This document shows positions 1 through 64,000 of a DNA stretch of 64,000 bases, one piece after another. This stretch comes from a virus (taxonomy: Duplodnaviria > Heunggongvirae > Uroviricota > Caudoviricetes): the IMG/VR virus record IMGVR_UViG_3300029610_000240; one strand, written 5' to 3'. Made by a program: the position numbers and the translations under genes. The notes under the pieces were generated by a model, which was given only the letters and a program-made list of their open reading frames with translations, had not been told where the DNA came from and ran no database searches. How positions within the stretch are numbered: position 1 is the first letter of the stretch; each line of letters starts with the position of its first letter.

Positions 1-2
1 AA

Positions 3-3000
3 GCAACAAAAAAAGTTGCCGATACGATCACAACGAATACGGAAGGATATGCAGAATCCAAAGAACTGGATCCGGGAACATATTATGTTCATCAGATCGA
101 AGGAACTCCAAACTATAAATTTAGTGAGGATTCCGCAGATATCAAGATCGAGAATGGAGATACAGGAAAATACAATCACAATGTTGTATTAAAGAACTAT
201 GGTTCCACAAAACTTCGTATCATCAAGAAGATGAGTAAGAATAAACGAAGCAAGGCAGAAGTTGGAGCTTCCTTTACGGTTCTGGATGCATCTTATACCA
301 AAGATATTGAAAAACAGGATCTTGGAAATGCACAAAAAAGAATCGACTATATCAATTCCCTGGACAAAAAAGCAATCCTTGGAGAGATCGTAACGAACAA
401 AGAGGGAAAAGCTGCCCTGATGTTAGACAAATACAGTAAGAAGAATGGATTTGTCGTTATTCAGACCATGGGAGCTGACGGATATGATCTGATGGGAATC
501 TACTATTCCAAAGATCATAACCCAAAGACGGAAAAAGGACAGGATGTTTATGAGATCGAGGCATCTGATCCATACTCTGATTCCGGATGGGTAGAAATCT
601 ACAAGCAAAAGAGAGTCGCAGCGGATGAATATGTACCAGAAGTCGGAGCGAAGTTTGAGTTAAAAGAAGCGGATGGACATGTCGTAGAAACACTGACGAT
701 CGGAAAGGACGGAAAAGCAAAGACCAGCGAAAAAGTAGCACTGGGAGCTTATATCCTGCATCAGGTAGCCGGTGAAAATGGCTGCACAAAAGAACAGGAT
801 AAGCATGACTGGATCGAAGATCAGGATATCGTCTTAACAAAAGACAACAAAAATAAGACTGTCAGCTATTCTTACGATGATAATGAAAAACCGATCGAAG
901 TAGAACTTGTCAAACAATCCTCTGAAACAAAAAAACTGTTAAACGGAGCTGTCTACAAAGTCTATGACAGTGAAAAGAATCAGGTGGCAACATTAACAAC
1001 AGGAACGACCTCTGACGGGAAAGCATCCTGCAGACTGCCATATGGAACTTATACGATCAAAGAAACAACTGCACCGGATGGTTACAATCTTGATACAGAA
1101 CAAAGAACCTTTACCTTAAGTGAAAAGTCTGACAGTATCAAGATCAAATATGACAATGCCGGAAACGGAAAAGCAACCTTAAACGAGACAGATACACCGG
1201 TCATGGGTTCGATCTCCTTACAGAAGAAAGGAGAGTATCTGACAGGGCATGATGGAGATGTAGGATTCACATATGAAGATGATAACATCAATGGAGCTGT
1301 TTACGGCTTGTTTGCCAAAGAAGATATCACAAAAGATGATGGAACCGTTGTATGGAAAGCGGGAACAAAGATCGATGAAAAGACAACAAGCAAAGACGGA
1401 CCAGTGATTTTCACAAGAACAGGCAGCGATGGAAAACAGACGACTAATTTCTATCAGGGCCACTATTATGTCAAAGAACTTTCCGGTCCAAACGGATATA
1501 CCATTGATAAAGAAGAGCATGAAGTCAATATCACATGGGATACGAAACCAGATGCTATGAACAATCTGAATAAAAACAATACAACGCCGGATGTGGAAGA
1601 TCCAATGGGAAGTGAAGATGCGAAACCATCAACAGGGATCTATGTTCTGGAAGAAGGCGAAACTTTAAACAAAGAATTTGCCAATGCAGAGACGATCACG
1701 TTTACATGGGAAAAGGCAGCAGACGGAGTCCAGACAAAAGACGTTTCCCAGAACAAGGACGGAAGTGTTGTTTTATGGAAAGATGGAAACAACTATTATG
1801 TATCCACACAGAGAGCCGGACAGGTCATCTACATGAACGCTGTATCAAGTAAGATGTTCTTAAACTGTACAGCACTGACAACGATCAAATTTAAAAACAT
1901 TGATACTTCACAGACCGTGGATATGTCTGAGATGTTTGCCGGATGCGGAGCATTAAAAGAACTCGACTTATCAAGTTTCAACACATCTAATGTGGAAGAT
2001 GTATCCAAAATGTTTTACGGATGTTCTGAACTAAAGACAACCTATACACAGGATCAGAAGTTACAGATCACGGATGATTACGTGGCAGCAAAAGGATTAC
2101 AGATCACAGCTTCTCCAAAAACAGACTTTATGTTAGGAGATAAATACAAAGCCAGTGATTTTGACTTCTCTATGCTCTATGATGATAATGGAGAGGAAAC
2201 ACTGGAAGATGTGACGGACGCAGATGTCAGCTTCAATCCAACCTATGCAGATATGTCTGGAAAACAGAAAGTTCAGATCAGCTTTAAGTCATCCAGTAAA
2301 TATGCAAAATACCAGACGATTGAAACAACAGTCAAAGTCATCGATCCTGATGATACGAGTGATGTATCCTTAGATACGGCAAAACATGTAAACATCGACC
2401 TGAACCTGACTGATAAGCTTCAGAAATACAGCATTCAGTTTATCAAAACAGACAACAAAGGAAATATGTTACCGGGTGCGAAGTTTGCATTAAAAGCAGC
2501 CTGTGAGATCGTGGACCGCAATGGAAAGACGATCTTTAAGAAAGGTGATACGATCGCAACAACTGTTTCCGGAGATGATCAGTTTGGTTATCTGGAATTC
2601 TTCGGACTGCCAACTGGTATTTATGCAAAAGACGGTGTTGGCAAAGAAATGTATACGGTGGAAGAGATCGAAGCACCACTTGGATATAATAAGTCCGATG
2701 AAAAGCTGACATTTGGCGGAGAAGTATTAAACAATACGGCTGCGGACTTTATCCATGACGTGGCATCCCAGGGAAATACCAATACCGATGAAACAACTTA
2801 CAAACATGATTCCAAGACAATTGTCAACACTCCATCAGATTATGTGCAGGTGAAGAAGTACTGGATTGATGATAACAACTCCATGAACACAAGACCTGTA
2901 TCAGTGACCATCAAAGCCGAAAATAAGAATACACATGAAGTGAAGACTTATGTTCTGAACAAAGATAACAACTGGGCAATGCAGACAGATATCAAGCGTG

Positions 3001-4673
3001 GTGAGGAAAAGAACTATACGTTTAGTGAAGTTTGTAATGCAGCAGGTTACACAAGAGTTAGTGAAGCAAGTGGCGATTGGGATGAAAAAACATATACTTT
3101 ATCTTATACAAACAAATATGATAAGAATGATAAAGTACGGATTGTTGTCAAGAAAAACTGGAATGACAGTAATAATAGTGATGGTATTCGCCCAGATTCT
3201 GTTGTTGTGAGAGTTTATCAAAATGGTACAGAAATAAATCATAAAACATTAGATGCGAGCAATAACTGGACTGCAGAATTTAATAACCTCAATAAGACTG
3301 ATCCTGTTGGAGAAGATTACGAATATGAAGTGAAAGAAGATTCATCCTCTGTTGTTAACGGAAATGCAAAAACAGGTTATGAAGTGGCATATGAAGTAAA
3401 GAAATCAACGGATAAATCTACAGGTATCACAACGATCTCAACAGATATCACAAACACACATAGTCCAGATTCAACGACCAAATCCATTCAGAAGAAATGG
3501 AGTGATAACAACGATTCCGATGGCATCCGCCCAGATTCTGTCAAGTTCAATCTTGTCGGAAACGGAAAAGTCGCAGATACCGTAACCTTGTCTGAAAAGA
3601 ATGGATGGAAAGCGACATCCAAGCTCGTTCCAAAGAAAGAAAATGGAAAAGCGATCACTTATACATGGCAGGAAGTACAAGAAGGTGTGGTCACAGGAGA
3701 GAGTCAGATCGGATATAAGGCAACTTATACAACCGATAAAGATGATCCTGATACAACGATCGCAACCAATACCCATACACCGGGAAGAGGAAAGGTAACG
3801 ATCACGAAAGAGATCGATCCATCTAACTTAAACATGGATATCGGAAGTGCGAAATTTACGTTTACACTGAAAGGAACCGATGCTTATGGAAAGAAACATA
3901 CGTACAAGGAAGAGGTTGAATTCAGCAAGGATGAAGTAGCAAAACAGTTAAAAGCTCATCCGGGAGAAAGGATCAAACTTTCTGCAACCTTCGATGATCT
4001 GATCTACGGTACTTATACATGCAGCGAGAGTGGTGGAGAGAAATACTTTAAGCTCCTGACACTTACATCTGACAGCACCAATGCAACGGTTGACCAGAGC
4101 AAAGGAACTGTAACATTTAAGATCGGACCAGAAGGAACTATGGGAAATGCGAAACTGACAGCAGATGCAACTTTCGTTAACCAGATGATCCGTGGATCCG
4201 TAAAATTAGTTAAGAAAGATTCCTCCGGAAAACGATTAAAAGGTGTGGAATTTACGATCGAAGATTCCGATGGAAACAAGATCGCCAGTGACACAACAAA
4301 CGAGAATGGAGAGATTAAGTTTGATGGATTACTGCCAGATAAGTATAAGATCACAGAGACAAAGACACAGAGCGGTAAGACACTGTTAAAAGAACCAATC
4401 GATGTAACGATCCCAATGACAGTGACACAAAGCGAAGTGAACGATCAAAATATCGATGTGAGCAATGCGATCAAGCAGGGAAATAACTATTATTTCTATC
4501 ACTTAACTTATGAGGTGAGCAATGATTCCACACTGAACCTGCCATCAACTGGTGGATTCAGTAATATCAAGACTTACCTTCCACTGATCGGTGGATTCGT
4601 ACTGATCTTAGCAGCAGGATTCTATTATCTGAAAAAGAAAAAGGGTATGAAAATCCTGAAGAAGAAAAAATAA
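3..4673 (+). CDS. LPXTG-anchored surface adhesin, 5'-partial (Cna-B/SpaA-type repeats plus BspA-type leucine-rich repeats)
   Basis: The frame is open from the window edge; there is no stop upstream of the listed Met at 231. Repeated isopeptide-domain-like modules: GTYTIKETTAPDGY, GHYYVKELSGPNGY, YTVEEIEAPLGY, DKYKITETKTQSG. LRR block: LNCTALTTIKF..FAGCGALKELDLSSFNTSNV. C-terminal LPSTGG, hydrophobic helix and KKKK tail. Confidence 0.85.
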   Translation, partial: ATKKVADTITTNTEGYAESKELDPGTYYVHQIEGTPNYKFSEDSADIKIENGDTGKYNHNVVLKNYGSTKLRIIKKMSKNKRSKAEVGASFTVLDASYTKDIEKQDLGNAQKRIDYINSLDKKAILGEIVTNKEGKAALMLDKYSKKNGFVVIQTMGADGYDLMGIYYSKDHNPKTEKGQDVYEIEASDPYSDSGWVEIYKQKRVAADEYVPEVGAKFELKEADGHVVETLTIGKDGKAKTSEKVALGAYILHQVAGENGCTKEQDKHDWIEDQDIVLTKDNKNKTVSYSYDDNEKPIEVELVKQSSETKKLLNGAVYKVYDSEKNQVATLTTGTTSDGKASCRLPYGTYTIKETTAPDGYNLDTEQRTFTLSEKSDSIKIKYDNAGNGKATLNETDTPVMGSISLQKKGEYLTGHDGDVGFTYEDDNINGAVYGLFAKEDITKDDGTVVWKAGTKIDEKTTSKDGPVIFTRTGSDGKQTTNFYQGHYYVKELSGPNGYTIDKEEHEVNITWDTKPDAMNNLNKNNTTPDVEDPMGSEDAKPSTGIYVLEEGETLNKEFANAETITFTWEKAADGVQTKDVSQNKDGSVVLWKDGNNYYVSTQRAGQVIYMNAVSSKMFLNCTALTTIKFKNIDTSQTVDMSEMFAGCGALKELDLSSFNTSNVEDVSKMFYGCSELKTTYTQDQKLQITDDYVAAKGLQITASPKTDFMLGDKYKASDFDFSMLYDDNGEETLEDVTDADVSFNPTYADMSGKQKVQISFKSSSKYAKYQTIETTVKVIDPDDTSDVSLDTAKHVNIDLNLTDKLQKYSIQFIKTDNKGNMLPGAKFALKAACEIVDRNGKTIFKKGDTIATTVSGDDQFGYLEFFGLPTGIYAKDGVGKEMYTVEEIEAPLGYNKSDEKLTFGGEVLNNTAADFIHDVASQGNTNTDETTYKHDSKTIVNTPSDYVQVKKYWIDDNNSMNTRPVSVTIKAENKNTHEVKTYVLNKDNNWAMQTDIKRGEEKNYTFSEVCNAAGYTRVSEASGDWDEKTYTLSYTNKYDKNDKVRIVVKKNWNDSNNSDGIRPDSVVVRVYQNGTEINHKTLDASNNWTAEFNNLNKTDPVGEDYEYEVKEDSSSVVNGNAKTGYEVAYEVKKSTDKSTGITTISTDITNTHSPDSTTKSIQKKWSDNNDSDGIRPDSVKFNLVGNGKVADTVTLSEKNGWKATSKLVPKKENGKAITYTWQEVQEGVVTGESQIGYKATYTTDKDDPDTTIATNTHTPGRGKVTITKEIDPSNLNMDIGSAKFTFTLKGTDAYGKKHTYKEEVEFSKDEVAKQLKAHPGERIKLSATFDDLIYGTYTCSESGGEKYFKLLTLTSDSTNATVDQSKGTVTFKIGPEGTMGNAKLTADATFVNQMIRGSVKLVKKDSSGKRLKGVEFTIEDSDGNKIASDTTNENGEIKFDGLLPDKYKITETKTQSGKTLLKEPIDVTIPMTVTQSEVNDQNIDVSNAIKQGNNYYFYHLTYEVSNDSTLNLPSTGGFSNIKTYLPLIGGFVLILAAGFYYLKKKKGMKILKKKK

Positions 4674-4740
4674 CAACCAATAATGATCTCACAGTCTTTG
4701 GGCTGTGGGATCGTTTCTGTAAAAAAAGGAGAAGAACAAG

Positions 4741-5031
4741 ATGGAAAAATGTTTCGATGAAAAGAAAATAGCAAAACTTACAGGAACCGCAGTACAGGAT
4801 GATGAAACATTTAAAGCAGAAGGTGGATTTGTTCCTGAAAGAGATCAGTTTTATTTTGAGATGAAGCAGGGAGATTATGTTTTTATGGTTGGATTTAAAG
4901 AGCTGCTGATATGTCTGCGACTACTTGAAAAGATGGATGAAATCCCAGAGATCGGTGAAAAATGGTGGCAGCAGATGGCAACACTTTATGGGAATGATAT
5001 TTATATGCTAAAATATGATGAAGCAAAATAA
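4741..5031 (+). CDS. hypothetical protein
   Basis: 96-aa ORF with the RBS-like AAGGAGAAG 8 nt upstream. No motif recognised. Confidence 0.5.
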   Translation: MEKCFDEKKIAKLTGTAVQDDETFKAEGGFVPERDQFYFEMKQGDYVFMVGFKELLICLRLLEKMDEIPEIGEKWWQQMATLYGNDIYMLKYDEAK

Positions 5032-5054
5032 AATCATATACAGGAGACGATGTC

Positions 5055-5174
5055 ATGAAAGAAATTAAGTTTGTCACAGGCGGATGGACTGATTATTTTC
5101 CACTTGCAGGAGGAATCATTCTGATTGTAGGAGGATTGTTTGTATATTACAGAAAGAAAAGGAGAAAGATGTGA
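5055..5174 (+). CDS. 39-aa mini-ORF resembling an orphan cell-wall sorting tail
   Basis: ATG at 5055 lies 6 nt after AGGAGA. Product: MKEIKFVTGGWTDYFPLAGGIILIVGGLFVYYRKKRRKM, i.e. TGG, hydrophobic helix and basic tail. Below the ORF-track size cut-off. Confidence 0.3.
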   Translation: MKEIKFVTGGWTDYFPLAGGIILIVGGLFVYYRKKRRKM

Positions 5175-5398
5175 AGAAAAACCAAGATGAAGAGATTAAT
5201 AAAGAAATTGTAAAATCAGTAATCAGTCGAGGAATCCCAGTTGAAAAGTTCTTTGAGCTTGGTGGAGAAATAATAAAGTTAGACCCAAGCCCTAACTCAA
5301 CACATGTTAATGTGTTTGAGATGGCAGGGATCGATCCAAAGAAAGTGGAAGAAAACACGAAACTGATTAATGACCTGATTAATTCTATGAAAGAATAA
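5171..5398 (+). CDS. hypothetical protein
   Basis: 75-aa ORF with a GTG start overlapping the previous stop (GTGA). No motif recognised. Confidence 0.4.
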   Translation: MKKNQDEEINKEIVKSVISRGIPVEKFFELGGEIIKLDPSPNSTHVNVFEMAGIDPKKVEENTKLINDLINSMKE

Positions 5399-5509
5399 CG
5401 AAAAGAGTCCAGATACACGAAAGAGATAAATCGAAAGACGGTACGCATGTTGATTGGTGGATATACGAGGAATCAGATCCTCAAAATTATTTTAAGGAGG
5501 TAAAAGAAA

Positions 5510-5920
5510 ATGAGTAATTTATATTTCAATAATGTAGAAAAAGTTGGCCAATTATATTTAGAATATGTTTTTTTTGAATTTGAAAGCGAGCCAATACTAT
5601 TTATATGCCACGATCAATTAAATCAAACATATCTTTGTTTATGTTCCGATATTCGATATGGCCAAAAATGGATAATTACTAAGTGTGATACGAAAATATT
5701 AAGGGCTTTAATTACTGCAGAAATTGATATTGTGACTGCCTTTTTAAAACATCAAAAAGCAATAGTTATAGATATGGATATGGAAGGAACGGAAAAAAGT
5801 TATGAAATAAATACCGAGGAAATTGATCCTTTAGATTTACCTAAACCTGGAACTTTTATTAGATGTAATAAGGAAAAAGCTCAAAATTATTTATTACAAT
5901 TGGAAACAAACTCTGAGTAG
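5510..5920 (+). CDS. hypothetical protein, paralogue of 5944..6417
   Basis: RBS AAGGAGG. Shares an N-terminal pattern with the next ORF: YLEYVFFEFESEPILFICHDQLNQTYLCLCSD versus YLDHILVDYEYVPIFLLCKDDECQYYLALCTN. Confidence 0.6.
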   Translation: MSNLYFNNVEKVGQLYLEYVFFEFESEPILFICHDQLNQTYLCLCSDIRYGQKWIITKCDTKILRALITAEIDIVTAFLKHQKAIVIDMDMEGTEKSYEINTEEIDPLDLPKPGTFIRCNKEKAQNYLLQLETNSE

Positions 5921-5943
5921 CTTTAGAATTATGGAGAATAAAA

Positions 5944-6417
5944 ATGAATAAAGAATTGTGTTTTATTTTGGAAAATAAAAATGTATATTTAGATCATATA
6001 TTAGTTGATTATGAATATGTTCCAATTTTTTTATTATGTAAAGACGATGAGTGTCAATATTATTTGGCATTATGTACGAATATAGAAAATGGAGAATATA
6101 TTGTTGTAAAGATATCTTTATTAAGTGTTTATAACTTATTACATGGAAATATTGCAATGAGGGATGTAATCTTAAATCAGAAAATGTTTTGGAAAGTTGT
6201 TTCTGGTGACGAAATAAAAAATGATATTATAAATCAATATCCAATTAATCATATAAATGATCAAGATTTACCAGAGAAGGATGTAAAGTTTAAAATCCTT
6301 CAGAAACATATAAAAGAGTATGTGCAAAAATTTGATAAAGAGTTTTTTGCATTGGAACAATATAATAAAGAAGAGTGGTGGAGAGAAATACTTCAAACTC
6401 TTAGCACTGACATCTGA
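5944..6417 (+). CDS. hypothetical protein, paralogue of 5510..5920
   Basis: Tandem paralogue. Its last ~15 codons run out of frame into the adhesin relic at 6373..6527. Confidence 0.6.
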   Translation: MNKELCFILENKNVYLDHILVDYEYVPIFLLCKDDECQYYLALCTNIENGEYIVVKISLLSVYNLLHGNIAMRDVILNQKMFWKVVSGDEIKNDIINQYPINHINDQDLPEKDVKFKILQKHIKEYVQKFDKEFFALEQYNKEEWWREILQTLSTDI

Positions 6418-6527
6418 CAGCACCAATGCAACCGTTGATCAGAGCAAAGGAATTGTGACGTTCAAGATTGGACCGGAAGAAACCAAGATTGCAAAAGATA
6501 CAACTAATGAAAACGGAGAAGTTAAGT
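6373..6527 (+). pseudogene. relic of a second adhesin copy
   Basis: 6373..6480 aligns by eye to 4028..4135 (GAGTGGTGGAGAGAAATACTT..). 6481..6527 aligns to about 4275..4322, so about 140 bp are deleted. The encoded SGGEKYFKLLALTSDSTNATVDQSKGIVTFKIGPE matches the adhesin C-terminal region. Confidence 0.75.
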
Positions 6528-6641
6528 TATGTAAGAGAAAATAAAACAAATAGAATTAAAAAACAATACATTGACAATGATTAATATAACCATAAATGCT
6601 GATTATGATCATATACATACATATGGCAAGGAGGATTTAAC

Positions 6642-6950
6642 ATGATAATACAATTAAAATCATTTACAAATGATGCAGCATCAAGAACAAAAGGATTACA
6701 GTTGAAAACAAAGTTGGAACATGCTATAAAAGAAGAAAGGAATATATCTGTTGATTTTGATGGTATTGACAAATTTGCTTCTCCATTTTTTAACAATAGC
6801 TTTTCTGCACTTGGAATTCAATATGGTTTTGAAATAATAGAAAAAATTGAATTATTAAATATTTCCGATAATGGCAAATTAGTATTTGATTCTTCAATAG
6901 AAAATGCAAAATTTTTAACAGACCATAATGATCAAAAAACTGATAAATAG
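6642..6950 (+). CDS. STAS-like (DUF4325-type) small protein
   Basis: 102 aa. The ISVDFDGIDKFASPFFNNSF pattern is typical of DUF4325/STAS-like domains, recalled from memory. RBS AAGGAGG. Confidence 0.45.
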   Translation: MIIQLKSFTNDAASRTKGLQLKTKLEHAIKEERNISVDFDGIDKFASPFFNNSFSALGIQYGFEIIEKIELLNISDNGKLVFDSSIENAKFLTDHNDQKTDK

Positions 6951-6997
6951 TTCTGTGGAAAGATAAACAAAATACCAGAAATTTAATTATCCTCCAG

Positions 6998-7025
6998 TCC
7001 AATTTCGGATTGGATGATTTTTTTT
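6998..7025 (+). terminator. rho-independent terminator
   Basis: TCCAAT-TTCGG-ATTGGA hairpin followed by TGATTTTTTTT. Confidence 0.6.
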
Positions 7026-7055
7026 GAACATTTTGATATATTGTAGCTGTATAAC

Positions 7056-7493
7056 TTGCAAACAGCTACATACTTGTGCTATAATAAAAGTATGAAAAGA
7101 GAATATAAAGTTACAAAAACAACAACATCACTGATCAAGTATCATTTCGTTTTTTGCCCAAAGTATCGAAGAAAGATATTTCTGATCCATGGGGTAGAAG
7201 AACGAATGAAAGAATTGACAAAGGAACAGTGTGAAAAGGATCAGATCGAGATTCTTGAGATGAAATGTGATGTGGATCATGTATATTTATATGTAAGAGC
7301 ATATCCACAGACAACAATAACAAGGATCATGGGGAGCATCAGAGAGTACACATCAAAAATATTAAGAAAGGAATTTAAAGAACTATCAAAAATGAGTTCT
7401 CTTTGGACTAGATCTTATTTTGTTAGCACAGAAGATTTTATTAGTCTGGATACGATCAAATGGTATGTTGAGCAGCAAAAAACTAGAGGGTAA
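7056..7493 (+). CDS. tnpA: IS200/IS605-family Y1 transposase TnpA with a variant HUH motif
   Basis: YHFVFCPKYRRKIF, DHVYLYV (HUH reads H-V-Y) and C-terminal WYVEQQ Tyr helix. Likely true start is the Met at 7092. An 8-bp hairpin GTAGCTGT..ACAGCTAC at 7043..7069 lies just upstream. Confidence 0.85.
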   Translation: MQTATYLCYNKSMKREYKVTKTTTSLIKYHFVFCPKYRRKIFLIHGVEERMKELTKEQCEKDQIEILEMKCDVDHVYLYVRAYPQTTITRIMGSIREYTSKILRKEFKELSKMSSLWTRSYFVSTEDFISLDTIKWYVEQQKTRG

Positions 7494-7512
7494 GTAAAAT
7501 TGGAGGTAGATT

Positions 7513-10500
7513 ATGAGTAAGGTAAAAAAAGGAAAACGAGTGGCAGCAGCTGCGATGGCTGTTGCGTTATCTATGGCTACGGTAACGACTGGTGTGTTAC
7601 CGAACACAACGGTTCATGTACATGCAGAAGAAGATGGAAGTGTATATAAAAAGATTGCTGATTCAAGCGTAGATGGATTCTATTACGAGCAAAATGTATG
7701 GGGATATGTACAATGTACAACAGACAAAACATTGGAATATTCTTCTTATGATGAAATGATAAAAAAACTTTCAGCAATTACAAAAAAAATCGTTCAGGAA
7801 AATGCTTATGATCGGTATAGTTTTAGTTTTCCTATAAAGATCAGTTCTGCTGCAAAGGATGAAAGATTTGAAAATGGTCAAGTTAATAAAGATTTAAAAA
7901 ATGAAATATATAAAGAAACAGGAGATCCAAAGGGTGGACATACAATGATTGCTATGGGCGGTGGATCGACACAAATTTATGATATAAGTTATTCTGAGTC
8001 TGAAAAAGCATATGTAGGTGAAGTATCTGGAAGTGGTGGATATGGAGAAAAACGAAATAGATATCAAGAAGCTACAAAGAAATTAGATGAAGTTATCAGA
8101 TCATTGAATCTTGATGGAAAATCTGATTATGATAAATTTAAAGCAGTCACGAATTGGATTGTTTCAAATGTGCGATATGACGATGATAATGAAACAAAAT
8201 ATCAGCACGACCTAACAGGAGCTGTCTTAGATGGATTGGCCGTTTGCGATGGATACGCAGGAACTTTTTATTATATGGCAAATGCAGTTGGATTAAATGC
8301 TTTGTTTGAGGATGGTATAGATAATGATAATAGAATTCGACATGCATGGAATCTGGTACAGATTGATGGAATTTACTATTATGCAGATCCTACAAATGCA
8401 TATTTTAAAGAGGATGGAGAACCAGGAAGTGAAGTATTATATGGACAGAAACACTTTTTTTCTCTGGACACACCAGACAGTACTACGATAGAAGATACCT
8501 ACAAAAATATATCACAGGATGACTACTTGAAAGAGCATTCTGTATGTAAAGGAAATCACAATCTTCGAGAAAATGGAGGAAAATCTGCTCAATGTACAAC
8601 ACCTGCTACAATACATTATGAATGTACAAACCCTGGCTGCCTATATGAATACGATGTAGAATCATCCCCAGCTTTAGGACATGCATGGGATGAAGGCAAA
8701 ATCACACAGGAACAATCCTGTGATAATCCAGAAATTACAACATATACATGTACCAGAAGTAATTGTAAAAAGAAGAAACAGGTAGAAACCAAACCCGCAC
8801 TTGGTCATACATGGGATGAAGGAAAGATCACAAAAGAAGCTACCTGTTCCGAAACAGGAGTTAAGACTTATACATGTAGTCGCTGCGGTGGAACAAAGAC
8901 TGAAGAGATCCCAAAAACAAAACATGACTATAAAGAGCATGTAGTAAAAGCTCCTACTTGCACAGAAAAAGGTGTTAGCTACTATGTATGTAAAAACTGT
9001 GGACTTACAACATCAAGACATCAGACACCTGCGACTGGGCATATCCATACAGAAGTACGGAATCAAAAGGATGCAACATATAAGGAAAATGGGTACACCG
9101 GAGATACTTACTGCAAAGATTGTGGTAAGAAACTGGAAACAGGAACCGTGATCCCAAAATTGGTAGAGAAAGAACATGATTACGGCGAATGGGTTCTTGA
9201 TCAGGCTCCAACGTGCAAAAAATACGGGGCAAGGCACAGAATCTGCAAGAACTGCGGAGATCGAGAGGTCGATGTGCTTGACAAGGTCGATCATTCATGG
9301 GAACTTGTCTCAACGACACCTGCTACATGCACCATTGGAGAAATCCAACATTATAAGTGCAGCGTTTGTGGAGAGACAAAAGATGTGACATTAAGTAATC
9401 CATTAGGAGAACATTCCTGGGATAACGGAAAGGTAACCAAAAAAGCTACCTGTACGGAAGATGGAGAAAAGACTTATACCTGTACTGTCTGCAATACGAC
9501 AAAAACGGAAGTCATTTCTGCTACCGGACATCAGCACAAAGAAGTGAGAAACGCAAAGAAAGCTACCTGTACCGAAGATGGTTATACAGGAGATACTTAC
9601 TGCAAGGACTGTGGAGAAAAGCTAGAAACAGGTTCTGTGATCAAAAAGCTTGGTCACACATGGGATAACGGAGTGATTACAAAAGAAGCAACAGAAACCG
9701 AGGAAGGTGTTAAGACTTATACTTGTAAAACATGTGGAGAAACAAAGACAGAGAGTATTCCAGTCACATCTCACCACTGGGATCAGGGAACGATCACAAA
9801 GAAAGCTACTTGTACAGAAAACGGAGAAAAGACGTACCGTTGTACGGATGCAGACTGTGATAAAACATATGTAGAGACAATTCCTGCCACTGGACATCAG
9901 CATACAGAAGTCCGTGATAAAAAGGATGCCACATGCGAGAAAGATGGTTACAGCGGAGATACCTACTGTAAAGATTGTGGTCAGCTGATCAGTAAAGGAG
10001 CAATAGTGAAAGCCACTGGACATTCTTGGGATGATGGAAAAGTGACCGAAGCAGCGACCTGCAAGAAAGAGGGAATAAAAACCTACACCTGCAAGAACTG
10101 TGGAGAGACAAAGACAGAATCCATTCCAAAAACAGAACATCAGTGGGATAACGGTAAGGTTACAAAAGAAGCTACCTGCAAAGAAGAAGGAAGCAAAACC
10201 TATACCTGCAGCATTTGTGGTGACACGAAAACAGAAGTAATTCCAAAGAAAGACCACACATGGGATGAAGGAAAGGTAACCAAAAAAGCAACCTGTACCG
10301 AAGATGGCTTAAAAGTCTACACTTGTAAGTCTTGTGGAGAAACCAAAGAAGAGGCACTAAAAGCAACAGGGCATCAGTATACAGAACTCCGCAATGAAAA
10401 GAAAGCGACCTGTACGGAAGAAGGTTACACAGGAGATACTTACTGTACCGACTGCGGCGAGCTGATCAAAAAAGGTTCTGCGACAGAAAAAGCCAATCAT

Positions 10501-11232
10501 AACTGGGAAGTAACCAGTGAAGAGAAAGCTACTTGTGAAAAAGATGGTTCTAAGACATACACTTGTGCAGACTGCAAAGAAACAAAGACAGAAACGATTC
10601 CTGCCACTGGACACAAGTTTAGTGATTGGCAGACCGTAACAACACAAAGTGTCTTTACTGGCGGGGTACAGAAACGAATTTGTAGTATCTGTGGAAAAGA
10701 AGAAACCAGAAATGTGGGCAATCAGCTGAAAGCTACGATCAAAACCAATGCATCATCCTTAAAGCTGAAACGCAAACAGGCAACAAAGAAATTTGTGGTA
10801 AGTGGACTTGCAGCGGGAGATTCTGTAAAATCTTGGACAAGCAGCAATCAGAAGATTGTAAAAGTTTTCGGAAGTAGAAACGGAGCGTGTACGATCAAAG
10901 CAGGAAATAAGACTGGAAAAGCTAAGATCACGATTACACTGGTATCAGGACTGAAAAAGACGATCAATGTAACCGTTCAGAAAAATGCGGTTGCTTGTAC
11001 ATCCATTAAAAATGTACCGAAAAAAATAACATTAAATGCGAAAAAATCTTATCAGTTGAAACCAGTGATCAATCCGATCACATGCACTTACAAAGCGATA
11101 TATAAGACTTCTAACAAAAAGATCGTAAAAGTGACATCAAGAGGAAAAATCACAGCTGTAAAGAAAGGGAAAGCAAAGATCACAGTTATGGTAGGTAAAA
11201 AGAAGTTTGTATGCACTGTAACAATCAAATAA
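7513..11232 (+). CDS. secreted transglutaminase-like protein with Cys-rich tandem repeats and C-terminal Big_2 domains
   Basis: Signal peptide. Cys-His-Asp core context: CDGYAGTFYY..RHAWNLVQIDGIYYYADPT. More than 15 repeats of the type ATCTEDGEKTYTC..CG.TKTE.IPATGH. Big_2-like tail: KITAVKKGKAKITV. Confidence 0.8.
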   Translation: MSKVKKGKRVAAAAMAVALSMATVTTGVLPNTTVHVHAEEDGSVYKKIADSSVDGFYYEQNVWGYVQCTTDKTLEYSSYDEMIKKLSAITKKIVQENAYDRYSFSFPIKISSAAKDERFENGQVNKDLKNEIYKETGDPKGGHTMIAMGGGSTQIYDISYSESEKAYVGEVSGSGGYGEKRNRYQEATKKLDEVIRSLNLDGKSDYDKFKAVTNWIVSNVRYDDDNETKYQHDLTGAVLDGLAVCDGYAGTFYYMANAVGLNALFEDGIDNDNRIRHAWNLVQIDGIYYYADPTNAYFKEDGEPGSEVLYGQKHFFSLDTPDSTTIEDTYKNISQDDYLKEHSVCKGNHNLRENGGKSAQCTTPATIHYECTNPGCLYEYDVESSPALGHAWDEGKITQEQSCDNPEITTYTCTRSNCKKKKQVETKPALGHTWDEGKITKEATCSETGVKTYTCSRCGGTKTEEIPKTKHDYKEHVVKAPTCTEKGVSYYVCKNCGLTTSRHQTPATGHIHTEVRNQKDATYKENGYTGDTYCKDCGKKLETGTVIPKLVEKEHDYGEWVLDQAPTCKKYGARHRICKNCGDREVDVLDKVDHSWELVSTTPATCTIGEIQHYKCSVCGETKDVTLSNPLGEHSWDNGKVTKKATCTEDGEKTYTCTVCNTTKTEVISATGHQHKEVRNAKKATCTEDGYTGDTYCKDCGEKLETGSVIKKLGHTWDNGVITKEATETEEGVKTYTCKTCGETKTESIPVTSHHWDQGTITKKATCTENGEKTYRCTDADCDKTYVETIPATGHQHTEVRDKKDATCEKDGYSGDTYCKDCGQLISKGAIVKATGHSWDDGKVTEAATCKKEGIKTYTCKNCGETKTESIPKTEHQWDNGKVTKEATCKEEGSKTYTCSICGDTKTEVIPKKDHTWDEGKVTKKATCTEDGLKVYTCKSCGETKEEALKATGHQYTELRNEKKATCTEEGYTGDTYCTDCGELIKKGSATEKANHNWEVTSEEKATCEKDGSKTYTCADCKETKTETIPATGHKFSDWQTVTTQSVFTGGVQKRICSICGKEETRNVGNQLKATIKTNASSLKLKRKQATKKFVVSGLAAGDSVKSWTSSNQKIVKVFGSRNGACTIKAGNKTGKAKITITLVSGLKKTINVTVQKNAVACTSIKNVPKKITLNAKKSYQLKPVINPITCTYKAIYKTSNKKIVKVTSRGKITAVKKGKAKITVMVGKKKFVCTVTIK

Positions 11233-11324
11233 GGACTATTTGCCGAGTAGTTCACGAAAATAGAGCACCAGAGATATCCACAGTCAATTTGACTGTGGAT
11301 ATCTAACAAAGGAGAATAATTTTT

Positions 11325-12146
11325 ATGAAAATAATAAAGTACCTCACAGTATTTTGCATGATGATATGTATGATCATGCAATTAAATATAAATGTTTCAG
11401 CAAATGAAAATAATATATGTTATGTCGCTCACAGAGGATATACGAAATATGCACCAGAGAATTCAATTCCTGCATTCGAAGCCGCAGGAAAAGAAGGTTT
11501 TCAAGCAGTTGAGTGTGACATTCATGAAACTGCCAAGGATAAAAAGGGAAAACGTAGATTTGTGATCATGCACGATCAAACATTAAATCGTATGTGTGGA
11601 TTATCTGGAAAAAATATATATCAAAAGAAATTAACATATCAAAAGATTCGAAGCAAATATCATATCAAAACAGGAAACAATATTGAATCATATACAAAAA
11701 AACAATTAAGGATACCGTCTCTTGAGGAATATTTAAGTATTTGCAAAAGATATCATATGAAGCCTGTGATCGAGATCAAACAAAAGATGAAAAAAGATAC
11801 GATCAAACGACTGTATCAAAGTCTAAAAAAAGCAAAAATGCAAAATCAGGCAGTCGTTACTTGTAAATACAAACAACAGCTTACTTATATGAGAAAATAC
11901 GCACGTAAAATGCCATTAGAATATGTTAGGCATGATTTTACTCAGAACGATCTCTCATGGATGAAGAAGTATCATATTAATGTAAGTATTAACAAAAATA
12001 TCTTGTCGGATGATATGATTCAGTTATTTGAAGCAAATAATATAAAGATTAATATCTGGACGATCAATAATAAAGATCAATTATATAATTTTACCAACAA
12101 AGGAATAAAAATTGTAACAAGTGATGATGCTTTGTGGAAAGAGTAA
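11325..12146 (+). CDS. glycerophosphodiester phosphodiesterase family protein
   Basis: Signal peptide, then VAHRGYTKYAPENSIPAFEAA..GFQAVECDIHET..IMHDQTLNR, the GDPD catalytic pattern. Confidence 0.8.
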   Translation: MKIIKYLTVFCMMICMIMQLNINVSANENNICYVAHRGYTKYAPENSIPAFEAAGKEGFQAVECDIHETAKDKKGKRRFVIMHDQTLNRMCGLSGKNIYQKKLTYQKIRSKYHIKTGNNIESYTKKQLRIPSLEEYLSICKRYHMKPVIEIKQKMKKDTIKRLYQSLKKAKMQNQAVVTCKYKQQLTYMRKYARKMPLEYVRHDFTQNDLSWMKKYHINVSINKNILSDDMIQLFEANNIKINIWTINNKDQLYNFTNKGIKIVTSDDALWKE

Positions 12147-12332
12147 GAAGGATGATTCCACAGTCTTTTGGCTGTGGGATTTTTGTATATCTTTAGAATT
12201 TTAGAATAATTTCATAAAATACGCATAAAATAAAAAATATGACACATATTGATAAAAAATATGATTTTTAGTATAATAAAGGAGTGTTATTTCGTGAATT
12301 ACGAATTTAAAATTTCAAGGGGGAAAGAGAAA

Positions 12333-13451
12333 ATGATAGTGATGGATGTTAAAATCAATAATTTTTATGCGTTTAAAGATTTTCATATGAACATGTCATA
12401 TCCAAAAAAAATAGTGAATTCATACATTCGAGATGAACATTTAAAAGAACGTCCGAATTTCAGATACAAAAAAGTAAATATCATAATGGGAGCAAATGCA
12501 ACAGGAAAGACATCGTTTGGTCAAATGTTGATGTCCGTATTTAACTTTATTCATAAAAAAGAGACTGCATATTTGATAAATCGTATTTGTGATGTGAAAA
12601 AAGAAGCAAATTTTTCGATAGATTTTGTCATGAATAGATTTACTTTATATTCTATGCAGATAATTATACATCCAGTGAACGACGATGATTATACGGAAAA
12701 CAATATAGAAGTAAAGATTGATAAGATAAAAATAAATAAAAATGATAGTTATGAAAGTTGCAAGAAGCGTATGGAAAGCAAAAATAACCTTTCAGAATAC
12801 ACAGCAAGTTATGTAGAGGAATTAGATAAGTTGAGCAGATTATCATGGCTGTTTGTTTCTCCAGAAAAAGAAGAAAAATTTAAATTTCCAAAAGGAGATT
12901 TTAAGAAAATTTATATTACAGTTTTAGAAAAGACATTAAAAGCATTAGATCCTTCCATAGAAAAAGTAGAAGAACTAAACGATATTGATGATTCTTATGT
13001 AATACGCATGAAATCAAAAAATGTGATTATTCAGGAAGGATCAATTGTAAATGAAAGTATTTTATCAAGTGGTACGAAAGCAGGACTTGAAATCGCTAGG
13101 ATCGTTGCTTCAATCCTGACAAATAGAAATCAGTTTTATTATTGTGACGAAAAATTTTCTTACGTGCATAGTGATATTGAAAAAGCTTTTCTATCAATCA
13201 TGATTGACAAGCTGGGGGAAAATGAACAGTTATTTTTCACAACGCATAACATGGATATTCTGGATTTAACATTGCCTAAACACTCATTCATATTTATGAA
13301 AAAAGATATTTATAATGAAAAGATGCCAATAAAATGTATCAGTGCAGACGAAATATTAAAAAGAAATACAGATTCTCTAAAATCAGCAGTTGAAAATGAT
13401 TTATTCTGTACCGCACCAAGTGTAGATTGCGTATATGATATCATTTCGTAA
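12333..13451 (+). CDS. AAA/ABC-type ATPase (AAA_21-like), candidate defence ATPase
   Basis: Walker A GANATGKTS and late FFTTHNMDILD motif. Start moved to the ATG at 12333, behind the RBS GGGGGAAAGAG. Confidence 0.7.
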   Translation: MIVMDVKINNFYAFKDFHMNMSYPKKIVNSYIRDEHLKERPNFRYKKVNIIMGANATGKTSFGQMLMSVFNFIHKKETAYLINRICDVKKEANFSIDFVMNRFTLYSMQIIIHPVNDDDYTENNIEVKIDKIKINKNDSYESCKKRMESKNNLSEYTASYVEELDKLSRLSWLFVSPEKEEKFKFPKGDFKKIYITVLEKTLKALDPSIEKVEELNDIDDSYVIRMKSKNVIIQEGSIVNESILSSGTKAGLEIARIVASILTNRNQFYYCDEKFSYVHSDIEKAFLSIMIDKLGENEQLFFTTHNMDILDLTLPKHSFIFMKKDIYNEKMPIKCISADEILKRNTDSLKSAVENDLFCTAPSVDCVYDIIS

Positions 13452-13465
13452 AAGGGGATAAAACA

Positions 13466-13969
13466 ATGGCTACAAAATATTATTTATATTATGTTGAAGG
13501 AGAAGATGAAAAGAAGGTTGTTGATACATTAAAAAAAGATATGAAGTTAATCAGACCTGGAGTTTCGCAAGTATTTAATGTTGTAGAAAATGAATTGACA
13601 AATGCTAGACTTATGACAATTAAGGAAAATACAACCGTTGTGCTGATTTTTGATACAGATACAGGAAATACAGAAAAAGTCAGGAAAAATATCGAGCTTC
13701 TAAAAAAAGCTAGAAATGTGAAAGAGATTGTATGTATTACACAAGTAAAAAATTTGGAAGATGAATGGGTTCGAAGCTGCGATGTGAAGAAACCTCAAGA
13801 ATTAACTGGAAGTGATTCCTTAACTAATTATAAAAGAGCATTAAGAAAAATCACAAATCTTGATAAAAAATTAAAAGAACATCATTTTGATTTTCAAAAG
13901 TTTTGGAAAAAATCAGATCCTGTGTATGAAGATATAAAAAATGAATCAGATAAAATTCGATTAAAATAA
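13466..13969 (+). CDS. small DUF4435/TOPRIM-like partner of the ATPase
   Basis: YYVEGEDEKKVV..VVLIFDTDTG acidic pattern as in DUF4435/OLD-type TOPRIM, recalled from memory. Tightly coupled to the upstream ATPase. Confidence 0.4.
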   Translation: MATKYYLYYVEGEDEKKVVDTLKKDMKLIRPGVSQVFNVVENELTNARLMTIKENTTVVLIFDTDTGNTEKVRKNIELLKKARNVKEIVCITQVKNLEDEWVRSCDVKKPQELTGSDSLTNYKRALRKITNLDKKLKEHHFDFQKFWKKSDPVYEDIKNESDKIRLK

Positions 13970-13978
13970 AGGAGTTTA

Positions 13979-15370
13979 TTGCTAATGTTGCGTACAATCG
14001 AAATGTGCACAAATGAATACAAAGATACAACACAAAAGGAAATCCGAAAGAAAAAAGGACAGTTTTTTACACCGGCAGAGGTTTCGATGAGAATGGCTGC
14101 TGTAGAAAATAAATATCCGAAGAATCAATTAATAAGGGTGTTAGATCCAGGAGCAGGAAACGGTATTTTATCTTTTGCCATGATTGATAAATTACTAAGA
14201 AGTGGGTATAAACGGCTTGATATTACACTGATTGAAACGGATACAGAGATTTTACCAGTCTTAGAATATACAATCACTAAAATTAGACAAATCTGTGAAT
14301 CATATCATGCAGAATGTACTATCCATTATATTGATCAAAATTTCGTGTTATGGGAATCCTCCTGTTTATATGATATCGTCATATGTAATCCTCCATATAT
14401 GAAAGTAAGAAAAGATTCTATCGAAGCAACGGCAATGAAGGCATATGTATATGGACAGCCTAACCTATATGGATTGTTTATGGCAAAAGCAGTAGAATTA
14501 TTGCGTGATAATGGACAGTACATTTTTATTACTCCCCGTTCGTGGACTTCTGGAAAATATTTTACGAAAGTACGGAGCTTCTTACAAAAAGAATTGAACA
14601 TAAAAGAAATCGACCTTTTTTCAAGTCGTGATGAAGTTTTTCAGGGAGAGAAAGTTCTTCAGGAGACAATGATCTTATATGGAGAAAAAGGACAGATTCA
14701 AAATGAGAAAATTAAAATTAATATTCTTAAAGACGGAACTTTAGATACAGGAAACAGTTTTTGGGCAGCAGCAGATCAGATTAAGTTTAAAGGATCAGAA
14801 CAATATCTGCTTTTACCAGAAAATGAAAATGATCTTAAAATTATAGATATAATGTCTGATATGACAGATTCTTTTGAGTCCAGTGGATATCACTTCAAAA
14901 CGGGACCAGTTGTAGAATTTCGAAATTTAGATCATATTCATAAAATATATCAAACTGGAGATATCCCAATGTATCGTTCGATACATATACAAAATGGAAC
15001 TCTGCAGTTTCCTGCCGATACTCAAAAAGCACAATATGTTAGTGCGGATGAAGAATCCTTGTTGATCCCAAAGCAAAATACTATTTTAGTTCGTCGGTTG
15101 AGTATGAAAGAAGATTTAAAACGTATTCAGGCTTGCAAATATTTTGCAGATGAAAATACAGACTTAAATACAGAATTTATGACTGTTGAAAATCATGTAA
15201 ATTATCTAACACGTAAAGATGGTATGGAAATGACCAGAAATGAAATAGATCAGCTGTTTGATATTTTAATGTCAGATATGTATGAACGTTATATCCGATT
15301 GATCAACGGAAGTACACAGATAAATGCGGGAGAACTTAATAAATTACCATTACAGAGGATTGAACGATGA
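13979..15370 (+). CDS. N6-adenine DNA methyltransferase (gamma class)
   Basis: GQFFTP, the AdoMet motif VLDPGAGNGIL and the catalytic NPPY (ICNPPYMKV). Confidence 0.85.
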   Translation: MLMLRTIEMCTNEYKDTTQKEIRKKKGQFFTPAEVSMRMAAVENKYPKNQLIRVLDPGAGNGILSFAMIDKLLRSGYKRLDITLIETDTEILPVLEYTITKIRQICESYHAECTIHYIDQNFVLWESSCLYDIVICNPPYMKVRKDSIEATAMKAYVYGQPNLYGLFMAKAVELLRDNGQYIFITPRSWTSGKYFTKVRSFLQKELNIKEIDLFSSRDEVFQGEKVLQETMILYGEKGQIQNEKIKINILKDGTLDTGNSFWAAADQIKFKGSEQYLLLPENENDLKIIDIMSDMTDSFESSGYHFKTGPVVEFRNLDHIHKIYQTGDIPMYRSIHIQNGTLQFPADTQKAQYVSADEESLLIPKQNTILVRRLSMKEDLKRIQACKYFADENTDLNTEFMTVENHVNYLTRKDGMEMTRNEIDQLFDILMSDMYERYIRLINGSTQINAGELNKLPLQRIER

Positions 15371-16359
15371 AAAGAAATGTAGAAAAATATGATTATCAGG
15401 TATTGAATGATGCAAAAAATATTCTTATGGAAATTGATATGCCAAAAGAACTTTATAATCCAAGGTGTGTTATGATATTTTGTGCATGTGCCCAGATGAT
15501 AGATGGAAAATCATGGAGGCATATATCAGAAGAATATATGAGTGTCCATGATATTATCAAATATGTAAATGATGTATTTCCTAATAAAGCAGGTTTGGAT
15601 AAAAAAGGATATCAGGAAAATAGCAGGGAAACATTTCGGGATGAAACTCTAAAACGTTGGGTAAGTGCAGCAATCATTGAATCTAAAGCAGGACTGGCAG
15701 CCAATGATAGAAACAATGGATATCGTTTTACTTCCGCTTTTGCCGCATTGGTAAGAACTTATGGAAGTGATCAGTGGGAAGATTCCCTGTCAGCATTTAT
15801 GGAAACTTATGAAAGCTATAGTAAAAAATTAAAACAAGTAAAATCCCTGCCGAAAGGATATGATGTGACTTGCGGAAATATTACAGTTAAATTAGGATTA
15901 TCCGCACATAATAAATTACAAAAACAGATTTTAGAAGAGTTTGTTCCCAATTTTGCATCTGGAGCAGAATTATTATATATAGGCGATACATCCGATCGTA
16001 CATTACAAAGAGATGACAAACGATTATCAGAATTAGGAATTAAAATCCTAGAAGATACTTCAAAACTTCCAGATATTATTTTATATGATTCTGATAAAAA
16101 TCGAATCATATATGTGGAAGCGTACTCCAGTACCGGAGAATTTAATAAGGATCGAGTCGATTATATTAATACATATTGCTCATATAAAAATGATATTGAA
16201 GTGGCATTTGTAACAGCATTTGCAACAACAAAAAAGATGCTTCAGGTTTATCCAAAGATTGCATGGGACACAGAGATCTGGATTGCCGAAGAAGCAACAC
16301 ATCTGACTCATAAAAACGGAGATAGATTTATGGGAAGGAATCCCGAAGAGTTTTTATAG
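15367..16359 (+). CDS. type II restriction endonuclease, BsuBI/PstI-like
   Basis: Overlaps the methyltransferase stop (ATGA). 330 aa with PD-(D/E)xK-like PDIILYDSDKNRIIYVEAYSS. Family assignment is from memory of PstI-type size and organisation. Confidence 0.55.
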   Translation: MKRNVEKYDYQVLNDAKNILMEIDMPKELYNPRCVMIFCACAQMIDGKSWRHISEEYMSVHDIIKYVNDVFPNKAGLDKKGYQENSRETFRDETLKRWVSAAIIESKAGLAANDRNNGYRFTSAFAALVRTYGSDQWEDSLSAFMETYESYSKKLKQVKSLPKGYDVTCGNITVKLGLSAHNKLQKQILEEFVPNFASGAELLYIGDTSDRTLQRDDKRLSELGIKILEDTSKLPDIILYDSDKNRIIYVEAYSSTGEFNKDRVDYINTYCSYKNDIEVAFVTAFATTKKMLQVYPKIAWDTEIWIAEEATHLTHKNGDRFMGRNPEEFL

Positions 16360-16410
16360 AAATACTTTGATTGGTATAGAATTCTTTTTGTGGTTGTGAT
16401 AATATAATAT

Positions 16411-16650
16411 GAAAGTTGTGTTTGCGAACGCAAGACACTGGCAACAAGGCAAAAAGTTGTAGTCCATACAGAGGACTTCCGAAATCTGTAACGTAATACA
16501 CATTTTTAGAATGTGTGATCCCGGTGACTGGGCGATAAGTCATAACCCATATGGAGGGTTTCCAAAATCCATAACTGAATAGCTCATCTACCATTTACTA
16601 GGAAGAAAGAGAAACCCTACCTGTGTTATTATATAGGTAGGGTTTGTTAT
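16411..16650 (+). ncRNA. candidate structured RNA of unknown class
   Basis: TATAAT at 16403..16408. Several local hairpins: GTGTTTGCG/CGCAAGACAC, AGTCC/GGACT, ACACAT/ATGTGT, ATGGA/TCCAT. Ends with an 11-bp terminator stem AAACCCTACCT/AGGTAGGGTTT at 16612..16645. No ORF. Confidence 0.3.
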
Positions 16651-16843
16651 AAATTTGTGGCGAAAACCCACACGCTTGCGTGTGGGATGAAAGCTACATT
16701 TCACTTGACATATACATAGATTAAATATATATATTAAAATACAGAAAGAAAACAGACCATGAGTAAGAGCAACTATGATATAAACACGCATACAACACAA
16801 AATAATGCTACACAATATCATTCAAGTCGTGGAGGAAAAAATA

Positions 16844-17023
16844 ATGGCACAAACTAAAAGTGACAATGTACAAATAAATATTTCTATTCCTACTGGATGG
16901 AAAACAGAACTTGAAAATCTTGCTCGTATCTATTCTGTTGAAGAAGGAAAAACCATCACTTTTCTTGACTTAATGCGTAGAGGTATTCAGGAAAAATATC
17001 AATTAGGAGAAAAAAGGCAGTGA
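16844..17023 (+). CDS. ribbon-helix-helix (CopG-like) small protein
   Basis: ATG at 16844 behind GGAGGAAAAAA. Beta-strand then two helices: VQINISIPTGWKTELENLARIYSVEEGKTITFLDLMRRGI. Confidence 0.5.
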   Translation: MAQTKSDNVQINISIPTGWKTELENLARIYSVEEGKTITFLDLMRRGIQEKYQLGEKRQ

Positions 17024-17433
17024 GTGAGGAACAATATCATAGTGCTTCACATTGTAAATATTTGATACAGTATCATATCATTTGGTGTCCCAAGTTCAGA
17101 TTTTCAGTATTACAAGGAAATGTCGATATCATTCTTAAACAGATATTACAGAAAATTTGTAATGATTATAAATACAAGATCAAAGCACTCGAAGTGATGC
17201 CAGATCATATACATATTTTCATAGATGTTCCGCAGACAGTTGCTCCTTGTGATGTTGTAAGAACTCTCAAAAGTATCAGTGCTATCGAATTATTTAAAGT
17301 ATTTCCAAAATTAAAACAGTTCTATGCGAAATGCGGAGTATTATGGCCAAGAGGATACTTTGTATCTACTGTCGGACATATAAGCGAAGCTACAGTAATT
17401 AAGTATATTGAGGAGCAGAAAAATGATAAGTGA
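17020..17433 (+). CDS. tnpA: IS200/IS605 Y1 transposase TnpA
   Basis: YHIIWCPKFR, intact HUH (PDHIHIFI) and the catalytic Tyr helix VIKYIEEQ. Confidence 0.9.
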   Translation: MSEEQYHSASHCKYLIQYHIIWCPKFRFSVLQGNVDIILKQILQKICNDYKYKIKALEVMPDHIHIFIDVPQTVAPCDVVRTLKSISAIELFKVFPKLKQFYAKCGVLWPRGYFVSTVGHISEATVIKYIEEQKNDK

Positions 17434-19036
17434 TAAAGAATATAAAAAACTTTTAAAACAATTTCATAAACTTTCTGACAGGCATATCTTGGTTGTAGAA
17501 ACCGATATGCCATCTTCTGATGTACAAAAGGTTGTGATTCTTTCTGATAAGATCAGAAAAGCAGGTAATGAGCTTGTTGGTCTTATGAGAAAGAATTATG
17601 ACCAACTTATGCGTACTAAAAAATATCGCAAGTTGCTAAAACTCTATGGTTCTACCAACGATAAAAAGAAACACAGAGATCTAGCAAATCAGCTCAATGA
17701 AATGCAAAAACAGTACAATGTCACATGGGATCATTGCAGAAACGCTATGATACATATAGGTAAGAAATATAGTATTGATGCCGTATTTGCCCTTACAAAA
17801 GCTGAAGATATATGGCGTGGTATTGAAAAATGTCTTTATAACAATGGTAAAACTATTCATTTTTCTAAATATGGTGAGTTGCCTTGTATCAGGGCAAAAC
17901 AGATAAATCGTGGCATTTCAATGTCTGTTAAAGATAATGAATTAAAATTCAAATTAAAGGGAAATGTATTTGGGATACAGGTTAAAGATAGATTTCAAAC
18001 AGATGAAGTTTGTGCGGTTTTAGAATATTTATCAAGATCAGAGATCATAAATGATAAAGCAATAAATAAATTTTTAGATAAAGCATACTGTATTGATACA
18101 TACAGACCTTGCTATGCTACTCTTGTACCTAAATTTATTCGTGGAAAATATAGGGTGTATTTGCATCTTACTATTGAAGGTAAGGCGAAACCTAAATATG
18201 ATAGGTTTGGTAATCCAAGACATAAGTTTGGCAAAGGTATTATAGGCGCAGATATTGGTACACAGACTGTTGCGTATACATCAAATACTGAGGTGGGCTT
18301 GAAAAATCTTTCAGAGCGTGGTAACAGTATTCAGACTTCTGAAAGAAGAGAACGTCTGCTTTACCGTGCGATGGACAGGTCAAGACGTGCAACTGATCCG
18401 CAAAACTATAATGATGATGGTACTGTTAAAAAAGGCCGCAAAACTTGGAAATATTCTAATCATTATAAAAAGCTAAAAGCTAAACACTCTGAACTATGTC
18501 GTATCAATGCTATAAACAGACAGCTTGCAATAAATGAAGACGCTAACCATTTAAGAAGTCTTGGAGATGTATTTATCACGGAACCTAAAAATGCAAGTAA
18601 ACTTATGAAACGAACTAAAGATACTACGGTCAATAGTAAAGGTAAGTTTCATAAGAAAAAGCGTTTTGGAAAATCCATAAAGAACAGATGTCCTTCTGGG
18701 TTTCAAACTACTGTAGAGCGGAAATTTAAGGTATCAGGTGGTATATATATTGAAGTACCTAATAATTACAGAGCAAGTCAATATGACCATACAGCAGATG
18801 ATTATATCAAGAAAAAGCTGTCTGATAGAATATATAAACTTACTGACGGAACATTGGTACAAAGAGATTGGTATTCATCATTCTTATTATACTGTTACGA
18901 TTACAGAACTAAAGATATAGATAAAAACAAATGTATTTCTGAATTTGATAAGTGTTACAACAAAGAAAAAGCTCTGATCGAATGGATCAAGGCTAACAAG
19001 ATCAAAATATTAAATAGCGGAATTAAGATATCGTAA
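17408..19036 (+). CDS. TnpB-like RuvC protein, 542 aa, without a recognisable Zn finger
   Basis: RuvC-like triad candidates: GADIGTQTVAY (D), FITEPKNASK (E), LVQRDWYSSF (D). No CxxC..CxxC between the last two. Confidence 0.6.
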   Translation: MRSRKMISDKEYKKLLKQFHKLSDRHILVVETDMPSSDVQKVVILSDKIRKAGNELVGLMRKNYDQLMRTKKYRKLLKLYGSTNDKKKHRDLANQLNEMQKQYNVTWDHCRNAMIHIGKKYSIDAVFALTKAEDIWRGIEKCLYNNGKTIHFSKYGELPCIRAKQINRGISMSVKDNELKFKLKGNVFGIQVKDRFQTDEVCAVLEYLSRSEIINDKAINKFLDKAYCIDTYRPCYATLVPKFIRGKYRVYLHLTIEGKAKPKYDRFGNPRHKFGKGIIGADIGTQTVAYTSNTEVGLKNLSERGNSIQTSERRERLLYRAMDRSRRATDPQNYNDDGTVKKGRKTWKYSNHYKKLKAKHSELCRINAINRQLAINEDANHLRSLGDVFITEPKNASKLMKRTKDTTVNSKGKFHKKKRFGKSIKNRCPSGFQTTVERKFKVSGGIYIEVPNNYRASQYDHTADDYIKKKLSDRIYKLTDGTLVQRDWYSSFLLYCYDYRTKDIDKNKCISEFDKCYNKEKALIEWIKANKIKILNSGIKIS

Positions 19037-19235
19037 AACATATTTAGGAAGATTGACTATACTTCCTTACGAAAGTAGAAATTTACCGTCAATGTGGTCG
19101 TTGGACTGCTTGGTAATGAAAGCTCTGATTCAAATAGACTTACACTTGTAACTCCAAAGTCTGAAAATGATGTACGATTACAAGCTACACTTGATAATCA
19201 GAACCCCACGGGCTTGCCCGTGGGAGTAGTCAGAT
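19037..19235 (+). ncRNA. putative omega/right-end RNA of the TnpB-like gene
   Basis: Non-coding 3' flank ending in the right-end hairpin. Position is as expected for TnpB guide RNAs; no direct evidence. Confidence 0.35.
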
Positions 19236-19460
19236 ATAAAATTATATTTATTGTTTTGAATAAAAAATAAATTTTTTATCAAGATACACAAATGATATAA
19301 TTTGTGCTATAATTTATATCATGAGTTGTTGTATCAAAAGGCAACTTTTTATTAGAAAATTGGATATAAGGACAGTTTATGTCAAGGAAATAGAGATATT
19401 CAGAGAAATATCTCTATTTTTTTATCATTTTTTGCTTTAGTGGAGAAAGGAGACGTGCAA

Positions 19461-19772
19461 ATGAAACAGTATATCGGAATAAAGGTTGTTGCTGCGAGAC
19501 CAATGACAAGAGGTGACTATAATATCTTTCGAGGATGGCAGATTCCGGCAGACGAAGATCCTGCCGATGAAGGATATGTGATGAAATACGAGAATGGACA
19601 TGTGCAATGGTTGCCAAAGGATATGTTTGAGTCTGACTATAAAGAATATGACGAGAGTACCCTGCCGGCAACAGCTATTGGTATGGTAAGTTCAGATTAC
19701 AAAGAATGTTTTCAGGCAGAGTACAAGCAGCTCAGAATTCGTTATGAAAAATTGAAGAGAATGCGTCAATAA
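19461..19772 (+). CDS. hypothetical small protein
   Basis: ATG at 19461 behind GGAGAAAGGAG. Its stop codon directly abuts the IscB element's left hairpin. Confidence 0.5.
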   Translation: MKQYIGIKVVAARPMTRGDYNIFRGWQIPADEDPADEGYVMKYENGHVQWLPKDMFESDYKEYDESTLPATAIGMVSSDYKECFQAEYKQLRIRYEKLKRMRQ

Positions 19773-20044
19773 CCCCGACCTACAGTAATAACTGTTGAGG
19801 TCGGAGCTTGTAAAAGCTCATATTGACTAGCCTAAGTTCTTCGAGAACTACGTTGTTTATGTTATCACACCTGCGAATGATACCATAGTTTGCAGCCTTG
19901 TGTAGGCTCTGTAAAAGTTCTGTGAGGTAGGAACGGTCAACCTAGTATGTTCGATCACGACAAGCATTTACAACATTGGCGAAGGGTAACAAACTTTCAA
20001 AAGAAAGGGACAGCACTTGAGAGTAGCTGTCAAAGGTAAAAACT
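19773..20044 (+). ncRNA. IscB omega-RNA region
   Basis: About 270 nt of non-coding, visibly GC-richer and hairpin-rich sequence immediately 5' of iscB, which is the known position of IscB omega-RNAs. Confidence 0.65.
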
Positions 20045-21319
20045 ATGAGAGTATTTGTATTCAATATGCGTGGCAGACCATTAATGCCATGCTCACAAAG
20101 AAAAGCCAGATTACTCCTAAGGGAAAATAAGGCTATGATTTATAAATATCATCCATTTACGATTCAGCTGACTTATACAACTGGAGAAACAAAGCAGGAC
20201 TGTCATATAGGTATAGACACAGGTTCTAAATATATAGGAGCTGCTGTCAGATCAGAGGATAAGGTTTTTTGGAAAGGCGAAATCGAGCTTCGACAGGATA
20301 TCAGGTCAAATCTTGATACGAAACGTATTTATCGCAGAAGCAGACGAAATCGTAAAACAAGATACCGAAAACCAAGGTTTTTAAATCGTAAGAGAAGAGA
20401 TGAATGGCTTCCACCTAGCTTGCAAAGCAGGATAAATCATACGTTTCATTGGATTGACACATTGAGTAGTTTGGTTCCAAACCCCATTCTTCACATAGAA
20501 GTCGGTAAGTTTGATGTAGCAAAGATGATAAATCCTGAAATCCATGGAGTTGACTATCAACATGGTCAGACATATGGTTTCTTCGATGAAAGGTATTTTG
20601 TTTTTGCAAGAGATAACTACACTTGTCAGTGCTGTGGAAAGTCAAAAAATAAGATTTTGAACACACATCATATCATCTACCGCAGTAATGGCGGAACAAA
20701 CAGAGTTGATAATCTTATTACAGTTTGCACAGATTGTCATACATCGCAGAATCACAGGAAAGGTGGAATATTCTATCAATGGCAGGAGCAGCATAAAAAG
20801 GTAAAACAATACAAAGAACCGCCGTTCATGAATACCTTACGTAAGAGGATATTTGTAGCGTATCCAGATGCTGAGATCACATATGGATCTGAAACAACAC
20901 CAAAACGTAAGGCGATGAAATTGGATAAGACGCACTATAATGATGCGATTGTCATTAGTGGTATCAATGAAATTAAAGAAAATCCTGAAGAATGGTTACT
21001 GATAAAACAATTCCGCAAAAAGAAACGCTCTTTACACGAGGCTACCGCCCGTAAGGGAAGAAAAAAGCCAAACAGAAATCAGACGCGTAACAGTAAGAAT
21101 ACGCCTTATTATAAAGGATTTTATCTTAACGATAAGGTTTCAGTTTTTGGAAAGAGTGGATATATTACAGGATTTACGAGCAATGCGGCATATATAAAAG
21201 ATGAGAACAATGACTATATTACTCTGCCAAACAAAACCTATAAACAGGTCAGCATCAATAAAATGAAGTTGGAATGTCATAACAACAATTGGCAGTACAT
21301 AATAAAAAATGCTGTGTAA
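20045..21319 (+). CDS. iscB: IscB RNA-guided nuclease (PLMP, split RuvC, HNH)
   Basis: PLMP motif (RGRPLMPC), RuvC-I IGIDTGSKYIGAAV, Arg-rich bridge RRSRRNRKTRYRKPRF, RuvC-II LHIEVGKFD, HNH CQCCGK..THHIIYRSNGGTNRVDNLITVCTDCH, RuvC-III HYNDAIV. Confidence 0.9.
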   Translation: MRVFVFNMRGRPLMPCSQRKARLLLRENKAMIYKYHPFTIQLTYTTGETKQDCHIGIDTGSKYIGAAVRSEDKVFWKGEIELRQDIRSNLDTKRIYRRSRRNRKTRYRKPRFLNRKRRDEWLPPSLQSRINHTFHWIDTLSSLVPNPILHIEVGKFDVAKMINPEIHGVDYQHGQTYGFFDERYFVFARDNYTCQCCGKSKNKILNTHHIIYRSNGGTNRVDNLITVCTDCHTSQNHRKGGIFYQWQEQHKKVKQYKEPPFMNTLRKRIFVAYPDAEITYGSETTPKRKAMKLDKTHYNDAIVISGINEIKENPEEWLLIKQFRKKKRSLHEATARKGRKKPNRNQTRNSKNTPYYKGFYLNDKVSVFGKSGYITGFTSNAAYIKDENNDYITLPNKTYKQVSINKMKLECHNNNWQYIIKNAV

Positions 21320-21404
21320 TCCGCAATTCATCCCACCACCTATAGAGGTGGGGGACTTCTTGCTCACGGCGTGTTAAATAATTTCCATGAAAGAGAGGTT
21401 TTTT

Positions 21405-21878
21405 ATGCAAAAAAGATATCAATACTGTATGTCAGGTATGTTTGCTGCGACAGATCAAAATTATTACGAAATTAACATCCCATCTCCGCATACATATGAG
21501 ACGGAAGAAGAAGCTATGGCAGATGGAGCTTTTGGATATCGTTTTGTTTTATTGCCTGGTGGTAAAGGACCACAAGTAGTTATATTTGAAGGATCTGGCT
21601 TTCGTCTGGTTTGTGATGGAAAAGAAAATTATATAAAAGACTGGGTTGAAGGAGATATTGTCGGAATATATGATTTCGATGAATTTACAAAAGCTGGTGG
21701 CTATATCCGCTTACTAAATCCAGAACTGGGAGACGATGTTTGTATTATTGAAGATTCAGACTTTTTGGACACAGATAAAACGTTTGCGGATATTTTCCCT
21801 AATATGGAACATCTAAAGCTGTATTATATCGATAATCTTGCATATTCCATTGATGAAATAACAGAAGGAGATAAATAA
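21405..21878 (+). CDS. hypothetical protein
   Basis: ATG at 21405 behind GAGAGG. No motif recognised. Confidence 0.5.
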   Translation: MQKRYQYCMSGMFAATDQNYYEINIPSPHTYETEEEAMADGAFGYRFVLLPGGKGPQVVIFEGSGFRLVCDGKENYIKDWVEGDIVGIYDFDEFTKAGGYIRLLNPELGDDVCIIEDSDFLDTDKTFADIFPNMEHLKLYYIDNLAYSIDEITEGDK

Positions 21879-22399
21879 TGGCAAAAACAGAAGAAACATT
21901 GATCATTGAAGATGTCTTATATCAAAACCTGTTTGGATCCAACCCATGCCTTGCAAGAGAGTATGGAACAAAGGAAGTTACCGTAACTCTTCTCAAGGAG
22001 AAAAAAGTAAAGGAAATCGTTGATTTTCTAAGCTATAACGCAAAAAAAGATGAATTTCGATGCTATGAGATTAAAGTCAGCATGGCCGATTTTAAGAGTA
22101 AGGCTGCCAAAACATGGATTGGAAATTATAATTATTTGGTTATTCCAAGAGAGTTATATTTAAAGCAATCCTTGTATGAATGGAAAGAACAGATTCCATA
22201 TTACGTGGGTATTATCGTTGTAAACGTAGAGCGTAGATCGAAATGGGTTGCTAAAAGACCTTCACCAATGGAAGTATCTGCAGGAATGAAGTTTATGTTA
22301 AGACAGAGTCTAATCAGAACTTTATTTTATCAAAATGATAAATTAAAAAAGAATAGTGCTGCTAAAATAGAGCAGATCTGTCAAGAGACAGAAAAGTAA
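21878..22399 (+). CDS. MmcB-like PD-(D/E)xK family protein
   Basis: EIVDFLSYN..FRCYEIKVSMADFKSK resembles the MmcB-family nuclease-fold core, recalled from memory. Confidence 0.4.
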   Translation: MAKTEETLIIEDVLYQNLFGSNPCLAREYGTKEVTVTLLKEKKVKEIVDFLSYNAKKDEFRCYEIKVSMADFKSKAAKTWIGNYNYLVIPRELYLKQSLYEWKEQIPYYVGIIVVNVERRSKWVAKRPSPMEVSAGMKFMLRQSLIRTLFYQNDKLKKNSAAKIEQICQETEK

Positions 22400-22434
22400 C
22401 TGTTAAGTATCAAATAAAGAAAGGAATTTAAATT

Positions 22435-23001
22435 ATGGAAAAAATCTTGAATTTACAGAGAGGATGGAAATCCAGACTATGGTTTGGAGAAAAAGCATTT
22501 GCATTATGTTTTGTGATATTTACAGCATTTACTGGTTTAGTAAGTGTTAATGCAGGACCTGGAGCCTTGTATGAATCTCATACATTTCGTACAATTTTAA
22601 ATGTCATGTTGACTGCTGCTGCATATGTAATCGCAATTGATCTTGTGTATAACATGATGTTTAATTTTTCCCAACGTTTTTATCAGTCAATCGTCATAGA
22701 AGAAGCAATCGCTATCATTCCATTTATCGTTGGATTGATTATTTTATATGTATTTTCCTGCGGAAAAACAGTGGCAGATTTAATGTATTTTAAGACATAT
22801 GAGCATTTATGGGTGACATTTGTAATTGCTGCATGTATGATTCATGTGGTTTGCAGCTTTGTATTTCGTATGATCCGAAAGGATTACTATAAAAAACATC
22901 CAGAAGAAGAACCACATTATGGCACCATGTATGTATATGATCTTAATAAAAGTAAGAATGATGAAGGAGGAGATGTAGATGAAAAAAGGGAAAGTGATTA
23001 G
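22435..23001 (+). CDS. multi-pass membrane protein
   Basis: Four or five hydrophobic helices and an acidic C-terminal tail. Confidence 0.55.
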   Translation: MEKILNLQRGWKSRLWFGEKAFALCFVIFTAFTGLVSVNAGPGALYESHTFRTILNVMLTAAAYVIAIDLVYNMMFNFSQRFYQSIVIEEAIAIIPFIVGLIILYVFSCGKTVADLMYFKTYEHLWVTFVIAACMIHVVCSFVFRMIRKDYYKKHPEEEPHYGTMYVYDLNKSKNDEGGDVDEKRESD

Positions 23002-23446
23002 AGTAGAAAATGATATTGTAACGATCGGGATGAACAATGGTTCCATTAAAGAAGTTCGAAGATGTGATCTTGGATTTGATCCTGTTCTTGGAGATTTGGT
23101 GGAAATTTTCGAGAATGAAGATCAGATCATTGTGACAAAGGCAAAAAAAGAGCCTGAGAATCACAACGATGCTGGAATCAATATTAACATGACAAACAGT
23201 ATTAACAATGCATCTGATGTGGCAGCAGGAAATGGAAAGAAAGTAGTGAATAAAGTAGCTTACTGCTTACTGGCACTTTTCCTTGGTGGTTTCGGTGCTC
23301 ATAAGTTTTACAGTGGAAAGACTGGGATGGGAATCCTCTATATTGTGTTTTGTTGGACAGCGATTCCAAGTTTTGTTGCATGGGTAGAATTGATCATTGC
23401 TGTATTTACCAAAAAAGCCGATGCAAACGGAAACATTGTTATGTGA
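22979..23446 (+). CDS. TM2-domain membrane protein
   Basis: AYCLLALFLGGFGAHKFYSGKTGMGILYIVFCWTAIPSFVAWVE is the TM2 domain signature. Confidence 0.7.
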   Translation: MKKGKVIRVENDIVTIGMNNGSIKEVRRCDLGFDPVLGDLVEIFENEDQIIVTKAKKEPENHNDAGININMTNSINNASDVAAGNGKKVVNKVAYCLLALFLGGFGAHKFYSGKTGMGILYIVFCWTAIPSFVAWVELIIAVFTKKADANGNIVM

Positions 23447-23600
23447 CATCCTCTCCCATCTATAGAGGTGGGAGCTTCCCTAACCTCGGCAGGTTTGGTT
23501 CTCGTTCGATAGCACCAATGTGCTAAGCTTAAGCGAGCTAACCCCGTGTGTCCCACGGTTGTATTATGTGAAATTGTGGTTATGCAGTTACTATCCGCAT
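23447..23600 (-). ncRNA. TnpB omega-RNA region
   Basis: Sequence overlapping and extending past the 3' end of tnpB, GC-richer than its surroundings, ending at the element-end hairpin. Confidence 0.55.
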
Positions 23601-24698
23601 TCCCTCATTTCTGATATTGATCGCTGCATTTACATCTCTGTCGTGATGGATTCCACACTGCGGACAATCCCACTGCCTGAGTGCAAGATCCTTTGTTTTC
23701 GCATTCTTGTAACCACAGGCAGAACACATCTGACTGCTTGCAAAAAATCTGTCCACTTTCACAAGTTTTTTCCCTTGTTCCTCAAGTTTATACTTTAGAA
23801 AGGCTGTGAACATTCCCCATCCATTATCCGAAACGGATTTTCCCAATTTCAACGACCGAGACATTGCTTTCATATCCAGATCCTCTATACATACACAATC
23901 ATAGGCATTGGTTATCTGTCTTGACTGCTTATGCAGAAAATCTTTTCGCTGATTGGAAACTTTTTCGTGAAGTTTGGCTACCTTGATTCTCTGTTTCCTG
24001 CGATTGTTCGAACCTTTCTGCATCTTGGAAAGTCTGCGTTGTTCTCTTGCTAATCTTTTCTCTGCGTTCCGGTAATATCCTGGATATGCCGGTTCATTGC
24101 CATTACTGTCACGATATAATCCGTGCATGGAAAAGTCCAGACCTAAAAAACTGTGCATCTCCTTTTCTGGTATCTGATCTTCATACTCAAAAAGGATACT
24201 TGCATAGTATCTTCCGCCTGGTGTCTGGCTGATCGTCACTGATTTCAACCTGTATCCCTTTGGAACAGATCTGTGCTGCTTTAATCGGACTTGTCCGATC
24301 TTTGGCAGTTTCAGATACCCATCCGATATGGTGATGTTGCCATTGATACATATGGTTGAATAGCTGTTTTTATGATTCTTTTTTGATTTGAACCTTGGAA
24401 ATCCTGTTTTCGGCCGTTTGAAAAAGTTCTGAAATGCTGTATCAAGGTGTCGGAGTGATTGCTGTAAGGATATACTATCGACTTCCCGCAAAAATGCGTA
24501 TTCTTCCGTTTTCTTCATTTCAGCCATTTCTTTCGCACAGACAGTATATGTTATATTTGTCTTGTTCTTCTTATACTGCCTGATCCTTCGATTAAGCCAA
24601 TGGTTGTACACCATTCTGACACAGCCGAAAGTCCTGGCAAACAGAATCATCTGCTCATTATTGGGATATATTCTGAATTTATATGCTCTGTTTGCCAT
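23580..24698 (-). CDS. tnpB: TnpB RNA-guided nuclease (IS605 OrfB type)
   Basis: N-terminal AYKFRIYPN..Q, RuvC D (GLDFSMHG), E (CIEDLDMK), Zn finger CSACGY..CPQCG, RuvC-III HDRDVNAAINI. Confidence 0.9.
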   Translation of the reverse strand: MANRAYKFRIYPNNEQMILFARTFGCVRMVYNHWLNRRIRQYKKNKTNITYTVCAKEMAEMKKTEEYAFLREVDSISLQQSLRHLDTAFQNFFKRPKTGFPRFKSKKNHKNSYSTICINGNITISDGYLKLPKIGQVRLKQHRSVPKGYRLKSVTISQTPGGRYYASILFEYEDQIPEKEMHSFLGLDFSMHGLYRDSNGNEPAYPGYYRNAEKRLAREQRRLSKMQKGSNNRRKQRIKVAKLHEKVSNQRKDFLHKQSRQITNAYDCVCIEDLDMKAMSRSLKLGKSVSDNGWGMFTAFLKYKLEEQGKKLVKVDRFFASSQMCSACGYKNAKTKDLALRQWDCPQCGIHHDRDVNAAINIRNEGMRIVTA

Positions 24699-25247
24699 GG
24701 TATCACTCCCTTAGTTTTCTGCTTGTGTTTTTGATCATTTTAACAATTTATTATATTTTATCATTTCTTTATTATTCTTTTAAATATATTATACTATGAT
24801 CAGAATACAATATCAAGTGCTTAACAGACGCAATTCATCTCTCACCTTAGAGGTCGGAGTCTTCTTGCTGGAAGAAGATAAAGTATAAGAATAAAAGCCC
24901 CAAAATCTTAACGGATAACGGGGCTTATTTTTTTGTTTAGAAGTTGGAATAAATTATAAATAATAATTTAAAATATGTAATATTCCCATATAATTATAAT
25001 GTTATTCTTGAAATATGTTCAAATAAAGCTAAAAAATATGGGAGCGTTACATATTTTTGCTTGTAATTTGTCAAGGTTATTGTATAATTAAATTATAACG
25101 AACGTTCGTACTAATTAATTTTGAAATGGAACAAAATGTGATTAGAAAGGTAACATTTTTACATGAATTTGGAAAAACAAAAAGAAAATTTCAAGAATCA
25201 TAGGGCAATATTTAAAGATCTTGGAAATAAGGAAGGAGTTGATTTTA

Positions 25248-25451
25248 ATGTTTGAAACTATATCTCACTTTGTTTTGGGTGTTGTTGCAATAGCTATTTT
25301 GCATATAGCTCTCACTTATGGTATGAGCGATAAAACAAACGACAATCCAAAGATAAGATTCTTAAAAACTGTGTGTTTTGTGGGTGCTTTTGTGGGTGCA
25401 AATATAATGATCATATTTTTCATTTATATTATTGTTAGGAGTCCATTATGA
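25248..25451 (+). CDS. small membrane protein
   Basis: ATG at 25248 behind AGGAAGGAG. Two hydrophobic helices. Confidence 0.45.
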   Translation: MFETISHFVLGVVAIAILHIALTYGMSDKTNDNPKIRFLKTVCFVGAFVGANIMIIFFIYIIVRSPL

Positions 25452-25479
25452 TATTGATTTTGCAAAAGGAGGAACAAGA

Positions 25480-25644
25480 ATGAGAATGGAAACTTTTTAC
25501 AAAATAATACTTGGAATAAGAGAGTTTCCCGGCTGTGCAGACTTGTTGTTAACTTATGATGATCAAGAAATTTTGCATCAATTATATAATCAGAATCACA
25601 TTGGAATACACATTATAGGTAGAAATTATAGTTGCCGCCGGTAA
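25480..25644 (+). CDS. hypothetical small protein
   Basis: ATG at 25480 behind AAAGGAGGA. Confidence 0.4.
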   Translation: MRMETFYKIILGIREFPGCADLLLTYDDQEILHQLYNQNHIGIHIIGRNYSCRR

Positions 25645-25675
25645 AATAGAGAAAATTATGTGAAGGAGAACGTTT

Positions 25676-25912
25676 ATGACAATAGCACAGCAGATTGCAC
25701 ATGACTTTTTAGCGAGTATAGAAAAAGTATGTGTCGAAAATAAAATAGATATTGGGTCATTAGAAACAAGTATTATTTATGACAAAGGAGCACAAGCAGG
25801 AATAGCAGTAAAAGATGCACAAGCAGGAATAATTATTGCATCTCTATTTTATGCCTTTTATTTTTCCCATATAAGAGAAATCCTTTTTATGATCTGCAAA
25901 AAGATGGAATAG
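25676..25912 (+). CDS. hypothetical small protein
   Basis: RBS GAAGGAGAA. Contains an internal duplicated GAQAGIAVKDAQAGII. Confidence 0.4.
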   Translation: MTIAQQIAHDFLASIEKVCVENKIDIGSLETSIIYDKGAQAGIAVKDAQAGIIIASLFYAFYFSHIREILFMICKKME

Positions 25913-25992
25913 ATATGATGGAAAAGGATTTCGGAAGTTTTTTGGACAAGTAGATCATATAGGCAGATATAAACGAATTGATCACAAGTTAA

Positions 25993-26667
25993 ATGAAAGA
26001 GGTTTTGAAGAAAATGAAAATAAAATGTAGTAAAAAATTAAAGAAAACGCATTTGAGTGATGGTGCTTATAATTTGCTAATCGAAGCTATTGTACTATAC
26101 GGCTTATTAATCAATCTTATAACATGTGCATTTTTTGCGGATTATGTAGCTATGATTCCATTAAGAGCATTGGTGATTGGATACCTGCTCATTTCAATTA
26201 TTGGAATAGTAATGTTAACCAGATATAAGGCTGTCCTTGTAAAATTTGTTGGATATAACATGATTGTGATTCCATGTGGAATAACATTATCAACCATCAT
26301 CAGTGATTATGCTGGTAGATCTGATCTTGTATTGCAAGCATTGATCATTACAACTATGATCACTTTTTGTATGATTACTCTTAGTTGCATATTCCCAAAG
26401 TTTTTTGTAGGTATTGGGAAAATGCTTTTTGTAGCATTAGTAGGAGTTGTTATTGCATATGTCGTATGCTATTTTGTCGGATTAAATACAGGAATTATAG
26501 CATGGATTTCGGCAATTATTTTTTCCTTATATATTGGATACGATTTTGTTTCAGCACAGCAGGCTAAACATACAGTTGCAAACGCAATTATTTACGGGGC
26601 TGATATTTATTTGGATCTGGTCAATCTTTTTGTTGAGATTTTAAGAATTTTAAAAGATAACGATTAA
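25993..26667 (+). CDS. Bax-inhibitor-1/YccA-like membrane protein
   Basis: Seven hydrophobic helices and the C-terminal GADIYLDLVNLFVEILRIL pattern typical of BI-1 family proteins. Confidence 0.6.
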   Translation: MKEVLKKMKIKCSKKLKKTHLSDGAYNLLIEAIVLYGLLINLITCAFFADYVAMIPLRALVIGYLLISIIGIVMLTRYKAVLVKFVGYNMIVIPCGITLSTIISDYAGRSDLVLQALIITTMITFCMITLSCIFPKFFVGIGKMLFVALVGVVIAYVVCYFVGLNTGIIAWISAIIFSLYIGYDFVSAQQAKHTVANAIIYGADIYLDLVNLFVEILRILKDND

Positions 26668-26703
26668 TCATTATATGTCAAAATAAGATAGGAGAGAAAG
26701 ATT

Positions 26704-26913
26704 ATGAGTCAAAATACGAATAAGCAGCATCGAGAAATAAAAGTAGTTGTGAGGGATTTTACGCAGCAGGGAGAAAGAGATAAAGTAAGGGATGAACTAA
26801 TTAAAAGTGGCTATAAAGTAGTTGTGAAAAATTTTACAAAGGAAGAGAGTCACGGAGAGTTTCGAATGCCTGAAAATGAAGATGTAGACATTGACTCAAA
26901 AAGATTTATCTGA
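26704..26913 (+). CDS. hypothetical protein with a KVVV(R/K)(D/N)FT repeat
   Basis: Two internal copies, KVVVRDFTQQGE and KVVVKNFTKEESHGE. A third orphan copy lies at 28019..28084. Confidence 0.5.
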   Translation: MSQNTNKQHREIKVVVRDFTQQGERDKVRDELIKSGYKVVVKNFTKEESHGEFRMPENEDVDIDSKRFI

Positions 26914-26946
26914 TTACGAAAATGAAGTTCTTATAGGAGAAAATTT

Positions 26947-27978
26947 ATGAAAATGAGAAAGAAAGAAGTCGTTAAAATGTTAAAAGAAATGCAAAAAACT
27001 GTATATAATTCTGTTATGTTTGAAAAAGCCGGACCCCAGCAGAAATGGATTATTGAAAACCTGCTTGGAAGTGCAATCGCAGAGTTAGATGAGTATCCAT
27101 ATGCGATTGGACTCAAAAATAAGAATTTGATCGAGTCTAAAGTGGTTCATCCAGAAAGCGAATATGATTACGTTGATAGATTTGATGATGATGAAACGGA
27201 CTACTTAGATTATGATTGCAGGTATTCACTTTTTGAACCAAATACGAAAGAATCAAAGAATATTTCTGCAAAACAGGAATGCATGAAAGAAGGTATCGTA
27301 AAAAAGATTCCTTTTCTGCTCACAAAGGAAATAATCGCTGTATGTATCAATCACTCAAATACTACATACGCCAAATTCATCTATGAAAAAACGGATGATG
27401 GAAAGACCAAAGTAATTTTATATCCAGGCAATGTAAGCTTCGTGGTCGAAATAGAATCATTATCTATGTCATCTGATATTAGAAAAGCAAAAATTATATT
27501 TTCTTCTCTAAAAGCACAGTATAAAGACATGAATGAAGAATTATTTAATGAAATTCAGGAACGGATTATTGAACGATATATCAGGCTTATGGCATGGGAA
27601 GAAATCGAAAAAATAAGTACCTTAAATTTTCATGTAAGAATGCGAGAATGTGATCTGCTAAAATTATATCAATATTATATTTTTGATCGTAGCCGGCAGC
27701 GTCTAATAGTAAATGCGAAACCCTATGATAATGATCAATTATATGTCAATATCCTTGGAAATAGAATTAATTTGAATGATATATTAATCGGAGATCACTA
27801 TAAGTGGAATCCTGAAAAATTTCCAAAAATTTATGATGGATCATTTAAAGATTTTTTAGAATCATTTGATTTTGAAGCAAACGGAATTTGTCGTGTTCAT
27901 GATTCTATATATGCAAGTGATGAAAATGACATTCTTATTGGAAGAAAAATGAAATCTGTAATTGATAAATTATTCTAA
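26947..27978 (+). CDS. hypothetical protein
   Basis: 343-aa ORF with RBS TAGGAGAAA. Confidence 0.55.
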   Translation: MKMRKKEVVKMLKEMQKTVYNSVMFEKAGPQQKWIIENLLGSAIAELDEYPYAIGLKNKNLIESKVVHPESEYDYVDRFDDDETDYLDYDCRYSLFEPNTKESKNISAKQECMKEGIVKKIPFLLTKEIIAVCINHSNTTYAKFIYEKTDDGKTKVILYPGNVSFVVEIESLSMSSDIRKAKIIFSSLKAQYKDMNEELFNEIQERIIERYIRLMAWEEIEKISTLNFHVRMRECDLLKLYQYYIFDRSRQRLIVNAKPYDNDQLYVNILGNRINLNDILIGDHYKWNPEKFPKIYDGSFKDFLESFDFEANGICRVHDSIYASDENDILIGRKMKSVIDKLF

Positions 27979-28087
27979 AAAGAGAAATCAAAGAAGAAGT
28001 TGTTTTCAAAAGAAACAGCTACAAAATAGTTGTAAGAGATTTTACAAAGAAAGAGAATCACGGAAGGATTTGCGTGTTTGAAAAGGA

Positions 28088-28648
28088 GTGATGATAGTGA
28101 ACAATGCACAATTAATGAGAGAATTGAAAGAATCTGAGGAAATTAAGCAAGTTATTAACCATTTAACTCAAGATATTATTGATCTGTATCATATCCAGAT
28201 ACCAATTCAGGATATTGATGAAGCAGTTAAGATGTTTGGCGGCCGCGTGGAAGAAGATCGAGAAAAATACTGTAAATATTGCGATTTTATCAGCAAAGAG
28301 AGAGATTCTTTTGCAATTTATATTTCCCCATATTATAAATCTGAACGGAGAAAAATGATTATTGCTCAACAGTTAGGTCATTTGTTCTTGCATATGGGGT
28401 ATCAAACGAATCATGATCTTTGGAATCATCAAAAAGAAGGGCGGTTCCAAGAGAAGAACGATCCTGAACAGGCACGGCAGGCAAATAGTTTTGCATTTGC
28501 ATTGCTTATGCCGGAAAAAGAGTATCGAAAAATGATTGATCTTAATTCCGAAGGATTGCTAGTACAAACGAAAAATATTGCAGAGTATTTTGGAGTATCC
28601 CTGGCTGCTGCCGCTCAAAGAGGTAGAGGACTTAATATTTTAACATAA
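28088..28648 (+). CDS. ImmA/IrrE-like protein with degenerate metalloprotease motif
   Basis: IAQQLGHLFLH occupies the place of the family HExxH (aHELGHlllH). The trailing AFALLMPEKEY is typical of ImmA/IrrE. Confidence 0.5.
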   Translation: MMIVNNAQLMRELKESEEIKQVINHLTQDIIDLYHIQIPIQDIDEAVKMFGGRVEEDREKYCKYCDFISKERDSFAIYISPYYKSERRKMIIAQQLGHLFLHMGYQTNHDLWNHQKEGRFQEKNDPEQARQANSFAFALLMPEKEYRKMIDLNSEGLLVQTKNIAEYFGVSLAAAAQRGRGLNILT

Positions 28649-28698
28649 TACTAGCAGAAAAACTCCGTTTGTAAAACGTAAAAAGGAGAATCGTATTT

Positions 28699-28992
28699 AT
28701 GAGTGAATTCATTAAAACATTATTTGAAGAAAAAGAAAAGCTTGACGAAATATGCCATATTGAAGAGCAACAACGAAAGAAAATCCAGAAACATCTGGAT
28801 ACATTAACTGATGATCAGGTTAGGGAAATGTCATTTGAGGATAAAGTATTATTAAAAGAAAAATATGGATTTTTTATTGATACTAAATTAGTCAATCTTT
28901 TACATAGAGAAATCAAAAATGGATTAATTAAAGCAAAAGGACCTGCCATTCATTATCCTTTCTTGAAAGGACTTGTTTTTTTAACTGAATAA
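28699..28992 (+). CDS. hypothetical protein
   Basis: 97-aa ORF with RBS AAAGGAGAA. Confidence 0.5.
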   Translation: MSEFIKTLFEEKEKLDEICHIEEQQRKKIQKHLDTLTDDQVREMSFEDKVLLKEKYGFFIDTKLVNLLHREIKNGLIKAKGPAIHYPFLKGLVFLTE

Positions 28993-29015
28993 TCTGGTGC
29001 TAATTGATCCATCTG

Positions 29016-29215
29016 TCCGGTGTAAAGTGAGCCACTTCATTTACAATTGTTTTTTCTACAGCTAGGGTATGAGATTGAACACATCTTATAAAGCCTGCTA
29101 TCGCACCGCTGTGGCGGCAAGGGCTTGACAAGATATGTCCACTCTCATAAATAGCACCTAAGCAAAATCAAAGTGGATTAATGTTAGCCGGAATACCGGC
29201 TCACTCAACACCGGA
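29016..29215 (+). other. about 200-bp GC-richer element with nested inverted repeats (structured RNA or MITE-like)
   Basis: TCCGGTGTAAAGTGAGCC (29016..29033) versus GGCTCACTCAACACCGGA (29198..29215) pairs at 16 of 18. CCACTT pairs AAGTGG. Inner arms 29068..29096 and 29121..29149 pair at about 24 of 29. Confidence 0.45.
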
Positions 29216-29698
29216 ATGATGGCTCTCGCGAGGCAGAATCTCCATTTAACAAAAGAACAGATTTATGATTTAGATGAATTCGTTAATCAAATGAGAAACT
29301 TAAATGCTTTAACTCAAAGTCTGGCAAACAGAAAATTGAATGACACATTAAAAGAAACGGCAGAATATGAGAACATAGAATATAAAGAAATGACATTAAC
29401 AGATGAAAAATGGAAGCAGATTGTTGATTTACTTGTACAGCATAAGATTGGAAAATGTATGTTGCATATAGCTGTTAATGACTGTGGCGATACATGTTGG
29501 ATTGATCGCAAACAATATGAGAAAGTAAAATCTGGAAAAGCTTCCGAAGACGAAAAAGAAGAATTGTATGATCAAATTTGGGGTAATACCTGTGGATATT
29601 GTGAAATATCTACAAATTGTCAAGATTTAGAATATTGTAATTTTATGAAACAAATTAAGATTTGTGGTTTTTCCTTCATAAAAAATGATGTCAATTAG
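29216..29698 (+). CDS. hypothetical Cys-rich protein (start uncertain)
   Basis: 160-aa ORF. The first codons overlap the right arm of the structured element. Confidence 0.4.
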   Translation: MMALARQNLHLTKEQIYDLDEFVNQMRNLNALTQSLANRKLNDTLKETAEYENIEYKEMTLTDEKWKQIVDLLVQHKIGKCMLHIAVNDCGDTCWIDRKQYEKVKSGKASEDEKEELYDQIWGNTCGYCEISTNCQDLEYCNFMKQIKICGFSFIKNDVN

Positions 29699-29752
29699 CT
29701 CGTATTAAGCATGAATCATAGAGATTGAATTAGAAAGAAGGATTTCTTATTT

Positions 29753-30253
29753 ATGACGAACAAACAACAGTATGTGGAACGAAAGAAATATAAAAAAGAG
29801 CAGATTTATGATGCAATCGCAAAAAGAATTAGAGAAATTTGCGATCTTACTGATTCAGTAACTTCTGCAGAGTGTCTTAAAAATACACTGCTTAGAATGG
29901 GTTATGAAATAATCTGTACGAATGATATAAGCAGATACAATGATCGCTATGAATTAATACCAAAGTTTGATAAAACTTATCAAATTAAGGTTCCATTTGT
30001 ATCGAGAGAAAAAGAAAATATGCTGCTTGCACGAGCTTTGTGTGAAATACAAACAGGTATACATAATGATATGGAATGTAAGATTATAGCAAGAAGATTA
30101 TTGATGCCAAAACAAGAGTTTTTAGATCAAATCAAAAAAAATGAAGATGTTTCTGGACGAGTTAATCTTACCAATATTGCCAGACATTTTTGTGTAGATG
30201 AATCAGTTGTATCGTCATTGGGTGTGGACCTTAATCTTTTAAGTATTTTTTGA
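29753..30253 (+). CDS. hypothetical protein, weakly ImmA-like
   Basis: LLARALCEIQTGIH..RRLLMPKQEF resembles a decayed ImmA/IrrE core. Confidence 0.4.
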   Translation: MTNKQQYVERKKYKKEQIYDAIAKRIREICDLTDSVTSAECLKNTLLRMGYEIICTNDISRYNDRYELIPKFDKTYQIKVPFVSREKENMLLARALCEIQTGIHNDMECKIIARRLLMPKQEFLDQIKKNEDVSGRVNLTNIARHFCVDESVVSSLGVDLNLLSIF

Positions 30254-30297
30254 TCAATAACAAAAGGACTTCAACCAAATAGTCAAAGTCCCTTTGC

Positions 30298-30498
30298 TTA
30301 ATCCGGAATGATCTCTATAACATCCTCTATTTTACAATTGAGATAGAGACAGATTTTGTCAATTGTCTCTAAAGAAATGTATTCTCCCTTAGACATTTTT
30401 GCGAGTGCATTTGTCCCAAATCCAATGTTTTTTCTAAGTTCGGTTTTTGTCATTCCTTTTTTAGTTAACGTTGTAAATAATGGTGTATAACTTACCAT
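30298..30498 (-). CDS. XRE-family helix-turn-helix regulator
   Basis: 66 aa. MTKTELRKNIGFGTNALAKMSKGEYISLETIDKICLYLNCKIEDVI is the classic short Cro/CI-type HTH. Confidence 0.85.
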   Translation of the reverse strand: MVSYTPLFTTLTKKGMTKTELRKNIGFGTNALAKMSKGEYISLETIDKICLYLNCKIEDVIEIIPD

Positions 30499-30499
30499 A

Positions 30500-30674
30500 A
30501 TGCAACCTCCTATGTTTGTATTATAGCATATTTTATTTCAAAATCAAAATAAAATATCTCGAAAAGCAAATATTTCTATTGACTTAATATCTCGAAAGTG
30601 ATACATTATATTTAGAAAAGCAAATAATTTATCTCGAAACAGAGATATATATTTATGAGTAAGGAGAATGTAAA
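30500..30674. promoter_or_regulatory. divergent promoter and operator region
   Basis: Three ATCTCGAAA boxes (30556, 30589, 30631), the last inside the palindrome TATCTC-N6-GAGATA. GAAAAGCAAATA occurs twice. Plus-strand TTGACT-17-TACATT; minus-strand TTGATT-16-TATAAT with TGc extension. Confidence 0.6.
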
Positions 30675-31259
30675 ATGAGCGAAATTGAAGTAAAAATTAG
30701 AGACGATAAAGCAATGTTATATACACCATATAATCCAGAGTTTGTTAAAAGGATTAAAAAATTTTCAGATGCGAGATGGAATTCGGGCGAAAAATGTTGG
30801 ACGATTGATGAATCAAATCTGGATGCTGCCAGAGTGATTATGAAAGAAATCTACGGATATGCAGATAATGAAATTAATGAAAAGGTCACACTCAAAATTC
30901 ATGTAAAGGAATCTGTAAGTAAAAAACATGGTGACGTAATCCTCTTTGGAAAAATCTTAAGTCATGCAACAGGTCGAGACAGTGGAGCACATCCCGGCAG
31001 TGACGTAGCCTATATTCATGGATCAGCTTACAGCGGTGGAAGTGCTAAGAACTGGGAGAGTGTAGTTAGTGAAGATAGTGAGATCTTATTACATAATGTC
31101 AATAAAAATCTTTATGAGGAATATCTTGAGAATCCGCAGGAAGAGTATGAGATAGAAGTTGTAACAGACAGTATTGACTCTGCTGCCTTGAAGCAAGAAA
31201 AGGAACGTTTATTAAAAAGAATCAAAGAAATTGATCATGTATTGAATTGTGAGGGATAA
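30675..31259 (+). CDS. hypothetical protein
   Basis: 194-aa ORF with RBS AAGGAGAA. Confidence 0.55.
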   Translation: MSEIEVKIRDDKAMLYTPYNPEFVKRIKKFSDARWNSGEKCWTIDESNLDAARVIMKEIYGYADNEINEKVTLKIHVKESVSKKHGDVILFGKILSHATGRDSGAHPGSDVAYIHGSAYSGGSAKNWESVVSEDSEILLHNVNKNLYEEYLENPQEEYEIEVVTDSIDSAALKQEKERLLKRIKEIDHVLNCEG

Positions 31260-31261
31260 AA

Positions 31262-31765
31262 ATGAGAAAGACATTTGTAGTATTTATAGCATTTATAATG
31301 CTGTACGTTGTAGTAGATCAATATGATACTTGGATGAGCTATAACGAAATAAAACAATATTATACGGATAATTATACTTTTATCTATAAGCAGAAAACTC
31401 TTTCAAAAAGTCTTACAAAGCAGTTTTTGCAACAATTAAAAGGACAGTCACATATCCATGGATCTAAAGATAAAGATATGGTTTTGCATCAATTTAATGA
31501 TTCTGAATCCGATGATTTTGGACAAATTATAATTCAAATTGATAAAAAAACGAAAACCATTTATGCATTTAGAGTGAAATCAGGATCTAAAGAATATATA
31601 GGTACACAGATTGCTTATCAGCGTGGATATAAGATATTTCATAACGATAAAGAACTTTCTTCAAAGAAAGACGTAAATAAAGTTTTAGATAAAATGGAAG
31701 ATGCTGATAACTATATGATTGAAGCGAATGACAAAAATAAAACACTAAATATCATAGATCCATAG
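31262..31765 (+). CDS. hypothetical membrane-anchored protein
   Basis: N-terminal hydrophobic helix, coupled to the upstream stop. Confidence 0.5.
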   Translation: MRKTFVVFIAFIMLYVVVDQYDTWMSYNEIKQYYTDNYTFIYKQKTLSKSLTKQFLQQLKGQSHIHGSKDKDMVLHQFNDSESDDFGQIIIQIDKKTKTIYAFRVKSGSKEYIGTQIAYQRGYKIFHNDKELSSKKDVNKVLDKMEDADNYMIEANDKNKTLNIIDP

Positions 31766-31786
31766 AGAAATCATGGAAAGTAGTAT

Positions 31787-32218
31787 TTGGTGTATGACAT
31801 TTATGGTAGAAATGGAGAAAAGATTATGTTGTTAGATGAATTAAAGATTGAGCAGGATGATTTAAAAGTTGGAGATGTTGTATATACATCACATCATCCT
31901 AATATTGGAGTATGGGTAAGTTTCCGGTATTCAAAAATGCGAAAAGAAGTGATTCAACGGATCACTCCGAAACGAACAAAAATTGTAACGGACTATGGAG
32001 AATATACGAATCGTGATCATTTTTATAAAATGACTGATGAATTGAAGAAACAGTCGGAAATTGCAGAGGCAGCAGAAAACATCTGTGATGATCTTGCTAA
32101 AATTGATCAATTTATTAAGAAACACAGTTATAAAGGGATTCGTGATGAAGATATGCTAAATATCAAAGATCATATGAATGCTGTTCGTAAAATATTAGAC
32201 TCATATGAGCAAGAATAA
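31787..32218 (+). CDS. hypothetical protein (start may be 31826)
   Basis: ORF with an internal ATG behind GGAGAAAAG. Confidence 0.45.
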   Translation: MVYDIYGRNGEKIMLLDELKIEQDDLKVGDVVYTSHHPNIGVWVSFRYSKMRKEVIQRITPKRTKIVTDYGEYTNRDHFYKMTDELKKQSEIAEAAENICDDLAKIDQFIKKHSYKGIRDEDMLNIKDHMNAVRKILDSYEQE

Positions 32219-32224
32219 CAGAAG

Positions 32225-32710
32225 ATGAAGCATATGATTATAAACACATTGATCATTATATTTTGGTTACTTGTAATTATTTACATACTTATAGAAAGTT
32301 ATATCTACGGCCCATTAACAGTACTATGTGGATGTGTTTTGGCAAGCATAATAGTAATTGCCGGCATAAAAATAGTAACGGGAATAGCCCCTAAAGGATG
32401 GATTAAAACATATACAACCGTAGCGACTGTATCAAAAAAATATACAAAAGATGATAAATATGGATAAGGTACCACAATAAGAGGGAAATATGAAATAACA
32501 GGTGTTCTACTATGTAGAAAATATTATATTGTTTTAAATGAGAATGGGAAAGATCATACATTTGAGATTCCTAAAAGCCAATACAATTCAATAAAGCTGA
32601 ACAGTCGTGTATTGTGTAAGATAAATTATAAAGAAAATAAAATTACAAAAATTAAAATGATCGATAAATCAAGAATTTTATATAATCCTTTCGTTCAAAA
32701 ACTTAGATAA
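32225..32710 (+). pseudogene. membrane protein gene with an in-frame TAA at 32465 (paralogue of 32905..33267)
   Basis: The frame continues 81 codons past the TAA with no restart codon. The combined product mirrors the paralogue: TM helices, DDKY, then a small beta-rich domain (KLNSRVLCKINY versus KIGDKVLCNVY). Confidence 0.45.
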
Positions 32711-32730
32711 CGTAACTATAAAGAGATTCA

Positions 32731-32802
32731 TGATGATGACTTAATTGATGATTTAAGACAAAGTTTTAAAAATATGTAACAGATATATGTAAAAACAAAT
32801 GG
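32731..32802 (+). CRISPR. guide module A: one spacer-like segment plus one repeat
   Basis: Repeat GTTTTAAAAATATGTAACAGATATATGTAAAAACAAATGG (32763..32802), preceded by TGATGATGACTTAATTGATGATTTAAGACAAA. Confidence 0.6.
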
Positions 32803-32804
32803 CA

Positions 32805-32872
32805 GTTACATAATGCGTAAGAATAAGAATGTATCGAATAAGTCTATATAAGTAGAATCTACCAGGTGGTAG
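32805..32872 (+). ncRNA. tracrRNA-like scaffold A
   Basis: Anti-repeat GTTACATAATGCGTAAGAAT pairs with ATATGTAAC of the repeat. Nexus AAGAATGTATCGAAT. Hairpins TCTA/TAGA and CTACC-AGG-TGGTAG (32859..32872). Confidence 0.65.
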
Positions 32873-32904
32873 AAAATATTAAAACTAACAGGAGATAATA
32901 TTTC

Positions 32905-33267
32905 ATGGACACAGAAGATTTAATTGAAAAAAAGGTAAATATCATGATTTTACTATGTATCATGATGATAATGTTGGCTATGCTTCCCCGTATGGTTAAC
33001 CAGGTAATAAAAATTTGTAACTATAAACAAACAGCTTCTCTAAATGTGGATGATAAATATTACCAAAATTCTCGCTGGGGAAACAGCTATAAAATTGTTA
33101 TTAATTGTCATGATGAAGAAAAAGAAATTGCAGTTTCAGAAAAAGAATTTCACGCAATTAAAATCGGAGATAAAGTATTGTGTAATGTATATCGTTCAGC
33201 AAATCAAGTTGTAACTGTAGAATTAAATGAACATTGGAAAGACGCAGGTGACAAGTATGATAACTAA
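32905..33267 (+). CDS. small membrane-anchored protein
   Basis: RBS AGGAGA and one TM helix. Paralogue of 32225..32710. Confidence 0.55.
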   Translation: MDTEDLIEKKVNIMILLCIMMIMLAMLPRMVNQVIKICNYKQTASLNVDDKYYQNSRWGNSYKIVINCHDEEKEIAVSEKEFHAIKIGDKVLCNVYRSANQVVTVELNEHWKDAGDKYDN

Positions 33268-33730
33268 TTCAAAAAAATGGAACGATCCTGATTATTATGA
33301 AGAAAATTTCGTAAATATCATTTACGACAAACTTACAGAAGGAATGGGTTTGTCAAAAGATGAAAGAAAAAGCCTTTTGGATTTGCTTCTTAATCAAAGA
33401 CACGATCCGATGTATTATGACATTATTTGCCAAGAGTTTAAAAATCATTTATTTAAAGAGGAAGTAAGAACTATTTTTAGACTGAATGGTAAGTATTTTG
33501 AGATTCGTTGGATTCGCAAAAATGAATCTTTTGATGAACCAGATGAATTCCCTAATGATCCAATAGAGGTAGTAAAAACAACAAGGGTTGTAAAGGAATG
33601 GGTTGCAAAATCTGATCAGTATAATTTTGATCCCGTTCTTTTAAAGGAGCAAAAAGCAAAATTGCAAAAATATCTAAAAAAAATTGATTGTATTTTGGAT
33701 ATATTAGAAATGGAAAAAATGGATTACTAA
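33257..33730 (+). CDS. hypothetical protein, paralogue of 33806..34147
   Basis: WNDPDYYEENFVNIIYDKLTEGMGLSKDE..KYFEIRW versus WDDRDYYDEHFYDIMYDKITEGMKLTVDE..KYFEIRW. Confidence 0.55.
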   Translation: MITNSKKWNDPDYYEENFVNIIYDKLTEGMGLSKDERKSLLDLLLNQRHDPMYYDIICQEFKNHLFKEEVRTIFRLNGKYFEIRWIRKNESFDEPDEFPNDPIEVVKTTRVVKEWVAKSDQYNFDPVLLKEQKAKLQKYLKKIDCILDILEMEKMDY

Positions 33731-33805
33731 AGCAGACTGAAAAAAATTAGTCATTTATTAGTTTGTAATAATACAAAATAAGATAATTGAAAGGAGAAGC
33801 AGCTA

Positions 33806-34147
33806 ATGATAACAGATCAGGGAAGATGGGACGATAGAGATTACTATGATGAACATTTCTATGACATCATGTATGACAAGATTACGGAAGGAATGAAATT
33901 AACAGTAGATGAAATGGACAACCTTGTAAGTGCAGGATTATTTGATAAGGAAATTGTTCCGCATGAAGAATACTTAGAGGTTAATGATAATAATCAGAAG
34001 ATGAGAACCATTGTTAAGCTTCATGACAAATACTTTGAGATCCGTTGGACTCAATGGACACACAAAGATTCGGAATTTCCAAATGATCCAGTGGAAGTAA
34101 GAAAGAAACCTAAAATTATAGATGACTGGATTCCAGTAGAAAAATAA
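33806..34147 (+). CDS. hypothetical protein, paralogue of 33257..33730
   Basis: RBS AAAGGAGAA. Paralogy as described for 33257..33730. Confidence 0.55.
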   Translation: MITDQGRWDDRDYYDEHFYDIMYDKITEGMKLTVDEMDNLVSAGLFDKEIVPHEEYLEVNDNNQKMRTIVKLHDKYFEIRWTQWTHKDSEFPNDPVEVRKKPKIIDDWIPVEK

Positions 34148-34160
34148 GAGGGGGTTATTT

Positions 34161-34328
34161 ATGAATGAATTAACATTGCTTTCTATTGCAGTGACATTAT
34201 TTGTTATTATTTTGGTGATTGCAGGAGTTTTTACTTTTTTAAAATCAATCGTGCATAGATTAGATGGCGATATATATACAACAGCTGGTATCGTTGCTTT
34301 ATCCATTATGATGGAGAGGAGTGAATAA
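34161..34328 (+). CDS. 55-aa membrane protein
   Basis: ATG behind GAGGGGG. Product MNELTLLSIAVTLFVIILVIAGVFTFL.. Its stop abuts the next start. Below the ORF-track cut-off. Confidence 0.45.
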   Translation: MNELTLLSIAVTLFVIILVIAGVFTFLKSIVHRLDGDIYTTAGIVALSIMMERSE

Positions 34329-35135
34329 ATGAGTTTAGGAATCTACGATGCATTTATTTTTGATAGATCTTACACTATGGAAGAATTGACAAAAAAGATT
34401 GATATTCTAAGAAAAGATGTAAAAAAAACTATTGATATTCAATTACACAAATATGTACTGGAAAAGTTTTTATATTGCTATTTTTTGAGAGAAAATCTCA
34501 GCACCGATGAAATTTTAGAAATAGCGAAGAAAGAAACAGATTATGATAGGAAAATGTGGTTACAAGATACTGCTCAAGGGCAATGGAAATCATTATATCG
34601 AAACATTGTTCTGTATATTCGTGGTAAAGTCAGAAATCAAACAAGGGATAATTTGTTAGAAAGCTTGGATTATAATTATCGAGCTGTCTTGTTTTTGTTT
34701 GCTGTAGAAGGAAAAATACTTTGCGTTTACAGTGGAAATTCGAGTATTATTCCAATTTTGGAACAGCAAAAGTATCTAAGTGATTTTCAATATTGGAACA
34801 ATACAGATCGACCGAAAGAAATTTCAGAAAAAGACTGGGAAAAAAGATATTATCTTTGGGAAAAGGCAATTGGACCAGAGTATTTTCTACCAGATCATGG
34901 TTTCATGGTGAATCTTTATGATACTTCTATGGAATTATTTCGGTCAAATTTTCCATTTTATAAAGAATCTGTTCCAGATTATGATGATATTTTATACCGC
35001 TTAATGAACACGCTATATCCAGATATTGAAGGTGATCAATGGGAAGATAAATGGAATAAGCTAAAAAGGAATTGCCCAAAGATGGATATGGATGGGATTG
35101 GTCAGATTTTTGATCTTACTGAAAGGAGAAGCTAA
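34329..35135 (+). CDS. hypothetical protein
   Basis: 268-aa ORF with RBS GGAGAGGAG. Confidence 0.55.
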   Translation: MSLGIYDAFIFDRSYTMEELTKKIDILRKDVKKTIDIQLHKYVLEKFLYCYFLRENLSTDEILEIAKKETDYDRKMWLQDTAQGQWKSLYRNIVLYIRGKVRNQTRDNLLESLDYNYRAVLFLFAVEGKILCVYSGNSSIIPILEQQKYLSDFQYWNNTDRPKEISEKDWEKRYYLWEKAIGPEYFLPDHGFMVNLYDTSMELFRSNFPFYKESVPDYDDILYRLMNTLYPDIEGDQWEDKWNKLKRNCPKMDMDGIGQIFDLTERRS

Positions 35136-35137
35136 CC

Positions 35138-36085
35138 ATGAGTATTAAAGATGCGATATACAAAAAAATTATTTTTCATATTATCAATGATAATAGTTTT
35201 TTGTATAAACAAGCCATAAAAGAGTATGTATCACATAAGACTTTATCATTGGTTCAGAAAAGTATTCAGGACAAAAACATGAGTTCTATTATCTTAGATT
35301 ATGATTGGCAGATTTATAATGTTGTGGAAAATAAACAGATCCTTGATCAAACAAATATTCAGATTTTAAATTTTACACAACAATTAAATCCGAAAGCCGA
35401 AAATGAGGAATTTATTGGATATAATCCCTTTGATTATATTCATAGTAATTTAGAAATCAAAGAAGCCATTGATAATATAATTATCCGTAAAGATTCTGTG
35501 AACGATGTATGTGAAAAAATTTTGCTAGAAAAAATATTCCAAAACATGATGCAAGAACCTGTTCCAAAACGTAACTTTACTTTTGTTTTAGATGTTCTAA
35601 ATAATTGGGAAAAACATGGAATGCCTCATTTTGATTGGGGCTTTGGTCGGGAAAAACATGATGTATTTGAGGTACTTGATTTTACTACAGTAAATAATTT
35701 GATCGAAGATATTAAAATATTTTGTGATGATAAAATCGAATTTGTTGACAAGGAAAAACTTGAGATTGGTATGTTAAGAAAAGAAAAAACTACATTATTT
35801 ATAGAAATTCCGTCAGAGAATAATACGTATGATGCAATTATACGCATATTAATTCAACAATTATGGCAGGAATTAGCTTTAAATCAATACGATAATTATG
35901 GAAACGATGAATTCCCACATTTTGTAAGAATGATAACTCCATTATTTGAGGAAACGACAGTTAATATAAGAGATGGGTTGCTGCCAACATATGAACAATT
36001 ATTTCGATGGGCTCATTTCACGAGACGGCCGGAAGATTATAATTTAAATATTTCGGTAGTCTCAATGTATGATAATGCATTTTAG
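35138..36085 (+). CDS. hypothetical protein
   Basis: 315-aa ORF with RBS AAAGGAGAA. Confidence 0.55.
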   Translation: MSIKDAIYKKIIFHIINDNSFLYKQAIKEYVSHKTLSLVQKSIQDKNMSSIILDYDWQIYNVVENKQILDQTNIQILNFTQQLNPKAENEEFIGYNPFDYIHSNLEIKEAIDNIIIRKDSVNDVCEKILLEKIFQNMMQEPVPKRNFTFVLDVLNNWEKHGMPHFDWGFGREKHDVFEVLDFTTVNNLIEDIKIFCDDKIEFVDKEKLEIGMLRKEKTTLFIEIPSENNTYDAIIRILIQQLWQELALNQYDNYGNDEFPHFVRMITPLFEETTVNIRDGLLPTYEQLFRWAHFTRRPEDYNLNISVVSMYDNAF

Positions 36086-36133
36086 TAAACTTGTCTTTAA
36101 AAAGGAAATAATCATAATAGAAATGAACCAACT

Positions 36134-36277
36134 GTTTTGTAATCGTGTAAAAGCACTTAAATATGCTGTAGAAGATGTTTTGTTACTGTGCAACGGAAAT
36201 ATGTCTAAATGATTTAATTTATTACTACTTTTTATTCCTTTGTTTTGTAACCGTGTAACGGAGACATGTCTAAATGG
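36134..36277 (+). CRISPR. guide module B mini-array (3 repeats)
   Basis: Repeats at 36134..36165 (decayed), 36177..36212 and 36242..36277 (GTTTTGTAACCGTGTAACGGAGACATGTCTAAATGG). Spacers are 11 nt and 29 nt (TTTAATTTATTACTACTTTTTATTCCTTT). Confidence 0.7.
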
Positions 36278-36356
36278 TCAAATTATTTTGCACGGTGCGT
36301 AAAAATAAGAAATTATCGAATAGGCTCGTTAAAACGAGAGCTGCCGTGTGGCAGTA
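36278..36356 (+). ncRNA. tracrRNA-like scaffold B
   Basis: TCAAATTATT linker. Anti-repeat TTGCACGGTGCGTAAAAAT pairs with ACCGTGTAA. Nexus AAGAAATTATCGAAT. Hairpins CTCGT-TAAA-ACGAG and CTGCC-GTGT-GGCAG. Confidence 0.75.
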
Positions 36357-36499
36357 AATCTAAGCTACATCAATTTCAAGATTATAATTTGGGAGGAGAA
36401 AATGTTTGGGAAAATTAATGTTTTTTATTTATTGTTGGCTATATATTTGTATTATTTGTTATATTCTTGCAGCCAAGAACAAGAAAGAAGGTGTAGTGT

Positions 36500-37183
36500 A
36501 TGATTAATTTTTCAGTAGTTCATAATTCTTTATTCATTTTGCTTAGTATCATCTTTATATTATCTACAATAAATCCGCTCAAACATCGCTACGAACCAAT
36601 CATAGATATTGAGCCGCAGATCATAAAAATTAAAGATGGAAAATATGTAAAAATTGATTATATCATATACTCTCAGATTATAGATTCAAAATTGTATCGT
36701 AAGAAAAAGAATGAAAATATAATGAAATTAATGAGGATGAAATCATTATATATATTAGAACGTATTATTCGAAATATGCCATACAAAACAATTGTTGATC
36801 AAAGAGAATATATCGAAAATAATCTACAGACACAATTAAATGATAGTTTAAGAAAATATGGAATTGGAGTAGAACGTGTTGCTTTAAAAAATATTTTGGA
36901 AGATTCAGTTCTTGTATCTTGTGTAGATAAAAGCTCGAATGAAACTCATAAATGTACTTCCGAAGAAGTAGGAGATATTCCAAGTTATGTTGATGATCAT
37001 GTACGGACAGATTATATATCTATTTTTCAATATAATGATCAGATAATCAAATCAAGAAATAAAGATATTTATGATCAAGTAGAAGTTGGGAAAAAATACA
37101 ATGCTAGAATTAAGATTCTAATACATAATGATCAAACAGAAAATTATGATGTGGCAGAAATTATATCCGGAATTAAAAAATGA
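36500..37183 (+). CDS. membrane protein with weak SPFH/band-7-like segment
   Basis: N-terminal TM helix. LNDSLRKYGIGVERVALKNI resembles the SPFH core. Confidence 0.4.
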   Translation: MINFSVVHNSLFILLSIIFILSTINPLKHRYEPIIDIEPQIIKIKDGKYVKIDYIIYSQIIDSKLYRKKKNENIMKLMRMKSLYILERIIRNMPYKTIVDQREYIENNLQTQLNDSLRKYGIGVERVALKNILEDSVLVSCVDKSSNETHKCTSEEVGDIPSYVDDHVRTDYISIFQYNDQIIKSRNKDIYDQVEVGKKYNARIKILIHNDQTENYDVAEIISGIKK

Positions 37184-37201
37184 GGAAGGGAGCAAAAGAA
37201 A

Positions 37202-38038
37202 ATGTCAAACAAAAAACTTATACTTTGTAAGTTTATATTTTTTATAGGAATGTGCATTTTATATTCATGTTCCTGGCAAGGACTTGAACTATATTTTTAT
37301 GGAAAAATTACTACAGAGGATTTTGATACAATACGGTGCATTACCATGTTGCCGGTATTCTGGAAGTTGACAAATTATTTTGCTACTTCGTTTATACAAA
37401 AGATTCACATTATACCACTTCCTGGGCAGGAAAGAGAATTTTCTCACAAACGATTAGAAGTTTTTGCTACAAGATGTGCTACATATTTAGGTATTTGGGC
37501 TTTGTTAGAGGTAATGTTTTTCAAGAGTTATAAACATCAGATTGTAGAATTAATAATGCTTTTCGTTTTTGGCGGTTTAGTTTGGATTGTATCAAAATAT
37601 AGCCTTCTATCAGCAATCATGGGAAGTGCTAATACAGGTAAATCAAATCTTGTGAATAGATTTAATAAATTGAATCTAAGAGATATTTATATGATTTATA
37701 AAGATCATAACGAATATTCAATGTATATATATGATCCGAAAGATAAAGATGACGAATTTATTGGATTCCAGATTGCTTATTTCCGTTTTGAGTTTTTAAA
37801 TCTTACTAAAACGCAAAGGAATATCATTCAAGAAGTGCTTGATCGAGCATACAGTGATCATTCATTTGAGCTAGTTGAAATTATCATGGCTCTACGTAGT
37901 ATTCATATTGCTTATTATCTGACTTTTGCCCCAACATCGGATATGTCAGGAGAAGTAGCTGTGTATACTTATGCTTCATCATTTCTTCCATTTTATAAAC
38001 GATGCATTGAAGCAAAATTATATAAACCGATAAGATGA
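37202..38038 (+). CDS. multi-pass membrane protein
   Basis: 278-aa ORF with RBS GGAAGGGAG and several hydrophobic helices. Confidence 0.55.
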   Translation: MSNKKLILCKFIFFIGMCILYSCSWQGLELYFYGKITTEDFDTIRCITMLPVFWKLTNYFATSFIQKIHIIPLPGQEREFSHKRLEVFATRCATYLGIWALLEVMFFKSYKHQIVELIMLFVFGGLVWIVSKYSLLSAIMGSANTGKSNLVNRFNKLNLRDIYMIYKDHNEYSMYIYDPKDKDDEFIGFQIAYFRFEFLNLTKTQRNIIQEVLDRAYSDHSFELVEIIMALRSIHIAYYLTFAPTSDMSGEVAVYTYASSFLPFYKRCIEAKLYKPIR

Positions 38039-38340
38039 TAATATAAAGAGGTGTAAAGATGTTTATGTTAGGAACTGGATTTTTCTTTTTTGTTTTCTGA
38101 TTGCAATTGGATATTTTTTGTACAAGTATTTTTCTCATTTTGGAGTTAACATACTTTCTGTAACGTTTCTAATTGTTATGTCCATTTTTTATTATTTCTT
38201 CATTTGTTTTGCCAAAACTTTGGAATGCCGGAGTTAATTCACCAGAACAATTTGTATTGGAATGCCAGAATGAAAAATAAATATCAGAAGAAATAACCTT
38301 TATATTTTTTTGAAATATGATATAATATAGTTGTATTTTT

Positions 38341-38421
38341 TATTAGATTTTAGAATTCCTATTAGAAGGATTCTGGACTTTATTAGACTTTGGAAATTCC
38401 ATTAGGGAAGTGCTGAACTTT
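38341..38421 (+). repeat. two tandem ~40-bp repeats downstream of an extended -10 promoter
   Basis: TTATTAGATTTTAGAATTCCTATTAGAAGGATTCTGGACT and TTATTAGACTTTGGAAATTCCATTAGGGAAGTGCTGAACT. TGATATAAT lies at about 38318..38326. Confidence 0.6.
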
Positions 38422-38611
38422 TTAAAGAAAAACTTAAATAGAAACTTAATAACCAATTTAGGATGTAAATTTAGCAATTACTTTAGTATTGCGTATTTTT
38501 ACATCCTTTTTTATTTTACAAAGGAGGAAAATAAATGTAAAACATAATGGATAAACGTGTAATGTTGCGTATTTTTTAACAGTATGCTACTCTAAAAGAA
38601 AGGAAATAACG

Positions 38612-39127
38612 ATGGACATAATAAATAAATTAAACAAGAAAGGCAATGTTACTATGGAAGATATTTTATATCATGGAAGTAAAATGATTGTTTCTGAGCC
38701 AGAAATAAGAAAATCACGATTTACAAAAGATTTTTCGTGGGGATTTTATTGTACTAATCGAAGGAAACAAGCTGAAATTTGGTCAGTTCGTCATTGCGAA
38801 ACAGGATACGTCAGTGTTTATAAATTTCATAAGAGAAATGATTTAAAAATCAAAGTCTTTTCTACGACAGATGCAGAATGGTTAGATTTTGTTGCAAAAT
38901 GCAGAAATGGAGATATTCATGAATATGACATTGTAGAAGGCCCTATGGCGGATGATACTATTTACAATTATGTAGAGGATTATCTTGATGGGAAAATTTC
39001 GAAAGATGATTTTTTACAGTTGGCAAAATTCAAACATCCAACACATCAAATATCTTTTCATACCATTAAAGCATTGTCTTGTCTTGAATTTTTAAATGCA
39101 GAGGAGGTGCATGATGAAGGTCAATGA
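38612..39127 (+). CDS. DUF3990-like protein
   Basis: ILYHGSKMIVSEPEIRKSRFTKDFSWGFYCT matches my memory of DUF3990. It overlaps its usual partner gene. Confidence 0.5.
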   Translation: MDIINKLNKKGNVTMEDILYHGSKMIVSEPEIRKSRFTKDFSWGFYCTNRRKQAEIWSVRHCETGYVSVYKFHKRNDLKIKVFSTTDAEWLDFVAKCRNGDIHEYDIVEGPMADDTIYNYVEDYLDGKISKDDFLQLAKFKHPTHQISFHTIKALSCLEFLNAEEVHDEGQ

Positions 39128-39539
39128 AAATGATTTATTTTATATTTGTTCTTTGATTGAGTCTGTATCGAGAAAATCCGGAAATAGTAAGGCTGATATT
39201 GTTGATACACTTGGAGAAAAAAAGCTTCGACGTTTGTATCGATTTGCCAATATCAATCACTGTTTGCCAATAGAACAGGTTACACAAGAAGTAATTGAGG
39301 ATAATCAGATTGTATGTCAAGAAAAGATTTCTCAGAGTCGCAAGCAATCCGTATGGGATTCTGGTCATATATATCAAAGATTGATTGTAGATACGATGAA
39401 TGGGAATGATTGGCTATCAAAAATGAAAGAGATATATCATTCCTGGATCTGCAAATATTTAGACAACGATAAGAAGCCTATCTACTGGCAACCTCGCAGC
39501 TATATACGAGAATGCTATTTACAGCAGAAAATTTTGTAA
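39111..39539 (+). CDS. DUF3791-like protein
   Basis: ATG at 39111 behind GAGGAGG. Overlapping pair with the DUF3990-like gene. Confidence 0.45.
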   Translation: MMKVNENDLFYICSLIESVSRKSGNSKADIVDTLGEKKLRRLYRFANINHCLPIEQVTQEVIEDNQIVCQEKISQSRKQSVWDSGHIYQRLIVDTMNGNDWLSKMKEIYHSWICKYLDNDKKPIYWQPRSYIRECYLQQKIL

Positions 39540-39804
39540 TAATAGTGGAACTTAAGAATCATTGATGATTCAGTGTATTCGGGTAAAATGGAGTCCATGT
39601 TAGGATATCCCAAGGAACCCCTCTGTACGGCAATACGGAGGGGTTTATTTTTGTATTATAATAAAATGATATGCAAATGTTATAATTTATGTTATAATAT
39701 ATATAGTGAGTTCGTGCATATATTAATATGTACGAACTTTTTGTATATGGGCATTCTGTATAAACAGAGTGCCTTTTTTCATGTCTAAAATTAGGAGGAT
39801 AACA

Positions 39805-40899
39805 ATGAGAAAAAGAAGAATTGCAGTAGAGTTGTTTGCAATGATGATCGCGGTTACCGGTGTATTTCATGGAAGTATGAATGTTAATGCAGCGACAAAA
39901 AAGATTACCGTAGATCAAACATATGAAAATGCAACGAAAATCAAGGGAAAAACCAAAAAGGGATGTGTTGTTAAGGTAAAAATCGGGAAAAAGACATATC
40001 AATCCAAAGTAAACAAGAAAGGAAACTATAGTGTTAAGGTTTCTAAATTAAAACTTGGAAAGAAATATACTATGACTGCATATCAGAAGAAAAAGGTATA
40101 TGCGAAAAAGAGTTTTTATGCAGAAACAAAGAATATCAAAGTAAATGCATTTACAGAAAATGATCATATTTTTTCTGGATATGCTCCATCCAAAGCATAC
40201 ATTGTATTAAAATGCAGCGGAAAATCATATACGACAACAGCCAGCGTATCAGGATATTGGAAAATTGATACGAAAAAGCCGCTTGGAAGAAATCGTATTG
40301 AAATGAAAGTTTATAAAAAAGGAAAAGTTATTGCGAAGTATTGGAAAGAATATCAGAAAGAATCATCCGTAACGGATAAAAATGATGATCAAAACAATGC
40401 AGCATCCGCTGTACATAAGCATTTATATAATATTCCTGTATATAAAACCGTTCATTTTGATGAAGCAGGTCATTATGAGACAATCATAAGCTCAGGATCT
40501 TATTATGAAAAAGAAGTTTCTCACGACATCTGTGATACATGTGTGAAAGATCTTACGCAGGAATATATCAATGGGATAAAAGATGGGACTTATAAAAAAG
40601 TTGAGATTCCAAAGAATGATGAGAATACAAGTAGCTCTAAAAGTCGAGACATTCTTGACGATTATAAAGAAATTCGATGGAGTAATGATATGCCACTATA
40701 TGAAGATTTTATCGCATATGGTGGATGGAATCATACATGTTCCGATCATAAACTAACAGAGCAAACAGAAACAATTATGGCGTATTTTCCTGGGGCTATT
40801 CGTAAGGATTGGATTGTGGATCAGAAAGCTCATGATGAGCAAGTTGTAATCGGATACCAATGTAGTTGTGGAGACATCCATAAAGTAGAAAATAATTAG
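39805..40899 (+). CDS. secreted protein with bacterial Ig-like repeats
   Basis: ATG at 39805 behind AGGAGGA. Signal peptide ending NVNA. Repeated K-rich beta modules: KIKGKTKKGCVVKVKIGKKTYQSKVNKKGNYSVKV. Confidence 0.65.
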   Translation: MRKRRIAVELFAMMIAVTGVFHGSMNVNAATKKITVDQTYENATKIKGKTKKGCVVKVKIGKKTYQSKVNKKGNYSVKVSKLKLGKKYTMTAYQKKKVYAKKSFYAETKNIKVNAFTENDHIFSGYAPSKAYIVLKCSGKSYTTTASVSGYWKIDTKKPLGRNRIEMKVYKKGKVIAKYWKEYQKESSVTDKNDDQNNAASAVHKHLYNIPVYKTVHFDEAGHYETIISSGSYYEKEVSHDICDTCVKDLTQEYINGIKDGTYKKVEIPKNDENTSSSKSRDILDDYKEIRWSNDMPLYEDFIAYGGWNHTCSDHKLTEQTETIMAYFPGAIRKDWIVDQKAHDEQVVIGYQCSCGDIHKVENN

Positions 40900-40986
40900 A
40901 ATATTAACATATTAAAAAAGGCATTCCGCTTATTGAACGGAGTGTCTTTTTTTGTGCGTAGACTTATTTAGAAGGACTCAATAATA

Positions 40987-43065
40987 ATGATAAAAATGGG
41001 ATTTAATAAGGGATTTGTTAACGATAAATGTAAAAAGGAGCATAACAAGAAATTTAAGTGTTTGTTTATGGGAATGAAAAAAATTGCTGTAGTAAATCTG
41101 GCTGCTGCCGGAGCAATGATCACAATTCCTGGACTATTTTCAGATTGCAATGTTATGGCCAATCAAAAAGTAAAATTATCCATAGGGAAAAATAAATTGG
41201 TCAATAAATCTAAATACGGTTATCTTCAAGTAGCCACACAGAAAAATTCAAACAGTCAAGGTTATCGTTCAGTAAATAGCAGAAAAATGACAACAGCTTA
41301 TCATTTACCTTCATCTTATGGTTCTACATCAAAAGCTGTAAAAAATCAGCTGCCTTGGGGAACATGTTGGATATTTTCAGCTATCGGCACAATGGAATAT
41401 ACTGCAGATAAGAAGGAATCATCAGATCATATCTTTTCAGAAGAAGAAATGCTTCGTTCATTTACAAAGAAATCAAATGTCGGATGGCAATTAACGAATA
41501 AAAATGATGGTGGTAACGAAGAGATGTCCGCGGGATATCTTGTATCGCACGGAGCTGTTAGCAGTGATATTCCATATGATACGAAAAATGTATTGATGGA
41601 ATTGACATATATAAGTCATGAGCAAAGCCAATCTGCGTATCGAGCTACAGATATAAAGTTTTTTCAAAAGAATTATAATCAGGATCAAACATTAACTGAT
41701 AATTATATCAATGAGGTAAAGCAGGCAGTTTATAACAACGGCAGTGTTTTAACTCTTGCAAATTGGAATTATCTTTATATCAAAGGTAATTCTATGAACA
41801 GTATTAATAGCAATGCTAGGGATAACCTTAATCATGCCGTTGTAATCGTTGGATGGGATGATAATTATGATAAATCGAACTTCTTGCAGAAGCCTAAAAA
41901 TAATGGTGCCTTCCTCGTTCGAAACAGCTGGGGAACTAATGATCATGGATATTACTGGGTATCTTATGAGGATAAATCAATTGTACCAACATATACAATT
42001 CAAGATTATGAAAAAACAGCATCAAATGAGAGAATTTATAATTTAGAAGAAGGTGCTTTATGTTCTACAGTAGCGATCAATAAAAAAACGGCCGGATTTG
42101 TAAATATATTTTCATTAAAGGGAAAAGAACAACTTGATAAAATAAGTTTTTATACGTCTAATGTTGGAGCAGAGTATCAGATATATTATGTTCCTTTAGA
42201 TCAGGATGGAAATTTGGATCTGAATGGTATGAAAGCAATTTCTGAATCTGGAACAGTGAATTATGAGGGATATTATACGAAACAAATCAAATCACCGATT
42301 ATTAAGCAGGGAAAAGTTGCGATTATGGTTGTAATTAAATCTTCTGGAAAAAATACATCAATGGGTGCTGAGGGAACGTATGATGCTGCATCCGCAAAAT
42401 ATTATGTTCCATCTATTTCTAAAGGAGAATCCTATTTAGTTACCGATTATGGTTCTCAGGATTCATATAAAGAAAATTATGGGAATTGGACGATTAAGCT
42501 AACAACACGAAATGCAAATGATAAATCAGTAACACAAGATAACAAAATACAGAATATAAAGAAAGAGATTACGGAGAAAGATTTAGGACTTCATTCAACC
42601 TCTGATTTAGAGCTTGATGCTGGTAATGTTGTGTATAACGGAAAAAGTAAAAAGCCCAATACGATTGTAACAACAGATAATGATGAATTATTAGATTTAA
42701 ACGATGATTATTATGCGGTATATAAAAATAATAAAAATATAGGATTGGCTACAGTTACAATTAAAGGCAAAAGTTTTTTTGTTGGTTCTAAGACAAAAAA
42801 GTTCTGGATTCATCCAGATAAGGTTAAATCCTTAAAAGTAAAACAAAAAAGAAACATAACCACAATTCGATTCAGAAAGAATAAAGGCGGAGTTACTGGT
42901 TATAGAATTAAGTATTCTACAAGAAGAGATATGAAACATTGCAAATATATTATGACGAAGAAGAATGTCTGTAAGATTAAGAATCGTCACAAATTATATG
43001 TTAGAGTTAAAGCTTATAAACAGGTTGGAACGAAAAAGGTATATTCTGTTAAATGGGCAAAATGA
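40987..43065 (+). CDS. secreted papain-like (C1 family) cysteine peptidase with C-terminal beta-domains
   Basis: Catalytic Cys context QLPWGTCWIFSAIG, His NHAVVIVGWDD, Asn/Trp VRNSWG. The start is possibly the Met at 41068, just before the signal peptide. Confidence 0.8.
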   Translation: MIKMGFNKGFVNDKCKKEHNKKFKCLFMGMKKIAVVNLAAAGAMITIPGLFSDCNVMANQKVKLSIGKNKLVNKSKYGYLQVATQKNSNSQGYRSVNSRKMTTAYHLPSSYGSTSKAVKNQLPWGTCWIFSAIGTMEYTADKKESSDHIFSEEEMLRSFTKKSNVGWQLTNKNDGGNEEMSAGYLVSHGAVSSDIPYDTKNVLMELTYISHEQSQSAYRATDIKFFQKNYNQDQTLTDNYINEVKQAVYNNGSVLTLANWNYLYIKGNSMNSINSNARDNLNHAVVIVGWDDNYDKSNFLQKPKNNGAFLVRNSWGTNDHGYYWVSYEDKSIVPTYTIQDYEKTASNERIYNLEEGALCSTVAINKKTAGFVNIFSLKGKEQLDKISFYTSNVGAEYQIYYVPLDQDGNLDLNGMKAISESGTVNYEGYYTKQIKSPIIKQGKVAIMVVIKSSGKNTSMGAEGTYDAASAKYYVPSISKGESYLVTDYGSQDSYKENYGNWTIKLTTRNANDKSVTQDNKIQNIKKEITEKDLGLHSTSDLELDAGNVVYNGKSKKPNTIVTTDNDELLDLNDDYYAVYKNNKNIGLATVTIKGKSFFVGSKTKKFWIHPDKVKSLKVKQKRNITTIRFRKNKGGVTGYRIKYSTRRDMKHCKYIMTKKNVCKIKNRHKLYVRVKAYKQVGTKKVYSVKWAK

Positions 43066-43252
43066 TTGTTATTATAACAGATAAAATATAACATTATATC
43101 ATAATTCAAATAAAAAAATTCGGTTTATAAAACCCATTTTTTTCGATAAAAATCATAAACAATAAATAAAGGTCCGGTATCACAGACGGAATTCTCATGG
43201 ATGAGAAATGTAACCATCAATATGCAGATTAGAAATAAGAAAGGACAGAAGT

Positions 43253-43600
43253 ATGTCAGGAATTAACATGGAGACAATCAAAACATTAGAAATGATCAAT
43301 ATGCTTGTACAAAAAGCAAAAAATGGAGTAAAGCCATTTTCAGAAGCCACATTAGAAAATATGGATAACTATATTTTTTATGATGAAAAAGCCGAAACTG
43401 AAAATGGATTCCCGATTGTACATGGCATGATGGTGGATGAAGATCATCATGATGTACTGTCAACATTAGACCAGTATATCAACAGTGACGATGAATATAC
43501 TGTCAGAGTAAGATTCGATGAAGACGATTACATGTACATCGAATTTCAGTTAGATGATGGCATCATTGAGATCGATGAAAATGGATGGTATGTTGCCTAA
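43253..43600 (+). CDS. hypothetical acidic protein
   Basis: 115-aa ORF with RBS AAAGGACAG. Confidence 0.5.
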   Translation: MSGINMETIKTLEMINMLVQKAKNGVKPFSEATLENMDNYIFYDEKAETENGFPIVHGMMVDEDHHDVLSTLDQYINSDDEYTVRVRFDEDDYMYIEFQLDDGIIEIDENGWYVA

Positions 43601-43699
43601 ATCTAAAAAAAGATAGTGTTTAATATTTTTAGACAGATTCATTGGATGTATAAGAAATGTAAATAATCATCCGTTATTATCCATATCATATACAAAATG

Positions 43700-43847
43700 T
43701 GTATTTTGTGTAAAATGTGTTAAAAACATAATTGCCACAAATGATGATATGTGATACAATTTCATGGTAACATATGAATTGCACTCTGATGCAACGTAGT
43801 ATGTGATAAAGTTATGCTCGCATGAGACGAGATCTGCCGGGTGGCAG
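43700..43847 (+). ncRNA. degenerate tracr-like scaffold (module X)
   Basis: Repeat-like ATTTTGTGTAAAATGTG..ATTGCCACAAATGATG. Shortened nexus GTATGTGATAAAGTTATG. Intact hairpins CTCG-CATGAGA-CGAG (43817..43831) and CTGCC-GGGT-GGCAG (43834..43847). Confidence 0.45.
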
Positions 43848-43856
43848 AGGTAAAAA

Positions 43857-43880
43857 GGCCAGAGAATATCTGGTCTTTTT
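43857..43880 (+). terminator. rho-independent terminator after module X
   Basis: CCAGA-GAATAT-CTGG stem followed by TCTTTTT. Confidence 0.5.
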
Positions 43881-44159
43881 ACTTAAAAATAGAGTATTAT
43901 TTATTAGCATTTTCTGATATAATATAAGCAGTGTTAGAGAGATATATGTAACACCATCGTTTATTAGAAAAGAATATACAGGGAAATTGCATCATTTTAT
44001 ACAATTTCTAAAGCGAGAGGTATTCATATATCTCTCGTTTTTTTTATGTGAAGAGTATTCGATTGAATGCTCTTTTTTCTTTGTAATAATCTAAACGATT
44101 TGTTACAGATCATCTCCTGGCATGAGTAACAAAAAGCTAATATGAAAGGAAGATGCTCT

Positions 44160-45038
44160 ATGATGAAAGAAAAAGGACAATTCAAGAAAAAGTTTGTACA
44201 GAAGATTGCTACAATTATGATGGCAGCAGCTATGGTTGTGAGTGGTGGATTTGGAGTTGCACCAGCAGCGGATCATTCAGTATCCGTATATGCAACAGAT
44301 AATGCATATCGTGGTTATCATGTAACTTCTACGAAGACGGAAAAGAAACCTGCGACCTCATCTACAAAGAAAAGCAAGTTGTCAAAAAATCATGCAAACA
44401 AAACAACAAAAACAGTAACAACTACGACAACTAGCACAGGTTACAAGCATGTTGTTGCAAAAGACACGAAAACTGTAACAAAGACTGTCGTAACTACAAC
44501 AAAGGTATATTACAAAAAGACCTTAACAACAACTGTAAAAAAACAGGTAACTGTAACGACAACAACGATCAATTATCTGAGAAGCGGTAATCCAGATTAT
44601 ATGAAATTAATGGGAACAGTAAATACTCAGATTCCTACAAAGGTGGGGAATGCAATGAAAGCAGATGGATTAAAAGTAGTCCTGAATCCTAATTTATCTT
44701 ATGATGGAGTATATTCTGCTTCCAGAAATTCCATTGAAATGAAAAATAATGTAGATTATGGTTTTATGCATGAAATTGGACACTATGTGGATCGTAAGAC
44801 AGGATATGTTTCAGGCAGTACAGAATTTAAAAATATCTTTAATTCTGAAAAATCCAAATACAAAGGATTTTATTCTGACTGGAATTTAGATAGTGGAAAT
44901 TATGCAAGAACAAGCACTTCTGATTATTTTGCAGAATGTTTTAGAGATTACTACTTTAGTGCAAACTCCAGAAGCAAGTTAAAAGCAAATTGTCCTAAAT
45001 CTTATAGTTTTATTCAGAAAACAATCAATAAGTTCTAA
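44160..45038 (+). CDS. secreted zinc metalloprotease, anthrax-lethal-factor/PPEP (M34)-like domain
   Basis: Signal peptide, T/K-rich linker, MHEIGHYVD and downstream SDYFAECFRDYYFS. Confidence 0.6.
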   Translation: MMKEKGQFKKKFVQKIATIMMAAAMVVSGGFGVAPAADHSVSVYATDNAYRGYHVTSTKTEKKPATSSTKKSKLSKNHANKTTKTVTTTTTSTGYKHVVAKDTKTVTKTVVTTTKVYYKKTLTTTVKKQVTVTTTTINYLRSGNPDYMKLMGTVNTQIPTKVGNAMKADGLKVVLNPNLSYDGVYSASRNSIEMKNNVDYGFMHEIGHYVDRKTGYVSGSTEFKNIFNSEKSKYKGFYSDWNLDSGNYARTSTSDYFAECFRDYYFSANSRSKLKANCPKSYSFIQKTINKF

Positions 45039-45131
45039 ACAATCAATATTAATTTATCTCAGGAGTCAGTAAGCAGATGCTTACTGGCTCTTTTAGTATA
45101 CAGAAAAAAATGAGGAGAAGAACACGAAACA

Positions 45132-45959
45132 ATGGAAAACAAAAATAACATAAGCAAGTTAACAAAAATCTTATTTGTTGCACTAGCAATGGGAATGATC
45201 TTGATTTCCCCATATCAATTATGCAATGTGGCAGCAGCTGATAAATACTATGGATACCAGAAGAAAACAAAGAGTGTAAAAACAAAGATAACAGCATCTA
45301 AAAAGAAAGTACGTATAAAAAAGAAATATAGAGGAACAAGAACCACAAAAAATGTTGAAAGCAAATGGTCTGATTCTTATAAATATACATATGGAGATGC
45401 AAAAAAGATACATATAAAGACAGTTATAACCACTCAAAAAACATATCACGGATATTTTATTACGACAAAGCGAAATATTAAAACGACAACTACAGAAAAT
45501 AAAATCAATTTTGTTCGCAATCAGAAGAAAGTTAGTTTTAATGGCCGAATTCCAAGTAATGTACAGAAACAATTGAATAGTGAAAAAATACAGATCGTCA
45601 TAAATCCAAAATTGAAACATAATGGAATCTTTTCTCTGAAAGATAAGAAAATATCCATAAAATATAACTCCGACTATGTTTTATTACATGAAATAGGACA
45701 TTTTGTAAATTACAAAAATGGTGATGCTGCACATAGTTCAGAATTTTATAATATCTACTTAAAAGAAAGAAGTAAATATCGTGGATTCTATAACGATTAT
45801 TATGAAAAGTTAGACCTTGGAAAATATGAAAGAACTACTCCTGCGGAATATTTTGCCGGAGCATATCGGGATTATTATTTTAGCAAAGATTCTCGGAATC
45901 GATTAAAAAAATATTGTCCAAATACTTATAATTTTATTACTAAATACCATTTTATTTAA
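45132..45959 (+). CDS. secreted zinc metalloprotease, paralogue of 44160..45038
   Basis: Signal peptide, LHEIGHFVN and AEYFAGAYRDYYFS. Confidence 0.6.
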   Translation: MENKNNISKLTKILFVALAMGMILISPYQLCNVAAADKYYGYQKKTKSVKTKITASKKKVRIKKKYRGTRTTKNVESKWSDSYKYTYGDAKKIHIKTVITTQKTYHGYFITTKRNIKTTTTENKINFVRNQKKVSFNGRIPSNVQKQLNSEKIQIVINPKLKHNGIFSLKDKKISIKYNSDYVLLHEIGHFVNYKNGDAAHSSEFYNIYLKERSKYRGFYNDYYEKLDLGKYERTTPAEYFAGAYRDYYFSKDSRNRLKKYCPNTYNFITKYHFI

Positions 45960-46126
45960 AATATTGTAATTTTGTAATAAATATATATTAATGTGGGGGC
46001 ATTACATAAATAATGAAATAAAAAGGCGTATTATATTGAAAAAAGTATCAAAAAGTGTTAGCATATTACATATAGACAAGAGAATTCAGAAAAACAAAAT
46101 GTGTATTTTATAAGGAGGATACTTAC

Positions 46127-49100
46127 GTGCAGAATGGATTTTTAGGAATAACTGTTAGTAGTGAACAGGTTGGTTGGGCAGTTACAAATCCCAAATATGA
46201 GTTAGAACGTGCATCTCGAAAAGATTTATGGGGTGTAAGGCTTTTTGATAAAGCAGAAACAGCGGAAGATCGAAGAATGTTCCGTACAAACAGACGATTA
46301 AATCAGAGAAAAAAGAACAGAATACATTATCTTAGAGATATTTTCCATGAGGAAGTAAATCAAAAAGATCCTAACTTTTTTCAGCAATTAGATGAAAGCA
46401 ATTTCTGTGAAGATGATCGTACTGTAGAGTTTAATTTTGATACTAATCTTTATAAGAATCAGTTTCCAACAGTGTATCATTTAAGAAAATATCTAATGGA
46501 AACAAAAGATAAACCAGATATTCGTCTGGTATACTTAGCTTTTTCAAAATTTATGAAAAATCGAGGACATTTCTTATACAAAGGAAATCTTGGAGAGGTT
46601 ATGGACTTTGAAAATTCCATGAAAGGCTTTTGTGAAAGTTTAGAGAAATTTAATATTGACTTCCCTACATTATCAGATGAACAGGTAAAAGAAGTCCGAG
46701 ATATCTTATGTGATCATAAAATTGCTAAAACTGTGAAAAAGAAAAACATCATTACTATTACAAAAGTAAAAAGTAAGACAGCAAAAGCATGGATTGGACT
46801 GTTTTGTGGTTGCAGCGTTCCTGTTAAAGTATTATTTCAGGATATCGATGAAGAAATTGTAACGGATCCAGAAAAAATCTCATTTGAAGATGCTTCTTAT
46901 GATGATTGTATTGCAAATATTGAAAAGGGTGTCGGTATTTATTATGAAGCTATTGTTTCTGCAAAGATGCTTTTTGACTGGTCTATCCTGAATGAAATTT
47001 TAGGTGACCATCAGTTATTAAGTGATGCAATGATCGCAGAATACAATAAGCATCATGATGATTTAAAGCGTTTACAGAAGATCATTAAAGGAACTGGCAG
47101 TAGAGAATTATATCAGGATATCTTTATTAATGATGTTTCTGGAAATTATGTATGCTACGTTGGTCATGCAAAAACAATGAGTAGTGCAGATCAGAAACAG
47201 TTTTATACATTTTTAAAAAATCGATTAAAAAATGTGAATGGTATTTCATCAGAAGATGCAGAATGGATTGATACAGAGATTAAAAACGGTACTTTACTAC
47301 CAAAACAGACAAAACGTGATAACAGTGTTATTCCGCATCAATTACAGTTAAGGGAATTTGAATTAATTCTTGATAACATGCAGGAAATGTATCCATTCTT
47401 AAAAGAAAACAGAGAAAAATTATTAAAAATCTTCAATTTCGTTATTCCTTATTATGTAGGTCCGCTAAAGGGCGTTGTAAGAAAAGGAGAGAGTACAAAC
47501 TGGATGGTGCCTAAAAAAGATGGTGTGATTCATCCATGGAATTTCGATGAAATGGTAGACAAAGAAGCGTCTGCGGAATGTTTTATTTCCCGAATGACAG
47601 GAAATTGTAGTTATTTATTTAATGAAAAAGTTCTTCCAAAGAATTCTCTTCTTTATGAGACATTTGAGGTATTAAATGAGCTAAATCCATTAAAGATCAA
47701 TGGAGAACCTATCAGCGTGGAATTAAAACAGAGAATTTATGAACAGCTTTTCTTGACAGGGAAAAAAGTTACAAAAAAATCTCTGACAAAATATCTTATC
47801 AAGAATGGCTATGACAAAGATATTGAATTATCAGGTATTGATAATGAATTTCACAGCAATCTAAAATCTCATATTGATTTTGAGGATTACGATAATCTAT
47901 CTGATGAAGAAGTTGAACAGATTATTCTTAGAATTACAGTATTTGAAGATAAGCAGCTGTTAAAAGATTATTTAAATCGCGAGTTTGTAAAGCTCTCTGA
48001 GGATGAGAGAAAACAGATTTGCTCATTATCTTATAAAGGATGGGGAAACTTATCAGAAATGCTATTAAACGGTATTACTGTAACAGATTCCAATGGTGTA
48101 GAAGTTTCTGTAATGGATATGCTGTGGAATACAAACTTAAATCTGATGCAGATCTTAAGTAAGAAATATGGATATAAAGCAGAAATCGAACATTACAATA
48201 AAGAACATGAAAAAACCATTTATAATCGTGAAGATTTGATGGATTATTTAAATATTCCACCGGCTCAGCGTAGGAAGGTAAATCAGCTGATTACGATAGT
48301 AAAATCTCTCAAAAAGACATATGGAGTTCCAAATAAGATTTTCTTCAAAATAAGCAGAGAACATCAGGATGATCCAAAGAGAACTTCATCCAGAAAAGAA
48401 CAGCTAAAATATTTATACAAATCCTTAAAATCAGAAGATGAAAAACATCTTATGAAAGAGCTTGATGAATTGAACGATCATGAATTATCCAATGATAAAG
48501 TTTATCTTTATTTTCTACAGAAAGGACGCTGCATTTATTCTGGCAAGAAATTAAATCTTTCAAGATTAAGAAAATCTAATTATCAGAATGATATTGACTA
48601 CATTTATCCATTATCTGCAGTAAATGATCGTTCTATGAATAATAAGGTATTAACGGGAATCCAGGAGAATCGAGCAGACAAGTATACCTATTTTCCAGTT
48701 GATTCAGAAATTCAGAAAAAAATGAAGGGATTTTGGATGGAACTGGTTCTGCAGGGATTTATGACAAAGGAGAAATACTTCCGATTATCCAGAGAAAATG
48801 ATTTTTCAAAGAGCGAACTTGTTAGCTTTATTGAACGTGAAATTTCAGATAATCAGCAAAGTGGAAGAATGATTGCTTCTGTATTACAGTATTATTTCCC
48901 TGAATCAAAGATTGTATTTGTAAAAGAAAAGCTGATTTCTTCCTTTAAGAGGGATTTCCATTTAATTAGTAGTTATGGTCACAATCATTTACAAGCTGCA
49001 AAAGATGCTTATATTACGATTGTAGTTGGAAATGTATATCATACAAAATTTACAATGGACCCAGCAATCTATTTTAAGAATCATAAGAGAAAAGATTATG

Positions 49101-50065
49101 ATCTGAACCGATTATTCTTAGAAAATATCAGCAGAGATGGACAGATTGCATGGGAAAGTGGTCCATATGGGTCAATTCAGACGGTTCGAAAAGAATATGC
49201 TCAAAACCATATTGCTGTTACAAAAAGAGTCGTGGAAGTAAAAGGCGGCTTATTTAAGCAGATGCCATTAAAAAAAGGACATGGCGAATATCCATTAAAA
49301 ACCAATGATCCTAGATTTGGCAATATCGCACAGTATGGAGGGTATACGAATGTCACAGGTTCCTATTTTGTATTAGTAGAATCAATGGAGAAAGGGAAAA
49401 AACGTATTTCTTTAGAATATGTTCCAGTATATCTTCATGAGCGTTTAGAGGATGATCCTGGACATAAACTGTTAAAAGAATATCTGGTTGATCACAGAAA
49501 ACTTAATCATCCAAAGATTTTACTTGCAAAAGTAAGAAAAAACTCATTACTTAAGATTGACGGTTTTTATTATCGTTTAAATGGTCGAAGTGGAAATGCT
49601 CTTATCCTTACAAATGCAGTGGAATTGATCATGGATGACTGGCAGACAAAAACAGCAAACAAGATTTCTGGATACATGAAACGCAGAGCTATTGATAAGA
49701 AAGCAAGGGTTTATCAAAATGAATTCCATATTCAGGAATTAGAACAGCTTTATGATTTTTATTTAGATAAATTAGAGAATGGTGTTTATAAAAATCGTAA
49801 GAATAATCAGGCTGAATTAATTCACAACGAAAAAGAACAGTTTATGGAACTCAAGACAGAAGATCAGTGTGTATTATTGACTGAGATTAAAAAGCTTTTT
49901 GTATGTTCTCCAATGCAGGCAGACCTTACATTGATTGGTGGCAGCAAACACACAGGAATGATTGCTATGTCAAGCAATGTTACAAAAGCAGATTTTGCAG
50001 TCATTGCGGAAGATCCTTTAGGACTTAGAAACAAAGTAATTTATTCTCATAAAGGTGAGAAGTAA
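46127..50065 (+). CDS. cas9: Cas9 homologue (type II-A-like size) with substituted RuvC and HNH catalytic residues
   Basis: GTG start 7 nt after AAGGAGGA. Conserved: bridge helix RRMFRTNRRLNQRKKNRIHYLRDIF, FPTVYHLRKYL, NRGHFLYKG, IPHQLQL, IPYYVGPL, PWNFDEMVDKEASAECFISRMT, YKGWGNLS. Catalytic columns: LGITVSSEQVGWAV (D10 is T), IFFKISREHQ (E762 is K), DIDYIYPLS (H840 is Y), QAAKDAYITIVVG (H983 is A, D986 kept). Confidence 0.9.
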   Translation: MQNGFLGITVSSEQVGWAVTNPKYELERASRKDLWGVRLFDKAETAEDRRMFRTNRRLNQRKKNRIHYLRDIFHEEVNQKDPNFFQQLDESNFCEDDRTVEFNFDTNLYKNQFPTVYHLRKYLMETKDKPDIRLVYLAFSKFMKNRGHFLYKGNLGEVMDFENSMKGFCESLEKFNIDFPTLSDEQVKEVRDILCDHKIAKTVKKKNIITITKVKSKTAKAWIGLFCGCSVPVKVLFQDIDEEIVTDPEKISFEDASYDDCIANIEKGVGIYYEAIVSAKMLFDWSILNEILGDHQLLSDAMIAEYNKHHDDLKRLQKIIKGTGSRELYQDIFINDVSGNYVCYVGHAKTMSSADQKQFYTFLKNRLKNVNGISSEDAEWIDTEIKNGTLLPKQTKRDNSVIPHQLQLREFELILDNMQEMYPFLKENREKLLKIFNFVIPYYVGPLKGVVRKGESTNWMVPKKDGVIHPWNFDEMVDKEASAECFISRMTGNCSYLFNEKVLPKNSLLYETFEVLNELNPLKINGEPISVELKQRIYEQLFLTGKKVTKKSLTKYLIKNGYDKDIELSGIDNEFHSNLKSHIDFEDYDNLSDEEVEQIILRITVFEDKQLLKDYLNREFVKLSEDERKQICSLSYKGWGNLSEMLLNGITVTDSNGVEVSVMDMLWNTNLNLMQILSKKYGYKAEIEHYNKEHEKTIYNREDLMDYLNIPPAQRRKVNQLITIVKSLKKTYGVPNKIFFKISREHQDDPKRTSSRKEQLKYLYKSLKSEDEKHLMKELDELNDHELSNDKVYLYFLQKGRCIYSGKKLNLSRLRKSNYQNDIDYIYPLSAVNDRSMNNKVLTGIQENRADKYTYFPVDSEIQKKMKGFWMELVLQGFMTKEKYFRLSRENDFSKSELVSFIEREISDNQQSGRMIASVLQYYFPESKIVFVKEKLISSFKRDFHLISSYGHNHLQAAKDAYITIVVGNVYHTKFTMDPAIYFKNHKRKDYDLNRLFLENISRDGQIAWESGPYGSIQTVRKEYAQNHIAVTKRVVEVKGGLFKQMPLKKGHGEYPLKTNDPRFGNIAQYGGYTNVTGSYFVLVESMEKGKKRISLEYVPVYLHERLEDDPGHKLLKEYLVDHRKLNHPKILLAKVRKNSLLKIDGFYYRLNGRSGNALILTNAVELIMDDWQTKTANKISGYMKRRAIDKKARVYQNEFHIQELEQLYDFYLDKLENGVYKNRKNNQAELIHNEKEQFMELKTEDQCVLLTEIKKLFVCSPMQADLTLIGGSKHTGMIAMSSNVTKADFAVIAEDPLGLRNKVIYSHKGEK

Positions 50066-50106
50066 GTTTTCATATTTGTTCGGAAAATTCATAATCATAT
50101 CGAACG

Positions 50107-50259
50107 GCTTTGGAACTGCGTAGAACATGATATGTCTTATGGCTAAAAGAATTACAGGTGCATATTTTGAACTGTGTAAAACATGGCATATGGGAGAATT
50201 GGCAACGACTGGAACAGAACACAGTTTTGAAACTGTATAAAACATGACATGTCTTATGG
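50107..50259 (+). CRISPR. guide module C mini-array (3 repeats), starting 42 nt after the cas9 stop
   Basis: Repeats at 50107..50142 (6 mismatches), 50164..50193 (30 nt, decayed) and 50224..50259 (GTTTTGAAACTGTATAAAACATGACATGTCTTATGG). Spacers: 21 nt CTAAAAGAATTACAGGTGCAT and 30 nt GAGAATTGGCAACGACTGGAACAGAACACA. Confidence 0.75.
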
Positions 50260-50336
50260 TTCAAATTATTTATACAGTACGTGAAAATAAGAAATTATCG
50301 AATAAACTCGTTTAGACGAGAACTGCTAGAGGCAGT
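50260..50336 (+). ncRNA. tracrRNA-like scaffold C
   Basis: Anti-repeat TTTATACAGTACGTGAAAAT gives a 10-bp perfect pairing with ACTGTATAAA. Nexus AAGAAATTATCGAAT. Hairpins CTCGT-TTAG-ACGAG and CTGC-TAGAG-GCAG (50323..50335). Confidence 0.8.
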
Positions 50337-50352
50337 AATTGCAGAAAATGTC

Positions 50353-50385
50353 ATGAACCCCAAGCGACTTCGTCGGCCGGGGGTT
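50353..50385 (+). terminator. GC-rich hairpin after module C
   Basis: AACCCC..CGAC-TTC-GTCG..GGGGTT nested stem followed by a short T run. Confidence 0.45.
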
Positions 50386-50448
50386 TACGCACCAATTTGA
50401 TAATATTTCTAATCATATATTACCTTATATGATTAATGGAGAAAATAG

Positions 50449-50595
50449 ATGTTTCAAGTAAAAAATAAAGAAACTGGGCAAGAATATACCGTATATGCTG
50501 TCGGGGATGAATATCTGACAAAATTTCTGATTTATGAAGATGGACATTGGAAATGGCAGACTATAGATGATTTTGTTCCAGTGATTGTAGATTAA
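50449..50595 (+). CDS. 48-aa hypothetical protein
   Basis: ATG behind GGAGAAAATAG. Product MFQVKNKETGQEYTVYAVGDEYLTKFLIYEDGHWKWQTIDDFVPVIVD. Below the ORF-track cut-off. Confidence 0.4.
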   Translation: MFQVKNKETGQEYTVYAVGDEYLTKFLIYEDGHWKWQTIDDFVPVIVD

Positions 50596-50612
50596 GAAAG
50601 CGAGAAATTCAC

Positions 50613-50957
50613 ATGAAGATTACAAGAACGATTAAATTTAAAGAATATATCCTCGGATATTTAGAAAAATTAGAGGTTCATGAAGTTCGACGCATTGAAA
50701 AAGCCGGACGATTAAGCCGTGACATTATCAAAGAGGAATCTGAAAAATGCGGACACAAATTAATGATTCTTGATACGATTGAAAAAGAAAGACGTTATGA
50801 ATGTTCATTAGAAGATTTCTTATCCGTTGCAAGAGAGATTCCACTAAAAAATCAGGAGACTGTTAATACAGAAGAAAAAAATGTTCAGGAAGATAATTCA
50901 GAGGATTCTAAGTCTAAGTTAGGCGATTCTGACTGTGCCCCTTGGATTGAAGATTAA
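50613..50957 (+). CDS. hypothetical protein
   Basis: 114-aa ORF lying between guide modules C and D. Confidence 0.5.
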   Translation: MKITRTIKFKEYILGYLEKLEVHEVRRIEKAGRLSRDIIKEESEKCGHKLMILDTIEKERRYECSLEDFLSVAREIPLKNQETVNTEEKNVQEDNSEDSKSKLGDSDCAPWIED

Positions 50958-50961
50958 TGTT

Positions 50962-51117
50962 ATTTTGAGAAATGATTGCAAATGTGATCGTAGCGTACCT
51001 TACTTCACAGCTTAGTTTTGGAACTATGTAAAATCAAATGATTGCAAATGGGCAGAGAGAAAATTTGAAAAATTGTCTGTGTTTTGGAACTATGTAAAAT
51101 CAAATGATTGCAAATGG
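50962..51117 (+). CRISPR. guide module D mini-array (3 repeats)
   Basis: Repeats at 50962..50985 (internally deleted), 51015..51051 and 51081..51117 (GTTTTGGAACTATGTAAAATCAAATGATTGCAAATGG). Spacers: GATCGTAGCGTACCTTACTTCACAGCTTA and GCAGAGAGAAAATTTGAAAAATTGTCTGT. Confidence 0.8.
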
Positions 51118-51193
51118 TCAAAGTAATTGCATGGCGTGTAAAAATAAGAATTTATCGAAATAATTTGCTCCGGCGAAATCTGCAAGATGCAGA
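51118..51193 (+). ncRNA. tracrRNA-like scaffold D
   Basis: TCAAAGTAA linker. Anti-repeat TTGCATGGCGTGTAAAAAT pairs with CTATGTAA through two G:U. Nexus AAGAATTTATCGAAAT. Hairpins TTTGC-TCCG-GCGAA and TCTGC-AAGA-TGCAGA. Confidence 0.75.
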
Positions 51194-51197
51194 AATC

Positions 51198-51265
51198 AAG
51201 CTGATCGATGCTTTACATATTTATCTATTTCAATATTTCTTCAACCATATACATTGATCAGCTTT
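51198..51265 (+). terminator. long-loop inverted repeat with AGCTGATC core (possible terminator)
   Basis: AAGCTGATCGATG pairs with CATTGATCAGCTT (13 bp, one G:U) around a 42-nt loop. A related element lies at 54054..54131. Confidence 0.4.
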
Positions 51266-51290
51266 AATAAAAAGAATTAAAATTACGAAA

Positions 51291-51445
51291 ATAAAATTGA
51301 ATGATTCCAATGGATAGTCGAAAAAGAATTGGATAGTCGACGGGTTTTAGAATAGTGTAAAATTGAATGATTCTAAGGGTTAGATACTCCACTAGATAGC
51401 AAAGTACTTGTTTTAGAATAGTGTAAAATTAAATGATTCTAAGGG
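51291..51445 (+). CRISPR. guide module E mini-array (3 repeats)
   Basis: Repeats at 51292..51313 (3' half only), 51344..51379 (GTTTTAGAATAGTGTAAAATTGAATGATTCTAAGGG) and 51410..51445. Spacers: ATAGTCGAAAAAGAATTGGATAGTCGACGG and TTAGATACTCCACTAGATAGCAAAGTACTT. Confidence 0.8.
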
Positions 51446-51528
51446 GTCAAATAGATTCTATACAATGCGTGAAAATAAGAAACTTATCGAACAAACCTGT
51501 GTAGGAAACAGGAACTGCCGAGGGCAGT
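51446..51528 (+). ncRNA. tracrRNA-like scaffold E
   Basis: GTCAAATAGAT linker, anti-repeat TCTATACAATGCGTGAAAAT, nexus AAGAAACTTATCGAAC. Hairpins CCTGT-GTAGGAA-ACAGG and CTGCC-GAG-GGCAG (51515..51527). Confidence 0.75.
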
Positions 51529-51823
51529 AAAAATAAAAAGCATATTTTTATTATGTTTTATTTTATGATGAAGAGGTGGATGATGGTTCTATCTCTGTTT
51601 TTGAGAAAATGGATGCATTGCAAAATGCAACAATCTTAGAAGTACAAATACATATTGATGACTTAAAAGATAAATTGGAAGAAGTAAAATTTACTCTTAA
51701 AATATCAGGTTTGTATTTGAAGAAGATAATTTTATGGATTCTTATTATAAATCTTATACGTTACCGATTGTATATCACAAAAACTATTTATTAAGTATTA
51801 ACAATGATAAGGAATAACAATAA

Positions 51824-53755
51824 ATGGAAATAGATTACAGAAAAGAATTAAATAAGAGTCAATATGAAGCTGTTACAACGACAGAAGGACCAGTCCTAAT
51901 CCTTGCCGGTGCCGGAACTGGCAAAACTCGTTGTATGGTATATCGTGTGGCATATCTGATTGAAAAAGGCGTGTCACCCAATAATATCTTATTATTGACC
52001 TTTACAAATAAAGCAGCAAATGAAATGAAGCAAAGGGCAGCAGATATGCTTGATGAACGATGTAGTCAAATTACTGCATGTACATATCATTCATTCTGTG
52101 CAAAGATGCTTCGCAAATATTCACAACTGATTGGAATTCAATCAGATTATACAATTATTGATCCGGGAGATTGTGCAGATATCATATCGATCATCGAAAC
52201 AGAACACGGTATGGATAAAGTAAAAGATTTTCCAAGATCATCTCAACTGGTATCAGCACATAGCAAAGCCTTAAATACGAATCAGTCATTAGAGGATACT
52301 TTGTTTGATATGCTCGGTAAATGGAAGTATATGGAAATCGAAAGATTCATTCCAGATATAAAGAAAATCTTAGCGGATTATCAATCATACAAAAAACAAA
52401 ACAACATGATGGATTATGATGATTTGCTAATCAATTTTATATCTGTATTGAAAAGAAACCCTTCTATAAAGAATAAATTAGCTGATATTTATCAGTATAT
52501 TATGATCGACGAATATCAGGATTCTAATTATTTACAGGAAAAGATTATTTTTATGTTACGTGAAAAGAATCGTAACTTAGCAGTGGTAGGTGATGATTAC
52601 CAATGCATCTATGGATTTAGAGGAAGTATGGTAGAAAATATCATTAATTTTCCACAAAAGATGTCCGGATGTAAAGTTGTTTACTTAACACAGAATTATC
52701 GCAGCAATCAAGAGATCATGGATTTATCCAATATTGTTATGAAAAAACATTCACTGGAAGGTTTTTTTAAAAAGCTTGTCGCAACTCATGTGGCCAATAT
52801 TCAGCCATTGCTAGTTCGATCAGAGGACGAGGGCGAAGAAGCTTCTTATATTTTAAATAAGATTATGGCATTACATGATGAAGAAGAGATTCCGTATCAT
52901 GAAATTTGTGTTCTTGAAAGAAGTTCTTATCATTCTGTAAGACTAGAAGCACTTTTAAATAAAATGAAAATCCCATATGACAAATATGGTGGAATGAAGT
53001 TTTTTGATTATGATCATATCAAAAACTTCTTATGCTTTTTGCGATGTCAGATAAATCCACATGATGAAATTGCGTGGTTTCGACTATTAAAGTTATTTGA
53101 TGGTATTGGAAATGTTTATGCCAGAAATATCGCAGCAACATGTAAAACTCTTGGATTAGAGGGACTTGTTCAACACAAATACATAAAAAGAAAATTTCAG
53201 CCGGATCTTGAAAATTTAAAGAGTTTTATTGAAAAGCTTAATGATCAAGATTTTCAGATCGAATTGCAAAGCATTAAATCATTTTATTCACGTTTAATGG
53301 ACATTACATTAATGCTGATGAAAACATCGGAGAAGAAACGTAGGGAGCTTGCTAGAGCAAATAAACAAGCGGTCCGCGATTTTGATACACTGATTGAAAT
53401 GGCAGATGGATATGATTCTCCAGTGACATTTCTGGAAGAAATAATGCTTGAAGCCAGTCCTCAGAAAGAGGAAGAGGAAGATCGAATGGTTATATCTACA
53501 ATTCATTCCGCAAAAGGCTTAGAGTTTCACTCTGTTTTTGTTATGAACTGCGTAGATACAATGTTTCCATCTACAGATAAAGATCAGATTGGAACAGTAG
53601 AAGATAACGAAGAGTTGAGATGCTTCTATGTGGCAATAACACGGGCAAAAGAACGATTATTTTTAATGGCACCGAAATATATAGCCAAATTTGGATGTGT
53701 TGAAGAGGGAATTATCTCCCATTTTATTAGTGATGTTTTTCAAGTAAAGGAGTAA
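51824..53755 (+). CDS. UvrD/PcrA-type SF1 DNA helicase
   Basis: Walker A AGAGTGKT, motif II IMIDEYQDSN, QNYRSNQEI, late STIHSAKGLEF and FYVAITRAKERL. Confidence 0.85.
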   Translation: MEIDYRKELNKSQYEAVTTTEGPVLILAGAGTGKTRCMVYRVAYLIEKGVSPNNILLLTFTNKAANEMKQRAADMLDERCSQITACTYHSFCAKMLRKYSQLIGIQSDYTIIDPGDCADIISIIETEHGMDKVKDFPRSSQLVSAHSKALNTNQSLEDTLFDMLGKWKYMEIERFIPDIKKILADYQSYKKQNNMMDYDDLLINFISVLKRNPSIKNKLADIYQYIMIDEYQDSNYLQEKIIFMLREKNRNLAVVGDDYQCIYGFRGSMVENIINFPQKMSGCKVVYLTQNYRSNQEIMDLSNIVMKKHSLEGFFKKLVATHVANIQPLLVRSEDEGEEASYILNKIMALHDEEEIPYHEICVLERSSYHSVRLEALLNKMKIPYDKYGGMKFFDYDHIKNFLCFLRCQINPHDEIAWFRLLKLFDGIGNVYARNIAATCKTLGLEGLVQHKYIKRKFQPDLENLKSFIEKLNDQDFQIELQSIKSFYSRLMDITLMLMKTSEKKRRELARANKQAVRDFDTLIEMADGYDSPVTFLEEIMLEASPQKEEEEDRMVISTIHSAKGLEFHSVFVMNCVDTMFPSTDKDQIGTVEDNEELRCFYVAITRAKERLFLMAPKYIAKFGCVEEGIISHFISDVFQVKE

Positions 53756-53791
53756 TTTATAGTGAAATGCTTAAATTATGTTGTCAATGTG

Positions 53792-53965
53792 GATTTGAAT
53801 CCATGTAAAAATGTAAAGCAAATGATTCCAAATGGCAATCTTCTCGAATTGTCGTGTAGGCAAAGTTTTGAAACCATGTAAAAAAATGATTCCAAATGGG
53901 TATGCATTGGTGTTTGAAGCGTTTGTGTGTTTTGGAACCATGTAAAAGCAAATGATTCCAAATGG
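53792..53965 (+). CRISPR. guide module F mini-array (3 repeats)
   Basis: Repeats at 53792..53835 (internal duplication), 53865..53899 (2-nt deletion) and 53929..53965 (GTTTTGGAACCATGTAAAAGCAAATGATTCCAAATGG). Spacers: CAATCTTCTCGAATTGTCGTGTAGGCAAA and GTATGCATTGGTGTTTGAAGCGTTTGTGT. Confidence 0.8.
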
Positions 53966-54043
53966 TTAAAAGCAGATTACATGGTGTGTCAAAATAAGAA
54001 CTTATCGAATAGATCTATATAAATGGAATCTGCCAGGTGGCAG
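53966..54043 (+). ncRNA. tracrRNA-like scaffold F
   Basis: Anti-repeat TTACATGGTGTGTCAAAAT gives a 9-bp perfect pairing with ACCATGTAA. Nexus AAGAACTTATCGAAT. Hairpin 2 CTGCC-AGGT-GGCAG (54030..54043). Hairpin 1 is weak and resembles that of scaffold A. Confidence 0.75.
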
Positions 54044-54053
54044 AAAAAAACTG

Positions 54054-54131
54054 AAAAAGCTGATCAATAATAACTGTTGTTACCATAATATTAATTTATG
54101 TTTTTGTATTTTGTCTATTGATCAGCTTTTT
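54054..54131 (+). terminator. 16-bp perfect long-loop inverted repeat with AGCTGATC core
   Basis: AAAAAGCTGATCAATA pairs perfectly with TATTGATCAGCTTTTT around a 46-nt loop. Confidence 0.5.
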
Positions 54132-54133
54132 GC

Positions 54134-55411
54134 ATGAAAATGAAAGTTATAAATATGGCAATGAAGAAAGTCGGTGATGATAAATTGAGAAGAAAAGTAG
54201 TCAGTTTTTTACTTGTTACACTTATGATGGCAACGATCACTCCTGTACATGCAGATGAGGTGTCAGAACCAACAACTGCTGCGACAGAAGTTACAACAAC
54301 AGAAACGAAGCCGACTACGACAGAAAAAAAAGAAACAACTCATCATAAGGAAAAAACAGTAAAAAAAGATAAGAAAACAAAAAAGAAAAATACTAAAAAA
54401 GATGGGAAAAAGAAAAGTAAACAAAAAGAAAAATCTAAAAAAAAGGAAAACAAAAAATCAACAATTCCGATGCCTAAACGGGCTGTAAAGAAAAAAGGTT
54501 GTGATACTGTACAAAAGAAGATTGTAAAAATGCAATCAAAGATTAAAAAGTTGCAGAAAGAACAAAAAAATATCCGAAAAGAGATCAAAAAAGAAAATAA
54601 TAAAAAAGAAGCACTGCAGCGATTTTATCAGCAATATCCTACAGAGCGTGAAGCAACTATGAAACTGCGAGGACAAAAGATTACACCTCTTACTAAGATT
54701 TCAGAGGAAGACGATGCATTAAGAAATAGATTATTCAGTTTAGCTAATACATTTCATGACGATCAACTACGTAAAATTGCCTCTGAGTACGTCTTTGGCG
54801 TAAGAGATCTTAATTTTGAAGACCTGTTAAACGAGGATGATACCATTGACCTTAATACATATTTAAAAGGCAAATATATTGCTCCAACGCAGAATATGCA
54901 GATAGGAATTAAAAATAAGGATCAAGAAATTCAAAAATTAAAGAAACAGATCAAAGAGGAAAAGAAAACCAGATTTTTTGATCCGAAAAACGTAAATTCT
55001 ATTAGCAATATTACAGTTGATGATGCTAAAAAGATGTTGTCTGGAACGCAATTATATCCAGAAGCAGAAGCTTTTGTTAAAGCAGAAAGAATTCATCATG
55101 TAAATGCAGTCTTTTTAATGGGAATTGCTGCACATGAAAGTGCCTGGGGAACAAGCCGGCGTGCCAGAGAAGATAATAATTTAACTGGATATGGAGTTTA
55201 CTCAGATAGTGCAAAGGGCATCAATAAGACAAGCAAAGAAGAAGGATTATTAGCCACCGCTGAGACATTGCACGAACGATACTTAACCCCTGGAGGCAGC
55301 TATTACGAAGGAACTTCCGTTGCTGATGTAAATAAACATTATTGTGTCGGAAATGAATGGGCCGGAGCGGTAGTTGGTTATGCTTATCAATTAATGAATA
55401 AACTAAATTAG
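54134..55411 (+). CDS. secreted Lys-rich protein with C-terminal GH73-type glucosaminidase domain
   Basis: Signal peptide and K/E-rich low-complexity linker. AVFLMGIAAHESAWGTSRRAREDNNLTGYGV is the FlgJ/GH73 catalytic region. Confidence 0.75.
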   Translation: MKMKVINMAMKKVGDDKLRRKVVSFLLVTLMMATITPVHADEVSEPTTAATEVTTTETKPTTTEKKETTHHKEKTVKKDKKTKKKNTKKDGKKKSKQKEKSKKKENKKSTIPMPKRAVKKKGCDTVQKKIVKMQSKIKKLQKEQKNIRKEIKKENNKKEALQRFYQQYPTEREATMKLRGQKITPLTKISEEDDALRNRLFSLANTFHDDQLRKIASEYVFGVRDLNFEDLLNEDDTIDLNTYLKGKYIAPTQNMQIGIKNKDQEIQKLKKQIKEEKKTRFFDPKNVNSISNITVDDAKKMLSGTQLYPEAEAFVKAERIHHVNAVFLMGIAAHESAWGTSRRAREDNNLTGYGVYSDSAKGINKTSKEEGLLATAETLHERYLTPGGSYYEGTSVADVNKHYCVGNEWAGAVVGYAYQLMNKLN

Positions 55412-55543
55412 ATATCATCAAAGAGGTTTTGGTTAACTAAAGGTTGATTATCGGTATATCATTGTTCGGTGTCTGTAGACAGCATTTTTTCAAATCTATA
55501 GTTGTTATAAAATAAGAGACACTTTCATGTATAGTGGAGTTTA

Positions 55544-55570
55544 GTTTCAGAAGTTTATAAAAACAGATAA
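55544..55570 (+). CRISPR. guide module G: single divergent repeat
   Basis: GTTTCAGAAGTTTATAAAAACAGATAA, preceded by the candidate guide GAGACACTTTCATGTATAGTGGAGTTTA. Confidence 0.5.
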
Positions 55571-55580
55571 CTATTAATGA

Positions 55581-55658
55581 TTATCTGTTTCATGGATTGT
55601 GTAAAAATAAGCAAATTAGCGAATATGCTCGTTGAAACGAGAGCTGTTAGATAACAGC
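55581..55658 (+). ncRNA. tracrRNA-like scaffold G
   Basis: TTATCTGTTT pairs perfectly with AAACAGATAA across a 10-nt loop. GATTGTGTAAAAAT, nexus variant AAGCAAATTAGCGAAT. Hairpins CTCGT-TGAA-ACGAG and GCTGTTA-GA-TAACAGC. Confidence 0.6.
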
Positions 55659-55710
55659 TAAAAATGTAACTATATAAATTAATTTGTAAATTATAGGGAG
55701 GACTATTTTA

Positions 55711-55866
55711 GTGAAACACGGTAAAGTTCCAACAAGAAATCAAAAAGAACTTATGTTAAAAAATAATCTTAATCCGAAAGAATGGCTGGTTGTAAAGAAA
55801 ATGGCGGATGGATTTGAGATTGTTAATAGAGAAAATGAAGCAGATCGTAAATTTCTGTATTGTTAA
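55711..55866 (+). CDS. 51-aa small protein
   Basis: GTG start behind GGGAGGA. Product MKHGKVPTRNQKELMLKNNLNPKEWLVVKK.. resembles small conserved proteins of Firmicutes mobile elements, recalled from memory. Below the ORF-track cut-off. Confidence 0.45.
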   Translation: MKHGKVPTRNQKELMLKNNLNPKEWLVVKKMADGFEIVNRENEADRKFLYC

Positions 55867-55875
55867 GGTGAAATA

Positions 55876-56091
55876 ATGATGGATATTTACACAAGATTAT
55901 TGATGATGGATATTATGATATCGGCAGTAGCTATTATGGTAAATATCTTAGAAAATTGTCCGATTAACGGTAAAATACACAATATTTCAAGAATTTTAAT
56001 CATATCTAGTATTGCTGCAGACATTATCTTACTTTTAGGAATTGTCAATACGTTCATCTCATACAGTATCCTGTATTCTTATTTTAAATAA
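55876..56091 (+). CDS. small membrane protein
   Basis: 71 aa with two hydrophobic helices. Its stop overlaps the first, partial repeat of module H. Confidence 0.45.
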   Translation: MMDIYTRLLMMDIMISAVAIMVNILENCPINGKIHNISRILIISSIAADIILLLGIVNTFISYSILYSYFK

Positions 56092-56094
56092 GAT

Positions 56095-56249
56095 ACAGAA
56101 GAATCATTGTCGATGTTAAACATATTATGTGAAACATTATTGTCAGGCTTTAGAAGTCTATAAAACAGAATCATTGTCAATGAGATCAAATTCTTTATGA
56201 CAACGCAATACAGCTTTAGAAGTCTATAAAACAGAATCATTGTCAATGG
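56095..56249 (+). CRISPR. guide module H mini-array (3 repeats)
   Basis: Repeats at 56095..56115 (3' half only), 56147..56183 and 56213..56249 (GCTTTAGAAGTCTATAAAACAGAATCATTGTCAATGG). Spacers: TTAAACATATTATGTGAAACATTATTGTCAG and GATCAAATTCTTTATGACAACGCAATACA. Confidence 0.8.
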
Positions 56250-56325
56250 TCAAATAAGCAGACTGCGTAAAAATAAGAATTTTATCGATATTGCTCGTGT
56301 AGTCGAGAACTGCCAAGTGGCAGCA
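56250..56325 (+). ncRNA. tracrRNA-like scaffold H
   Basis: TCAAATAAG linker, anti-repeat CAGACTGCGTAAAAAT, nexus AAGAATTTTATCGAT. Hairpins CTCG-TGTAGT-CGAG and CTGCC-AAGT-GGCAG (56310..56323). The next gene's RBS follows 18 nt later. Confidence 0.75.
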
Positions 56326-56352
56326 ACATTTATAATAAAAAGGAGGAATTAT

Positions 56353-57006
56353 ATGCGAAAACAAGTTTTTGCAACGATTGGTTGTGCTATCTTTTTACTG
56401 ATCGTAGTAGGTTTCCTGATGATGGCATATTCTTCTTATACAAAACATCAAGAGGAAATTGCTGAACAAAAATTAATAAAGCAGGAAAGAAAAGAATCAC
56501 GAAAAACACTTCAATCATCAGAAGAAAGGGAATGGAATCTGGACTGCCTGTGGGAGCATGTTATCGAAATTGATGGTACAGAAATTGAAGTACCAATTAA
56601 ATACAATGATCTGATCAAGACACTTGGAAACAAAGTGAAAGAAGCTAAAGATAAAAAAATCATGCTACAAAATGGACAGGTTTTATGGCTGAATTGTACA
56701 AAAGATGAAAAAGACTCTATGAATAATGGAAAAGATAAAGCAATGGTTTATGGTATATCTACACAACAGGACGCTAAAGATTCTTGTGTTACAATTCAGA
56801 AAATCAAAACTGGAATGTCTTATGATAAATTAAAGGAATATTATGAGACTCCAGTTACGAAAGATGATTCCCAAAGTATTTCTGTACTGCAATATGCTGA
56901 TCCGAAATCTGATTTAGATATCACACAGCAGAATGTGACTGTTTATCTGGATAACAATACAGTGGTTGGATTAGGTATATATTATGACGGAAGTAAGGAG
57001 GAATAG
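56353..57006 (+). CDS. membrane-anchored hypothetical protein
   Basis: ATG at 56353 behind AAAGGAGGA. One N-terminal TM helix. Confidence 0.55.
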   Translation: MRKQVFATIGCAIFLLIVVGFLMMAYSSYTKHQEEIAEQKLIKQERKESRKTLQSSEEREWNLDCLWEHVIEIDGTEIEVPIKYNDLIKTLGNKVKEAKDKKIMLQNGQVLWLNCTKDEKDSMNNGKDKAMVYGISTQQDAKDSCVTIQKIKTGMSYDKLKEYYETPVTKDDSQSISVLQYADPKSDLDITQQNVTVYLDNNTVVGLGIYYDGSKEE

Positions 57007-57007
57007 G

Positions 57008-57238
57008 ATGGAAAATAAAAATAAACCAAACCAAGAATTATTAACTATTAAAGAAACGGCAAAATTATTAAAAGTAAATCCACATAGAGTATATGACTTA
57101 GTGAGAATGGGAATTTTGCCAGCACTAAAATTAGGAAGCCTGAAAATACGAAGACAGGCATTAAATGAATTCCTTGAAGAATATGAAGGGATGGATCTGA
57201 CAGATTTAAATGAGATCAAAAAATTAGAAGTTAAATAA
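57008..57238 (+). CDS. excisionase-type HTH DNA-binding protein
   Basis: ATG behind AAGGAGGA. LLTIKETAKLLKVNPHRVYDLVRMGILPALKLGSLKIRRQALNEF is the excisionase/MerR-like winged helix. Confidence 0.7.
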   Translation: MENKNKPNQELLTIKETAKLLKVNPHRVYDLVRMGILPALKLGSLKIRRQALNEFLEEYEGMDLTDLNEIKKLEVK

Positions 57239-57660
57239 AAAGGAGCTGTTATGTCGGGATAATCTGATATAATAGCTCTTTTTTTGTAGCAAATTCTAAA
57301 TACTAATTAACAAATTAACTATATTATAAAGGATAATTTGATGATGGTAAATAATGAAGTCCCACGTCAGGCCCACGGAGAGTGCGGCACGAATAAGCAC
57401 GTATATGCATAATATACATAAAAATAGCATGCGTGATACGTTCTGGTTGTGAAAAATATACGAAAAAAGCACAAAATAACACGATATAACATAGGTAGTC
57501 ATTCGCAGTTGGGTTGGGTAACAACCCAATGGTAGGAGCTACAGTAGCTGTAGCTGTATCTATTGAGGAAGCTGCTAAAGCAGGTAAATTCTAGGAAACC
57601 ACGTATTTAAGCGGTTTTTTGAGGGTGTTAGAAGTGGTAAAAAGTAGTGAAATGTAGACA

Positions 57661-57704
57661 ATCTCTATATTATCTCTACACTATCTCTATACCACATCTC
57701 TACA
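57661..57704 (+). repeat. four direct ATCTCTA(T/C)A repeats (candidate recombinase arm sites)
   Basis: Copies start at 57661, 57672, 57683 and 57696 (spacing 11, 11, 13 bp), about 65 bp beyond the 3' end (stop) of the integrase gene. Confidence 0.5.
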
Positions 57705-57769
57705 CTCAAAAATGTGAATAAGAAGAGAGAGCCAATTAATTTTGACTCTCTTTTTTTCTTCGTTTTATT

Positions 57770-59011
57770 TTATTTTATTTTCATGATCTCGGCCATTAGC
57801 CACTCTGGTTTTCGTTTTGTGTAAGTAGCTTCTGTGATATCGTTGATCTTGTGACCCATCATATATTTTAATGCATATTCATCTACTTTATCTCTTTTTG
57901 CCATCGTGGAAAACTGAATCCTTGGATCATGAGCTCTGTGATCTGGATTGAGCTCTAATTTCTTAACAATCTTTTCGAATCGATGTCTATATTTATCATA
58001 CGTCATTTTTAAGCTACTTCGGTGTGTTTTTGTATCAGTGCAGTTGATTAAATAATCACTTCCAAGATTTATTGCTTCCTGGTATCGATGCTTGACTAGA
58101 TCACGAATCCGTGGATGGATTGGAACCAAGCGATCTTTACCTGCGTCAGTCTTCATACCGCCGATAAAAAACCAATTTTCCAGATCTACATTTTTTAATT
58201 CAATTAGACCCAATTCTTGTGGTCGCCATCCAGAGTAGCATTGGATCAGAATCACATCCACATAATCAGTATCATACAAATGATCCCATAATTTTTTTAT
58301 TTCTTCATCCGTAAAATCAATATGGTCCTTCTTCGCTTCTTTAACATCTTTAATAACATCATCAGACAAATTAAAGGTCCTTGCATAATTCTTGTCTACT
58401 AATTCATACTCTAGCGCATAATCCAACATTAAGTTGAATAGAGATTTTATCTTTGTCTTTGTAGTAGGAGATGCGTGTTTTTCTTTACCATCGACTACAT
58501 ACGTTCCATCTTCCATACAACCTTTAATATGTCGGGCACGTAAATCTTTTGCACGCATATCATAAACAGCAGAGCAGTAGTTCCAGGCAGATTTAATTGT
58601 ACGTTCACTTGAAGGACTTGACAGGGATTCAAAATATTTATCAGTCCACTTTTCGTATAATTGCTCGACTGTCAGATCAGAGTCAAGATCATACGGATTT
58701 TTATGATATTCAAGTAATGCAGCGTAAGCATCATTATAGGTTTTGAAATATGTTTCTGGTTTCAATGATTTATAAATAGGTTTTCCATAAAAATTTTTTC
58801 CAACACAGACTAATGCACGAAAAGGCTTTCTAAGATTTTGATTTTTTAATTCGGATATAGTGCCAAATCCATTTGGAAGACGTTTTCGTTTATTAGTTTT
58901 TCTTTGTTGTTGTTTAATAACTTTTGTATCTAGAGGATAACCGCAGTGAGGACAAGTTATTGCCTTATCACTTACCTGCAATTGACATTCTGGACATTTG
59001 ATCAGTGCCAT
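57770..59011 (-). CDS. tyrosine recombinase/integrase with N-terminal zinc ribbon
   Basis: CPECQ..CPHCG at the N-terminus. C-terminal catalytic pattern RAHDPRIQF..MMGHKINDITEATYTKR (R..HxxR..Y). Confidence 0.85.
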   Translation of the reverse strand: MALIKCPECQLQVSDKAITCPHCGYPLDTKVIKQQQRKTNKRKRLPNGFGTISELKNQNLRKPFRALVCVGKNFYGKPIYKSLKPETYFKTYNDAYAALLEYHKNPYDLDSDLTVEQLYEKWTDKYFESLSSPSSERTIKSAWNYCSAVYDMRAKDLRARHIKGCMEDGTYVVDGKEKHASPTTKTKIKSLFNLMLDYALEYELVDKNYARTFNLSDDVIKDVKEAKKDHIDFTDEEIKKLWDHLYDTDYVDVILIQCYSGWRPQELGLIELKNVDLENWFFIGGMKTDAGKDRLVPIHPRIRDLVKHRYQEAINLGSDYLINCTDTKTHRSSLKMTYDKYRHRFEKIVKKLELNPDHRAHDPRIQFSTMAKRDKVDEYALKYMMGHKINDITEATYTKRKPEWLMAEIMKIK

Positions 59012-59177
59012 ATATCATCATTCCTTTCTAAAAAAGGGTACAAAAAATACACCCTTATCAATTTGTAATTTTGCAGGATGTATGATATAATTCTGGTGTT
59101 CAGGCAGAGATTACATCAATCACCCATGATTGATAATTTCTGAAATTCCGTCCAGTTGGTAGCTGGGCGGTTTTCTT

Positions 59178-59864
59178 TTATTGTAAATTACTTACATTAT
59201 CAAATAATTTCCAGATATAGTTAGAATATTTTTGATACGGAAAATAATAATTACTTTTTGGAGTAGGAGTTCCGTTTTTGTCAAGGATATTCTTCAGTCG
59301 AACAGTTTCAGCGTCAAGCTTTTCCCAAGTCTTTTTGAATTTAGAATAATGTTTACCTTGTACAGAATAAACAAATTTATTCCAAGAATTTCTTTTTTTA
59401 TAATTTTTATTTAAGTCGGAAATGGTTTTATCAATATTTAATTTGTTTCCGCAAGAGTCGGTTCCATCTTCTATATAGTGATATATATCACAGTATCCAT
59501 TGTTCCAAATATCTTCACACTGCCAGTCATAAGCATCCCATAATTTATTAGTTATTGATTTATGACTACGAACAGATACTTCACATTTTAATGTTTGACC
59601 ATTAACTTTTGCAGTAATATAAGCAGTTCCAGATTTTTTAGCAATAACCTTTCCAGACTTTGTAACTGCTACAACTTTCTTTTTACTAGAACTCCATTTA
59701 ACTTTCTTTTTCGTTCCTTTAATTTTTAGCGTATAGCTATTTTTCTTTGGTAAAGTTATGAATGTTTTATTTATTGTTGTATTCTGTTTTGCGTGTATCG
59801 GTACAGCAGGTAATAGCATCATTGCAGACAATGCAACGCATAAAAACTTTTTTTTCATACGCAT
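59178..59864 (-). CDS. secreted Big_2-domain protein
   Basis: Signal peptide. KVKWSSSKKKVVAVTKSGKVIAKKSGTAYITAKV is Big_2-like. Confidence 0.7.
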   Translation of the reverse strand: MRMKKKFLCVALSAMMLLPAVPIHAKQNTTINKTFITLPKKNSYTLKIKGTKKKVKWSSSKKKVVAVTKSGKVIAKKSGTAYITAKVNGQTLKCEVSVRSHKSITNKLWDAYDWQCEDIWNNGYCDIYHYIEDGTDSCGNKLNIDKTISDLNKNYKKRNSWNKFVYSVQGKHYSKFKKTWEKLDAETVRLKNILDKNGTPTPKSNYYFPYQKYSNYIWKLFDNVSNLQ

Positions 59865-59932
59865 TTCTCCTTCTTTATTTTAATAATAAAAACGACAATT
59901 CGAGATTATATCCCATTAAGTCATTTAGATAA

Positions 59933-60540
59933 TTATTTCACAGTAGTTTTTGAAACATTTAGATAATCAATAATGTAACCATCTGATGCCCAGATACTAA
60001 AAACACCTGCGAAAGAAGTACATTCAGGATTTTTAATTTTAGCTTTTAAAATAAAATTTCTAGTGTCTTTTGAAGCAATATACGGAGAAGTGGTCATTTC
60101 ATCTGGTTCGTAATCCGTATCGTTCAATTTAAAATATTCACAGTCAAACTTAAATAAGGAATCTGTTTTATTATATACTGAAAACGCAATTTCAGAAGAA
60201 GTTGTATATGCCAACTTTATCTGAAGTTTATCGTTATCCAAAATAATTCTATTATATGTATAATTTTTAACAGTAGGAGCTGAAGGGGTTTTAACAACTT
60301 TCTTTTTGATAGTCATTTTGCTCCGATAAGTCTTTTTACCGATCTTAGCTTTTATATAAGCTGATCCAACTTTCAGCCCTTTGATAGTTGCATATTTGTT
60401 ATTTTTGTTCACTATTCTTATTTTATTATTAGATACTGTCCATTTTACTTTAGTTTTATTGTTCTGTAAATTAATTTTACAAGTCTGGTTAATATAAATA
60501 GTCTTTTTTAATGGTGTAATACTTACTTTAGATTTTATCC
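59933..60540 (-). pseudogene. 5'-truncated paralogue of the Big_2 protein
   Basis: Big_2 segment KVKWTVSNNKIRIV..GSAYIKAKIG but no Met or signal peptide. The listed ORF extension (to 60862) is antisense to the parA/parB relics. Confidence 0.5.
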
Positions 60541-60693
60541 ATGATTGAAGTATTTGAAAATGTGATCCCGATGTCTGTAAAAGCTGCTGAGACCAGTGCA
60601 GAGGGAAAAAGCATCTACATGCATTGTCCGAAAGGAAAGGTTGCAGAGGCCTATATGAACTTAACACAGGAGGTTTTGAAGAATGAAAAATAG
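60541..60693 (+). pseudogene. ParA/Soj C-terminal fragment
   Basis: Translates to ..VFENVIPMSVKAAETSAEGKSIYMHCPKGKVAEAYMNLTQEVLKNEK, a typical ParA C-terminus with no upstream part. Confidence 0.65.
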
Positions 60694-60799
60694 AAGTGGC
60701 GAAAAGATTAAACTGGCAAGCATTGATGAACTGCTTGGTGTGGTAAATGAAGAATCTGCAATGGAGATAGAAATTAGTAAGATCCATCCGTTTAAAATT
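60683..60799 (+). pseudogene. ParB-like N-terminal fragment
   Basis: MKNRSGEKIKLASIDELLGVVNEESAMEIEISKIHPFK, broken where family members continue with NHPF. Confidence 0.6.
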
Positions 60800-60912
60800 G
60801 TGCGCCCAGATAAGGGCGAGTAGTCTAGCAGGTGGAATGCCTGTCTGGTAAGGTCTAACCAACCGCCAGTAGCGAGTCTTGGGTCTTCCATAGTCTGCGC
60901 CATACCAGCGTT
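60800..60912 (+). mobile_element. 5' fragment of a group II intron (about 110 bp)
   Basis: GTGCGCCCAGATAAGGGCGAGTAG.. matches the conserved bacterial group II intron 5' end (GUGCG; Ll.LtrB starts GTGCGCCCAGATAGGGTG). No RT/maturase or domain V follows. Confidence 0.6.
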
Positions 60913-60935
60913 TATGAAGAAAAAATCAAAGGCTC

Positions 60936-60966
60936 TTGACTTGGAGTTAACTTCAAGTAGTATACT
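60936..60966 (+). promoter_or_regulatory. MerR-type promoter with 19-bp spacer and dyad operator
   Basis: TTGACT, 19 nt, TATACT. The spacer carries the near-palindrome ACTTGGAGTTAACTTCAAGT (60939..60958). Confidence 0.65.
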
Positions 60967-60988
60967 AATCGAAACAGGAGGTAAAAAG

Positions 60989-61486
60989 ATGAAGAAATTA
61001 CTGATTATATATTATTCATGGTCAAATGGAAACACGGAAAGAATTGCAAAAATGCTGCAGAGTGAGACTGATAGCGATATTCTAAAAATAGATACCGTAG
61101 TTCCATATTCTGGCAGTTATGATGATGTGGTAAATCAGGGACAGAATGAAGTGCAGCGCGGATACGAACCTGAAATTAAACCGCTGGATATCAATATTGC
61201 AGATTATGATGTCATCGCAGTTGGGACACCTACATGGTGGTACACAATGGCTCCGGCTGTAAAAACATTTCTGCACCAACAGGATTTTACCGGAAAGACA
61301 GTAGTACCTTTTATGACAAATGGTGGCTGGCCAGGGCATGTAATAAAGGATATGAAAGTAGCCTGCAAAGGCGCAAATGTGGTTTGCGATATGCAGATAC
61401 AGTTTGATTCTACAGGTGGAAGTAATATGGAGACACCTCAGGAACAAATTAATGAATGGATACAGAGTGTGAAAAATCTTCTTTAA
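60989..61486 (+). CDS. flavodoxin-like protein
   Basis: ATG behind AGGAGGT. KKLLIIYYSWSNGNTERIA and GTPTWWYTMAPAV are the flavodoxin_4 pattern. Confidence 0.75.
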   Translation: MKKLLIIYYSWSNGNTERIAKMLQSETDSDILKIDTVVPYSGSYDDVVNQGQNEVQRGYEPEIKPLDINIADYDVIAVGTPTWWYTMAPAVKTFLHQQDFTGKTVVPFMTNGGWPGHVIKDMKVACKGANVVCDMQIQFDSTGGSNMETPQEQINEWIQSVKNLL

Positions 61487-61502
61487 ATTGTGGAGGAAGA
61501 AT

Positions 61503-61886
61503 ATGACAATAAAAGAAGTGTCAGAAAAATATGGTATTTCACAGGATACCCTTCGTTATTATGAGAGGGTTAATGTGATTCCTAAAGTTACAAGAACATC
61601 CGGAGGAATTCGGGATTACCAGGAAGAAGATCTTAGATGGGTTGAGCTTGCAGTATGCATGAGAAATGCAGGACTTCCCATAGAAAGTCTGATTGAATAT
61701 CAAAGGCTATTTAGGGCGGGAGATTCTACAATACCTGCGAGACTTGAGTTGTTGAATGAGCAGATGGATATTCTTCAGAAGCAAAAAGAGCAGATAGAGG
61801 AAACTATGGACAGGCTTTCTTATAAGATATCACGGTATGAAGAAGCAGTGAAAACAGGAAAACTGGTATGGACAAAGGAGGAATAG
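61503..61886 (+). CDS. MerR-family transcriptional regulator
   Basis: MTIKEVSEKYGISQDTLRYYERVNVIP HTH followed by a coiled-coil dimerisation helix. Confidence 0.85.
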   Translation: MTIKEVSEKYGISQDTLRYYERVNVIPKVTRTSGGIRDYQEEDLRWVELAVCMRNAGLPIESLIEYQRLFRAGDSTIPARLELLNEQMDILQKQKEQIEETMDRLSYKISRYEEAVKTGKLVWTKEE

Positions 61887-61891
61887 TACAA

Positions 61892-62398
61892 ATGGCAAAG
61901 CTGGTAGCATTTTATTCAAGAGCAGATGAAAATTATTTTGGCGGTTCCATGAAATATATTCAGATTGGCAATACTGAGAAAGCTGCAAAAATGATAGCTG
62001 ATATGACAGGAGCAGACCTTTTCAAAATCGAGCAAAAGATTCCCTATGCCGCTGATTATAATACCTGCATTGCACAGGCAAAAGAGGATAAACAGACAGG
62101 AAAACGACCAGAGATACTAAATCTGCCACAGGACATAGATCAATATGACGAGATTTATCTTGGATACCCGAATTACTGGGGAACCATGCCAATGGCTGTA
62201 TATACTTTTCTGGAAAGTTATGATTTTACAGGAAAGAAAATTCATCCATTCTGTACGCATGAAGGAAGCGGATTGTCAAATACGGAGAGTGATATTAAAA
62301 AAAGTGCAAAAGGTGCAGTGATTGAGAAAGGCATTGCGATACATGGAAGCGGCGTAGATCAAGCGAAAGATGTACTTGAAAGATGGATACAGAAATAG
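61892..62398 (+). CDS. flavodoxin-like protein
   Basis: ATG behind AAGGAGGA. YLGYPNYWGTMPMAVYTFLE. Paralogous in type to 60989..61486. Confidence 0.75.
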   Translation: MAKLVAFYSRADENYFGGSMKYIQIGNTEKAAKMIADMTGADLFKIEQKIPYAADYNTCIAQAKEDKQTGKRPEILNLPQDIDQYDEIYLGYPNYWGTMPMAVYTFLESYDFTGKKIHPFCTHEGSGLSNTESDIKKSAKGAVIEKGIAIHGSGVDQAKDVLERWIQK

Positions 62399-62964
62399 AG
62401 GTTAGAAAAATGGAATGCAAGGAAATACGTGTTGATGTAAGAACTGCGTCAATAAAAGAAAGTACAGAAGGGCAACGCCAGACAAAAATATTATTTCAGA
62501 TTAATCATACAATGCCTTTTACTGATGAATATAATCATTTATTAAAGGAATTGTTTGGAAATAACCTAGGAGATGGGAGTATGATATCACCACCGCTTAA
62601 TGGAGCATGTGTTGGAAGCGTAAAGATTGGCAGGAATGTATTTATCAATTCTAATCTTCTTGCAATGGCAAGAGGTGGAATAACGATTGAAGACAATGCT
62701 ATGATTGCTGCAAATGTACAGCTTATTTCCAATAATCATGATCCATATGATTTGTGTACTCTGACTTGTAAGCCTGTTCTGATAAGAGAATATGCCTGGG
62801 TAGGAGCTGGAGCTACGATACTTCCGGGAGTATGTATCGGAAGACACGCAATTGTGGGAGCTGGATCTGTAGTGACAAAGGATGTACCGGATTATGCAGT
62901 AGCAGTTGGAAATCCGGCAAAAGTAATAAAAATGCTTGATAAAGAAAAATTTCAGGAGGACTAA
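62383..62964 (+). CDS. hexapeptide-repeat O-acetyltransferase (maltose/galactoside acetyltransferase-like)
   Basis: Left-handed beta-helix repeats: IGRNVFINSN, ITIEDNAMIAANV, VGAGATILPGVCIGRHAIVGAGSVV. The start may be the Met at 62410. Confidence 0.75.
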   Translation: MDTEIEVRKMECKEIRVDVRTASIKESTEGQRQTKILFQINHTMPFTDEYNHLLKELFGNNLGDGSMISPPLNGACVGSVKIGRNVFINSNLLAMARGGITIEDNAMIAANVQLISNNHDPYDLCTLTCKPVLIREYAWVGAGATILPGVCIGRHAIVGAGSVVTKDVPDYAVAVGNPAKVIKMLDKEKFQED

Positions 62965-62968
62965 AAAG

Positions 62969-63808
62969 ATGGAAAATATGAAGTTGAATAACAATTTGGA
63001 ATGTCCAATGCTTGGACTAGGAACTTTTATGTTATCACCAGAGGATGCCTACACAAGTACATTAGAGGCATTAAAAATGGGATATTCCCTAATTGATACA
63101 GCAAATGCTTATGTAAATGAGCGTGCAGTTGGAAGAGCAATCAAGGATAGTGGAATTGACAGAAAAAATATATTTCTATCAACAAAAATATGGGCTAGTG
63201 AATATGAAAATGAGAATACTGTAGAAGAAACTCTAGAAAGACTTGGTGTTGATTATGTGGATTTACTTTATATACACCAGCCTGCAGGCAACTGGCTTGC
63301 CGGATACAGAATGCTTGAAAAAGCGTATAGAGAGGGCAAAGCAAAATCCATTGGTATCTCGAATTTTGAAGGAAAATATATGGAAGAGTTGGAAACAAAG
63401 TGGGAAATTGTACCTCAGTTTATTCAGGTGGAAGCACATCCATATTTCACACAGAAAGAAATGCGTGTAACTTTAGACAAATATGGAATTAAGCTTATGA
63501 GCTGGTATCCGCTGGGACATGGAGATACAGCATTAATGAATGAGTTGGTATTTGCAGGACTTGGCAAAAAATATGGAAAAACACCTGCACAGGTTATTCT
63601 CCGTTGGCATACTCAGATGGGATTTGTTGTAATTCCTGGAAGTAAAAATGCAGAACACATTAAGGACAATATGGATATCTTTGATTTTGCATTAACAGAT
63701 GAAGAAATGGAACAGATTGCAAAGCTGGACAAGAATGAAAGATATTATCACCGCACGGATGAACAGCTTGTACAGTTTGCAAACTGGAAACCAGAGTTTG
63801 AAAAATAA
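62969..63808 (+). CDS. aldo/keto reductase
   Basis: ATG behind AGGAGGA. LGLGTF, IDTANAYVNE, LSTKIW, YVDLLYIHQP and IPGSKNAEHIKDN. Confidence 0.85.
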   Translation: MENMKLNNNLECPMLGLGTFMLSPEDAYTSTLEALKMGYSLIDTANAYVNERAVGRAIKDSGIDRKNIFLSTKIWASEYENENTVEETLERLGVDYVDLLYIHQPAGNWLAGYRMLEKAYREGKAKSIGISNFEGKYMEELETKWEIVPQFIQVEAHPYFTQKEMRVTLDKYGIKLMSWYPLGHGDTALMNELVFAGLGKKYGKTPAQVILRWHTQMGFVVIPGSKNAEHIKDNMDIFDFALTDEEMEQIAKLDKNERYYHRTDEQLVQFANWKPEFEK

Positions 63809-64000
63809 TATGGAGAAAATAGTATGAGCAAAAATGATGTATGGCTTAATCAGTAAAATGGGGAAGTACGGAGCAACTGCTTCCATCTTTTTATCTAGAA
63901 GTAGCAGTAAGTAAATCCGAGTAAAATATGGTCAAAAAATCATCGACATCCGACCTACAGCACGTTATAATATAGTTAATCTAATAAGAAAACCAAGTGA

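What the first reader, a model, noticed from the sequence alone, without database searches (positions are those of the whole stretch)
50962..51528. Modules D and E lie back to back upstream of the helicase gene
Two complete modules with different repeat variants (GTTTTGGAACTATG.. and GTTTTAGAATAGTG..) are separated only by a long-loop hairpin (51198..51265). The first spacer of E contains an internal direct duplication (GGATAGTCGA occurs twice: ATAGTCGAAAAAGAATTGGATAGTCGACGG). Tandem heterologous modules argue against a simple segmental duplication and for recruitment or diversification of guide units.
Basis: seen in the sequence. Interest (0 to 1): 0.55.

Follow-up and report, generated by a model that had tools for sequence, protein, structure and literature searches.

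The report
Guide-RNA modules for a nuclease-dead Cas9
Modules D and E are two different mini CRISPR arrays, each fused to its own tracrRNA, that sit beside a Cas9 with mutated cutting sites on a conjugative element of the gut bacterium Anaerostipes hadrus, and they carry spacers matching a phage and a rival conjugative element, which suggests a natural "dCas9" system that I could not find described.

Summary
D (50962-51195) and E (51292-51530) are non-coding 36-nt-repeat/30-nt-spacer mini-arrays with different repeat variants. A 13-bp-stem, 41-nt-loop hairpin separates them, and E's first spacer holds a 10-nt duplication.

Each module ends in a terminal repeat, an anti-repeat, and a nexus with two hairpins. 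Rfam calls this tail RAGATH-30, and the window has eight copies. Across 22 distinct modules the repeat:anti-repeat stem covaries (95.8% paired against 38-51% when slid), so each module resembles a natural single-guide RNA.

The adjacent Cas9 (46127-50065) has D10T, E762K, H840Y and H983A. A 97%-identical variant lacks HNH entirely. dN/dS is 0.06-0.10, so the protein is maintained. No cas1, cas2 or csn2 was found. The element is a Tn916-like ICE.

D and E are 58% identical and fall in separate module lineages. Relatives keep both modules in place but carry different tracr-proximal spacers. D1 matches a phage MazF-like gene (30/30). E2 matches a TIR-TM defence gene on another ICE (31/31).

Most likely these are guide units for DNA binding without cleavage, directed against competing mobile elements. 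Expression and activity are untested.

The parts
46127..50065 (+). Cas9-family protein (1312 aa) with the catalytic residues of both nuclease domains replaced: D10T, E762K, H840Y, H983A
   Evidence: Pfam Cas9_REC, Cas9_PI, bridge helix and HNH_4. PDB Cas9 hits. Residue mapping against canonical relatives and SpCas9 chains. dN/dS 0.06-0.10.
50104..50338 (+). Module C: degenerate repeats, a 30-nt spacer, a terminal repeat and a tracrRNA-like tail, directly after the cas9 stop codon
   Evidence: RAGATH-30 at 50281-50338; sgRNA-like fold.
50970..50984 (+). Module D: 5'-truncated first repeat (3' 15 nt of the repeat)
   Evidence: family D6.
50985..51014 (+). Spacer D1. Matches a MazF-like gene in four IMG/VR viral contigs (30/30 and 29/30). 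3' flank AGAAGTTG.
51015..51050 (+). Module D: internal repeat
51051..51080 (+). Spacer D2. Tracr-proximal and strain-specific: absent in L003, replaced by other spacers in L029 and L033. No target found.
51081..51116 (+). Module D: terminal repeat. Positions 1-5 and 10-17 pair with the downstream anti-repeat.
51117..51137 (+). Module D: conserved GGTCAAAG linker and the anti-repeat upper-stem strand (51127-51134)
   Evidence: Alignment A1 and pair counts.
51138..51195 (+). Module D: tracrRNA-like tail, comprising the lower-stem strand (51141-51145), the nexus and two hairpins. Rfam RF03055 RAGATH-30.
   Evidence: 71.9 bits, gathering score 59.5..
51198..51264 (+). Long-loop hairpin with conserved arms AAGCTGATCGATG / CATTGATCAGCTT. 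Possibly the terminator of D. Its 3' arm supplies a -35-like TTGATC for a promoter-like site ahead of E.
   Evidence: Homologous arms follow modules in L005 and L008.
51292..51313 (+). Module E: 5'-truncated first repeat
   Evidence: family D2.
51314..51343 (+). Spacer E1, with the internal GGATAGTCGA duplication. Conserved across strains, no target found, probably a trailer-end fossil.
51344..51379 (+). Module E: internal repeat
51380..51409 (+). Spacer E2. Matches 31/31 (counting the preceding G) a TIR-TM defence-type gene in the conjugation module of another Tn916-like element, in nine human-gut metagenome contigs. 3' flank GAAAATAC.
51410..51445 (+). Module E: terminal repeat
51446..51468 (+). 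Module E: GGTCAAAT linker and the anti-repeat upper-stem strand (51458-51465)
51469..51530 (+). Module E: tracrRNA-like tail (RAGATH-30)
   Evidence: 64.9 bits.
51824..53755 (+). UvrD/GajB-like SF1 helicase. Next to the modules in this lineage but absent from the L005 and L008 lineages, so accessory at most.
53795..54046 (+). Module F: two spacers and a tail, followed by a second long-loop hairpin at 54059-54126
55544..55660 (+). Module G: single repeat and tail (one guide only)
56099..56326 (+). Module H: two spacers and a tail
36134..36357 (+). Module B, 10 kb upstream of cas9
32763..32875 (+). Module A: single repeat and tail

Best explanation
D and E are two of at least eight guide-RNA genes that serve a nuclease-dead Cas9 carried by a Tn916-like integrative conjugative element (ICE) of Anaerostipes hadrus.

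Module layout. Each module is a very short type II-A-derived CRISPR array. Its last repeat is followed, after about 10 nt, by an anti-repeat and a tracrRNA scaffold on the same strand.

Expected RNA. A + strand transcript would fold as a natural single-guide RNA: newest spacer, then a repeat:anti-repeat duplex closed by a loop made of the repeat's 3' half and a conserved GGTCAAAT linker, then nexus and two hairpins. Upstream spacer-repeat units would pair with tracr tails in trans.

Action. The loaded Cas9 would bind PAM-flanked protospacers (the two 3' flanks suggest roughly NNAA) but could not cut them. I infer that it interferes by occupancy, blocking transcription, replication or transfer of competing mobile elements or of their defence and toxin genes. 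A chromosomal break would kill the cell that the ICE lives in, which may explain the loss of cleavage.

Spacer turnover. New spacers appear at the tracr-proximal end. I infer that adaptation proteins supplied in trans insert them, guided by a leader-end-like motif.

Shown: anatomy, pairing covariation, loss of catalytic residues, purifying selection, spacer turnover, and two foreign protospacers.

Inferred: transcription, RNA processing, binding without cleavage, biological effect, and the source of adaptation.
For: RNA side
- Eight RAGATH-30 hits on the + strand, each preceded by repeats.
- sgRNA-like minimum-energy folds for B, C, E and F.
- On a MAFFT alignment of 22 distinct terminal units, 95.8% of cells pair, against 38-51% for slid registers. 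Fourteen pairs change on both sides. Five of the 8 repeat:anti-repeat pairs show compensatory changes. No shuffle of 500 reaches the observed score.
- A canonical relative with cas1, cas2 and csn2 has a homologous repeat, and a separate tracrRNA with a similar nexus upstream of cas9.

Protein side
- Cas9 domains are present.
- D10T, E762K, H840Y and H983A are shared across the clade.
- Sixteen clusters (P0003-P0018) lack the HNH Pfam domain; in the two aligned (P0008, P0013) the HNH region is deleted. The P0008 locus (L003/L004) otherwise has near-identical loci.
- dN/dS is 0.06-0.10.
- The 100%-identical protein (P0001) represents a 90%-identity cluster of 2780 sequences, and a named A. hadrus member of that cluster is seen on at least 1000 contigs.

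Function as guides
- D1 matches viral contigs 30/30 and E2 matches ICE contigs 31/31, and the flanks are not repeats.
- L033 encodes a 99.7%-identical Cas9 but carries different D and E spacers.
- In modules B, C, D, E and H the distal spacer is shared between strains and the tracr-proximal one is strain-specific.

Context
- Synteny runs from peptidase and ATLF genes through cas9, the modules and glucosaminidase to Tn916-type Xis and Int.
- No cas1, cas2 or csn2 was found in any scanned ORF.
Against: - There is no expression or processing data.
- Nuclease inactivity is inferred from sequence only. D986 and N863 are kept, and P0020 keeps the HNH histidine.
- Only 2 of the 4 D/E spacers have targets, and none of the other spacers tried had one.
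- Both protospacers have coding-strand sense. By established knowledge of S. pyogenes dCas9, RNA polymerase passes most easily in this orientation, which weighs against a simple elongation roadblock.
- Promoter-like sites in the region are no more frequent than in shuffles: 8 found against 11 expected.
- Hairpin 2 of the tail is not followed by a U-run.
- The source of spacer acquisition is unknown.
- Cognate repeat:anti-repeat duplexes are not always the most stable combination.
Confidence: 0.62

Rival explanations
1. Anti-CRISPR decoy. The dead Cas9 and its set of tracrRNA variants soak up crRNAs made by the type II-A systems of different hosts, so the ICE escapes host CRISPR immunity. This is what was proposed for the phage-encoded II-C2 Cas9. 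On this view the module spacers are incidental.
For: The Cas9 is inactivated and carried on a mobile element, and a helicase is its neighbour, as in II-C2 (PMC10910872). Several different anti-repeats sit on one element. Cross-pairing between modules is thermodynamically possible.
Against: Each anti-repeat covaries with the repeat of its own module and lies about 10 nt from it. The modules carry spacers that turn over and match foreign elements, whereas II-C2 loci have no arrays. The anti-repeat covers only repeat positions 1-17, a weaker duplex than the full-length canonical one seen in L024, so it would compete poorly for host crRNA.
Confidence: 0.12
2. Decaying remnant. This is a type II-A locus captured by the ICE and now eroding, so the modules are fragments of a former array and tracrRNA with no present function.
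For: There is no adaptation module, the catalytic residues are lost, the HNH domain is deleted in some copies, and the first repeats are truncated or degenerate.
Against: dN/dS is 0.06-0.10 over dS up to 2. ORFs of 1306-1312 aa are intact in at least five lineages. Compensatory changes keep the RNA helices. Spacers change between elements whose Cas9 is 99.7% identical. Module positions are syntenic across lineages.
Confidence: 0.05
3. Guides for a nuclease supplied in trans. The modules feed a host-encoded active Cas9, or the dead Cas9 recruits another nuclease or the UvrD-like helicase, so that targets are destroyed after all.
For: A UvrD/GajB-like helicase is adjacent in this lineage. Known helicase-assisted systems exist, such as type IV-A with DinG (PMC12669027).
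Against: The helicase is absent from the L005 and L008 lineages, which keep the Cas9 and modules. In every locus where both could be checked, the tail (RAGATH-30) co-occurs with this Cas9 clade, and the Rfam model does not match the tracrRNA of a canonical relative. No conserved nuclease partner appears in the gene tables.
Confidence: 0.13
4. RNA-guided targeting of the element's own integration or transfer. The dead Cas9 would mark sites for insertion of the ICE, as CRISPR-associated transposons do.
For: A nuclease-dead effector and very short arrays lie near the Xis/Int end of a mobile element. Spacers match other mobile elements, which CRISPR-associated transposons also target (established knowledge).
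Against: No TnsB, TnsC or TniQ-like genes appear in the scanned ORFs. The recombinase is a Tn916-type tyrosine integrase with Xis. The element sits next to different chromosomal genes in different contigs, with no spacer match to the flanks.
Confidence: 0.04

Closest known systems
Canonical type II-A CRISPR-Cas9 (cas9-cas1-cas2-csn2, array, separate tracrRNA), for example the Clostridium sp. locus L024 and S. pyogenes Cas9
   Same: The protein is Cas9-family with REC, bridge-helix and PI domains. It is about 40-42% identical to canonical Lachnospiraceae/Clostridium Cas9 and scores 455 bits against SpCas9 structures. The repeat is a homologous 36-nt sequence with 30-nt spacers. Repeat:anti-repeat pairing shows a lower stem, a bulge and an upper stem, followed by a nexus and two hairpins. 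Protospacers have a 3' flank.
   Different: The catalytic residues of both nuclease domains are replaced or the HNH domain is deleted. There is no cas1, cas2 or csn2. There is not one array but at least eight dispersed mini-arrays of 1-2 spacers (up to 6 in relatives). Every array has its own tracrRNA fused downstream on the same strand, with a shortened anti-repeat. New spacers appear at the 3' (tracr-proximal) end. The system is carried by a conjugative element.
Type II-C2 variant: phage-encoded Cas9 with inactive RuvC (Altae-Tran et al. 2023, PMC10910872; Makarova et al. 2025, PMC12669027)
   Same: A Cas9 encoded by a mobile element with an inactivated RuvC domain, its own tracrRNA, and a helicase gene next to it.
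   Different: II-C2 keeps an active HNH domain, has no CRISPR array, belongs to subtype II-C, sits in phages with an SNF2 helicase, and is proposed to sequester host crRNAs. Here both domains are dead, the arrays carry MGE-matching spacers, the ancestry is II-A, the element is an ICE, and the helicase is UvrD-like and dispensable.
Engineered sgRNA with dCas9 (CRISPRi) and the natural long tracrRNA 'tracr-L' of S. pyogenes (bioRxiv 10.1101/2020.05.21.102756)
   Same: A guide segment, a truncated repeat:anti-repeat duplex and the tracr scaffold lie on one RNA. Cas9 acts by binding without cutting.
   Different: tracr-L is a single regulatory RNA of an active Cas9 that targets its own promoter through a short match. 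Here the fused RNA ends a spacer-bearing array, no self-target exists in the 64-kb window, and the protein itself is dead.
Interference without cleavage: type IV-A (Csf complex with DinG) and type V-M Cas12m (PMC11013384; PMC12669027)
   Same: CRISPR derivatives, often carried on mobile elements, that lack an effector nuclease, often lack adaptation genes, target plasmids and other mobile elements, and act by binding and transcriptional silencing.
   Different: Those effectors are a class 1 complex or a Cas12. No Cas9-based counterpart appears in the literature I could search.
Rfam RF03055 RAGATH-30 (typed in Rfam as 'Gene; sRNA')
   Same: The tails of D and E score 71.9 and 64.9 bits, above the gathering score of 59.5. 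They are members.
   Different: The Rfam model covers only the 59-nt nexus and two hairpins. It does not include the anti-repeat, the repeats or the link to Cas9. I found no paper that calls it a tracrRNA.

Membership tests
Type II CRISPR-Cas | Cas9-family effector (REC lobe, bridge helix, PI domain, RuvC/HNH architecture) | tested here: met
   Pfam Cas9_REC 1.5e-138, Cas9_PI 2e-57, Cas9-BH and HNH_4. PDB Cas9 722 bits. PADLOC Cas9 1.3e-209.
Type II CRISPR-Cas | Catalytic residues of RuvC (D10, E762, H983, D986) and HNH (H840, N863) present | tested here: not met
   D10T, E762K, H983A and H840Y. D986 and N863 are kept. The HNH domain is deleted in P0003-P0018.
Type II CRISPR-Cas | tracrRNA whose anti-repeat pairs with the CRISPR repeat | tested here: met
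   Helices 1 and 2 in alignment A1 are 96% and 91% paired, with compensatory changes in 5 of 8 upper-stem pairs. Slid controls give 38-51%.
Type II CRISPR-Cas | CRISPR array of regularly spaced direct repeats with unique spacers | tested here: met
   36-nt repeats and 30-nt spacers at period 66. Arrays hold 1-2 spacers here and 6 in L005 and L035.
Type II CRISPR-Cas | Adaptation module cas1-cas2 (with csn2 in II-A) | tested here: not met
   None among about 60 ORFs of the window scanned with Pfam or PHROGs, and none in the gene tables of relatives. Present in the canonical relative L024.
Type II CRISPR-Cas | Spacers match foreign DNA next to a consistent PAM | tested here: inconclusive
   D1 and E2 have perfect foreign protospacers with 3' flanks AGAAGTTG and GAAAATAC. 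Two sites are too few to define a PAM. D2, E1, C2, F2 and one L005 spacer gave nothing.
Rfam RF03055 RAGATH-30 | Score at or above the family gathering score (59.5 bits) over the full model | tested here: met
   D tail 71.9 bits and E tail 64.9 bits, model positions 1-59 of 59.
Rfam RF02348 tracrRNA | Score at or above the gathering score (70 bits) | tested here: not met
   Only module C gives a weak match: 22.8 bits, E = 3. The Rfam model is built from other Cas9 lineages.
Type II-C2 phage Cas9 decoy | RuvC inactive but HNH active; no CRISPR array; SNF2 helicase; phage genome | tested here: not met
   The HNH histidine is replaced or the domain deleted. Arrays are present. The helicase is UvrD-like. 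The element is a Tn916-like ICE. Definition taken from PMC10910872.
CRISPR-associated transposon | Tn7-like TnsB/TnsC/TniQ genes linked to the nuclease-deficient effector | tested here: not met
   No such domains in the scanned ORFs. The recombination genes are Tn916-type Xis and tyrosine integrase.
Repeat-embedded crRNA promoters (as in Neisseria type II-C) | A -10 element inside every repeat that starts each crRNA | tested here: inconclusive
   TAAAAT at repeat positions 15-20 in D and E, and TATAAA in C, G and H, but not in B. The promoter scan is not above chance, 8 found against 11 expected. This needs 5'-end mapping.

The most novel reading that the evidence does not exclude
A conjugative element carries a natural CRISPRi system. 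It consists of a Cas9 that has evolved into a pure RNA-guided DNA-binding protein, plus many self-contained natural single-guide RNA genes that still acquire spacers at the tracr-proximal end, using adaptation proteins borrowed from the host. The element would use it to silence defence and toxin genes (TIR-TM, MazF-like) of prophages and rival ICEs already resident in the cell, without breaking the chromosome it shares with them.
Probability: 0.3. Interest if true: 0.92.

Novelty: new variant of a known kind. Interest (0 to 1): 0.8.

Why it matters
dCas9 with a single-guide RNA is a laboratory invention. A widespread natural counterpart would show that evolution reached both ideas independently. 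The 100%-identical protein's 90%-identity cluster holds 2780 sequences, and a named A. hadrus member of that cluster is seen on at least 1000 contigs from a common human-gut butyrate producer.

It would extend "interference without cleavage", so far known for type IV and some type V systems, to type II.

It would give the orphan Rfam motif RAGATH-30 a function.

It would offer a tractable case of conflict between mobile elements in the gut: an ICE against a phage, and an ICE against another ICE.

It would raise a concrete mechanistic question about how spacers enter an array that has no leader on its transcribed side and no cas1-cas2 nearby.

Compact, naturally optimised binding-only Cas9 variants, including ones without an HNH domain, together with their native single guides, could also be useful tools.

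Tried and rejected
- Phage origin. Megablast of 46000-56400 finds nothing in the phage or plasmid collections. PHROG hits are cargo-type, and relatives end in Tn916 Xis/Int. The element is an ICE, not a phage.
- Self-regulation by self-targeting. None of 15 window spacers has a match at about 70% identity or better elsewhere in the 64-kb window beyond AT-rich noise.
- Targets in curated collections. BLAST of 12 concatenated spacers against the plasmid and phage collections gives only chance-level hits with E of 2 or more.
- Exact-match scans that found nothing. E2, D2, E1, C2, F2 and the newest L005 spacer in viral contigs. E1 and D2 in species-representative genomes.
- Cross-search of 59 spacers from all fetched arrays against all fetched loci. 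No new targets.
- Orthogonality of modules. Duplex energies show that the cognate repeat:anti-repeat pair is often not the most stable (D pairs better with F's anti-repeat, E with B's). The divergence is therefore not explained by insulation of modules from each other. The extraction for module H was faulty in that run.
- Repeat-embedded or inter-module promoters. Not above the shuffle expectation.
- Rfam tracrRNA family. Below threshold. RAGATH-30 does not detect the tracrRNA of the canonical relative L024.
- Literature. No hit for RAGATH-30. No paper links RAGATH motifs of this kind to tracrRNA, none covers Anaerostipes together with Cas9 and tracrRNA, and none describes a fully nuclease-dead natural Cas9. 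Neither the main text nor the held supplements of Weinberg et al. 2017 mention the motif.
Full report
**1. The observation**

The region 50958-51575 has no ORF of 70 aa or more. It contains two repeat families with a 66-nt period.
- Module D has a truncated repeat (50970-50984), spacer D1, a full repeat (51015), spacer D2 and a terminal repeat (51081).
- Module E has a truncated repeat (51292-51313), spacer E1, a repeat (51344), spacer E2 and a terminal repeat (51410).

The D and E repeats are 60-72% alike. The repeat head occurs 9 times in the window against 0.46 expected.

The hairpin at 51198-51264 has a 13-bp stem and a 41-nt loop, z = -3.1. It has a twin at 54059-54126. GGATAGTCGA occurs at 51312 and 51331.

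**2. What the modules are**

Each module is followed by a conserved tail that Rfam recognises as RF03055 RAGATH-30, with eight hits in the window, all on the + strand. The hits start at 32817, 36299, 50281, 51138 (D), 51469 (E), 53988, 55601 and 56267. Every tail is preceded by repeats of a module-specific variant.

Folding the stretch from terminal repeat to tail gives, for B, C, E and F, the architecture of a Cas9 single-guide RNA:
- a lower stem, GUUUU pairing with AAAAU;
- a bulge;
- an upper stem, repeat positions 10-17 pairing with a segment about 10 nt downstream of the repeat;
- an unpaired AAUAAG nexus;
- two hairpins.

I collected 22 distinct terminal units from the window and from related loci and aligned them with MAFFT without reference to structure. 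I then counted pairs for this structure.
- 95.8% of cells pair, against 38-51% when the 3' partners are slid by 1-3 columns.
- Fourteen of 23 pairs show changes on both sides.
- The repeat:anti-repeat helix has compensatory changes in 5 of 8 pairs. For example, columns 12/54 read AU in 11 sequences, GC in 6, CG in 3 and UG in 2.
- No shuffle of 500 reaches the observed covariation score.

I chose the structure after looking at some of these sequences, so the slid control is somewhat flattering. The number of double changes does not depend on that.

A canonical relative, L024 (cas9-cas1-cas2-csn2), has a homologous repeat, GTTTGAGAATGATGTAAAAATGTATGGTACTCAAAC. It has a separate tracrRNA upstream of cas9 with a full-length anti-repeat and a similar nexus, CAAATAAAAATTTATTC.

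The modules are thus type II-A arrays whose tracrRNA has been moved directly behind the array on the same strand. The anti-repeat has been shortened to the part retained in engineered sgRNAs.

**3. The protein they serve**

The ORF at 46127-50065 is a Cas9. In alignment with canonical relatives and with SpCas9 chains, the catalytic residues map as follows:

| SpCas9 residue | Motif change | Result |
|---|---|---|
| D10 | GLDLGT to GITVSS | T |
| E762 | IEMARE to FKISRE | K |
| H840 | DVDHIVPQS to DIDYIYPLS | Y |
| H983 | HHAHDAY to LQAAKDAY | A |
| N863, D986 | unchanged | kept |

The same substitutions occur in relatives at 89% and 71-74% identity, although P0020 keeps the HNH histidine.

Sixteen further clusters of about 1155 aa are 96-97% identical over the aligned part and lack the HNH Pfam domain. 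In the two that I aligned (P0008, P0013) the HNH region is deleted. P0008's locus (L003/L004) keeps the same six downstream modules.

The gene is under strong purifying selection. dN/dS is 0.06-0.10 at dS up to about 2.

The 100%-identical protein (P0001) represents a 90%-identity cluster of 2780 sequences. One member of that cluster, NCBI WP_044924278.1, is named "Cas9" of Anaerostipes hadrus and is seen on at least 1000 contigs.

The next-nearest Cas9 proteins are about 42% identical and catalytically intact.

**4. Genomic context**

Relatives share the gene order papain-like peptidase/lectin, ATLF, cas9, modules, (UvrD), glucosaminidase, DUF6906, a 217-aa ORF, Tn916-type Xis, and tyrosine integrase. 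This marks the element as a Tn916-like ICE. In the window itself the only integrase found is a zinc-ribbon tyrosine integrase on the opposite strand at 57770-59011. The window also carries cargo:
- an LPXTG adhesin;
- a restriction-modification system;
- an AbiLi-like ATPase;
- IS200/TnpB-type genes;
- an IscB gene with its HEARO RNA.

No cas1, cas2 or csn2 was found. The UvrD-like helicase is absent from the L005 and L008 lineages.

**5. D versus E**

Their terminal units are 58% identical. D clusters with modules from other contigs (L026, L035a). E clusters with the modules that follow cas9 in the 74%-identity lineage (L005, L008, L035b).

Positional orthologues of D and E, with the same hairpin between them, occur in L003, L029 and L033. 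They are therefore not recent copies of each other.

Duplex energies show that the modules are not insulated from one another. One possible reason for the divergence is avoidance of recombination between nearby modules, but that is my inference.

**6. Spacer dynamics**

- L003 differs from the window across 1.7 kb almost only by lacking D2 and one repeat.
- L033, whose Cas9 is 99.7% identical, and L029 share a D1 spacer different from the window's. They have different D2 spacers from each other.
- L033 keeps E1 with three changes but has two other spacers in place of E2.

In modules B, C, D, E and H the distal spacer is shared between strains and the tracr-proximal one is strain-specific. New spacers therefore seem to enter next to the terminal repeat.

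The sequence immediately after that repeat is the nearly invariant GGTCAAAT. It lies in a loop, so pairing does not explain its conservation. Its reverse complement, ATTTGACC, resembles ATTTGAG. ATTTGAG is the ancestral type II-A leader-end motif needed for integration (PMC5382924), and it is also the leader end in L024.

I infer that this motif directs integration by Cas1-Cas2 supplied in trans. This is untested.

On this reading the truncated first repeat and the conserved, duplication-bearing E1 form the decayed trailer end of the array. No target for E1 was found.

**7. Targets**

*D1.* It matches four IMG/VR viral contigs (30/30 in L011, 29/30 in L012-L014). The flanks are not repeats, and the 3' flank is AGAAGTTG. 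The site lies in a 119-aa MazF-like ORF beside a phage exonuclease and DNA polymerase.

*E2.* It matches nine human-gut metagenome contigs (31/31, 3' flank GAAAATAC). The site lies in a 334-aa gene between the FtsK-like and replication-initiator genes and the VirB4-like and NlpC/P60 genes of another Tn916-like element. PADLOC calls the protein TIR-TM at 1.9e-74. The gene has no homologue in the window.

The shared flank positions suggest an NNAA-type PAM, but two sites cannot establish one. Both spacers have coding-strand sense.

**8. Mechanism**

The most economical reading is that the ICE carries an RNA-guided DNA-binding system derived from type II-A CRISPR-Cas. D and E would be two of its guide genes, and it would act on competing mobile elements by occupancy and not by cleavage. 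This parallels type IV-A and Cas12m (PMC12669027, PMC11013384).

A break in a resident prophage or ICE would be a chromosomal break in the element's own host, which gives a rationale for losing the nucleases. Both identified targets are toxin or defence-type genes, which hints at counter-defence, but n = 2.

The orientation of both protospacers is the one that S. pyogenes dCas9 blocks least well during elongation (established knowledge). Blocking of replication or transfer, or a helper activity, therefore remains open.

The rivals are a crRNA decoy, a decaying remnant, a nuclease supplied in trans, and guided integration. They are weighed in their own section of this report.

**9. Novelty**

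The library I could search describes one inactivated natural Cas9, the phage II-C2 variant. It is RuvC-dead and HNH-active, has no array, and is a proposed decoy. I found nothing on a fully dead Cas9 with arrays, on array-tracrRNA fusions of this kind, or on RAGATH-30 as a tracrRNA.

Absence from that library is not proof of absence. I rate the system a new variant of a known kind.

Noticed in passing
window 19765-19994 and 20045-21319: A HEARO RNA (Rfam RF02033, 112 bits) lies directly upstream of a 424-aa HNH-endonuclease ORF. This is the arrangement of an IscB gene with its omega RNA, a second RNA-guided system on the same element.
   Followed up: partly
window 7056-7493, 17408-19036, 23580-24698 (-): An IS200-type Y1 transposase and two TnpB-like ORFs (phrog_506). 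The element carries several OMEGA-type genes.
   Followed up: no
L003 10001-13471 and L004 (proteins P0003-P0018): A variant of the same Cas9, about 97% identical, lacks the whole HNH domain (1151-1159 aa). It is followed by the same six modules and occurs on contigs up to 111 kb.
   Followed up: partly
window 51198-51264 and 54059-54126; L005 about 6085-6250; L008 about 8790-8965: Inverted arms (A)AGCTGATCAAT / ATTGATCAGCTT(T) follow several modules. The arms are conserved. The loop is 41-48 nt here but about 170-190 nt in the 74% lineage, with a shared TTATTTCAATATTTTT stretch. It may be a terminator, a protein-binding site, or the remnant of an insertion.
   Followed up: partly
all modules, for example window 51117-51124 and 51446-51453: A nearly invariant GGTCAAAT lies immediately after every terminal repeat, in an unpaired loop. 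Its reverse complement resembles the type II-A leader-end motif ATTTGAG. It coincides with the end of the array where spacers differ between strains.
   Followed up: partly
L008 8616-8659: The only 'spacer' of this single-repeat module is a tandem duplication (ATCCATGGTTTTTT about 2.5 times). This is a second case, besides E1, of internal duplication at the old end of a module.
   Followed up: no
L021 3057-4061 and L014 5456-5815 (-): The two identified protospacers both lie in toxin or defence-type genes: a TIR-TM gene on a Tn916-like element and a MazF-like gene in a phage replication module. Both spacers have coding-strand sense.
   Followed up: partly
window 50449-50598, 50613-50957, 51576-51794: Small conserved ORFs (about 48, 114 and 72 aa) are interleaved with modules C, D and E. 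The 114-aa and 72-aa ORFs have no Pfam or PADLOC match; the 48-aa ORF was not scanned. The 48-aa ORF also persists in L001, where D and E are absent.
   Followed up: no
window 12249-16359: An AbiLi-like AAA ATPase lies next to a methyltransferase and restriction-endonuclease pair. This is defence cargo on the same element.
   Followed up: no
window 57770-59011 (-): The integrase at the end of this copy is a zinc-ribbon tyrosine recombinase on the opposite strand. In L001 and L003 the same position holds a Tn916-type Xis and an Integrase_DNA/Phage_integrase gene on the + strand. The element ends are therefore mosaic.
   Followed up: no
window 36134-36210 and 50104-50190: Modules B and C begin with strongly degenerate repeat copies separated by short, irregular 'spacers' of 11-22 nt. 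This is consistent with decay at the promoter-proximal (old) end.
   Followed up: no

What the first reader, a model, noticed from the sequence alone, without database searches (positions are those of the whole stretch)
53792..54131. Module F directly follows the helicase gene
This module has three repeats. The first carries an ATGTAAAA/ATGTAAAG internal duplication and the second a 2-nt deletion. The upper stem is a perfect 9 bp (ACCATGTAA with TTACATGGT). Its weak hairpin 1 (TCTATATAAATGGA) is shared only with distant module A (TCTATATAAGTAGA), which links A and F by descent despite their 21-kb separation.
Basis: seen in the sequence. Interest (0 to 1): 0.5.

Follow-up and report, generated by a model that had tools for sequence, protein, structure and literature searches.

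The report
Mini-CRISPR array fused to tracrRNA, dead Cas9
"Module F" is a small CRISPR array joined directly to its own tracrRNA, one of eight such guide-RNA cassettes that serve a Cas9 whose two DNA-cutting sites are mutated, on a mobile element of the human-gut bacterium Anaerostipes hadrus; this looks like a natural "dCas9" system that still collects anti-phage spacers.

Summary
Window 53792-53964 holds three 36-nt-type repeats and two 30-nt spacers. R1 carries a 7-nt duplication and R2 a 2-nt deletion. A 9-bp stem partner, a nexus and two hairpins follow directly.

The tracrRNA part is the orphan Rfam motif RAGATH-30, which has 8 copies in the window. Twenty-five modules show strong covariation for an sgRNA-like fold.

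The Cas9 gene lies 3.7 kb upstream (46127-50065). Its catalytic residues are replaced (D10T, E762K, H983A, H840Y). Some relatives have lost the whole HNH domain. The clade is nevertheless under strong purifying selection (dN/dS about 0.06-0.11).

Spacers differ completely between 97-100 % identical elements. New units appear next to the tracrRNA, so the damaged R1 and R2 are the old end of the array. Spacers of sister modules match gut phage replication genes 30/30. F's own spacers found no target.

No cas1, cas2 or csn2 is present in the window. The A-F kinship holds only for the two 3' hairpins.

Most likely function: binding-only (CRISPRi-like) interference against phages. This is a new variant of type II CRISPR-Cas.

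The parts
46127..50065 (+). Cas9 gene (1312 aa), type II-A-like, with both nuclease sites mutated. It is the protein partner of all eight modules.
   Evidence: Pfam hits: Cas9_REC 1.5e-138, Cas9_PI 2e-57, bridge helix, HNH_4. BLASTP against SpCas9 and the MAFFT alignment with active relatives give D10->T, E762->K, H983->A and H840->Y. dN/dS is 0.06-0.11.
51824..53755 (+). UvrD-type helicase gene that ends 36 nt before module F. It is the neighbour of the dead Cas9 in the relatives with 89 % or more identity, but not in the 73 % relatives.
   Evidence: Pfam UvrD-helicase 4.6e-74 and UvrD_C 1.1e-53. Gene contexts.
53792..53834 (+). Repeat 1, degenerate (43 nt). It has a 7-nt duplication (ATGTAAAA|ATGTAAAG) and 5' substitutions. 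It is the oldest, tracr-distal repeat.
   Evidence: The same damaged copy is kept in all relatives.
53835..53864 (+). Spacer 1 (30 nt): GCAATCTTCTCGAATTGTCGTGTAGGCAAA.
   Evidence: Other sequences occupy this position in L001, L011 and L038-L043. No protospacer was found.
53865..53898 (+). Repeat 2 (34 nt), with a 2-nt deletion and G->A at position 7.
53899..53928 (+). Spacer 2 (30 nt): GGTATGCATTGGTGTTTGAAGCGTTTGTGT. In this window it is the newest spacer and the guide of the fused single-guide-like RNA.
   Evidence: No protospacer was found.
53929..53964 (+). Repeat 3, the intact terminal repeat (36 nt). Its first 17 nt pair with the anti-repeat.
53965..53976 (+). Linker GTTAAAAGCAGA. In most modules it starts GTCAAAT, which is ATTTGAC on the other strand. 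That resembles the leader-anchoring sequence ATTTGAG of the nearest active type II-A locus. It is the proposed site next to which new spacers enter.
   Evidence: Conservation of T38 C39 A40 A41 A42 in alignment A2. The L015 leader reads ...ATTTGAG|GTTTGAG. The new spacer-repeat unit is inserted here in L035-L037.
53977..53995 (+). Anti-repeat of the tracrRNA: TTACATGGT (upper stem), GTG bulge, TCAAAAT (lower stem).
   Evidence: In the upper stem, 5 of 9 pairs show compensatory changes, and 91 % of the cells over the whole proposed structure are paired, against 33-52 % when the partners are slid. MFE fold.
53988..54046 (+). Match to Rfam RF03055 (RAGATH-30): lower-stem strand, nexus (AAGAACTTATCGAA, 53996-54009), hairpin 1 (54014-54027) and hairpin 2 (CTGCC-AGGT-GGCAG, 54030-54043).
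   Evidence: 76.4 bits against a gathering score of 59.5, E 9e-13. Hairpin 1 has 5 of 5 pairs compensatory. The nexus pair A-U becomes C-G in module G.
54054..54131 (.). Perfect 16-bp inverted repeat (AAAAAGCTGATCAATA / TATTGATCAGCTTTTT) around 46 nt, with an A-run before it and a T-run after it. It is probably the (bidirectional) terminator of the module. A similar AGCTGATCA palindrome follows module D and some modules in relatives.
   Evidence: The function is inferred, not tested.
32763..32875 (+). Module A: a single degenerate repeat plus a tracrRNA, with no spacer. It is the sister of F in its 3' hairpins and lies on a 1.37-kb indel.
36134..36357 (+). Module B: array plus tracrRNA.
50106..50338 (+). 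Module C, directly after the cas9 stop codon.
50960..51195 (+). Module D. Its spacer 1, TGATCGTAGCGTACCTTACTTCACAGCTTA (50985-51014), matches gut phage contigs 30/30 and 29/30.
51290..51530 (+). Module E.
55544..55660 (+). Module G: a single repeat plus a tracrRNA. It is invariant in relatives and lacks the GTCAAAT linker.
56095..56326 (+). Module H: array plus tracrRNA, with a conserved spacer.

Best explanation
Module F is a CRISPR mini-array transcribed together with its own tracrRNA, which lies 12 nt downstream on the same strand.

The last repeat folds back on the anti-repeat: a lower stem GUUUUGG/UCAAAAU, a bulge, and a 9-bp upper stem. A nexus and two hairpins follow. The newest spacer is therefore born as a natural single-guide RNA. 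Upstream spacer-repeat units can pair with a tracrRNA part in trans.

The RNA most likely loads the Cas9 encoded 3.7 kb upstream. That Cas9 keeps its RNA-, DNA- and PAM-binding lobes but has lost the catalytic residues of both RuvC and HNH. The complex should therefore bind its targets without cutting them. The targets found so far are replication-module genes of gut phages. Binding would silence or block them, giving CRISPRi-like immunity or exclusion for the mobile element and its host, Anaerostipes hadrus.

New spacers are inserted next to the tracrRNA. The insertion is probably done by a type II-A Cas1-Cas2-Csn2 machinery supplied in trans and directed by a leader-anchor-like motif in the linker. 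The old distal repeats (R1, R2) decay.

Shown: the array-plus-tracrRNA anatomy, the covariation, the dead catalytic residues, purifying selection, spacer turnover and its polarity, and phage protospacers for sister modules.

Inferred: loading onto this Cas9, binding-only interference, acquisition in trans, and termination at the palindrome.
For: Anatomy:
- The unit is a 36-nt repeat plus a 30-nt spacer, period 66.
- Rfam RAGATH-30 matches at 8 sites, each directly after a repeat.
- In 25 modules, 91 % of the cells in the proposed sgRNA-like structure are paired, against 33-52 % when slid. 15 of 26 pairs have compensatory changes, and 0 of 500 shuffles reach the observed value.
- The MFE fold of spacer 2 + R3 + tracrRNA gives the duplex.

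Protein:
- Cas9 domains are present.
- D10T, E762K, H983A and H840Y are seen against SpCas9 and against five active relatives. These are conserved across a clade down to 71 % identity, except that one member (P0020) keeps the HNH histidine.
- 16 variants lack the HNH domain altogether, yet keep modules with spacers of their own.
- dN/dS is 0.06-0.11.

Arrays are live:
- Flanks and repeats are 97-100 % identical, but spacers are unrelated in the window, L001, L002, L011 and L038-L043. Module F holds 1-4 spacers.
- Three human-gut contigs carry the window's S1 and S2 plus a third spacer and a perfect repeat at the tracr-proximal end.
- Distal spacers are conserved and decaying.

Targets:
- Module D spacer 1 matches one IMG/VR phage contig 30/30 and three more 29/30. 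The site is in the gene next to an exonuclease gene.
- A spacer of relative L003 matches four contigs 30/30, inside the exonuclease gene beside Gp2.5-like SSB and DNA polymerase genes.
- A third spacer matches a faecal phage contig 28/30.

Leader-like motif.

No Cas1, Cas2 or Csn2 was found among the window's ORFs that were scanned, which include all ORFs of about 270 aa or more.
Against: - Module F's own two spacers found no protospacer: INPHARED and PLSDB, IMG/VR 22-mers, and a metagenome 21-mer of S1, which hit only the same array.
- No expression data or RNA ends are available, and no sigma-70-like promoter was found upstream on the + strand.
- Loss of catalysis is inferred from residues, not measured. 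One clade member (P0020) keeps the HNH histidine.
- The three protospacers do not share an orientation relative to transcription (2 on the non-template strand, 1 on the template strand). They give no clear PAM.
- The source of the adaptation machinery is unknown.
- Whether the element is a prophage or an integrative/conjugative element is unresolved.
Confidence: 0.6

Rival explanations
1. Guide donor. The cassettes are real arrays plus tracrRNAs, but their RNAs are used mainly by another, catalytically active Cas9 of the host. The element would supply guides, and the dead Cas9 would have a different role, for example PAM selection during spacer acquisition.
For: No adaptation genes are linked, yet spacers turn over, so some host type II machinery seems to be present. 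From general knowledge of type II-A (Heler et al. 2015), Cas9 is needed for PAM-specific acquisition and its nuclease activity is dispensable.
Against: The tracrRNA scaffold (RAGATH-30) was not found at an active relative's locus, even at E <= 0.01. It always accompanies the dead clade. The nearest active Cas9 proteins are only about 42 % identical, so cross-loading is doubtful. The REC and PI lobes of the dead protein are under strong purifying selection.
Confidence: 0.15
2. Anti-CRISPR decoy, as proposed for the phage type II-C2 Cas9. The dead Cas9 and its many tracrRNA variants would soak up host crRNAs and so protect the element from host CRISPR immunity.
For: There is a precedent: a phage Cas9 with a dead RuvC domain and a tracrRNA that matches host repeats (PMC10910872; PMC12669027). 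Eight tracrRNAs with different anti-repeats could cover several repeat types.
Against: Each anti-repeat covaries with the repeat of its own array. The cassettes carry their own spacers, which turn over quickly and match phages. The II-C2 system has no arrays. The host repeats are unknown, so a match could not be tested.
Confidence: 0.08
3. Gene regulation. The dead Cas9 would be a programmable repressor of the element's own genes or of host genes, like the tracr-L / scaRNA type of autoregulation, rather than a defence.
For: Single-repeat modules A and G (and L009a/b, L007a) have fixed 'pseudo-spacers' that are conserved between relatives. Module H's spacers are also conserved. Nuclease-dead effectors are well suited to regulation.
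Against: No spacer or pseudo-spacer matches any other site in the 64-kb window or the fetched loci over 25 nt or more. The best is 22 of 24 nt, AT-rich and PAM-distal. Most spacers differ between near-identical elements, which fits an arms race rather than fixed regulation. Only about a third of the ~200-kb element could be inspected.
Confidence: 0.12
4. Decaying relic. The system would be a pseudogenised type II locus whose arrays and tracrRNA copies are only drifting.
For: The catalytic residues are lost, the adaptation genes are missing, and repeats R1 and R2 are degenerate.
Against: dN/dS is 0.06-0.11 over a clade with dS around 2. There are no frameshifts in 5 lineages. Precise 66-nt additions with perfect repeats occur. 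Compensatory changes keep the RNA helices. The protein was seen on at least 1000 contigs.
Confidence: 0.03

Closest known systems
Type II-A CRISPR-Cas (the Streptococcus pyogenes Cas9 type and its Clostridia relatives, e.g. locus L015)
   Same: The Cas9 has REC, bridge-helix, HNH-fold and PI domains (32 % identity to SpCas9 over 1199 aa). The repeat is 36 nt and the spacer 30 nt. The repeat starts with GTTTT. The tracrRNA has a lower stem, bulge, upper stem, AAAAUAAG..nexus and 3' hairpins. An ATTTGA(G/C) motif lies next to the repeat at which spacers enter.
   Different: Both nuclease sites are mutated or deleted. There is no cas1-cas2-csn2 nearby. There are eight scattered mini-arrays instead of one array. 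Each array has its own tracrRNA fused downstream on the same strand. The acquisition end is at the 3' (tracr) end instead of the 5' leader end. The anti-repeat covers only about 17-20 nt of the repeat.
Type II-C2 variant (phage Cas9 with inactivated RuvC; Altae-Tran et al. 2023; Makarova et al. 2025)
   Same: It is a Cas9 with a disabled nuclease on a mobile element or virus, with its own tracrRNA and a helicase gene nearby.
   Different: II-C2 is a II-C-type protein with an active HNH domain, no CRISPR array and an SNF2 helicase. It is proposed to hijack host crRNAs. The system here is II-A-like, HNH is also dead or deleted, it carries many arrays of its own with phage-matching spacers, and the helicase is UvrD-type.
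Binding-only CRISPR effectors: type V-M (Cas12m), V-C, and plasmid type IV-A
   Same: They are nuclease-less, RNA-guided DNA binders that interfere by blocking transcription or replication. They are often carried by mobile elements, often lack adaptation genes, and target rival elements.
   Different: They belong to different protein families (Cas12, or Csf/DinG). No tracrRNA-fused arrays are known for them. No type II example is listed in the 2025 classification.
tracr-L, the natural single-guide RNA of S. pyogenes (Workman et al. 2021)
   Same: A repeat-like segment and an anti-repeat in one transcript fold into a single-guide RNA that makes Cas9 bind without cutting.
   Different: tracr-L is a long isoform of the one tracrRNA, with a fixed 11-nt match to the cas promoter. 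Here the single guide arises from the junction of an array and a tracrRNA, and it carries a full, exchangeable 30-nt spacer.
Rfam RF03055, RAGATH-30 RNA (Weinberg et al. 2017)
   Same: The 59-nt match is full length and above threshold at all eight modules.
   Different: Rfam lists it as an sRNA and gives no function. No paper in the searched library mentions it. Here it is read as the 3' two-thirds of a tracrRNA. Its 'unpaired' conserved 5' part is the lower-stem strand and the nexus.

Membership tests
CRISPR array | Direct repeats of constant length separated by unique spacers of constant length | tested here: met
   The repeats are 43, 34 and 36 nt (the intact form is 36 nt) and the spacers are 30 nt each. 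Sister modules and relatives have a period of exactly 66 nt.
CRISPR array | Spacer content changes between otherwise near-identical genomes, by addition of whole spacer-repeat units | tested here: met
   Module F has at least six different spacer sets of 1-4 spacers in elements 97-100 % identical. One unit was added in L035-L037.
CRISPR array | Spacers match foreign DNA (protospacers) | tested here: inconclusive
   This is met for sister module D (30/30 and 29/30 in IMG/VR phages) and for two spacers of relatives. It is not met for F's own two spacers.
tracrRNA | An anti-repeat complementary to the CRISPR repeat, maintained by covariation | tested here: met
   The upper stem is 9 bp in F. Across 25 modules, 5 of 9 pairs show compensatory changes. 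91 % of the cells over the whole proposed structure are paired, against 33-52 % when slid.
tracrRNA | A Cas9-type scaffold after the anti-repeat (nexus plus 3' hairpins), encoded at a cas9 locus | tested here: met
   The AAAAUAAG-nexus has a G-C/A-U stem (C-G in module G). Hairpin 1 has 5 of 5 pairs compensatory, and hairpin 2 is present. cas9 is 3.7 kb upstream.
tracrRNA | Expression, pairing with the pre-crRNA, and binding to Cas9 | not testable with these tools
   No RNA-seq or biochemistry is available.
Rfam RF03055 RAGATH-30 | Covariance-model score above the curated gathering threshold | tested here: met
   76.4 bits against 59.5, covering model positions 1-59 of 59.
Type II-A CRISPR-Cas | Cas9 with II-A-type REC and PI domains | tested here: met
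   PF16592 at 1.5e-138 and PF16595 at 2e-57. The best solved structure is 9jwk at E 7e-216.
Type II-A CRISPR-Cas | Catalytically competent RuvC (D10, E762, H983, D986) and HNH (H840) sites | tested here: not met
   The residues are T, K, A, (D) and Y. This is conserved in the clade, and HNH is deleted in P0003-P0018.
Type II-A CRISPR-Cas | The adaptation module cas1-cas2-csn2 next to cas9 | tested here: not met
   It is absent from the 64-kb window and from every relative's locus. It is present in active relatives L015 and L016.
Type II-C2 (phage RuvC-dead Cas9 'biomimicry' anti-CRISPR) | A II-C-type Cas9 with active HNH, no CRISPR array and an SNF2 helicase | tested here: not met
   The protein is II-A-like, the HNH histidine is replaced, eight arrays are present, and the helicase is UvrD-type.
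Solitary repeat units / RNA anti-CRISPRs | Stand-alone repeats without spacers, without a tracrRNA and without an own effector, which mimic host repeats | tested here: not met
   F has spacers, a tracrRNA and a cognate Cas9. Modules A and G are single repeats, but each is still fused to a tracrRNA.

The most novel reading that the evidence does not exclude
A mobile element of a common human-gut bacterium runs an adaptive type II CRISPR system in which Cas9 has permanently given up cutting. It keeps acquiring phage spacers and defends (or excludes rivals) by DNA binding alone.

Its arrays use the tracrRNA gene as the 'leader', so every newly acquired spacer is immediately expressed as a natural single-guide RNA. 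Eight such cassettes with diverged, mutually matching repeat/anti-repeat pairs are spread through the element.
Probability: 0.4. Interest if true: 0.9.

Novelty: new variant of a known kind. Interest (0 to 1): 0.8.

Why it matters
dCas9 and the single-guide RNA are laboratory inventions. This locus suggests nature made both.

- The Cas9 clade has lost RuvC and HNH catalysis, and in some members the whole HNH domain, yet it is under strong purifying selection.
- It is served by array-tracrRNA fusions whose newest spacer folds into an sgRNA.
- This would be the first type II counterpart of the binding-only type IV-A and V-M systems. In the 2025 CRISPR classification as searched here, the only type II variant with an inactivated nuclease domain is II-C2, which keeps an active HNH.
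- It gives a function to an orphan Rfam motif (RAGATH-30).
- It shows an inverted acquisition polarity, with spacers entering at the 3', tracr-proximal end.
- It raises a testable question: how does an element without cas1/cas2 keep its eight arrays up to date?

The protein is common (a 90 % cluster of 2780 sequences, seen on at least 1000 contigs, and present in Anaerostipes hadrus isolates as WP_044924278.1). Experiments are therefore feasible. It may also offer a naturally optimised dCas9 scaffold.

Tried and rejected
- Megablast of the 11-kb cas9-to-module-H region against INPHARED phages and PLSDB plasmids gave no match.
- A search for the dead Cas9 and for the tracrRNA core (GTNAAAATAAGAANTTATCGAA) in GTDB species-representative genomes gave nothing. 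The host therefore came from cluster names instead.
- 40 + 22 spacers, concatenated, were searched against INPHARED (both sets) and 40 against PLSDB. This gave one weak phage hit.
- Module F spacers of the window, L001 and L011 found no target in IMG/VR, and neither did the window's S1 in metagenomes.
- Self-targeting by any spacer or pseudo-spacer within the window or the fetched loci was rejected. There were only self-array hits and one AT-rich 22/24 match.
- An intra-repeat hairpin (GGAACCAT..ATGGTTCC) as a conserved RNA structure was rejected. It is 72 % paired against 71 % in shuffles. The partial palindrome is better read as the usual inverted termini of CRISPR repeats.
- RAGATH-30 as the general tracrRNA of this Cas9 subfamily was rejected for the one active relative tested.
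- A sigma-70 promoter upstream of the array was not found on the + strand.
- Phage versus ICE: Pfam and PHROG scans of 40 window ORFs gave adhesins, an R-M system, IscB, TnpB, an endolysin-like hydrolase and integrases. They gave no capsid, terminase or conjugation genes, so this stays unresolved.
- A literature search for RAGATH-30, natural or phage dCas9, and Anaerostipes + tracrRNA found no description.
Full report
**1. The observation**

- There are three direct repeats: R1 53792-53834, R2 53865-53898 and R3 53929-53964.
- R1 has a 7-nt internal duplication (ATGTAAAA|ATGTAAAG). R2 lacks two bases.
- ACCATGTAA (53937-53945) is perfectly complementary to TTACATGGT (53977-53985).
- Hairpin 1 is weak: TCTAT-ATAA-ATGGA (54014-54027). 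It resembles only the one in module A, 21 kb upstream.
- A repeat-like sequence of this kind is not expected by chance: 0 matches in 100 shuffles.
- The UvrD-type helicase ORF ends at 53755.

One correction is needed. Comparison with relatives shows that the repeat is 36 nt and ends in ...AAATG. The next base belongs to a 30-nt spacer.

**2. What the module is**

Rfam's curated thresholds give eight matches to one family, RAGATH-30 (RF03055). All are on the + strand, at 32817, 36299, 50281, 51138, 51469, 53988, 55601 and 56267. Each lies about 20 nt after a repeat.

The family consensus is GUAAAAAUAAGAAuUUAUCGAA + hairpin + CUGCC..GGCAG. It has the layout of a Cas9 tracrRNA after its anti-repeat: lower-stem strand, AAAAUAAG..nexus, then two hairpins.

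The 1312-aa ORF at 46127-50065 is a Cas9. It has the REC lobe (1.5e-138), the PAM-interacting domain (2e-57), the bridge helix and the HNH fold. It is 32 % identical to SpCas9 over 1199 residues.

I aligned 25 distinct modules from the window and nine related elements (alignment A2). I then counted base pairs for an sgRNA-like structure.
- 91 % of cells are paired, against 33-52 % when the partners are slid.
- 15 of 26 pairs carry compensatory changes, and 0 of 500 shuffles reach the observed values.
- In the repeat:anti-repeat upper stem, 5 of 9 pairs are compensatory.
- In hairpin 1, all 5 pairs are compensatory.
- The nexus A-U pair becomes C-G in module G.

The thermodynamic fold of spacer 2 + R3 + tracrRNA gives the same duplex.

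Module F is therefore a mini-CRISPR array whose last repeat is joined through a 12-nt linker to its own tracrRNA. The junction amounts to a natural single-guide RNA.

**3. The Cas9 is nuclease-dead**

Against SpCas9 and against five active relatives in a multiple alignment, the catalytic residues are replaced.
- RuvC-I: D10 -> T (GITVSS instead of GLD[IML]G[TS]).
- RuvC-II: E762 -> K (FFKISRE instead of F[IV]EMAR).
- RuvC-III: H983 -> A (D986 is kept).
- HNH: H840 -> Y (DIDYIYP instead of DIDHI[YF]P).

The database search shows a small, isolated clade.
- Its members are 100 %, 89 % and 71-74 % identical to the window protein. All carry the RuvC changes. One of them (P0020) still has the HNH histidine.
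- Sixteen variants, about 97 % identical, have lost the whole HNH domain (1151-1159 aa).
- The next relatives are ordinary Cas9s, at only about 42 % identity.

The clade is not decaying. All five lineages tested have full-length ORFs, and dN/dS is 0.06-0.11 at dS of about 0.7-2.6.

No Cas1, Cas2 or Csn2 is encoded in the window or next to any member of the clade. Active relatives have the usual cas9-cas1-cas2-csn2-array order.

At one such active locus (L015) the tracrRNA lies upstream of cas9, and RAGATH-30 does not match even at E <= 0.01. In the data seen here, RAGATH-30 is therefore the scaffold of the dead clade specifically.

**4. The arrays are alive**

Two IMG/VR contigs and nine metagenome contigs carry the same element at 97-100 % identity. 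Flanks, repeats and tracrRNAs are conserved, but spacers are unrelated.

Module F holds between one and four spacers, in at least six different sets. Across twelve elements I counted 68 distinct spacers.

Three human-gut contigs (L035-L037) have exactly the window's S1 and S2. They also have a third spacer, TGTGATACCTATTGAATTTATAAATCCTAT, and a perfect extra repeat, inserted between R3 and the tracrRNA.

The same polarity is seen elsewhere.
- In module C, L002 has one more tracr-proximal spacer than L001.
- In module D, the shared spacers are distal and the differing ones proximal.
- In module E, the distal spacer is present in all twelve elements and is accumulating point mutations.
- Internal loss and duplication of units also occur (L038, L039 and L041).

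The sequence that abuts the terminal repeat is GTCAAAT in most modules, with five positions at least 90 % conserved. On the other strand this reads ATTTGAC. The active relative's leader ends in ATTTGAG directly before its first repeat. The leader-anchoring sequence with its GAG end is known to direct type II-A integration (PMC7999890).

I infer that the linker acts as a leader anchor in inverted orientation. The integrase would be supplied in trans. The two modules that never hold spacers (A and G) lack the motif.

**5. Targets**

- Module D spacer 1 of this window (50985-51014) matches IMG/VR contig 3300029819_000255 30/30 and three related contigs 29/30. The site is in a MazF-like gene next to an exonuclease gene.
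- A spacer of relative L003 matches four IMG/VR contigs 30/30, inside the exonuclease gene (phrog_69), next to Gp2.5-like SSB and DNA polymerase genes.
- A spacer of relative L007 matches a faecal 'Bacteriophage sp.' contig 28/30.
- The 3' flanks are AGAAGTT, CAAACTC and ACACGGC. That is too few to define a PAM. Strand orientation is mixed.
- Module F's own spacers gave no protospacer in any collection I could search.

**6. Where it lives**

The 90 % cluster of the protein has 2780 sequences. It includes WP_044924278.1, annotated as an ordinary Cas9 of Anaerostipes hadrus, and was seen on at least 1000 contigs. The metagenome hits are from the human gut.

In relatives the gene order is: peptidase - ATLF - dead cas9 - modules - UvrD - cell-wall hydrolase - DUF6906 - Tn916-type Xis - Int. 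Host genes follow (CsoR-like repressor, Cu-ATPase). The element is therefore integrative.

IMG/VR lists 200-222-kb contigs of it and of a sister lineage as viral. The window itself shows cargo genes only, so prophage versus integrative conjugative element is open.

**7. How it most likely works**

Shown: the cassette anatomy, the RNA structure, dead catalytic sites under purifying selection, active polarised spacer turnover, and phage protospacers.

Inferred: the cassette RNA loads this Cas9, and the complex binds phage DNA without cutting it. That would block transcription or replication of early and replication genes. This is a type II analogue of the binding-only type IV-A and V-M systems.

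Rivals are listed with their tests: guide donation to an active host Cas9, an anti-CRISPR decoy as in type II-C2, regulation of own or host genes, and a decaying relic.

**8. The A-F question**

In the 25-module alignment, A is nearest to F and F's orthologue in the hairpin region (83-86 % identity, against 67 % or less to others). A+F is recovered in 85 % of bootstraps on the tracrRNA part, but never on the repeat or on the anti-repeat plus nexus.

A also lies on a 1.37-kb segment that is missing from the closest relatives. The kinship is real for the 3' hairpins, and A is probably a recent, partly recombinant copy that has lost its array.

**9. Novelty**

The nearest published thing is the type II-C2 variant: a phage II-C Cas9 with dead RuvC, active HNH, no array and an SNF2 helicase, proposed to hijack host crRNAs. 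The features that define it were tested here and are not met.

No paper in the searchable library mentions RAGATH-30, a natural dCas9, or Anaerostipes together with tracrRNA. Subscription-only literature and the supplement of the RAGATH paper could not be checked.

I rate this a new variant of a known kind, of high interest.

Noticed in passing
window 19765-21319: A HEARO RNA (the IscB omega-RNA, Rfam RF02033, 112 bits) is followed directly by an IscB-type ORF (RRXRR + HNH, 424 aa). A second RNA-guided nuclease system therefore sits on the same element as the dead Cas9. ISC2 elements of A. hadrus are mentioned in PMC4810608.
   Followed up: partly
window 23580-24698 (- strand): A TnpB / IS605 OrfB gene (OrfB_IS605, Cas12f1-like TNB and HTH domains). 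This is a third RNA-guided nuclease family within 30 kb.
   Followed up: no
window 13979-16359: A restriction-modification pair: an Eco57I/N6-type methylase (13979-15370) and a BsuBI/PstI-type endonuclease (15367-16359). An AAA_21 (AbiEii-like) ATPase lies upstream at 12249-13451.
   Followed up: no
window 32374-33740: A 1.37-kb segment that carries module A and two small ORFs (32905-33267, 33227-33730). It is absent from the otherwise collinear relatives L017 and L022, so it is an indel.
   Followed up: partly
P0003-P0018; loci L011, L012: Sixteen Cas9 variants about 97 % identical to the window's protein have a clean deletion of about 155 aa that removes the whole HNH domain. Their elements still carry six modules (RAGATH-30 matches), with spacers of their own.
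   Followed up: yes
L001 1767-1795 vs L040 module E; L018 (- strand) vs L038/L041 module F: The same spacer occurs in different modules with different repeat types in different elements. CTGAAATATG[A/G]CTGCTGTTTTTTTATATGT is in module B of L001 and module E of L040. TATCATGAATATAATCAAAATGATTCTAGT is in a B-type module of L018 and in module F of L038 and L041. Either the same protospacer was acquired twice or spacers were exchanged between modules.
   Followed up: partly
window 54054-54131 and 51204-51268: Long palindromes built on AGCTGATCA/TGATCAGCT follow modules F and D, and also some modules in L003, L007 and L020. Each encloses 40-46 nt of AT-rich sequence. They could be terminators or protein-binding sites; this is not resolved.
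   Followed up: partly
window 50353-50391: Downstream of module C the window has a 39-nt G+C-rich insertion (…AACCCCAAGCGACTTCGTCGGCCGGGGGTTTACG…) that L001 and L002 lack. It can form a hairpin.
   Followed up: no
all module repeats, e.g. window 53940-53948: The most conserved part of every repeat is (C/T)ATGTAAAA(T), which resembles a TG-extended -10 box (TAAAAT). By analogy with Neisseria and Campylobacter type II-C repeats, each repeat might carry its own promoter. That would suit an array whose new spacers enter at the 3' end. This was not tested.
   Followed up: no
window 36213-36241 vs 26019-26042: The module B spacer matches the start of the Bax1-I-like gene at 22 of 24 nt, on the opposite strand. 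The match is AT-rich and lies in the PAM-distal part, so it is probably chance.
   Followed up: partly
window 231-4673 and 7513-11232: Two very large surface proteins. One is an LPXTG-anchored SpaA/Cna_B adhesin. The other is a transglutaminase-like/Big_2 protein with 117-nt tandem Cys-containing repeats (8674-10607).
   Followed up: no
L009 4228-4366; L007 8608-8778: In the 89 % and 73 % relatives, the cassette directly after the cas9 stop codon is a single repeat plus a tracrRNA. Its 'guide' would be the fixed sequence just after the gene's stop codon. This is a possible autoregulatory guide in the manner of tracr-L.
   Followed up: no

What the first reader, a model, noticed from the sequence alone, without database searches (positions are those of the whole stretch)
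55516..55658. Module G: the most divergent unit, with a shifted upper stem and altered nexus
The repeat starts GTTTCAG, not GTTTTNG. The cis stem is formed further 3' (AAACAGATAA, 10-nt loop, TTATCTGTTT; perfect 10 bp). The nexus reads AAGCAAATTAGCGAAT instead of AAGAAnTTATCGAAT, and hairpin 2 is GCTGTTA/TAACAGC. This is either a drifting relic or a deliberately compact single guide. It tests how much scaffold variation the protein tolerates.
Basis: seen in the sequence. Interest (0 to 1): 0.5.

Follow-up and report, generated by a model that had tools for sequence, protein, structure and literature searches.

The report
One-guide RNA for dead Cas9
Module G is a real, self-folding Cas9 guide RNA gene carrying one fixed guide, and it sits on a mobile element of the gut bacterium Anaerostipes hadrus whose Cas9 has lost its DNA-cutting residues; whether this copy still works or is starting to decay is not settled.

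Summary
The sequence is as described. Positions 55601-55660 match Rfam RAGATH-30 (64.7 bits, E 5e-10). This is one of eight copies in the window.

Each copy is the tail of a Cas9 tracrRNA: anti-repeat end, nexus and two hairpins. Each is fused on the same strand to the last repeat of a mini CRISPR array. Across 17 modules the guide-RNA fold is 95% paired and 15 of 27 pairs covary. G fits all five helices.

The partner Cas9 (46127-50065) has lost its catalytic residues in both the RuvC and HNH nuclease domains (D10T, E762K, H983A, H840Y). Sister variants lack the HNH domain entirely. The element is a Tn916-like conjugative element of Anaerostipes hadrus.

- G is not compact. It is 117 nt; the other modules are 113-121 nt.
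- Its upper stem is not shifted. The usual stem is kept (AGUUUAU:AUGGAUU), and the 10-bp helix extends it.

The altered nexus is a compensatory A:U to C:G change.

G has one intact repeat and one guide, nearly invariant in 18 copies. Relatives show at the same site a full array, a diverged G with a broken stem, or a deletion of G's 5' half. No target was found.

Verdict: a frozen natural single guide. It is probably still loaded by the dead Cas9, but decay cannot be excluded.

The parts
46127..50065 (+). Cas9 homologue (1312 aa) lacking nuclease catalytic residues; the presumed protein partner of module G
   Evidence: Pfam finds the Cas9 REC, PAM-interacting, bridge-helix and HNH domains. The best solved relative is FrCas9, PDB 9jwk, E 7e-216. 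Aligned with canonical relatives, RuvC-I D becomes T (FLGITVSS against YLGLDLGT), RuvC-II E becomes K, RuvC-III HH becomes QA, and HNH DH becomes DY. Variants P0003-P0018 lack the HNH domain.
55494..55529 (+). Leader of module G: possible degenerate repeat remnant containing a -10-like TATAAAAT (55506-55513; TGTTATAAA at 55503-55511)
   Evidence: It aligns weakly to the G and H repeats; 20 and 24 of 500 shuffles score as well. TTATAAAAT is conserved in the L020 orthologue. The consensus promoter scan did not call a + strand promoter here, so the transcription start is inferred, not shown.
55516..55543 (+). Guide segment immediately 5' of the repeat (GAGACACTTTCATGTATAGTGGAGTTTA). Only the last 14 nt (55530-55543) may derive from a spacer.
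   Evidence: Its position relative to the repeat is the same as for spacers in modules B-F and H. It is identical in 18 copies. No target was found.
55544..55579 (+). The single intact CRISPR repeat (36 nt, GTTTCAGAAGTTTATAAAAACAGATAACTATTAATG): lower-stem strand 55544-55548, upper-stem strand 55552-55558, left arm of the extra helix 55561-55570
   Evidence: It is closest to the module H repeat GCTTTAGAAGTCTATAAAACAG. Pairing is shown.
55571..55580 (+). 10-nt loop CTATTAATGA closing the extended repeat:anti-repeat helix
55581..55608 (+). Linker and anti-repeat: right arm of the extra helix TTATCTGTTT 55581-55590, upper-stem strand ATGGATT 55592-55598, lower-stem strand AAAAT 55604-55608
   Evidence: helices 1 and 2. 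C at 55548 faces A at 55604, the only mismatch in the lower stem.
55601..55660 (+). Rfam RAGATH-30 match, which is the tracrRNA tail (anti-repeat end, nexus, hairpin 1, hairpin 2)
   Evidence: 64.7 bits, E 5.4e-10; alignment to the family consensus
55609..55624 (+). Nexus AAGCAAATTAGCGAAT, with pairs G:C, C:G and A:U
   Evidence: In one search, the pair at columns 71:78 is A:U in 16 modules and C:G only in G, so the change is on both sides.
55628..55641 (+). Hairpin 1 (CTCGT / ACGAG, 5 bp)
   Evidence: Helix 4: all 5 pairs covary across modules and G is fully paired.
55643..55658 (+). Hairpin 2 (GCTGTTA / TAACAGC, 7 bp); no U-tract follows it
   Evidence: helix 5. No terminator-like site was found in 55350-56400.
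55711..55866 (+). Downstream gene (DUF6906, 51 aa). Its ribosome-binding site lies 40 nt after hairpin 2, so G may be co-transcribed with it.
   Evidence: Pfam PF21847, E 9e-20. The synteny glucosaminidase, then G, then DUF6906 holds in all relatives.

Best explanation
Module G is a one-repeat, one-guide member of a family of CRISPR modules. In this family the tracrRNA is fused on the same strand, directly 3' of the last repeat, so that the last spacer, the repeat and the tracrRNA fold into a natural single-guide RNA.

The tracrRNA tail of this family is what Rfam calls RAGATH-30. The protein it serves is the Cas9 homologue 5.5 kb upstream. That protein has lost its RuvC and HNH catalytic residues and should bind DNA without cutting it. 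The whole system sits on a Tn916-like conjugative element of Anaerostipes hadrus.

G descends from an array-bearing module at the same site. It has collapsed to one intact repeat, so its guide no longer turns over. Its repeat:anti-repeat duplex is kept and lengthened by a 10-bp helix, which makes it a closed hairpin like an engineered sgRNA.

Inferred steps:
- G is transcribed from the AT-rich leader, or by read-through from the upstream gene.
- It is bound by the dead Cas9 through the lower stem, bulge, nexus and hairpins.
- It directs that protein to a fixed DNA site that I could not identify, where it would bind or block rather than cleave.

Shown: the sequence features, family membership, the covariation-supported fold, the loss of catalytic residues, the fixed guide, and the state of the site in relatives.

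Inferred: expression, loading, the existence of a target, and the outcome at that target.
For: Family and fold:
- There are eight RAGATH-30 matches on one strand. Each is preceded by a repeat-spacer-repeat and a matching anti-repeat.
- Across 17 modules the sgRNA-type fold has 95.3% of cells paired, against 86.7 +/- 0.7 in shuffles. 15 of 27 pairs change on both sides, against 7.3 +/- 1.6. No shuffle of 500 reaches these values, and slid controls give 32-54% paired.

G specifically:
- It pairs in 4 of 5 lower-stem positions, 8 of 9 upper-stem positions, 3 of 3 nexus positions, 5 of 5 in hairpin 1 and 5 of 5 in hairpin 2.
- Its nexus carries the only A:U to C:G double change, and hairpin 2 is re-paired as 7 bp.
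- The handle folds stably: -11.2 kcal/mol for the handle, z = -3.0 for the unit.

Partner protein:
- D10T, E762K, H983A and H840Y equivalents are shared by the clade, and HNH-deleted variants are 96-99% identical elsewhere.
- The open reading frames are intact and the protein is very abundant, with a cluster of 2780 sequences.

Fixed guide:
- 18 W-type copies show only two singleton changes within 55516-55658. Modules B-F and H in the same elements carry different spacers.

Origin:
- The same intergenic site holds arrays of 6 and 3 repeats fused to a tracrRNA in L009 and L013.

Spacers of the system come from real invaders:
- One spacer matches 32 phage contigs at 29 of 30 positions.
Against: - No target for the guide was found in the window, in all fetched loci, in the phage and plasmid collections, in IMG/VR or in GTDB genomes. 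JGI metagenomes gave one 19-mer hit, which is within chance.
- In L020/L021 the orthologous unit keeps the tail (95% identical), but the guide and repeat are only 57-77% identical, against 92-97% in the flanks. A 5-nt deletion destroys the 10-bp helix there.
- In L005/L006 the guide, repeat and anti-repeat are deleted.
- The near-identity of the 18 copies carries little weight, because their neighbourhood is about 99% identical anyway.
- Part of the 'guide' may be a degenerate repeat, which would leave only 14 nt of spacer.
- There is no clear promoter call and no terminator.
- The lower stem has a C-A mismatch. The 5' GUUUCA can also pair with UGAAAC in hairpin 1 in the minimum-energy fold.
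- No expression or binding data exist.
Confidence: 0.5

Rival explanations
1. G is a decaying relic. An array at this site collapsed to one repeat, can no longer take up spacers, has no target, and drifts. It looks intact in this window only because the element spread recently.
For: - The 5' half is the least conserved stretch between W and L020 (57-77% against 92-97% in the flanks), and L020 has a 5-nt deletion in the helix and a 30-nt indel in the leader.
- The 5' half is deleted in L005/L006, between two AAAATAAG microhomologies.
- No target was found in any collection.
- The 18 identical copies lie in a neighbourhood that is about 99% identical, so their identity is uninformative.
- The 'guide' may be partly repeat-derived.
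Against: - All five helices are intact. The nexus carries a double compensatory change and hairpin 2 is a fully re-paired 7-bp stem.
- A perfect 10-bp helix sits exactly between repeat and anti-repeat, which is unlikely by drift alone.
- Even the L020 orthologue keeps a pairable handle (GGUUU:AGAUU plus GUAA:UUAC; read by eye from the sequence, whose minimum-energy fold does not form it) and a wobble-preserving change in hairpin 2.
- In 18 copies the unit has no common polymorphism, while the 104 nt upstream have three. This difference is not statistically significant.
Confidence: 0.3
2. G acts without a target. It could serve as a stable decoy or sponge, or as a tracrRNA donor. That would mean titrating the element's own Cas9 homologue, pairing in trans with module H repeats, or sequestering a nuclease-active Cas9 of a recipient cell in the way phage vsgRNAs do.
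For: - Phage-encoded compact sgRNAs that inhibit Cas9 by sequestration have been described (bioRxiv 10.64898/2026.06.01.729453; 10.64898/2026.06.03.729762).
- G's hairpin-closed handle is the most stable of the eight.
- By eye, from the sequences, its anti-repeat AUGGAUU pairs with the H repeat AGUCUAU at least as well as with its own.
- The tail is conserved while the guide is not.
- The tail alone survives in L005, with a compensatory change in hairpin 1.
Against: - The element carries its own Cas9 homologue and seven other modules with their own tracrRNA tails, so an extra donor seems unnecessary.
- No anti-CRISPR genes were recognised nearby.
- The tail's conservation does not exceed that of the flanking genes.
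Confidence: 0.12
3. The unit is mainly a cis element of the operon: a 5' leader, processing site or stabiliser for the DUF6906 mRNA. Its guide-RNA features would then be an inherited by-product.
For: - None of the eight tails has a terminator, and each is followed within 25-50 nt by a ribosome-binding site and open reading frame.
- In L005 the tail persists upstream of DUF6906 after the guide was lost.
Against: - The conserved sequence and covarying helices are those of a Cas9 guide scaffold next to a Cas9 homologue.
- The downstream genes differ from module to module.
- Spacers turn over and at least one matches phages.
Confidence: 0.05

Closest known systems
tracr-L, the long-form tracrRNA of Streptococcus pyogenes type II-A (Workman et al.; bioRxiv 10.1101/2020.05.21.102756)
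   Same: It is a natural RNA in which a crRNA-like guide plus repeat and the tracrRNA lie in one transcript and fold into a single guide. It leads to DNA binding without cutting.
   Different: - tracr-L uses an 11-13-nt guide to avoid cleavage by an active Cas9, and it targets the cas9 promoter. G sits next to a Cas9 that lacks catalytic residues, has up to about 28 nt upstream of the repeat, and has no match at the cas9 promoter or anywhere in the window.
- tracr-L has a large intervening loop. G has a closed 10-bp helix with a 10-nt loop.
Viral single-guide RNAs (vsgRNA; bioRxiv 10.64898/2026.06.01.729453) and rAcrIIA1 (bioRxiv 10.64898/2026.06.03.729762)
   Same: They are compact, hairpin-closed natural sgRNAs encoded on a mobile element, with a fixed guide.
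   Different: - They lie in prophages next to anti-CRISPR genes, mimic the host's Cas9 guide, and act against the host's active Cas9.
- G lies on a conjugative element that brings its own dead Cas9.
- G is one of eight related modules, most of which are spacer-bearing arrays.
Canonical type II-A CRISPR-Cas9 of the FrCas9 kind (Faecalibaculum rodentium; PMC8931148, PMC12926199)
   Same: FrCas9 is the closest solved protein relative. Shared features are 36-nt repeats, 30-nt spacers, and a handle made of repeat:anti-repeat duplex, nexus and two hairpins.
   Different: - FrCas9 is an active nuclease with cas1, cas2 and csn2, one long array, and a separate 71-nt tracrRNA on the opposite strand.
- Here no adaptation genes were seen among the 39 larger ORFs screened.
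- The tracrRNA is fused in cis, there are eight dispersed modules, and the protein lacks catalytic residues.
Rfam RAGATH-30 (RF03055), an orphan RNA motif
   Same: G's 3' 60 nt is a member by score.
   Different: - The Rfam model covers only the tail and annotates two hairpins, leaving the 5' 27 nt 'unpaired'.
- Here that stretch is the anti-repeat end and nexus of a tracrRNA.
- I found no paper that assigns a function to RAGATH-30.
scaRNA of Francisella novicida type II-B
   Same: It is a non-array, fixed-guide crRNA-like RNA that directs Cas9 to repress rather than cleave.
   Different: scaRNA is a separate RNA that pairs with the tracrRNA in trans and relies on partial complementarity with an active Cas9. 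G is fused in cis.

Membership tests
Rfam RAGATH-30 (RF03055) | Covariance-model score at or above the curated gathering score (59.5 bits) | tested here: met
   64.7 bits, E 5.4e-10, full model 1-59, + strand
Cas9 guide RNA (crRNA:tracrRNA handle) | A Cas9-family gene in the same locus | tested here: met
   Cas9 homologue at 46127-50065, 5.5 kb upstream on the same strand
Cas9 guide RNA (crRNA:tracrRNA handle) | An anti-repeat complementary to the repeat, forming lower stem, bulge and upper stem | tested here: met
   G1-U, U-A x3 then C/A; AGUUUAU:AUGGAUU. The register is shared with 16 other modules, and 5 of 9 upper-stem pairs covary.
Cas9 guide RNA (crRNA:tracrRNA handle) | A nexus stem followed by 3' hairpins | tested here: met
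   Nexus 3 of 3 paired with the compensatory C:G; hairpin 1 has 5 bp and hairpin 2 has 7 bp
Cas9 guide RNA (crRNA:tracrRNA handle) | tracrRNA ends in a Rho-independent terminator (last hairpin plus U-tract) | tested here: not met
   No U-tract follows hairpin 2, and there are no terminator-like sites in 55350-56400. The same holds for the other seven tails.
Cas9 guide RNA (crRNA:tracrRNA handle) | The RNA is expressed and bound by the Cas9 protein | not testable with these tools
   Needs RNA sequencing, immunoprecipitation or gel-shift assays
CRISPR array | At least two repeats separated by a spacer | tested here: inconclusive
   There is one intact repeat only. A possible degenerate second repeat lies at 55494-55529, with 20-24 of 500 shuffles scoring as well.
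Natural autoregulatory single guides (tracr-L / vsgRNA) | crRNA-like part and tracrRNA in one self-folding transcript | tested here: met
   Same strand and contiguous, with the fold closed by a 10-bp helix. That it is one transcript is inferred.
Natural autoregulatory single guides (tracr-L / vsgRNA) | A short guide complementary to the cas9 promoter with a flanking PAM | tested here: not met
   There is no seed match of 10 nt or more anywhere in the window. The only match of 9 nt (8-9-nt seeds screened) is at 55192-55200, inside the glucosaminidase gene, which is within chance.
Natural autoregulatory single guides (tracr-L / vsgRNA) | Acts on a nuclease-active Cas9 (tracr-L: of its own locus; vsgRNA: of the host, from a prophage anti-CRISPR island) | tested here: not met
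   The local Cas9 lacks its catalytic residues. The element is a Tn916-like conjugative element, and no anti-CRISPR families were seen.
[quoted passage not shown] | cas9 together with cas1, cas2 and csn2 | tested here: not met
   No Cas1, Cas2 or Csn2 Pfam hit in the 39 ORFs screened across the window. Small ORFs were not all screened.

The most novel reading that the evidence does not exclude
G is the hard-wired, non-adaptive guide of a naturally nuclease-dead Cas9. The conjugative element keeps adaptive mini-arrays against phages. Alongside them it has frozen one module into a hairpin-closed single guide that sends the same protein to one fixed locus, either in the host or in a rival element, as a built-in RNA-guided repressor. 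That would make it a natural counterpart of laboratory CRISPR interference, with a natural sgRNA.
Probability: 0.2. Interest if true: 0.85.

Novelty: new variant of a known kind. Interest (0 to 1): 0.58.

Why it matters
Natural single-guide RNAs have only recently been described, and always as regulators or inhibitors of an active Cas9. G is a natural sgRNA-like gene paired with a Cas9 that has lost its cutting residues. It sits on a conjugative element found in a very large number of human-gut metagenome assemblies.

- Together with its seven sister modules, G offers a ready-made natural series of eight scaffolds for one protein. The series shows which positions are invariant (GU.A.AAUAAG, the A.C.A of the nexus) and which are free as long as pairing is kept.
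- It gives the orphan Rfam motif RAGATH-30 a concrete identity as a tracrRNA tail.
- If G is functional, it marks the step from adaptive array to fixed regulatory guide.
- If G is decaying, it documents how such modules die, by collapse to one repeat followed by loss of the 5' half.

Tried and rejected
Search for a target of the G guide. Nothing convincing was found.
- The window was searched with 20-mers allowing up to 4 mismatches and with seeds of 8-12 nt.
- All fetched loci were searched.
- The INPHARED phage and PLSDB plasmid collections were searched with all spacers concatenated.
- IMG/VR was searched with the exact 20-mer and returned only G itself.
- GTDB genomes gave nothing.
- JGI metagenomes, searched with a pattern that excludes G itself, gave one 19-mer hit in a 3.4-kb contig, without further complementarity. 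I treat this as chance.
- The guide of the L020 orthologue gave nothing in IMG/VR.
- If only the last 14 nt are spacer-derived, these 19-20-mer searches would have missed the target.

Protospacers for six other spacers in IMG/VR. One had hits (32 contigs) and five had none beyond their own array. A PAM therefore rests on one protospacer family (GAAAATGG) and is not established.

Relatives of the Cas9 in GTDB genomes by peptide patterns: none found. The protein does exist in NCBI A. hadrus genomes, so the pattern search simply missed it.

Megablast of 44000-57500 against phages and plasmids: no match.

Promoter scan. There is no + strand call directly upstream of the guide; the nearest is at 55433-55462. 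My extended -10 reading (TGTTATAAA) is by eye, and its TG is not conserved in L020.

Polarity of spacer uptake. Shared and unique spacers sit at both ends of module F in different elements, so I make no claim.

The GTCAAA(T) motif after the terminal repeat as an integration signal lost in G. The motif is clearly missing in G, but the other single-repeat module (A) is ambiguous, so this stays an idea only.

Population variation as a test of selection. 18 copies were compared, but diversity is too low to be informative.

Literature. I found no paper on RAGATH-30, on a natural dead Cas9, or on the A. hadrus Cas9. The supplement of the paper I believe first described the motif (PMC5737381, from memory) is not held.

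Reading rejected: intrinsic terminator or attenuator. There is no U-tract.
Full report
**Observation.**
- The repeat starts GTTTCAG at 55544.
- AAACAGATAA (55561-55570) and TTATCTGTTT (55581-55590) form a perfect 10-bp helix around a 10-nt loop.
- The nexus AAGCAAATTAGCGAAT lies at 55609-55624.
- Hairpin 2, GCTGTTA/TAACAGC, lies at 55643-55658.

This is not a chance pattern. Positions 55601-55660 match the Rfam family RAGATH-30 (RF03055) at 64.7 bits, against a gathering score of 59.5, with E 5.4e-10. The unit folds with z = -3.0 against shuffles.

**What the family is.** The window holds eight RAGATH-30 matches, all on the + strand. Immediately upstream of each lies a 36-nt CRISPR-type repeat. 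In most modules this is preceded by one or two 30-nt spacers and further repeats, the outermost of them degenerate. After the repeat comes a stretch complementary to its 5' part.

The conserved 'unpaired' 5' part of the Rfam model, GUAAAAAUAAGAAuUUAUCGAAu, is the end of an anti-repeat plus a nexus. The two Rfam hairpins are the tracrRNA hairpins. Each module is therefore a mini-array whose last repeat is fused in cis to its own tracrRNA. The last spacer, the repeat and the tracrRNA can fold as a natural single guide.

I aligned 17 distinct modules from the window and from related elements (alignment A2). I then scored a Cas9-type fold of lower stem, upper stem, nexus and two hairpins:
- 95.3% of cells pair, against 86.7 +/- 0.7 in shuffles.
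- 15 of 27 pairs change on both sides, against 7.3 +/- 1.6.
- None of 500 shuffles reaches these values.
- Sliding the partners by 1-3 columns drops pairing to 32-54%.

**The partner protein and the element.** The ORF at 46127-50065 is a Cas9 homologue with REC, bridge-helix, HNH and PAM-interacting domains. Its closest solved relative is FrCas9, PDB 9jwk.

Aligned with canonical relatives, its clade has replaced the catalytic residues:

| Motif | Canonical relatives | This clade | SpCas9 equivalent |
|---|---|---|---|
| RuvC-I | YLGLDLGT | FLGITVSS | D10 becomes T |
| RuvC-II | RIFVEMARE | KIFFKISRE | E762 becomes K |
| RuvC-III | NDLHHAKDAY | NHLQAAKDAY | H983 becomes A |
| HNH | YDIDHIYPQS | NDIDYIYPLS | H840 becomes Y |

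One member of the clade, P0020, keeps the HNH histidine.

- A set of variants 96-99% identical elsewhere lacks the whole HNH domain in frame.
- The next relatives, at about 42% identity, are ordinary Cas9s.
- The protein is annotated in NCBI as Cas9 of Anaerostipes hadrus (WP_044924278.1) and belongs to a cluster of 2780 sequences.
- The surrounding genes are those of a Tn916-like conjugative element: Tn916-type Xis and integrase in relatives, DUF6906, a cell-wall glucosaminidase and an LPXTG adhesin. IMG/VR nevertheless lists two related contigs as viral.
- No cas1, cas2 or csn2 was found among 39 ORFs screened.

From established knowledge of Cas9 catalysis, such a protein should bind DNA under RNA guidance but not cut it. 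This was not tested.

**Anatomy of G compared with its sisters.** G has one intact repeat and no second full repeat upstream. From repeat start to the end of hairpin 2 it measures 117 nt, inside the 113-121 nt range of the other modules. It is therefore not compact.
- The lower stem pairs at four of five positions; C at 55548 faces an A.
- The upper stem is in the normal register: AGUUUAU (55552-55558) pairs with AUGGAUU (55592-55598), 7 bp including three G-U pairs.
- In the other modules this space is a loop of roughly 24-27 nt (read). G differs in that the loop has become a helix.
- The nexus change is compensatory. The second pair is A:U in 16 modules and C:G only in G, with one extra loop base.
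- Hairpin 1 is unchanged in shape. Hairpin 2 is a fully paired 7-bp stem with two U:A pairs in place of C:G.

G's repeat is closest to that of module H.

**The site in related elements.** The intergenic space between the glucosaminidase gene and DUF6906 occurs in four states.
- *State 1, G as in the window.* This is found in 18 copies (the window itself plus 17 fetched loci) from metagenomes and NCBI genomes. The 143-nt unit differs at only two singleton sites, 55623 A>G and 55643 G>T. These elements are about 99% identical locally, so this says little about selection. It does contrast with modules B-F and H of the same elements, whose spacers differ in sequence and number.
- *State 2, a diverged orthologue in L020/L021.* The region is 83% identical overall. 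The tail is 95% identical, with a wobble-preserving change in hairpin 2. The leader, guide and repeat are only 57-77% identical between flanks of 92-97%. The leader has a 30-nt indel, and a 5-nt deletion removes the left arm of the 10-bp helix. The handle folds at -5.2 kcal/mol there, against -11.2 in the window.
- *State 3, a deletion in L005/L006.* Here the Cas9 is 89% identical. Guide, repeat and anti-repeat are gone, apparently deleted between two AAAATAAG microhomologies. Nexus and hairpins remain.
- *State 4, real arrays in L009 and L013.* Here the Cas9 is 73-74% identical. Arrays of six and three repeats are fused to a tracrRNA.

G is therefore a derived, collapsed form of an array module, and its 5' half is evolutionarily unstable.

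**Target.** I found no target for the guide.
- The window has no 20-mer match with up to 4 mismatches and no seed of 10 nt or more.
- The only match of 9 nt (8-9-nt seeds screened) is within chance, and there is none at the cas9 promoter.
- The fetched loci, phage and plasmid collections, IMG/VR and GTDB genomes gave nothing but G itself.
- JGI metagenomes gave one 19-mer hit with no further complementarity, which is about what chance predicts.

The stretch 55494-55529 aligns weakly to the G and H repeats; 20 and 24 of 500 shuffles score as well. If this is a degenerate repeat, only the last 14 nt (TATAGTGGAGTTTA) are spacer-derived, and my 19-20-mer searches could not have found the source.

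The system as a whole does carry invader-derived spacers. One spacer of L019 matches 32 IMG/VR phage contigs at 29 of 30 positions, with the 3' flank GAAAATGG. In L028 the match lies inside an early-region ORF.

**Mechanism and rivals.**
- *Best reading, confidence about 0.5.* G is a frozen natural single guide that is still loaded by the dead Cas9 and directs binding, not cleavage, at one fixed site. In favour are the intact, covariation-consistent scaffold, the compensatory nexus pair, the reinforced helix and the fixed guide.
- *Main rival, about 0.3.* G is a relic. In favour are the fast divergence and loss of its 5' half in sister lineages, the missing target, and the uninformative identity of the W-type copies.
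- *Target-independent role, about 0.12.* G could act as a decoy, a tracrRNA donor, or a sequestrator of a recipient's active Cas9, as described for phage vsgRNAs in bioRxiv 10.64898/2026.06.01.729453. This would fit a conserved tail with a free guide.
- *Purely cis role for the DUF6906 mRNA, about 0.05.* This is least likely.

None of the eight tails has a terminator, and each is followed closely by a ribosome-binding site. How the 3' ends form is unexplained.

**Comparison with known systems.**
- G works like tracr-L and the phage vsgRNA/rAcrIIA1 RNAs in being a natural, self-folding guide. It fails their defining features: it has no cas9-promoter target, it does not sit in a prophage anti-CRISPR island, and its partner is a dead Cas9 rather than an active one.
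- It is a member of Rfam RAGATH-30 by score.
- It has the handle of a type II-A guide of the FrCas9 kind. It lacks the terminator, the separate trans-encoded tracrRNA and the adaptation genes.
- I found no paper that assigns a function to RAGATH-30 or describes this dead Cas9. The library is incomplete, so this is absence of evidence only.

**Verdict.** G is a new variant of a known kind, the natural single guide. Its main interest comes from its partner, a natural dead Cas9 on a very common gut conjugative element, and from what the eight-scaffold series reveals. Whether G itself is functional remains open and is directly testable.

Noticed in passing
window 46127-50065: The Cas9 homologue lacks the RuvC (D10T, E762K, H983A equivalents) and HNH (H840Y) catalytic residues. 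Near-identical variants in metagenomes have the whole HNH domain deleted in frame. NCBI annotates it as an ordinary Cas9 of Anaerostipes hadrus (WP_044924278.1). I found no paper describing it.
   Followed up: partly
window 32817-32875, 36299-36357, 50281-50338, 51138-51195, 51469-51530, 53988-54046, 55601-55660, 56267-56326: All eight RAGATH-30 (RF03055) matches are tracrRNA tails fused in cis to the last repeat of a mini CRISPR array. The orphan Rfam motif therefore appears to be a tracrRNA. Each module has its own repeat variant with a co-varying anti-repeat.
   Followed up: yes
window, 3' of each RAGATH-30 match (e.g. 32876-32905, 51531-51576, 56327-56353): None of the eight tails ends in a U-tract terminator, and each is followed within about 25-50 nt by a ribosome-binding site and an ORF. 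The modules look embedded in operon transcripts. How the RNA 3' ends form is unexplained.
   Followed up: partly
window 51824-53755: A UvrD/REP-type helicase gene lies just 3' of the dead cas9 and is syntenic in the W-type, L005 and L020 elements, but absent in L009 and L013. It is a possible accessory of the dead Cas9, by analogy with helicases recruited by other nuclease-free CRISPR effectors. This was not tested.
   Followed up: no
L019 3203-3232 (module E spacer); L024-L055: The spacer ACCACCGCAGTGCTAAGCGTTAAGATCTGG matches 32 IMG/VR phage contigs at 29 of 30 positions, with the 3' flank GAAAATGG. In L028 the match is inside a 134-aa early-region ORF, on the coding strand. It is the only protospacer family found, so the PAM is not established.
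   Followed up: partly
modules B-F and H in window, L001, L002, L007, L017, L019: Elements that are about 99% identical in flanking DNA carry different spacers and different spacer numbers in the same modules, although no cas1 or cas2 was seen in the window. This implies active turnover, perhaps through a host adaptation machinery or through recombination. The polarity of uptake could not be resolved.
   Followed up: partly
window 19765-21319 and 23580-24698: The same element also carries an IscB gene (RRXRR plus HNH) preceded by a HEARO RNA (112 bits), and a TnpB gene on the minus strand. That makes three kinds of RNA-guided protein on one island.
   Followed up: no
window 13979-16359: An Eco57I-like N6 methyltransferase lies next to a BsuBI/PstI-family restriction endonuclease. 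This is a restriction-modification pair on the element.
   Followed up: no
window 55508-55515 and 55604-55611; L005 8601-8752: The deletion that removed G's guide, repeat and anti-repeat in L005 lies between two copies of AAAATAAG. One is in the leader and one is at the end of the anti-repeat. This suggests loss by microhomology.
   Followed up: partly
window 32730-32875 (module A): Module A is a second single-repeat module, with a good TTCAAA-17-TATAAA promoter-like site about 40 nt upstream of its repeat. Its conservation in relatives could not be checked, because the fetched loci do not reach it.
   Followed up: no
L009 10525-10554 and 11953-11975: A spacer of the L009 array has a 21 of 23 match inside the same element, in an HNH-domain gene. 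It may be chance (E 0.005 for one query among about 40).
   Followed up: no
window 55711-55866: The exact 51-aa DUF6906 protein downstream of G is indexed in 21,919 blocks of the public assembly collection. The element, or at least this end of it, is therefore extremely common in gut metagenomes.
   Followed up: no
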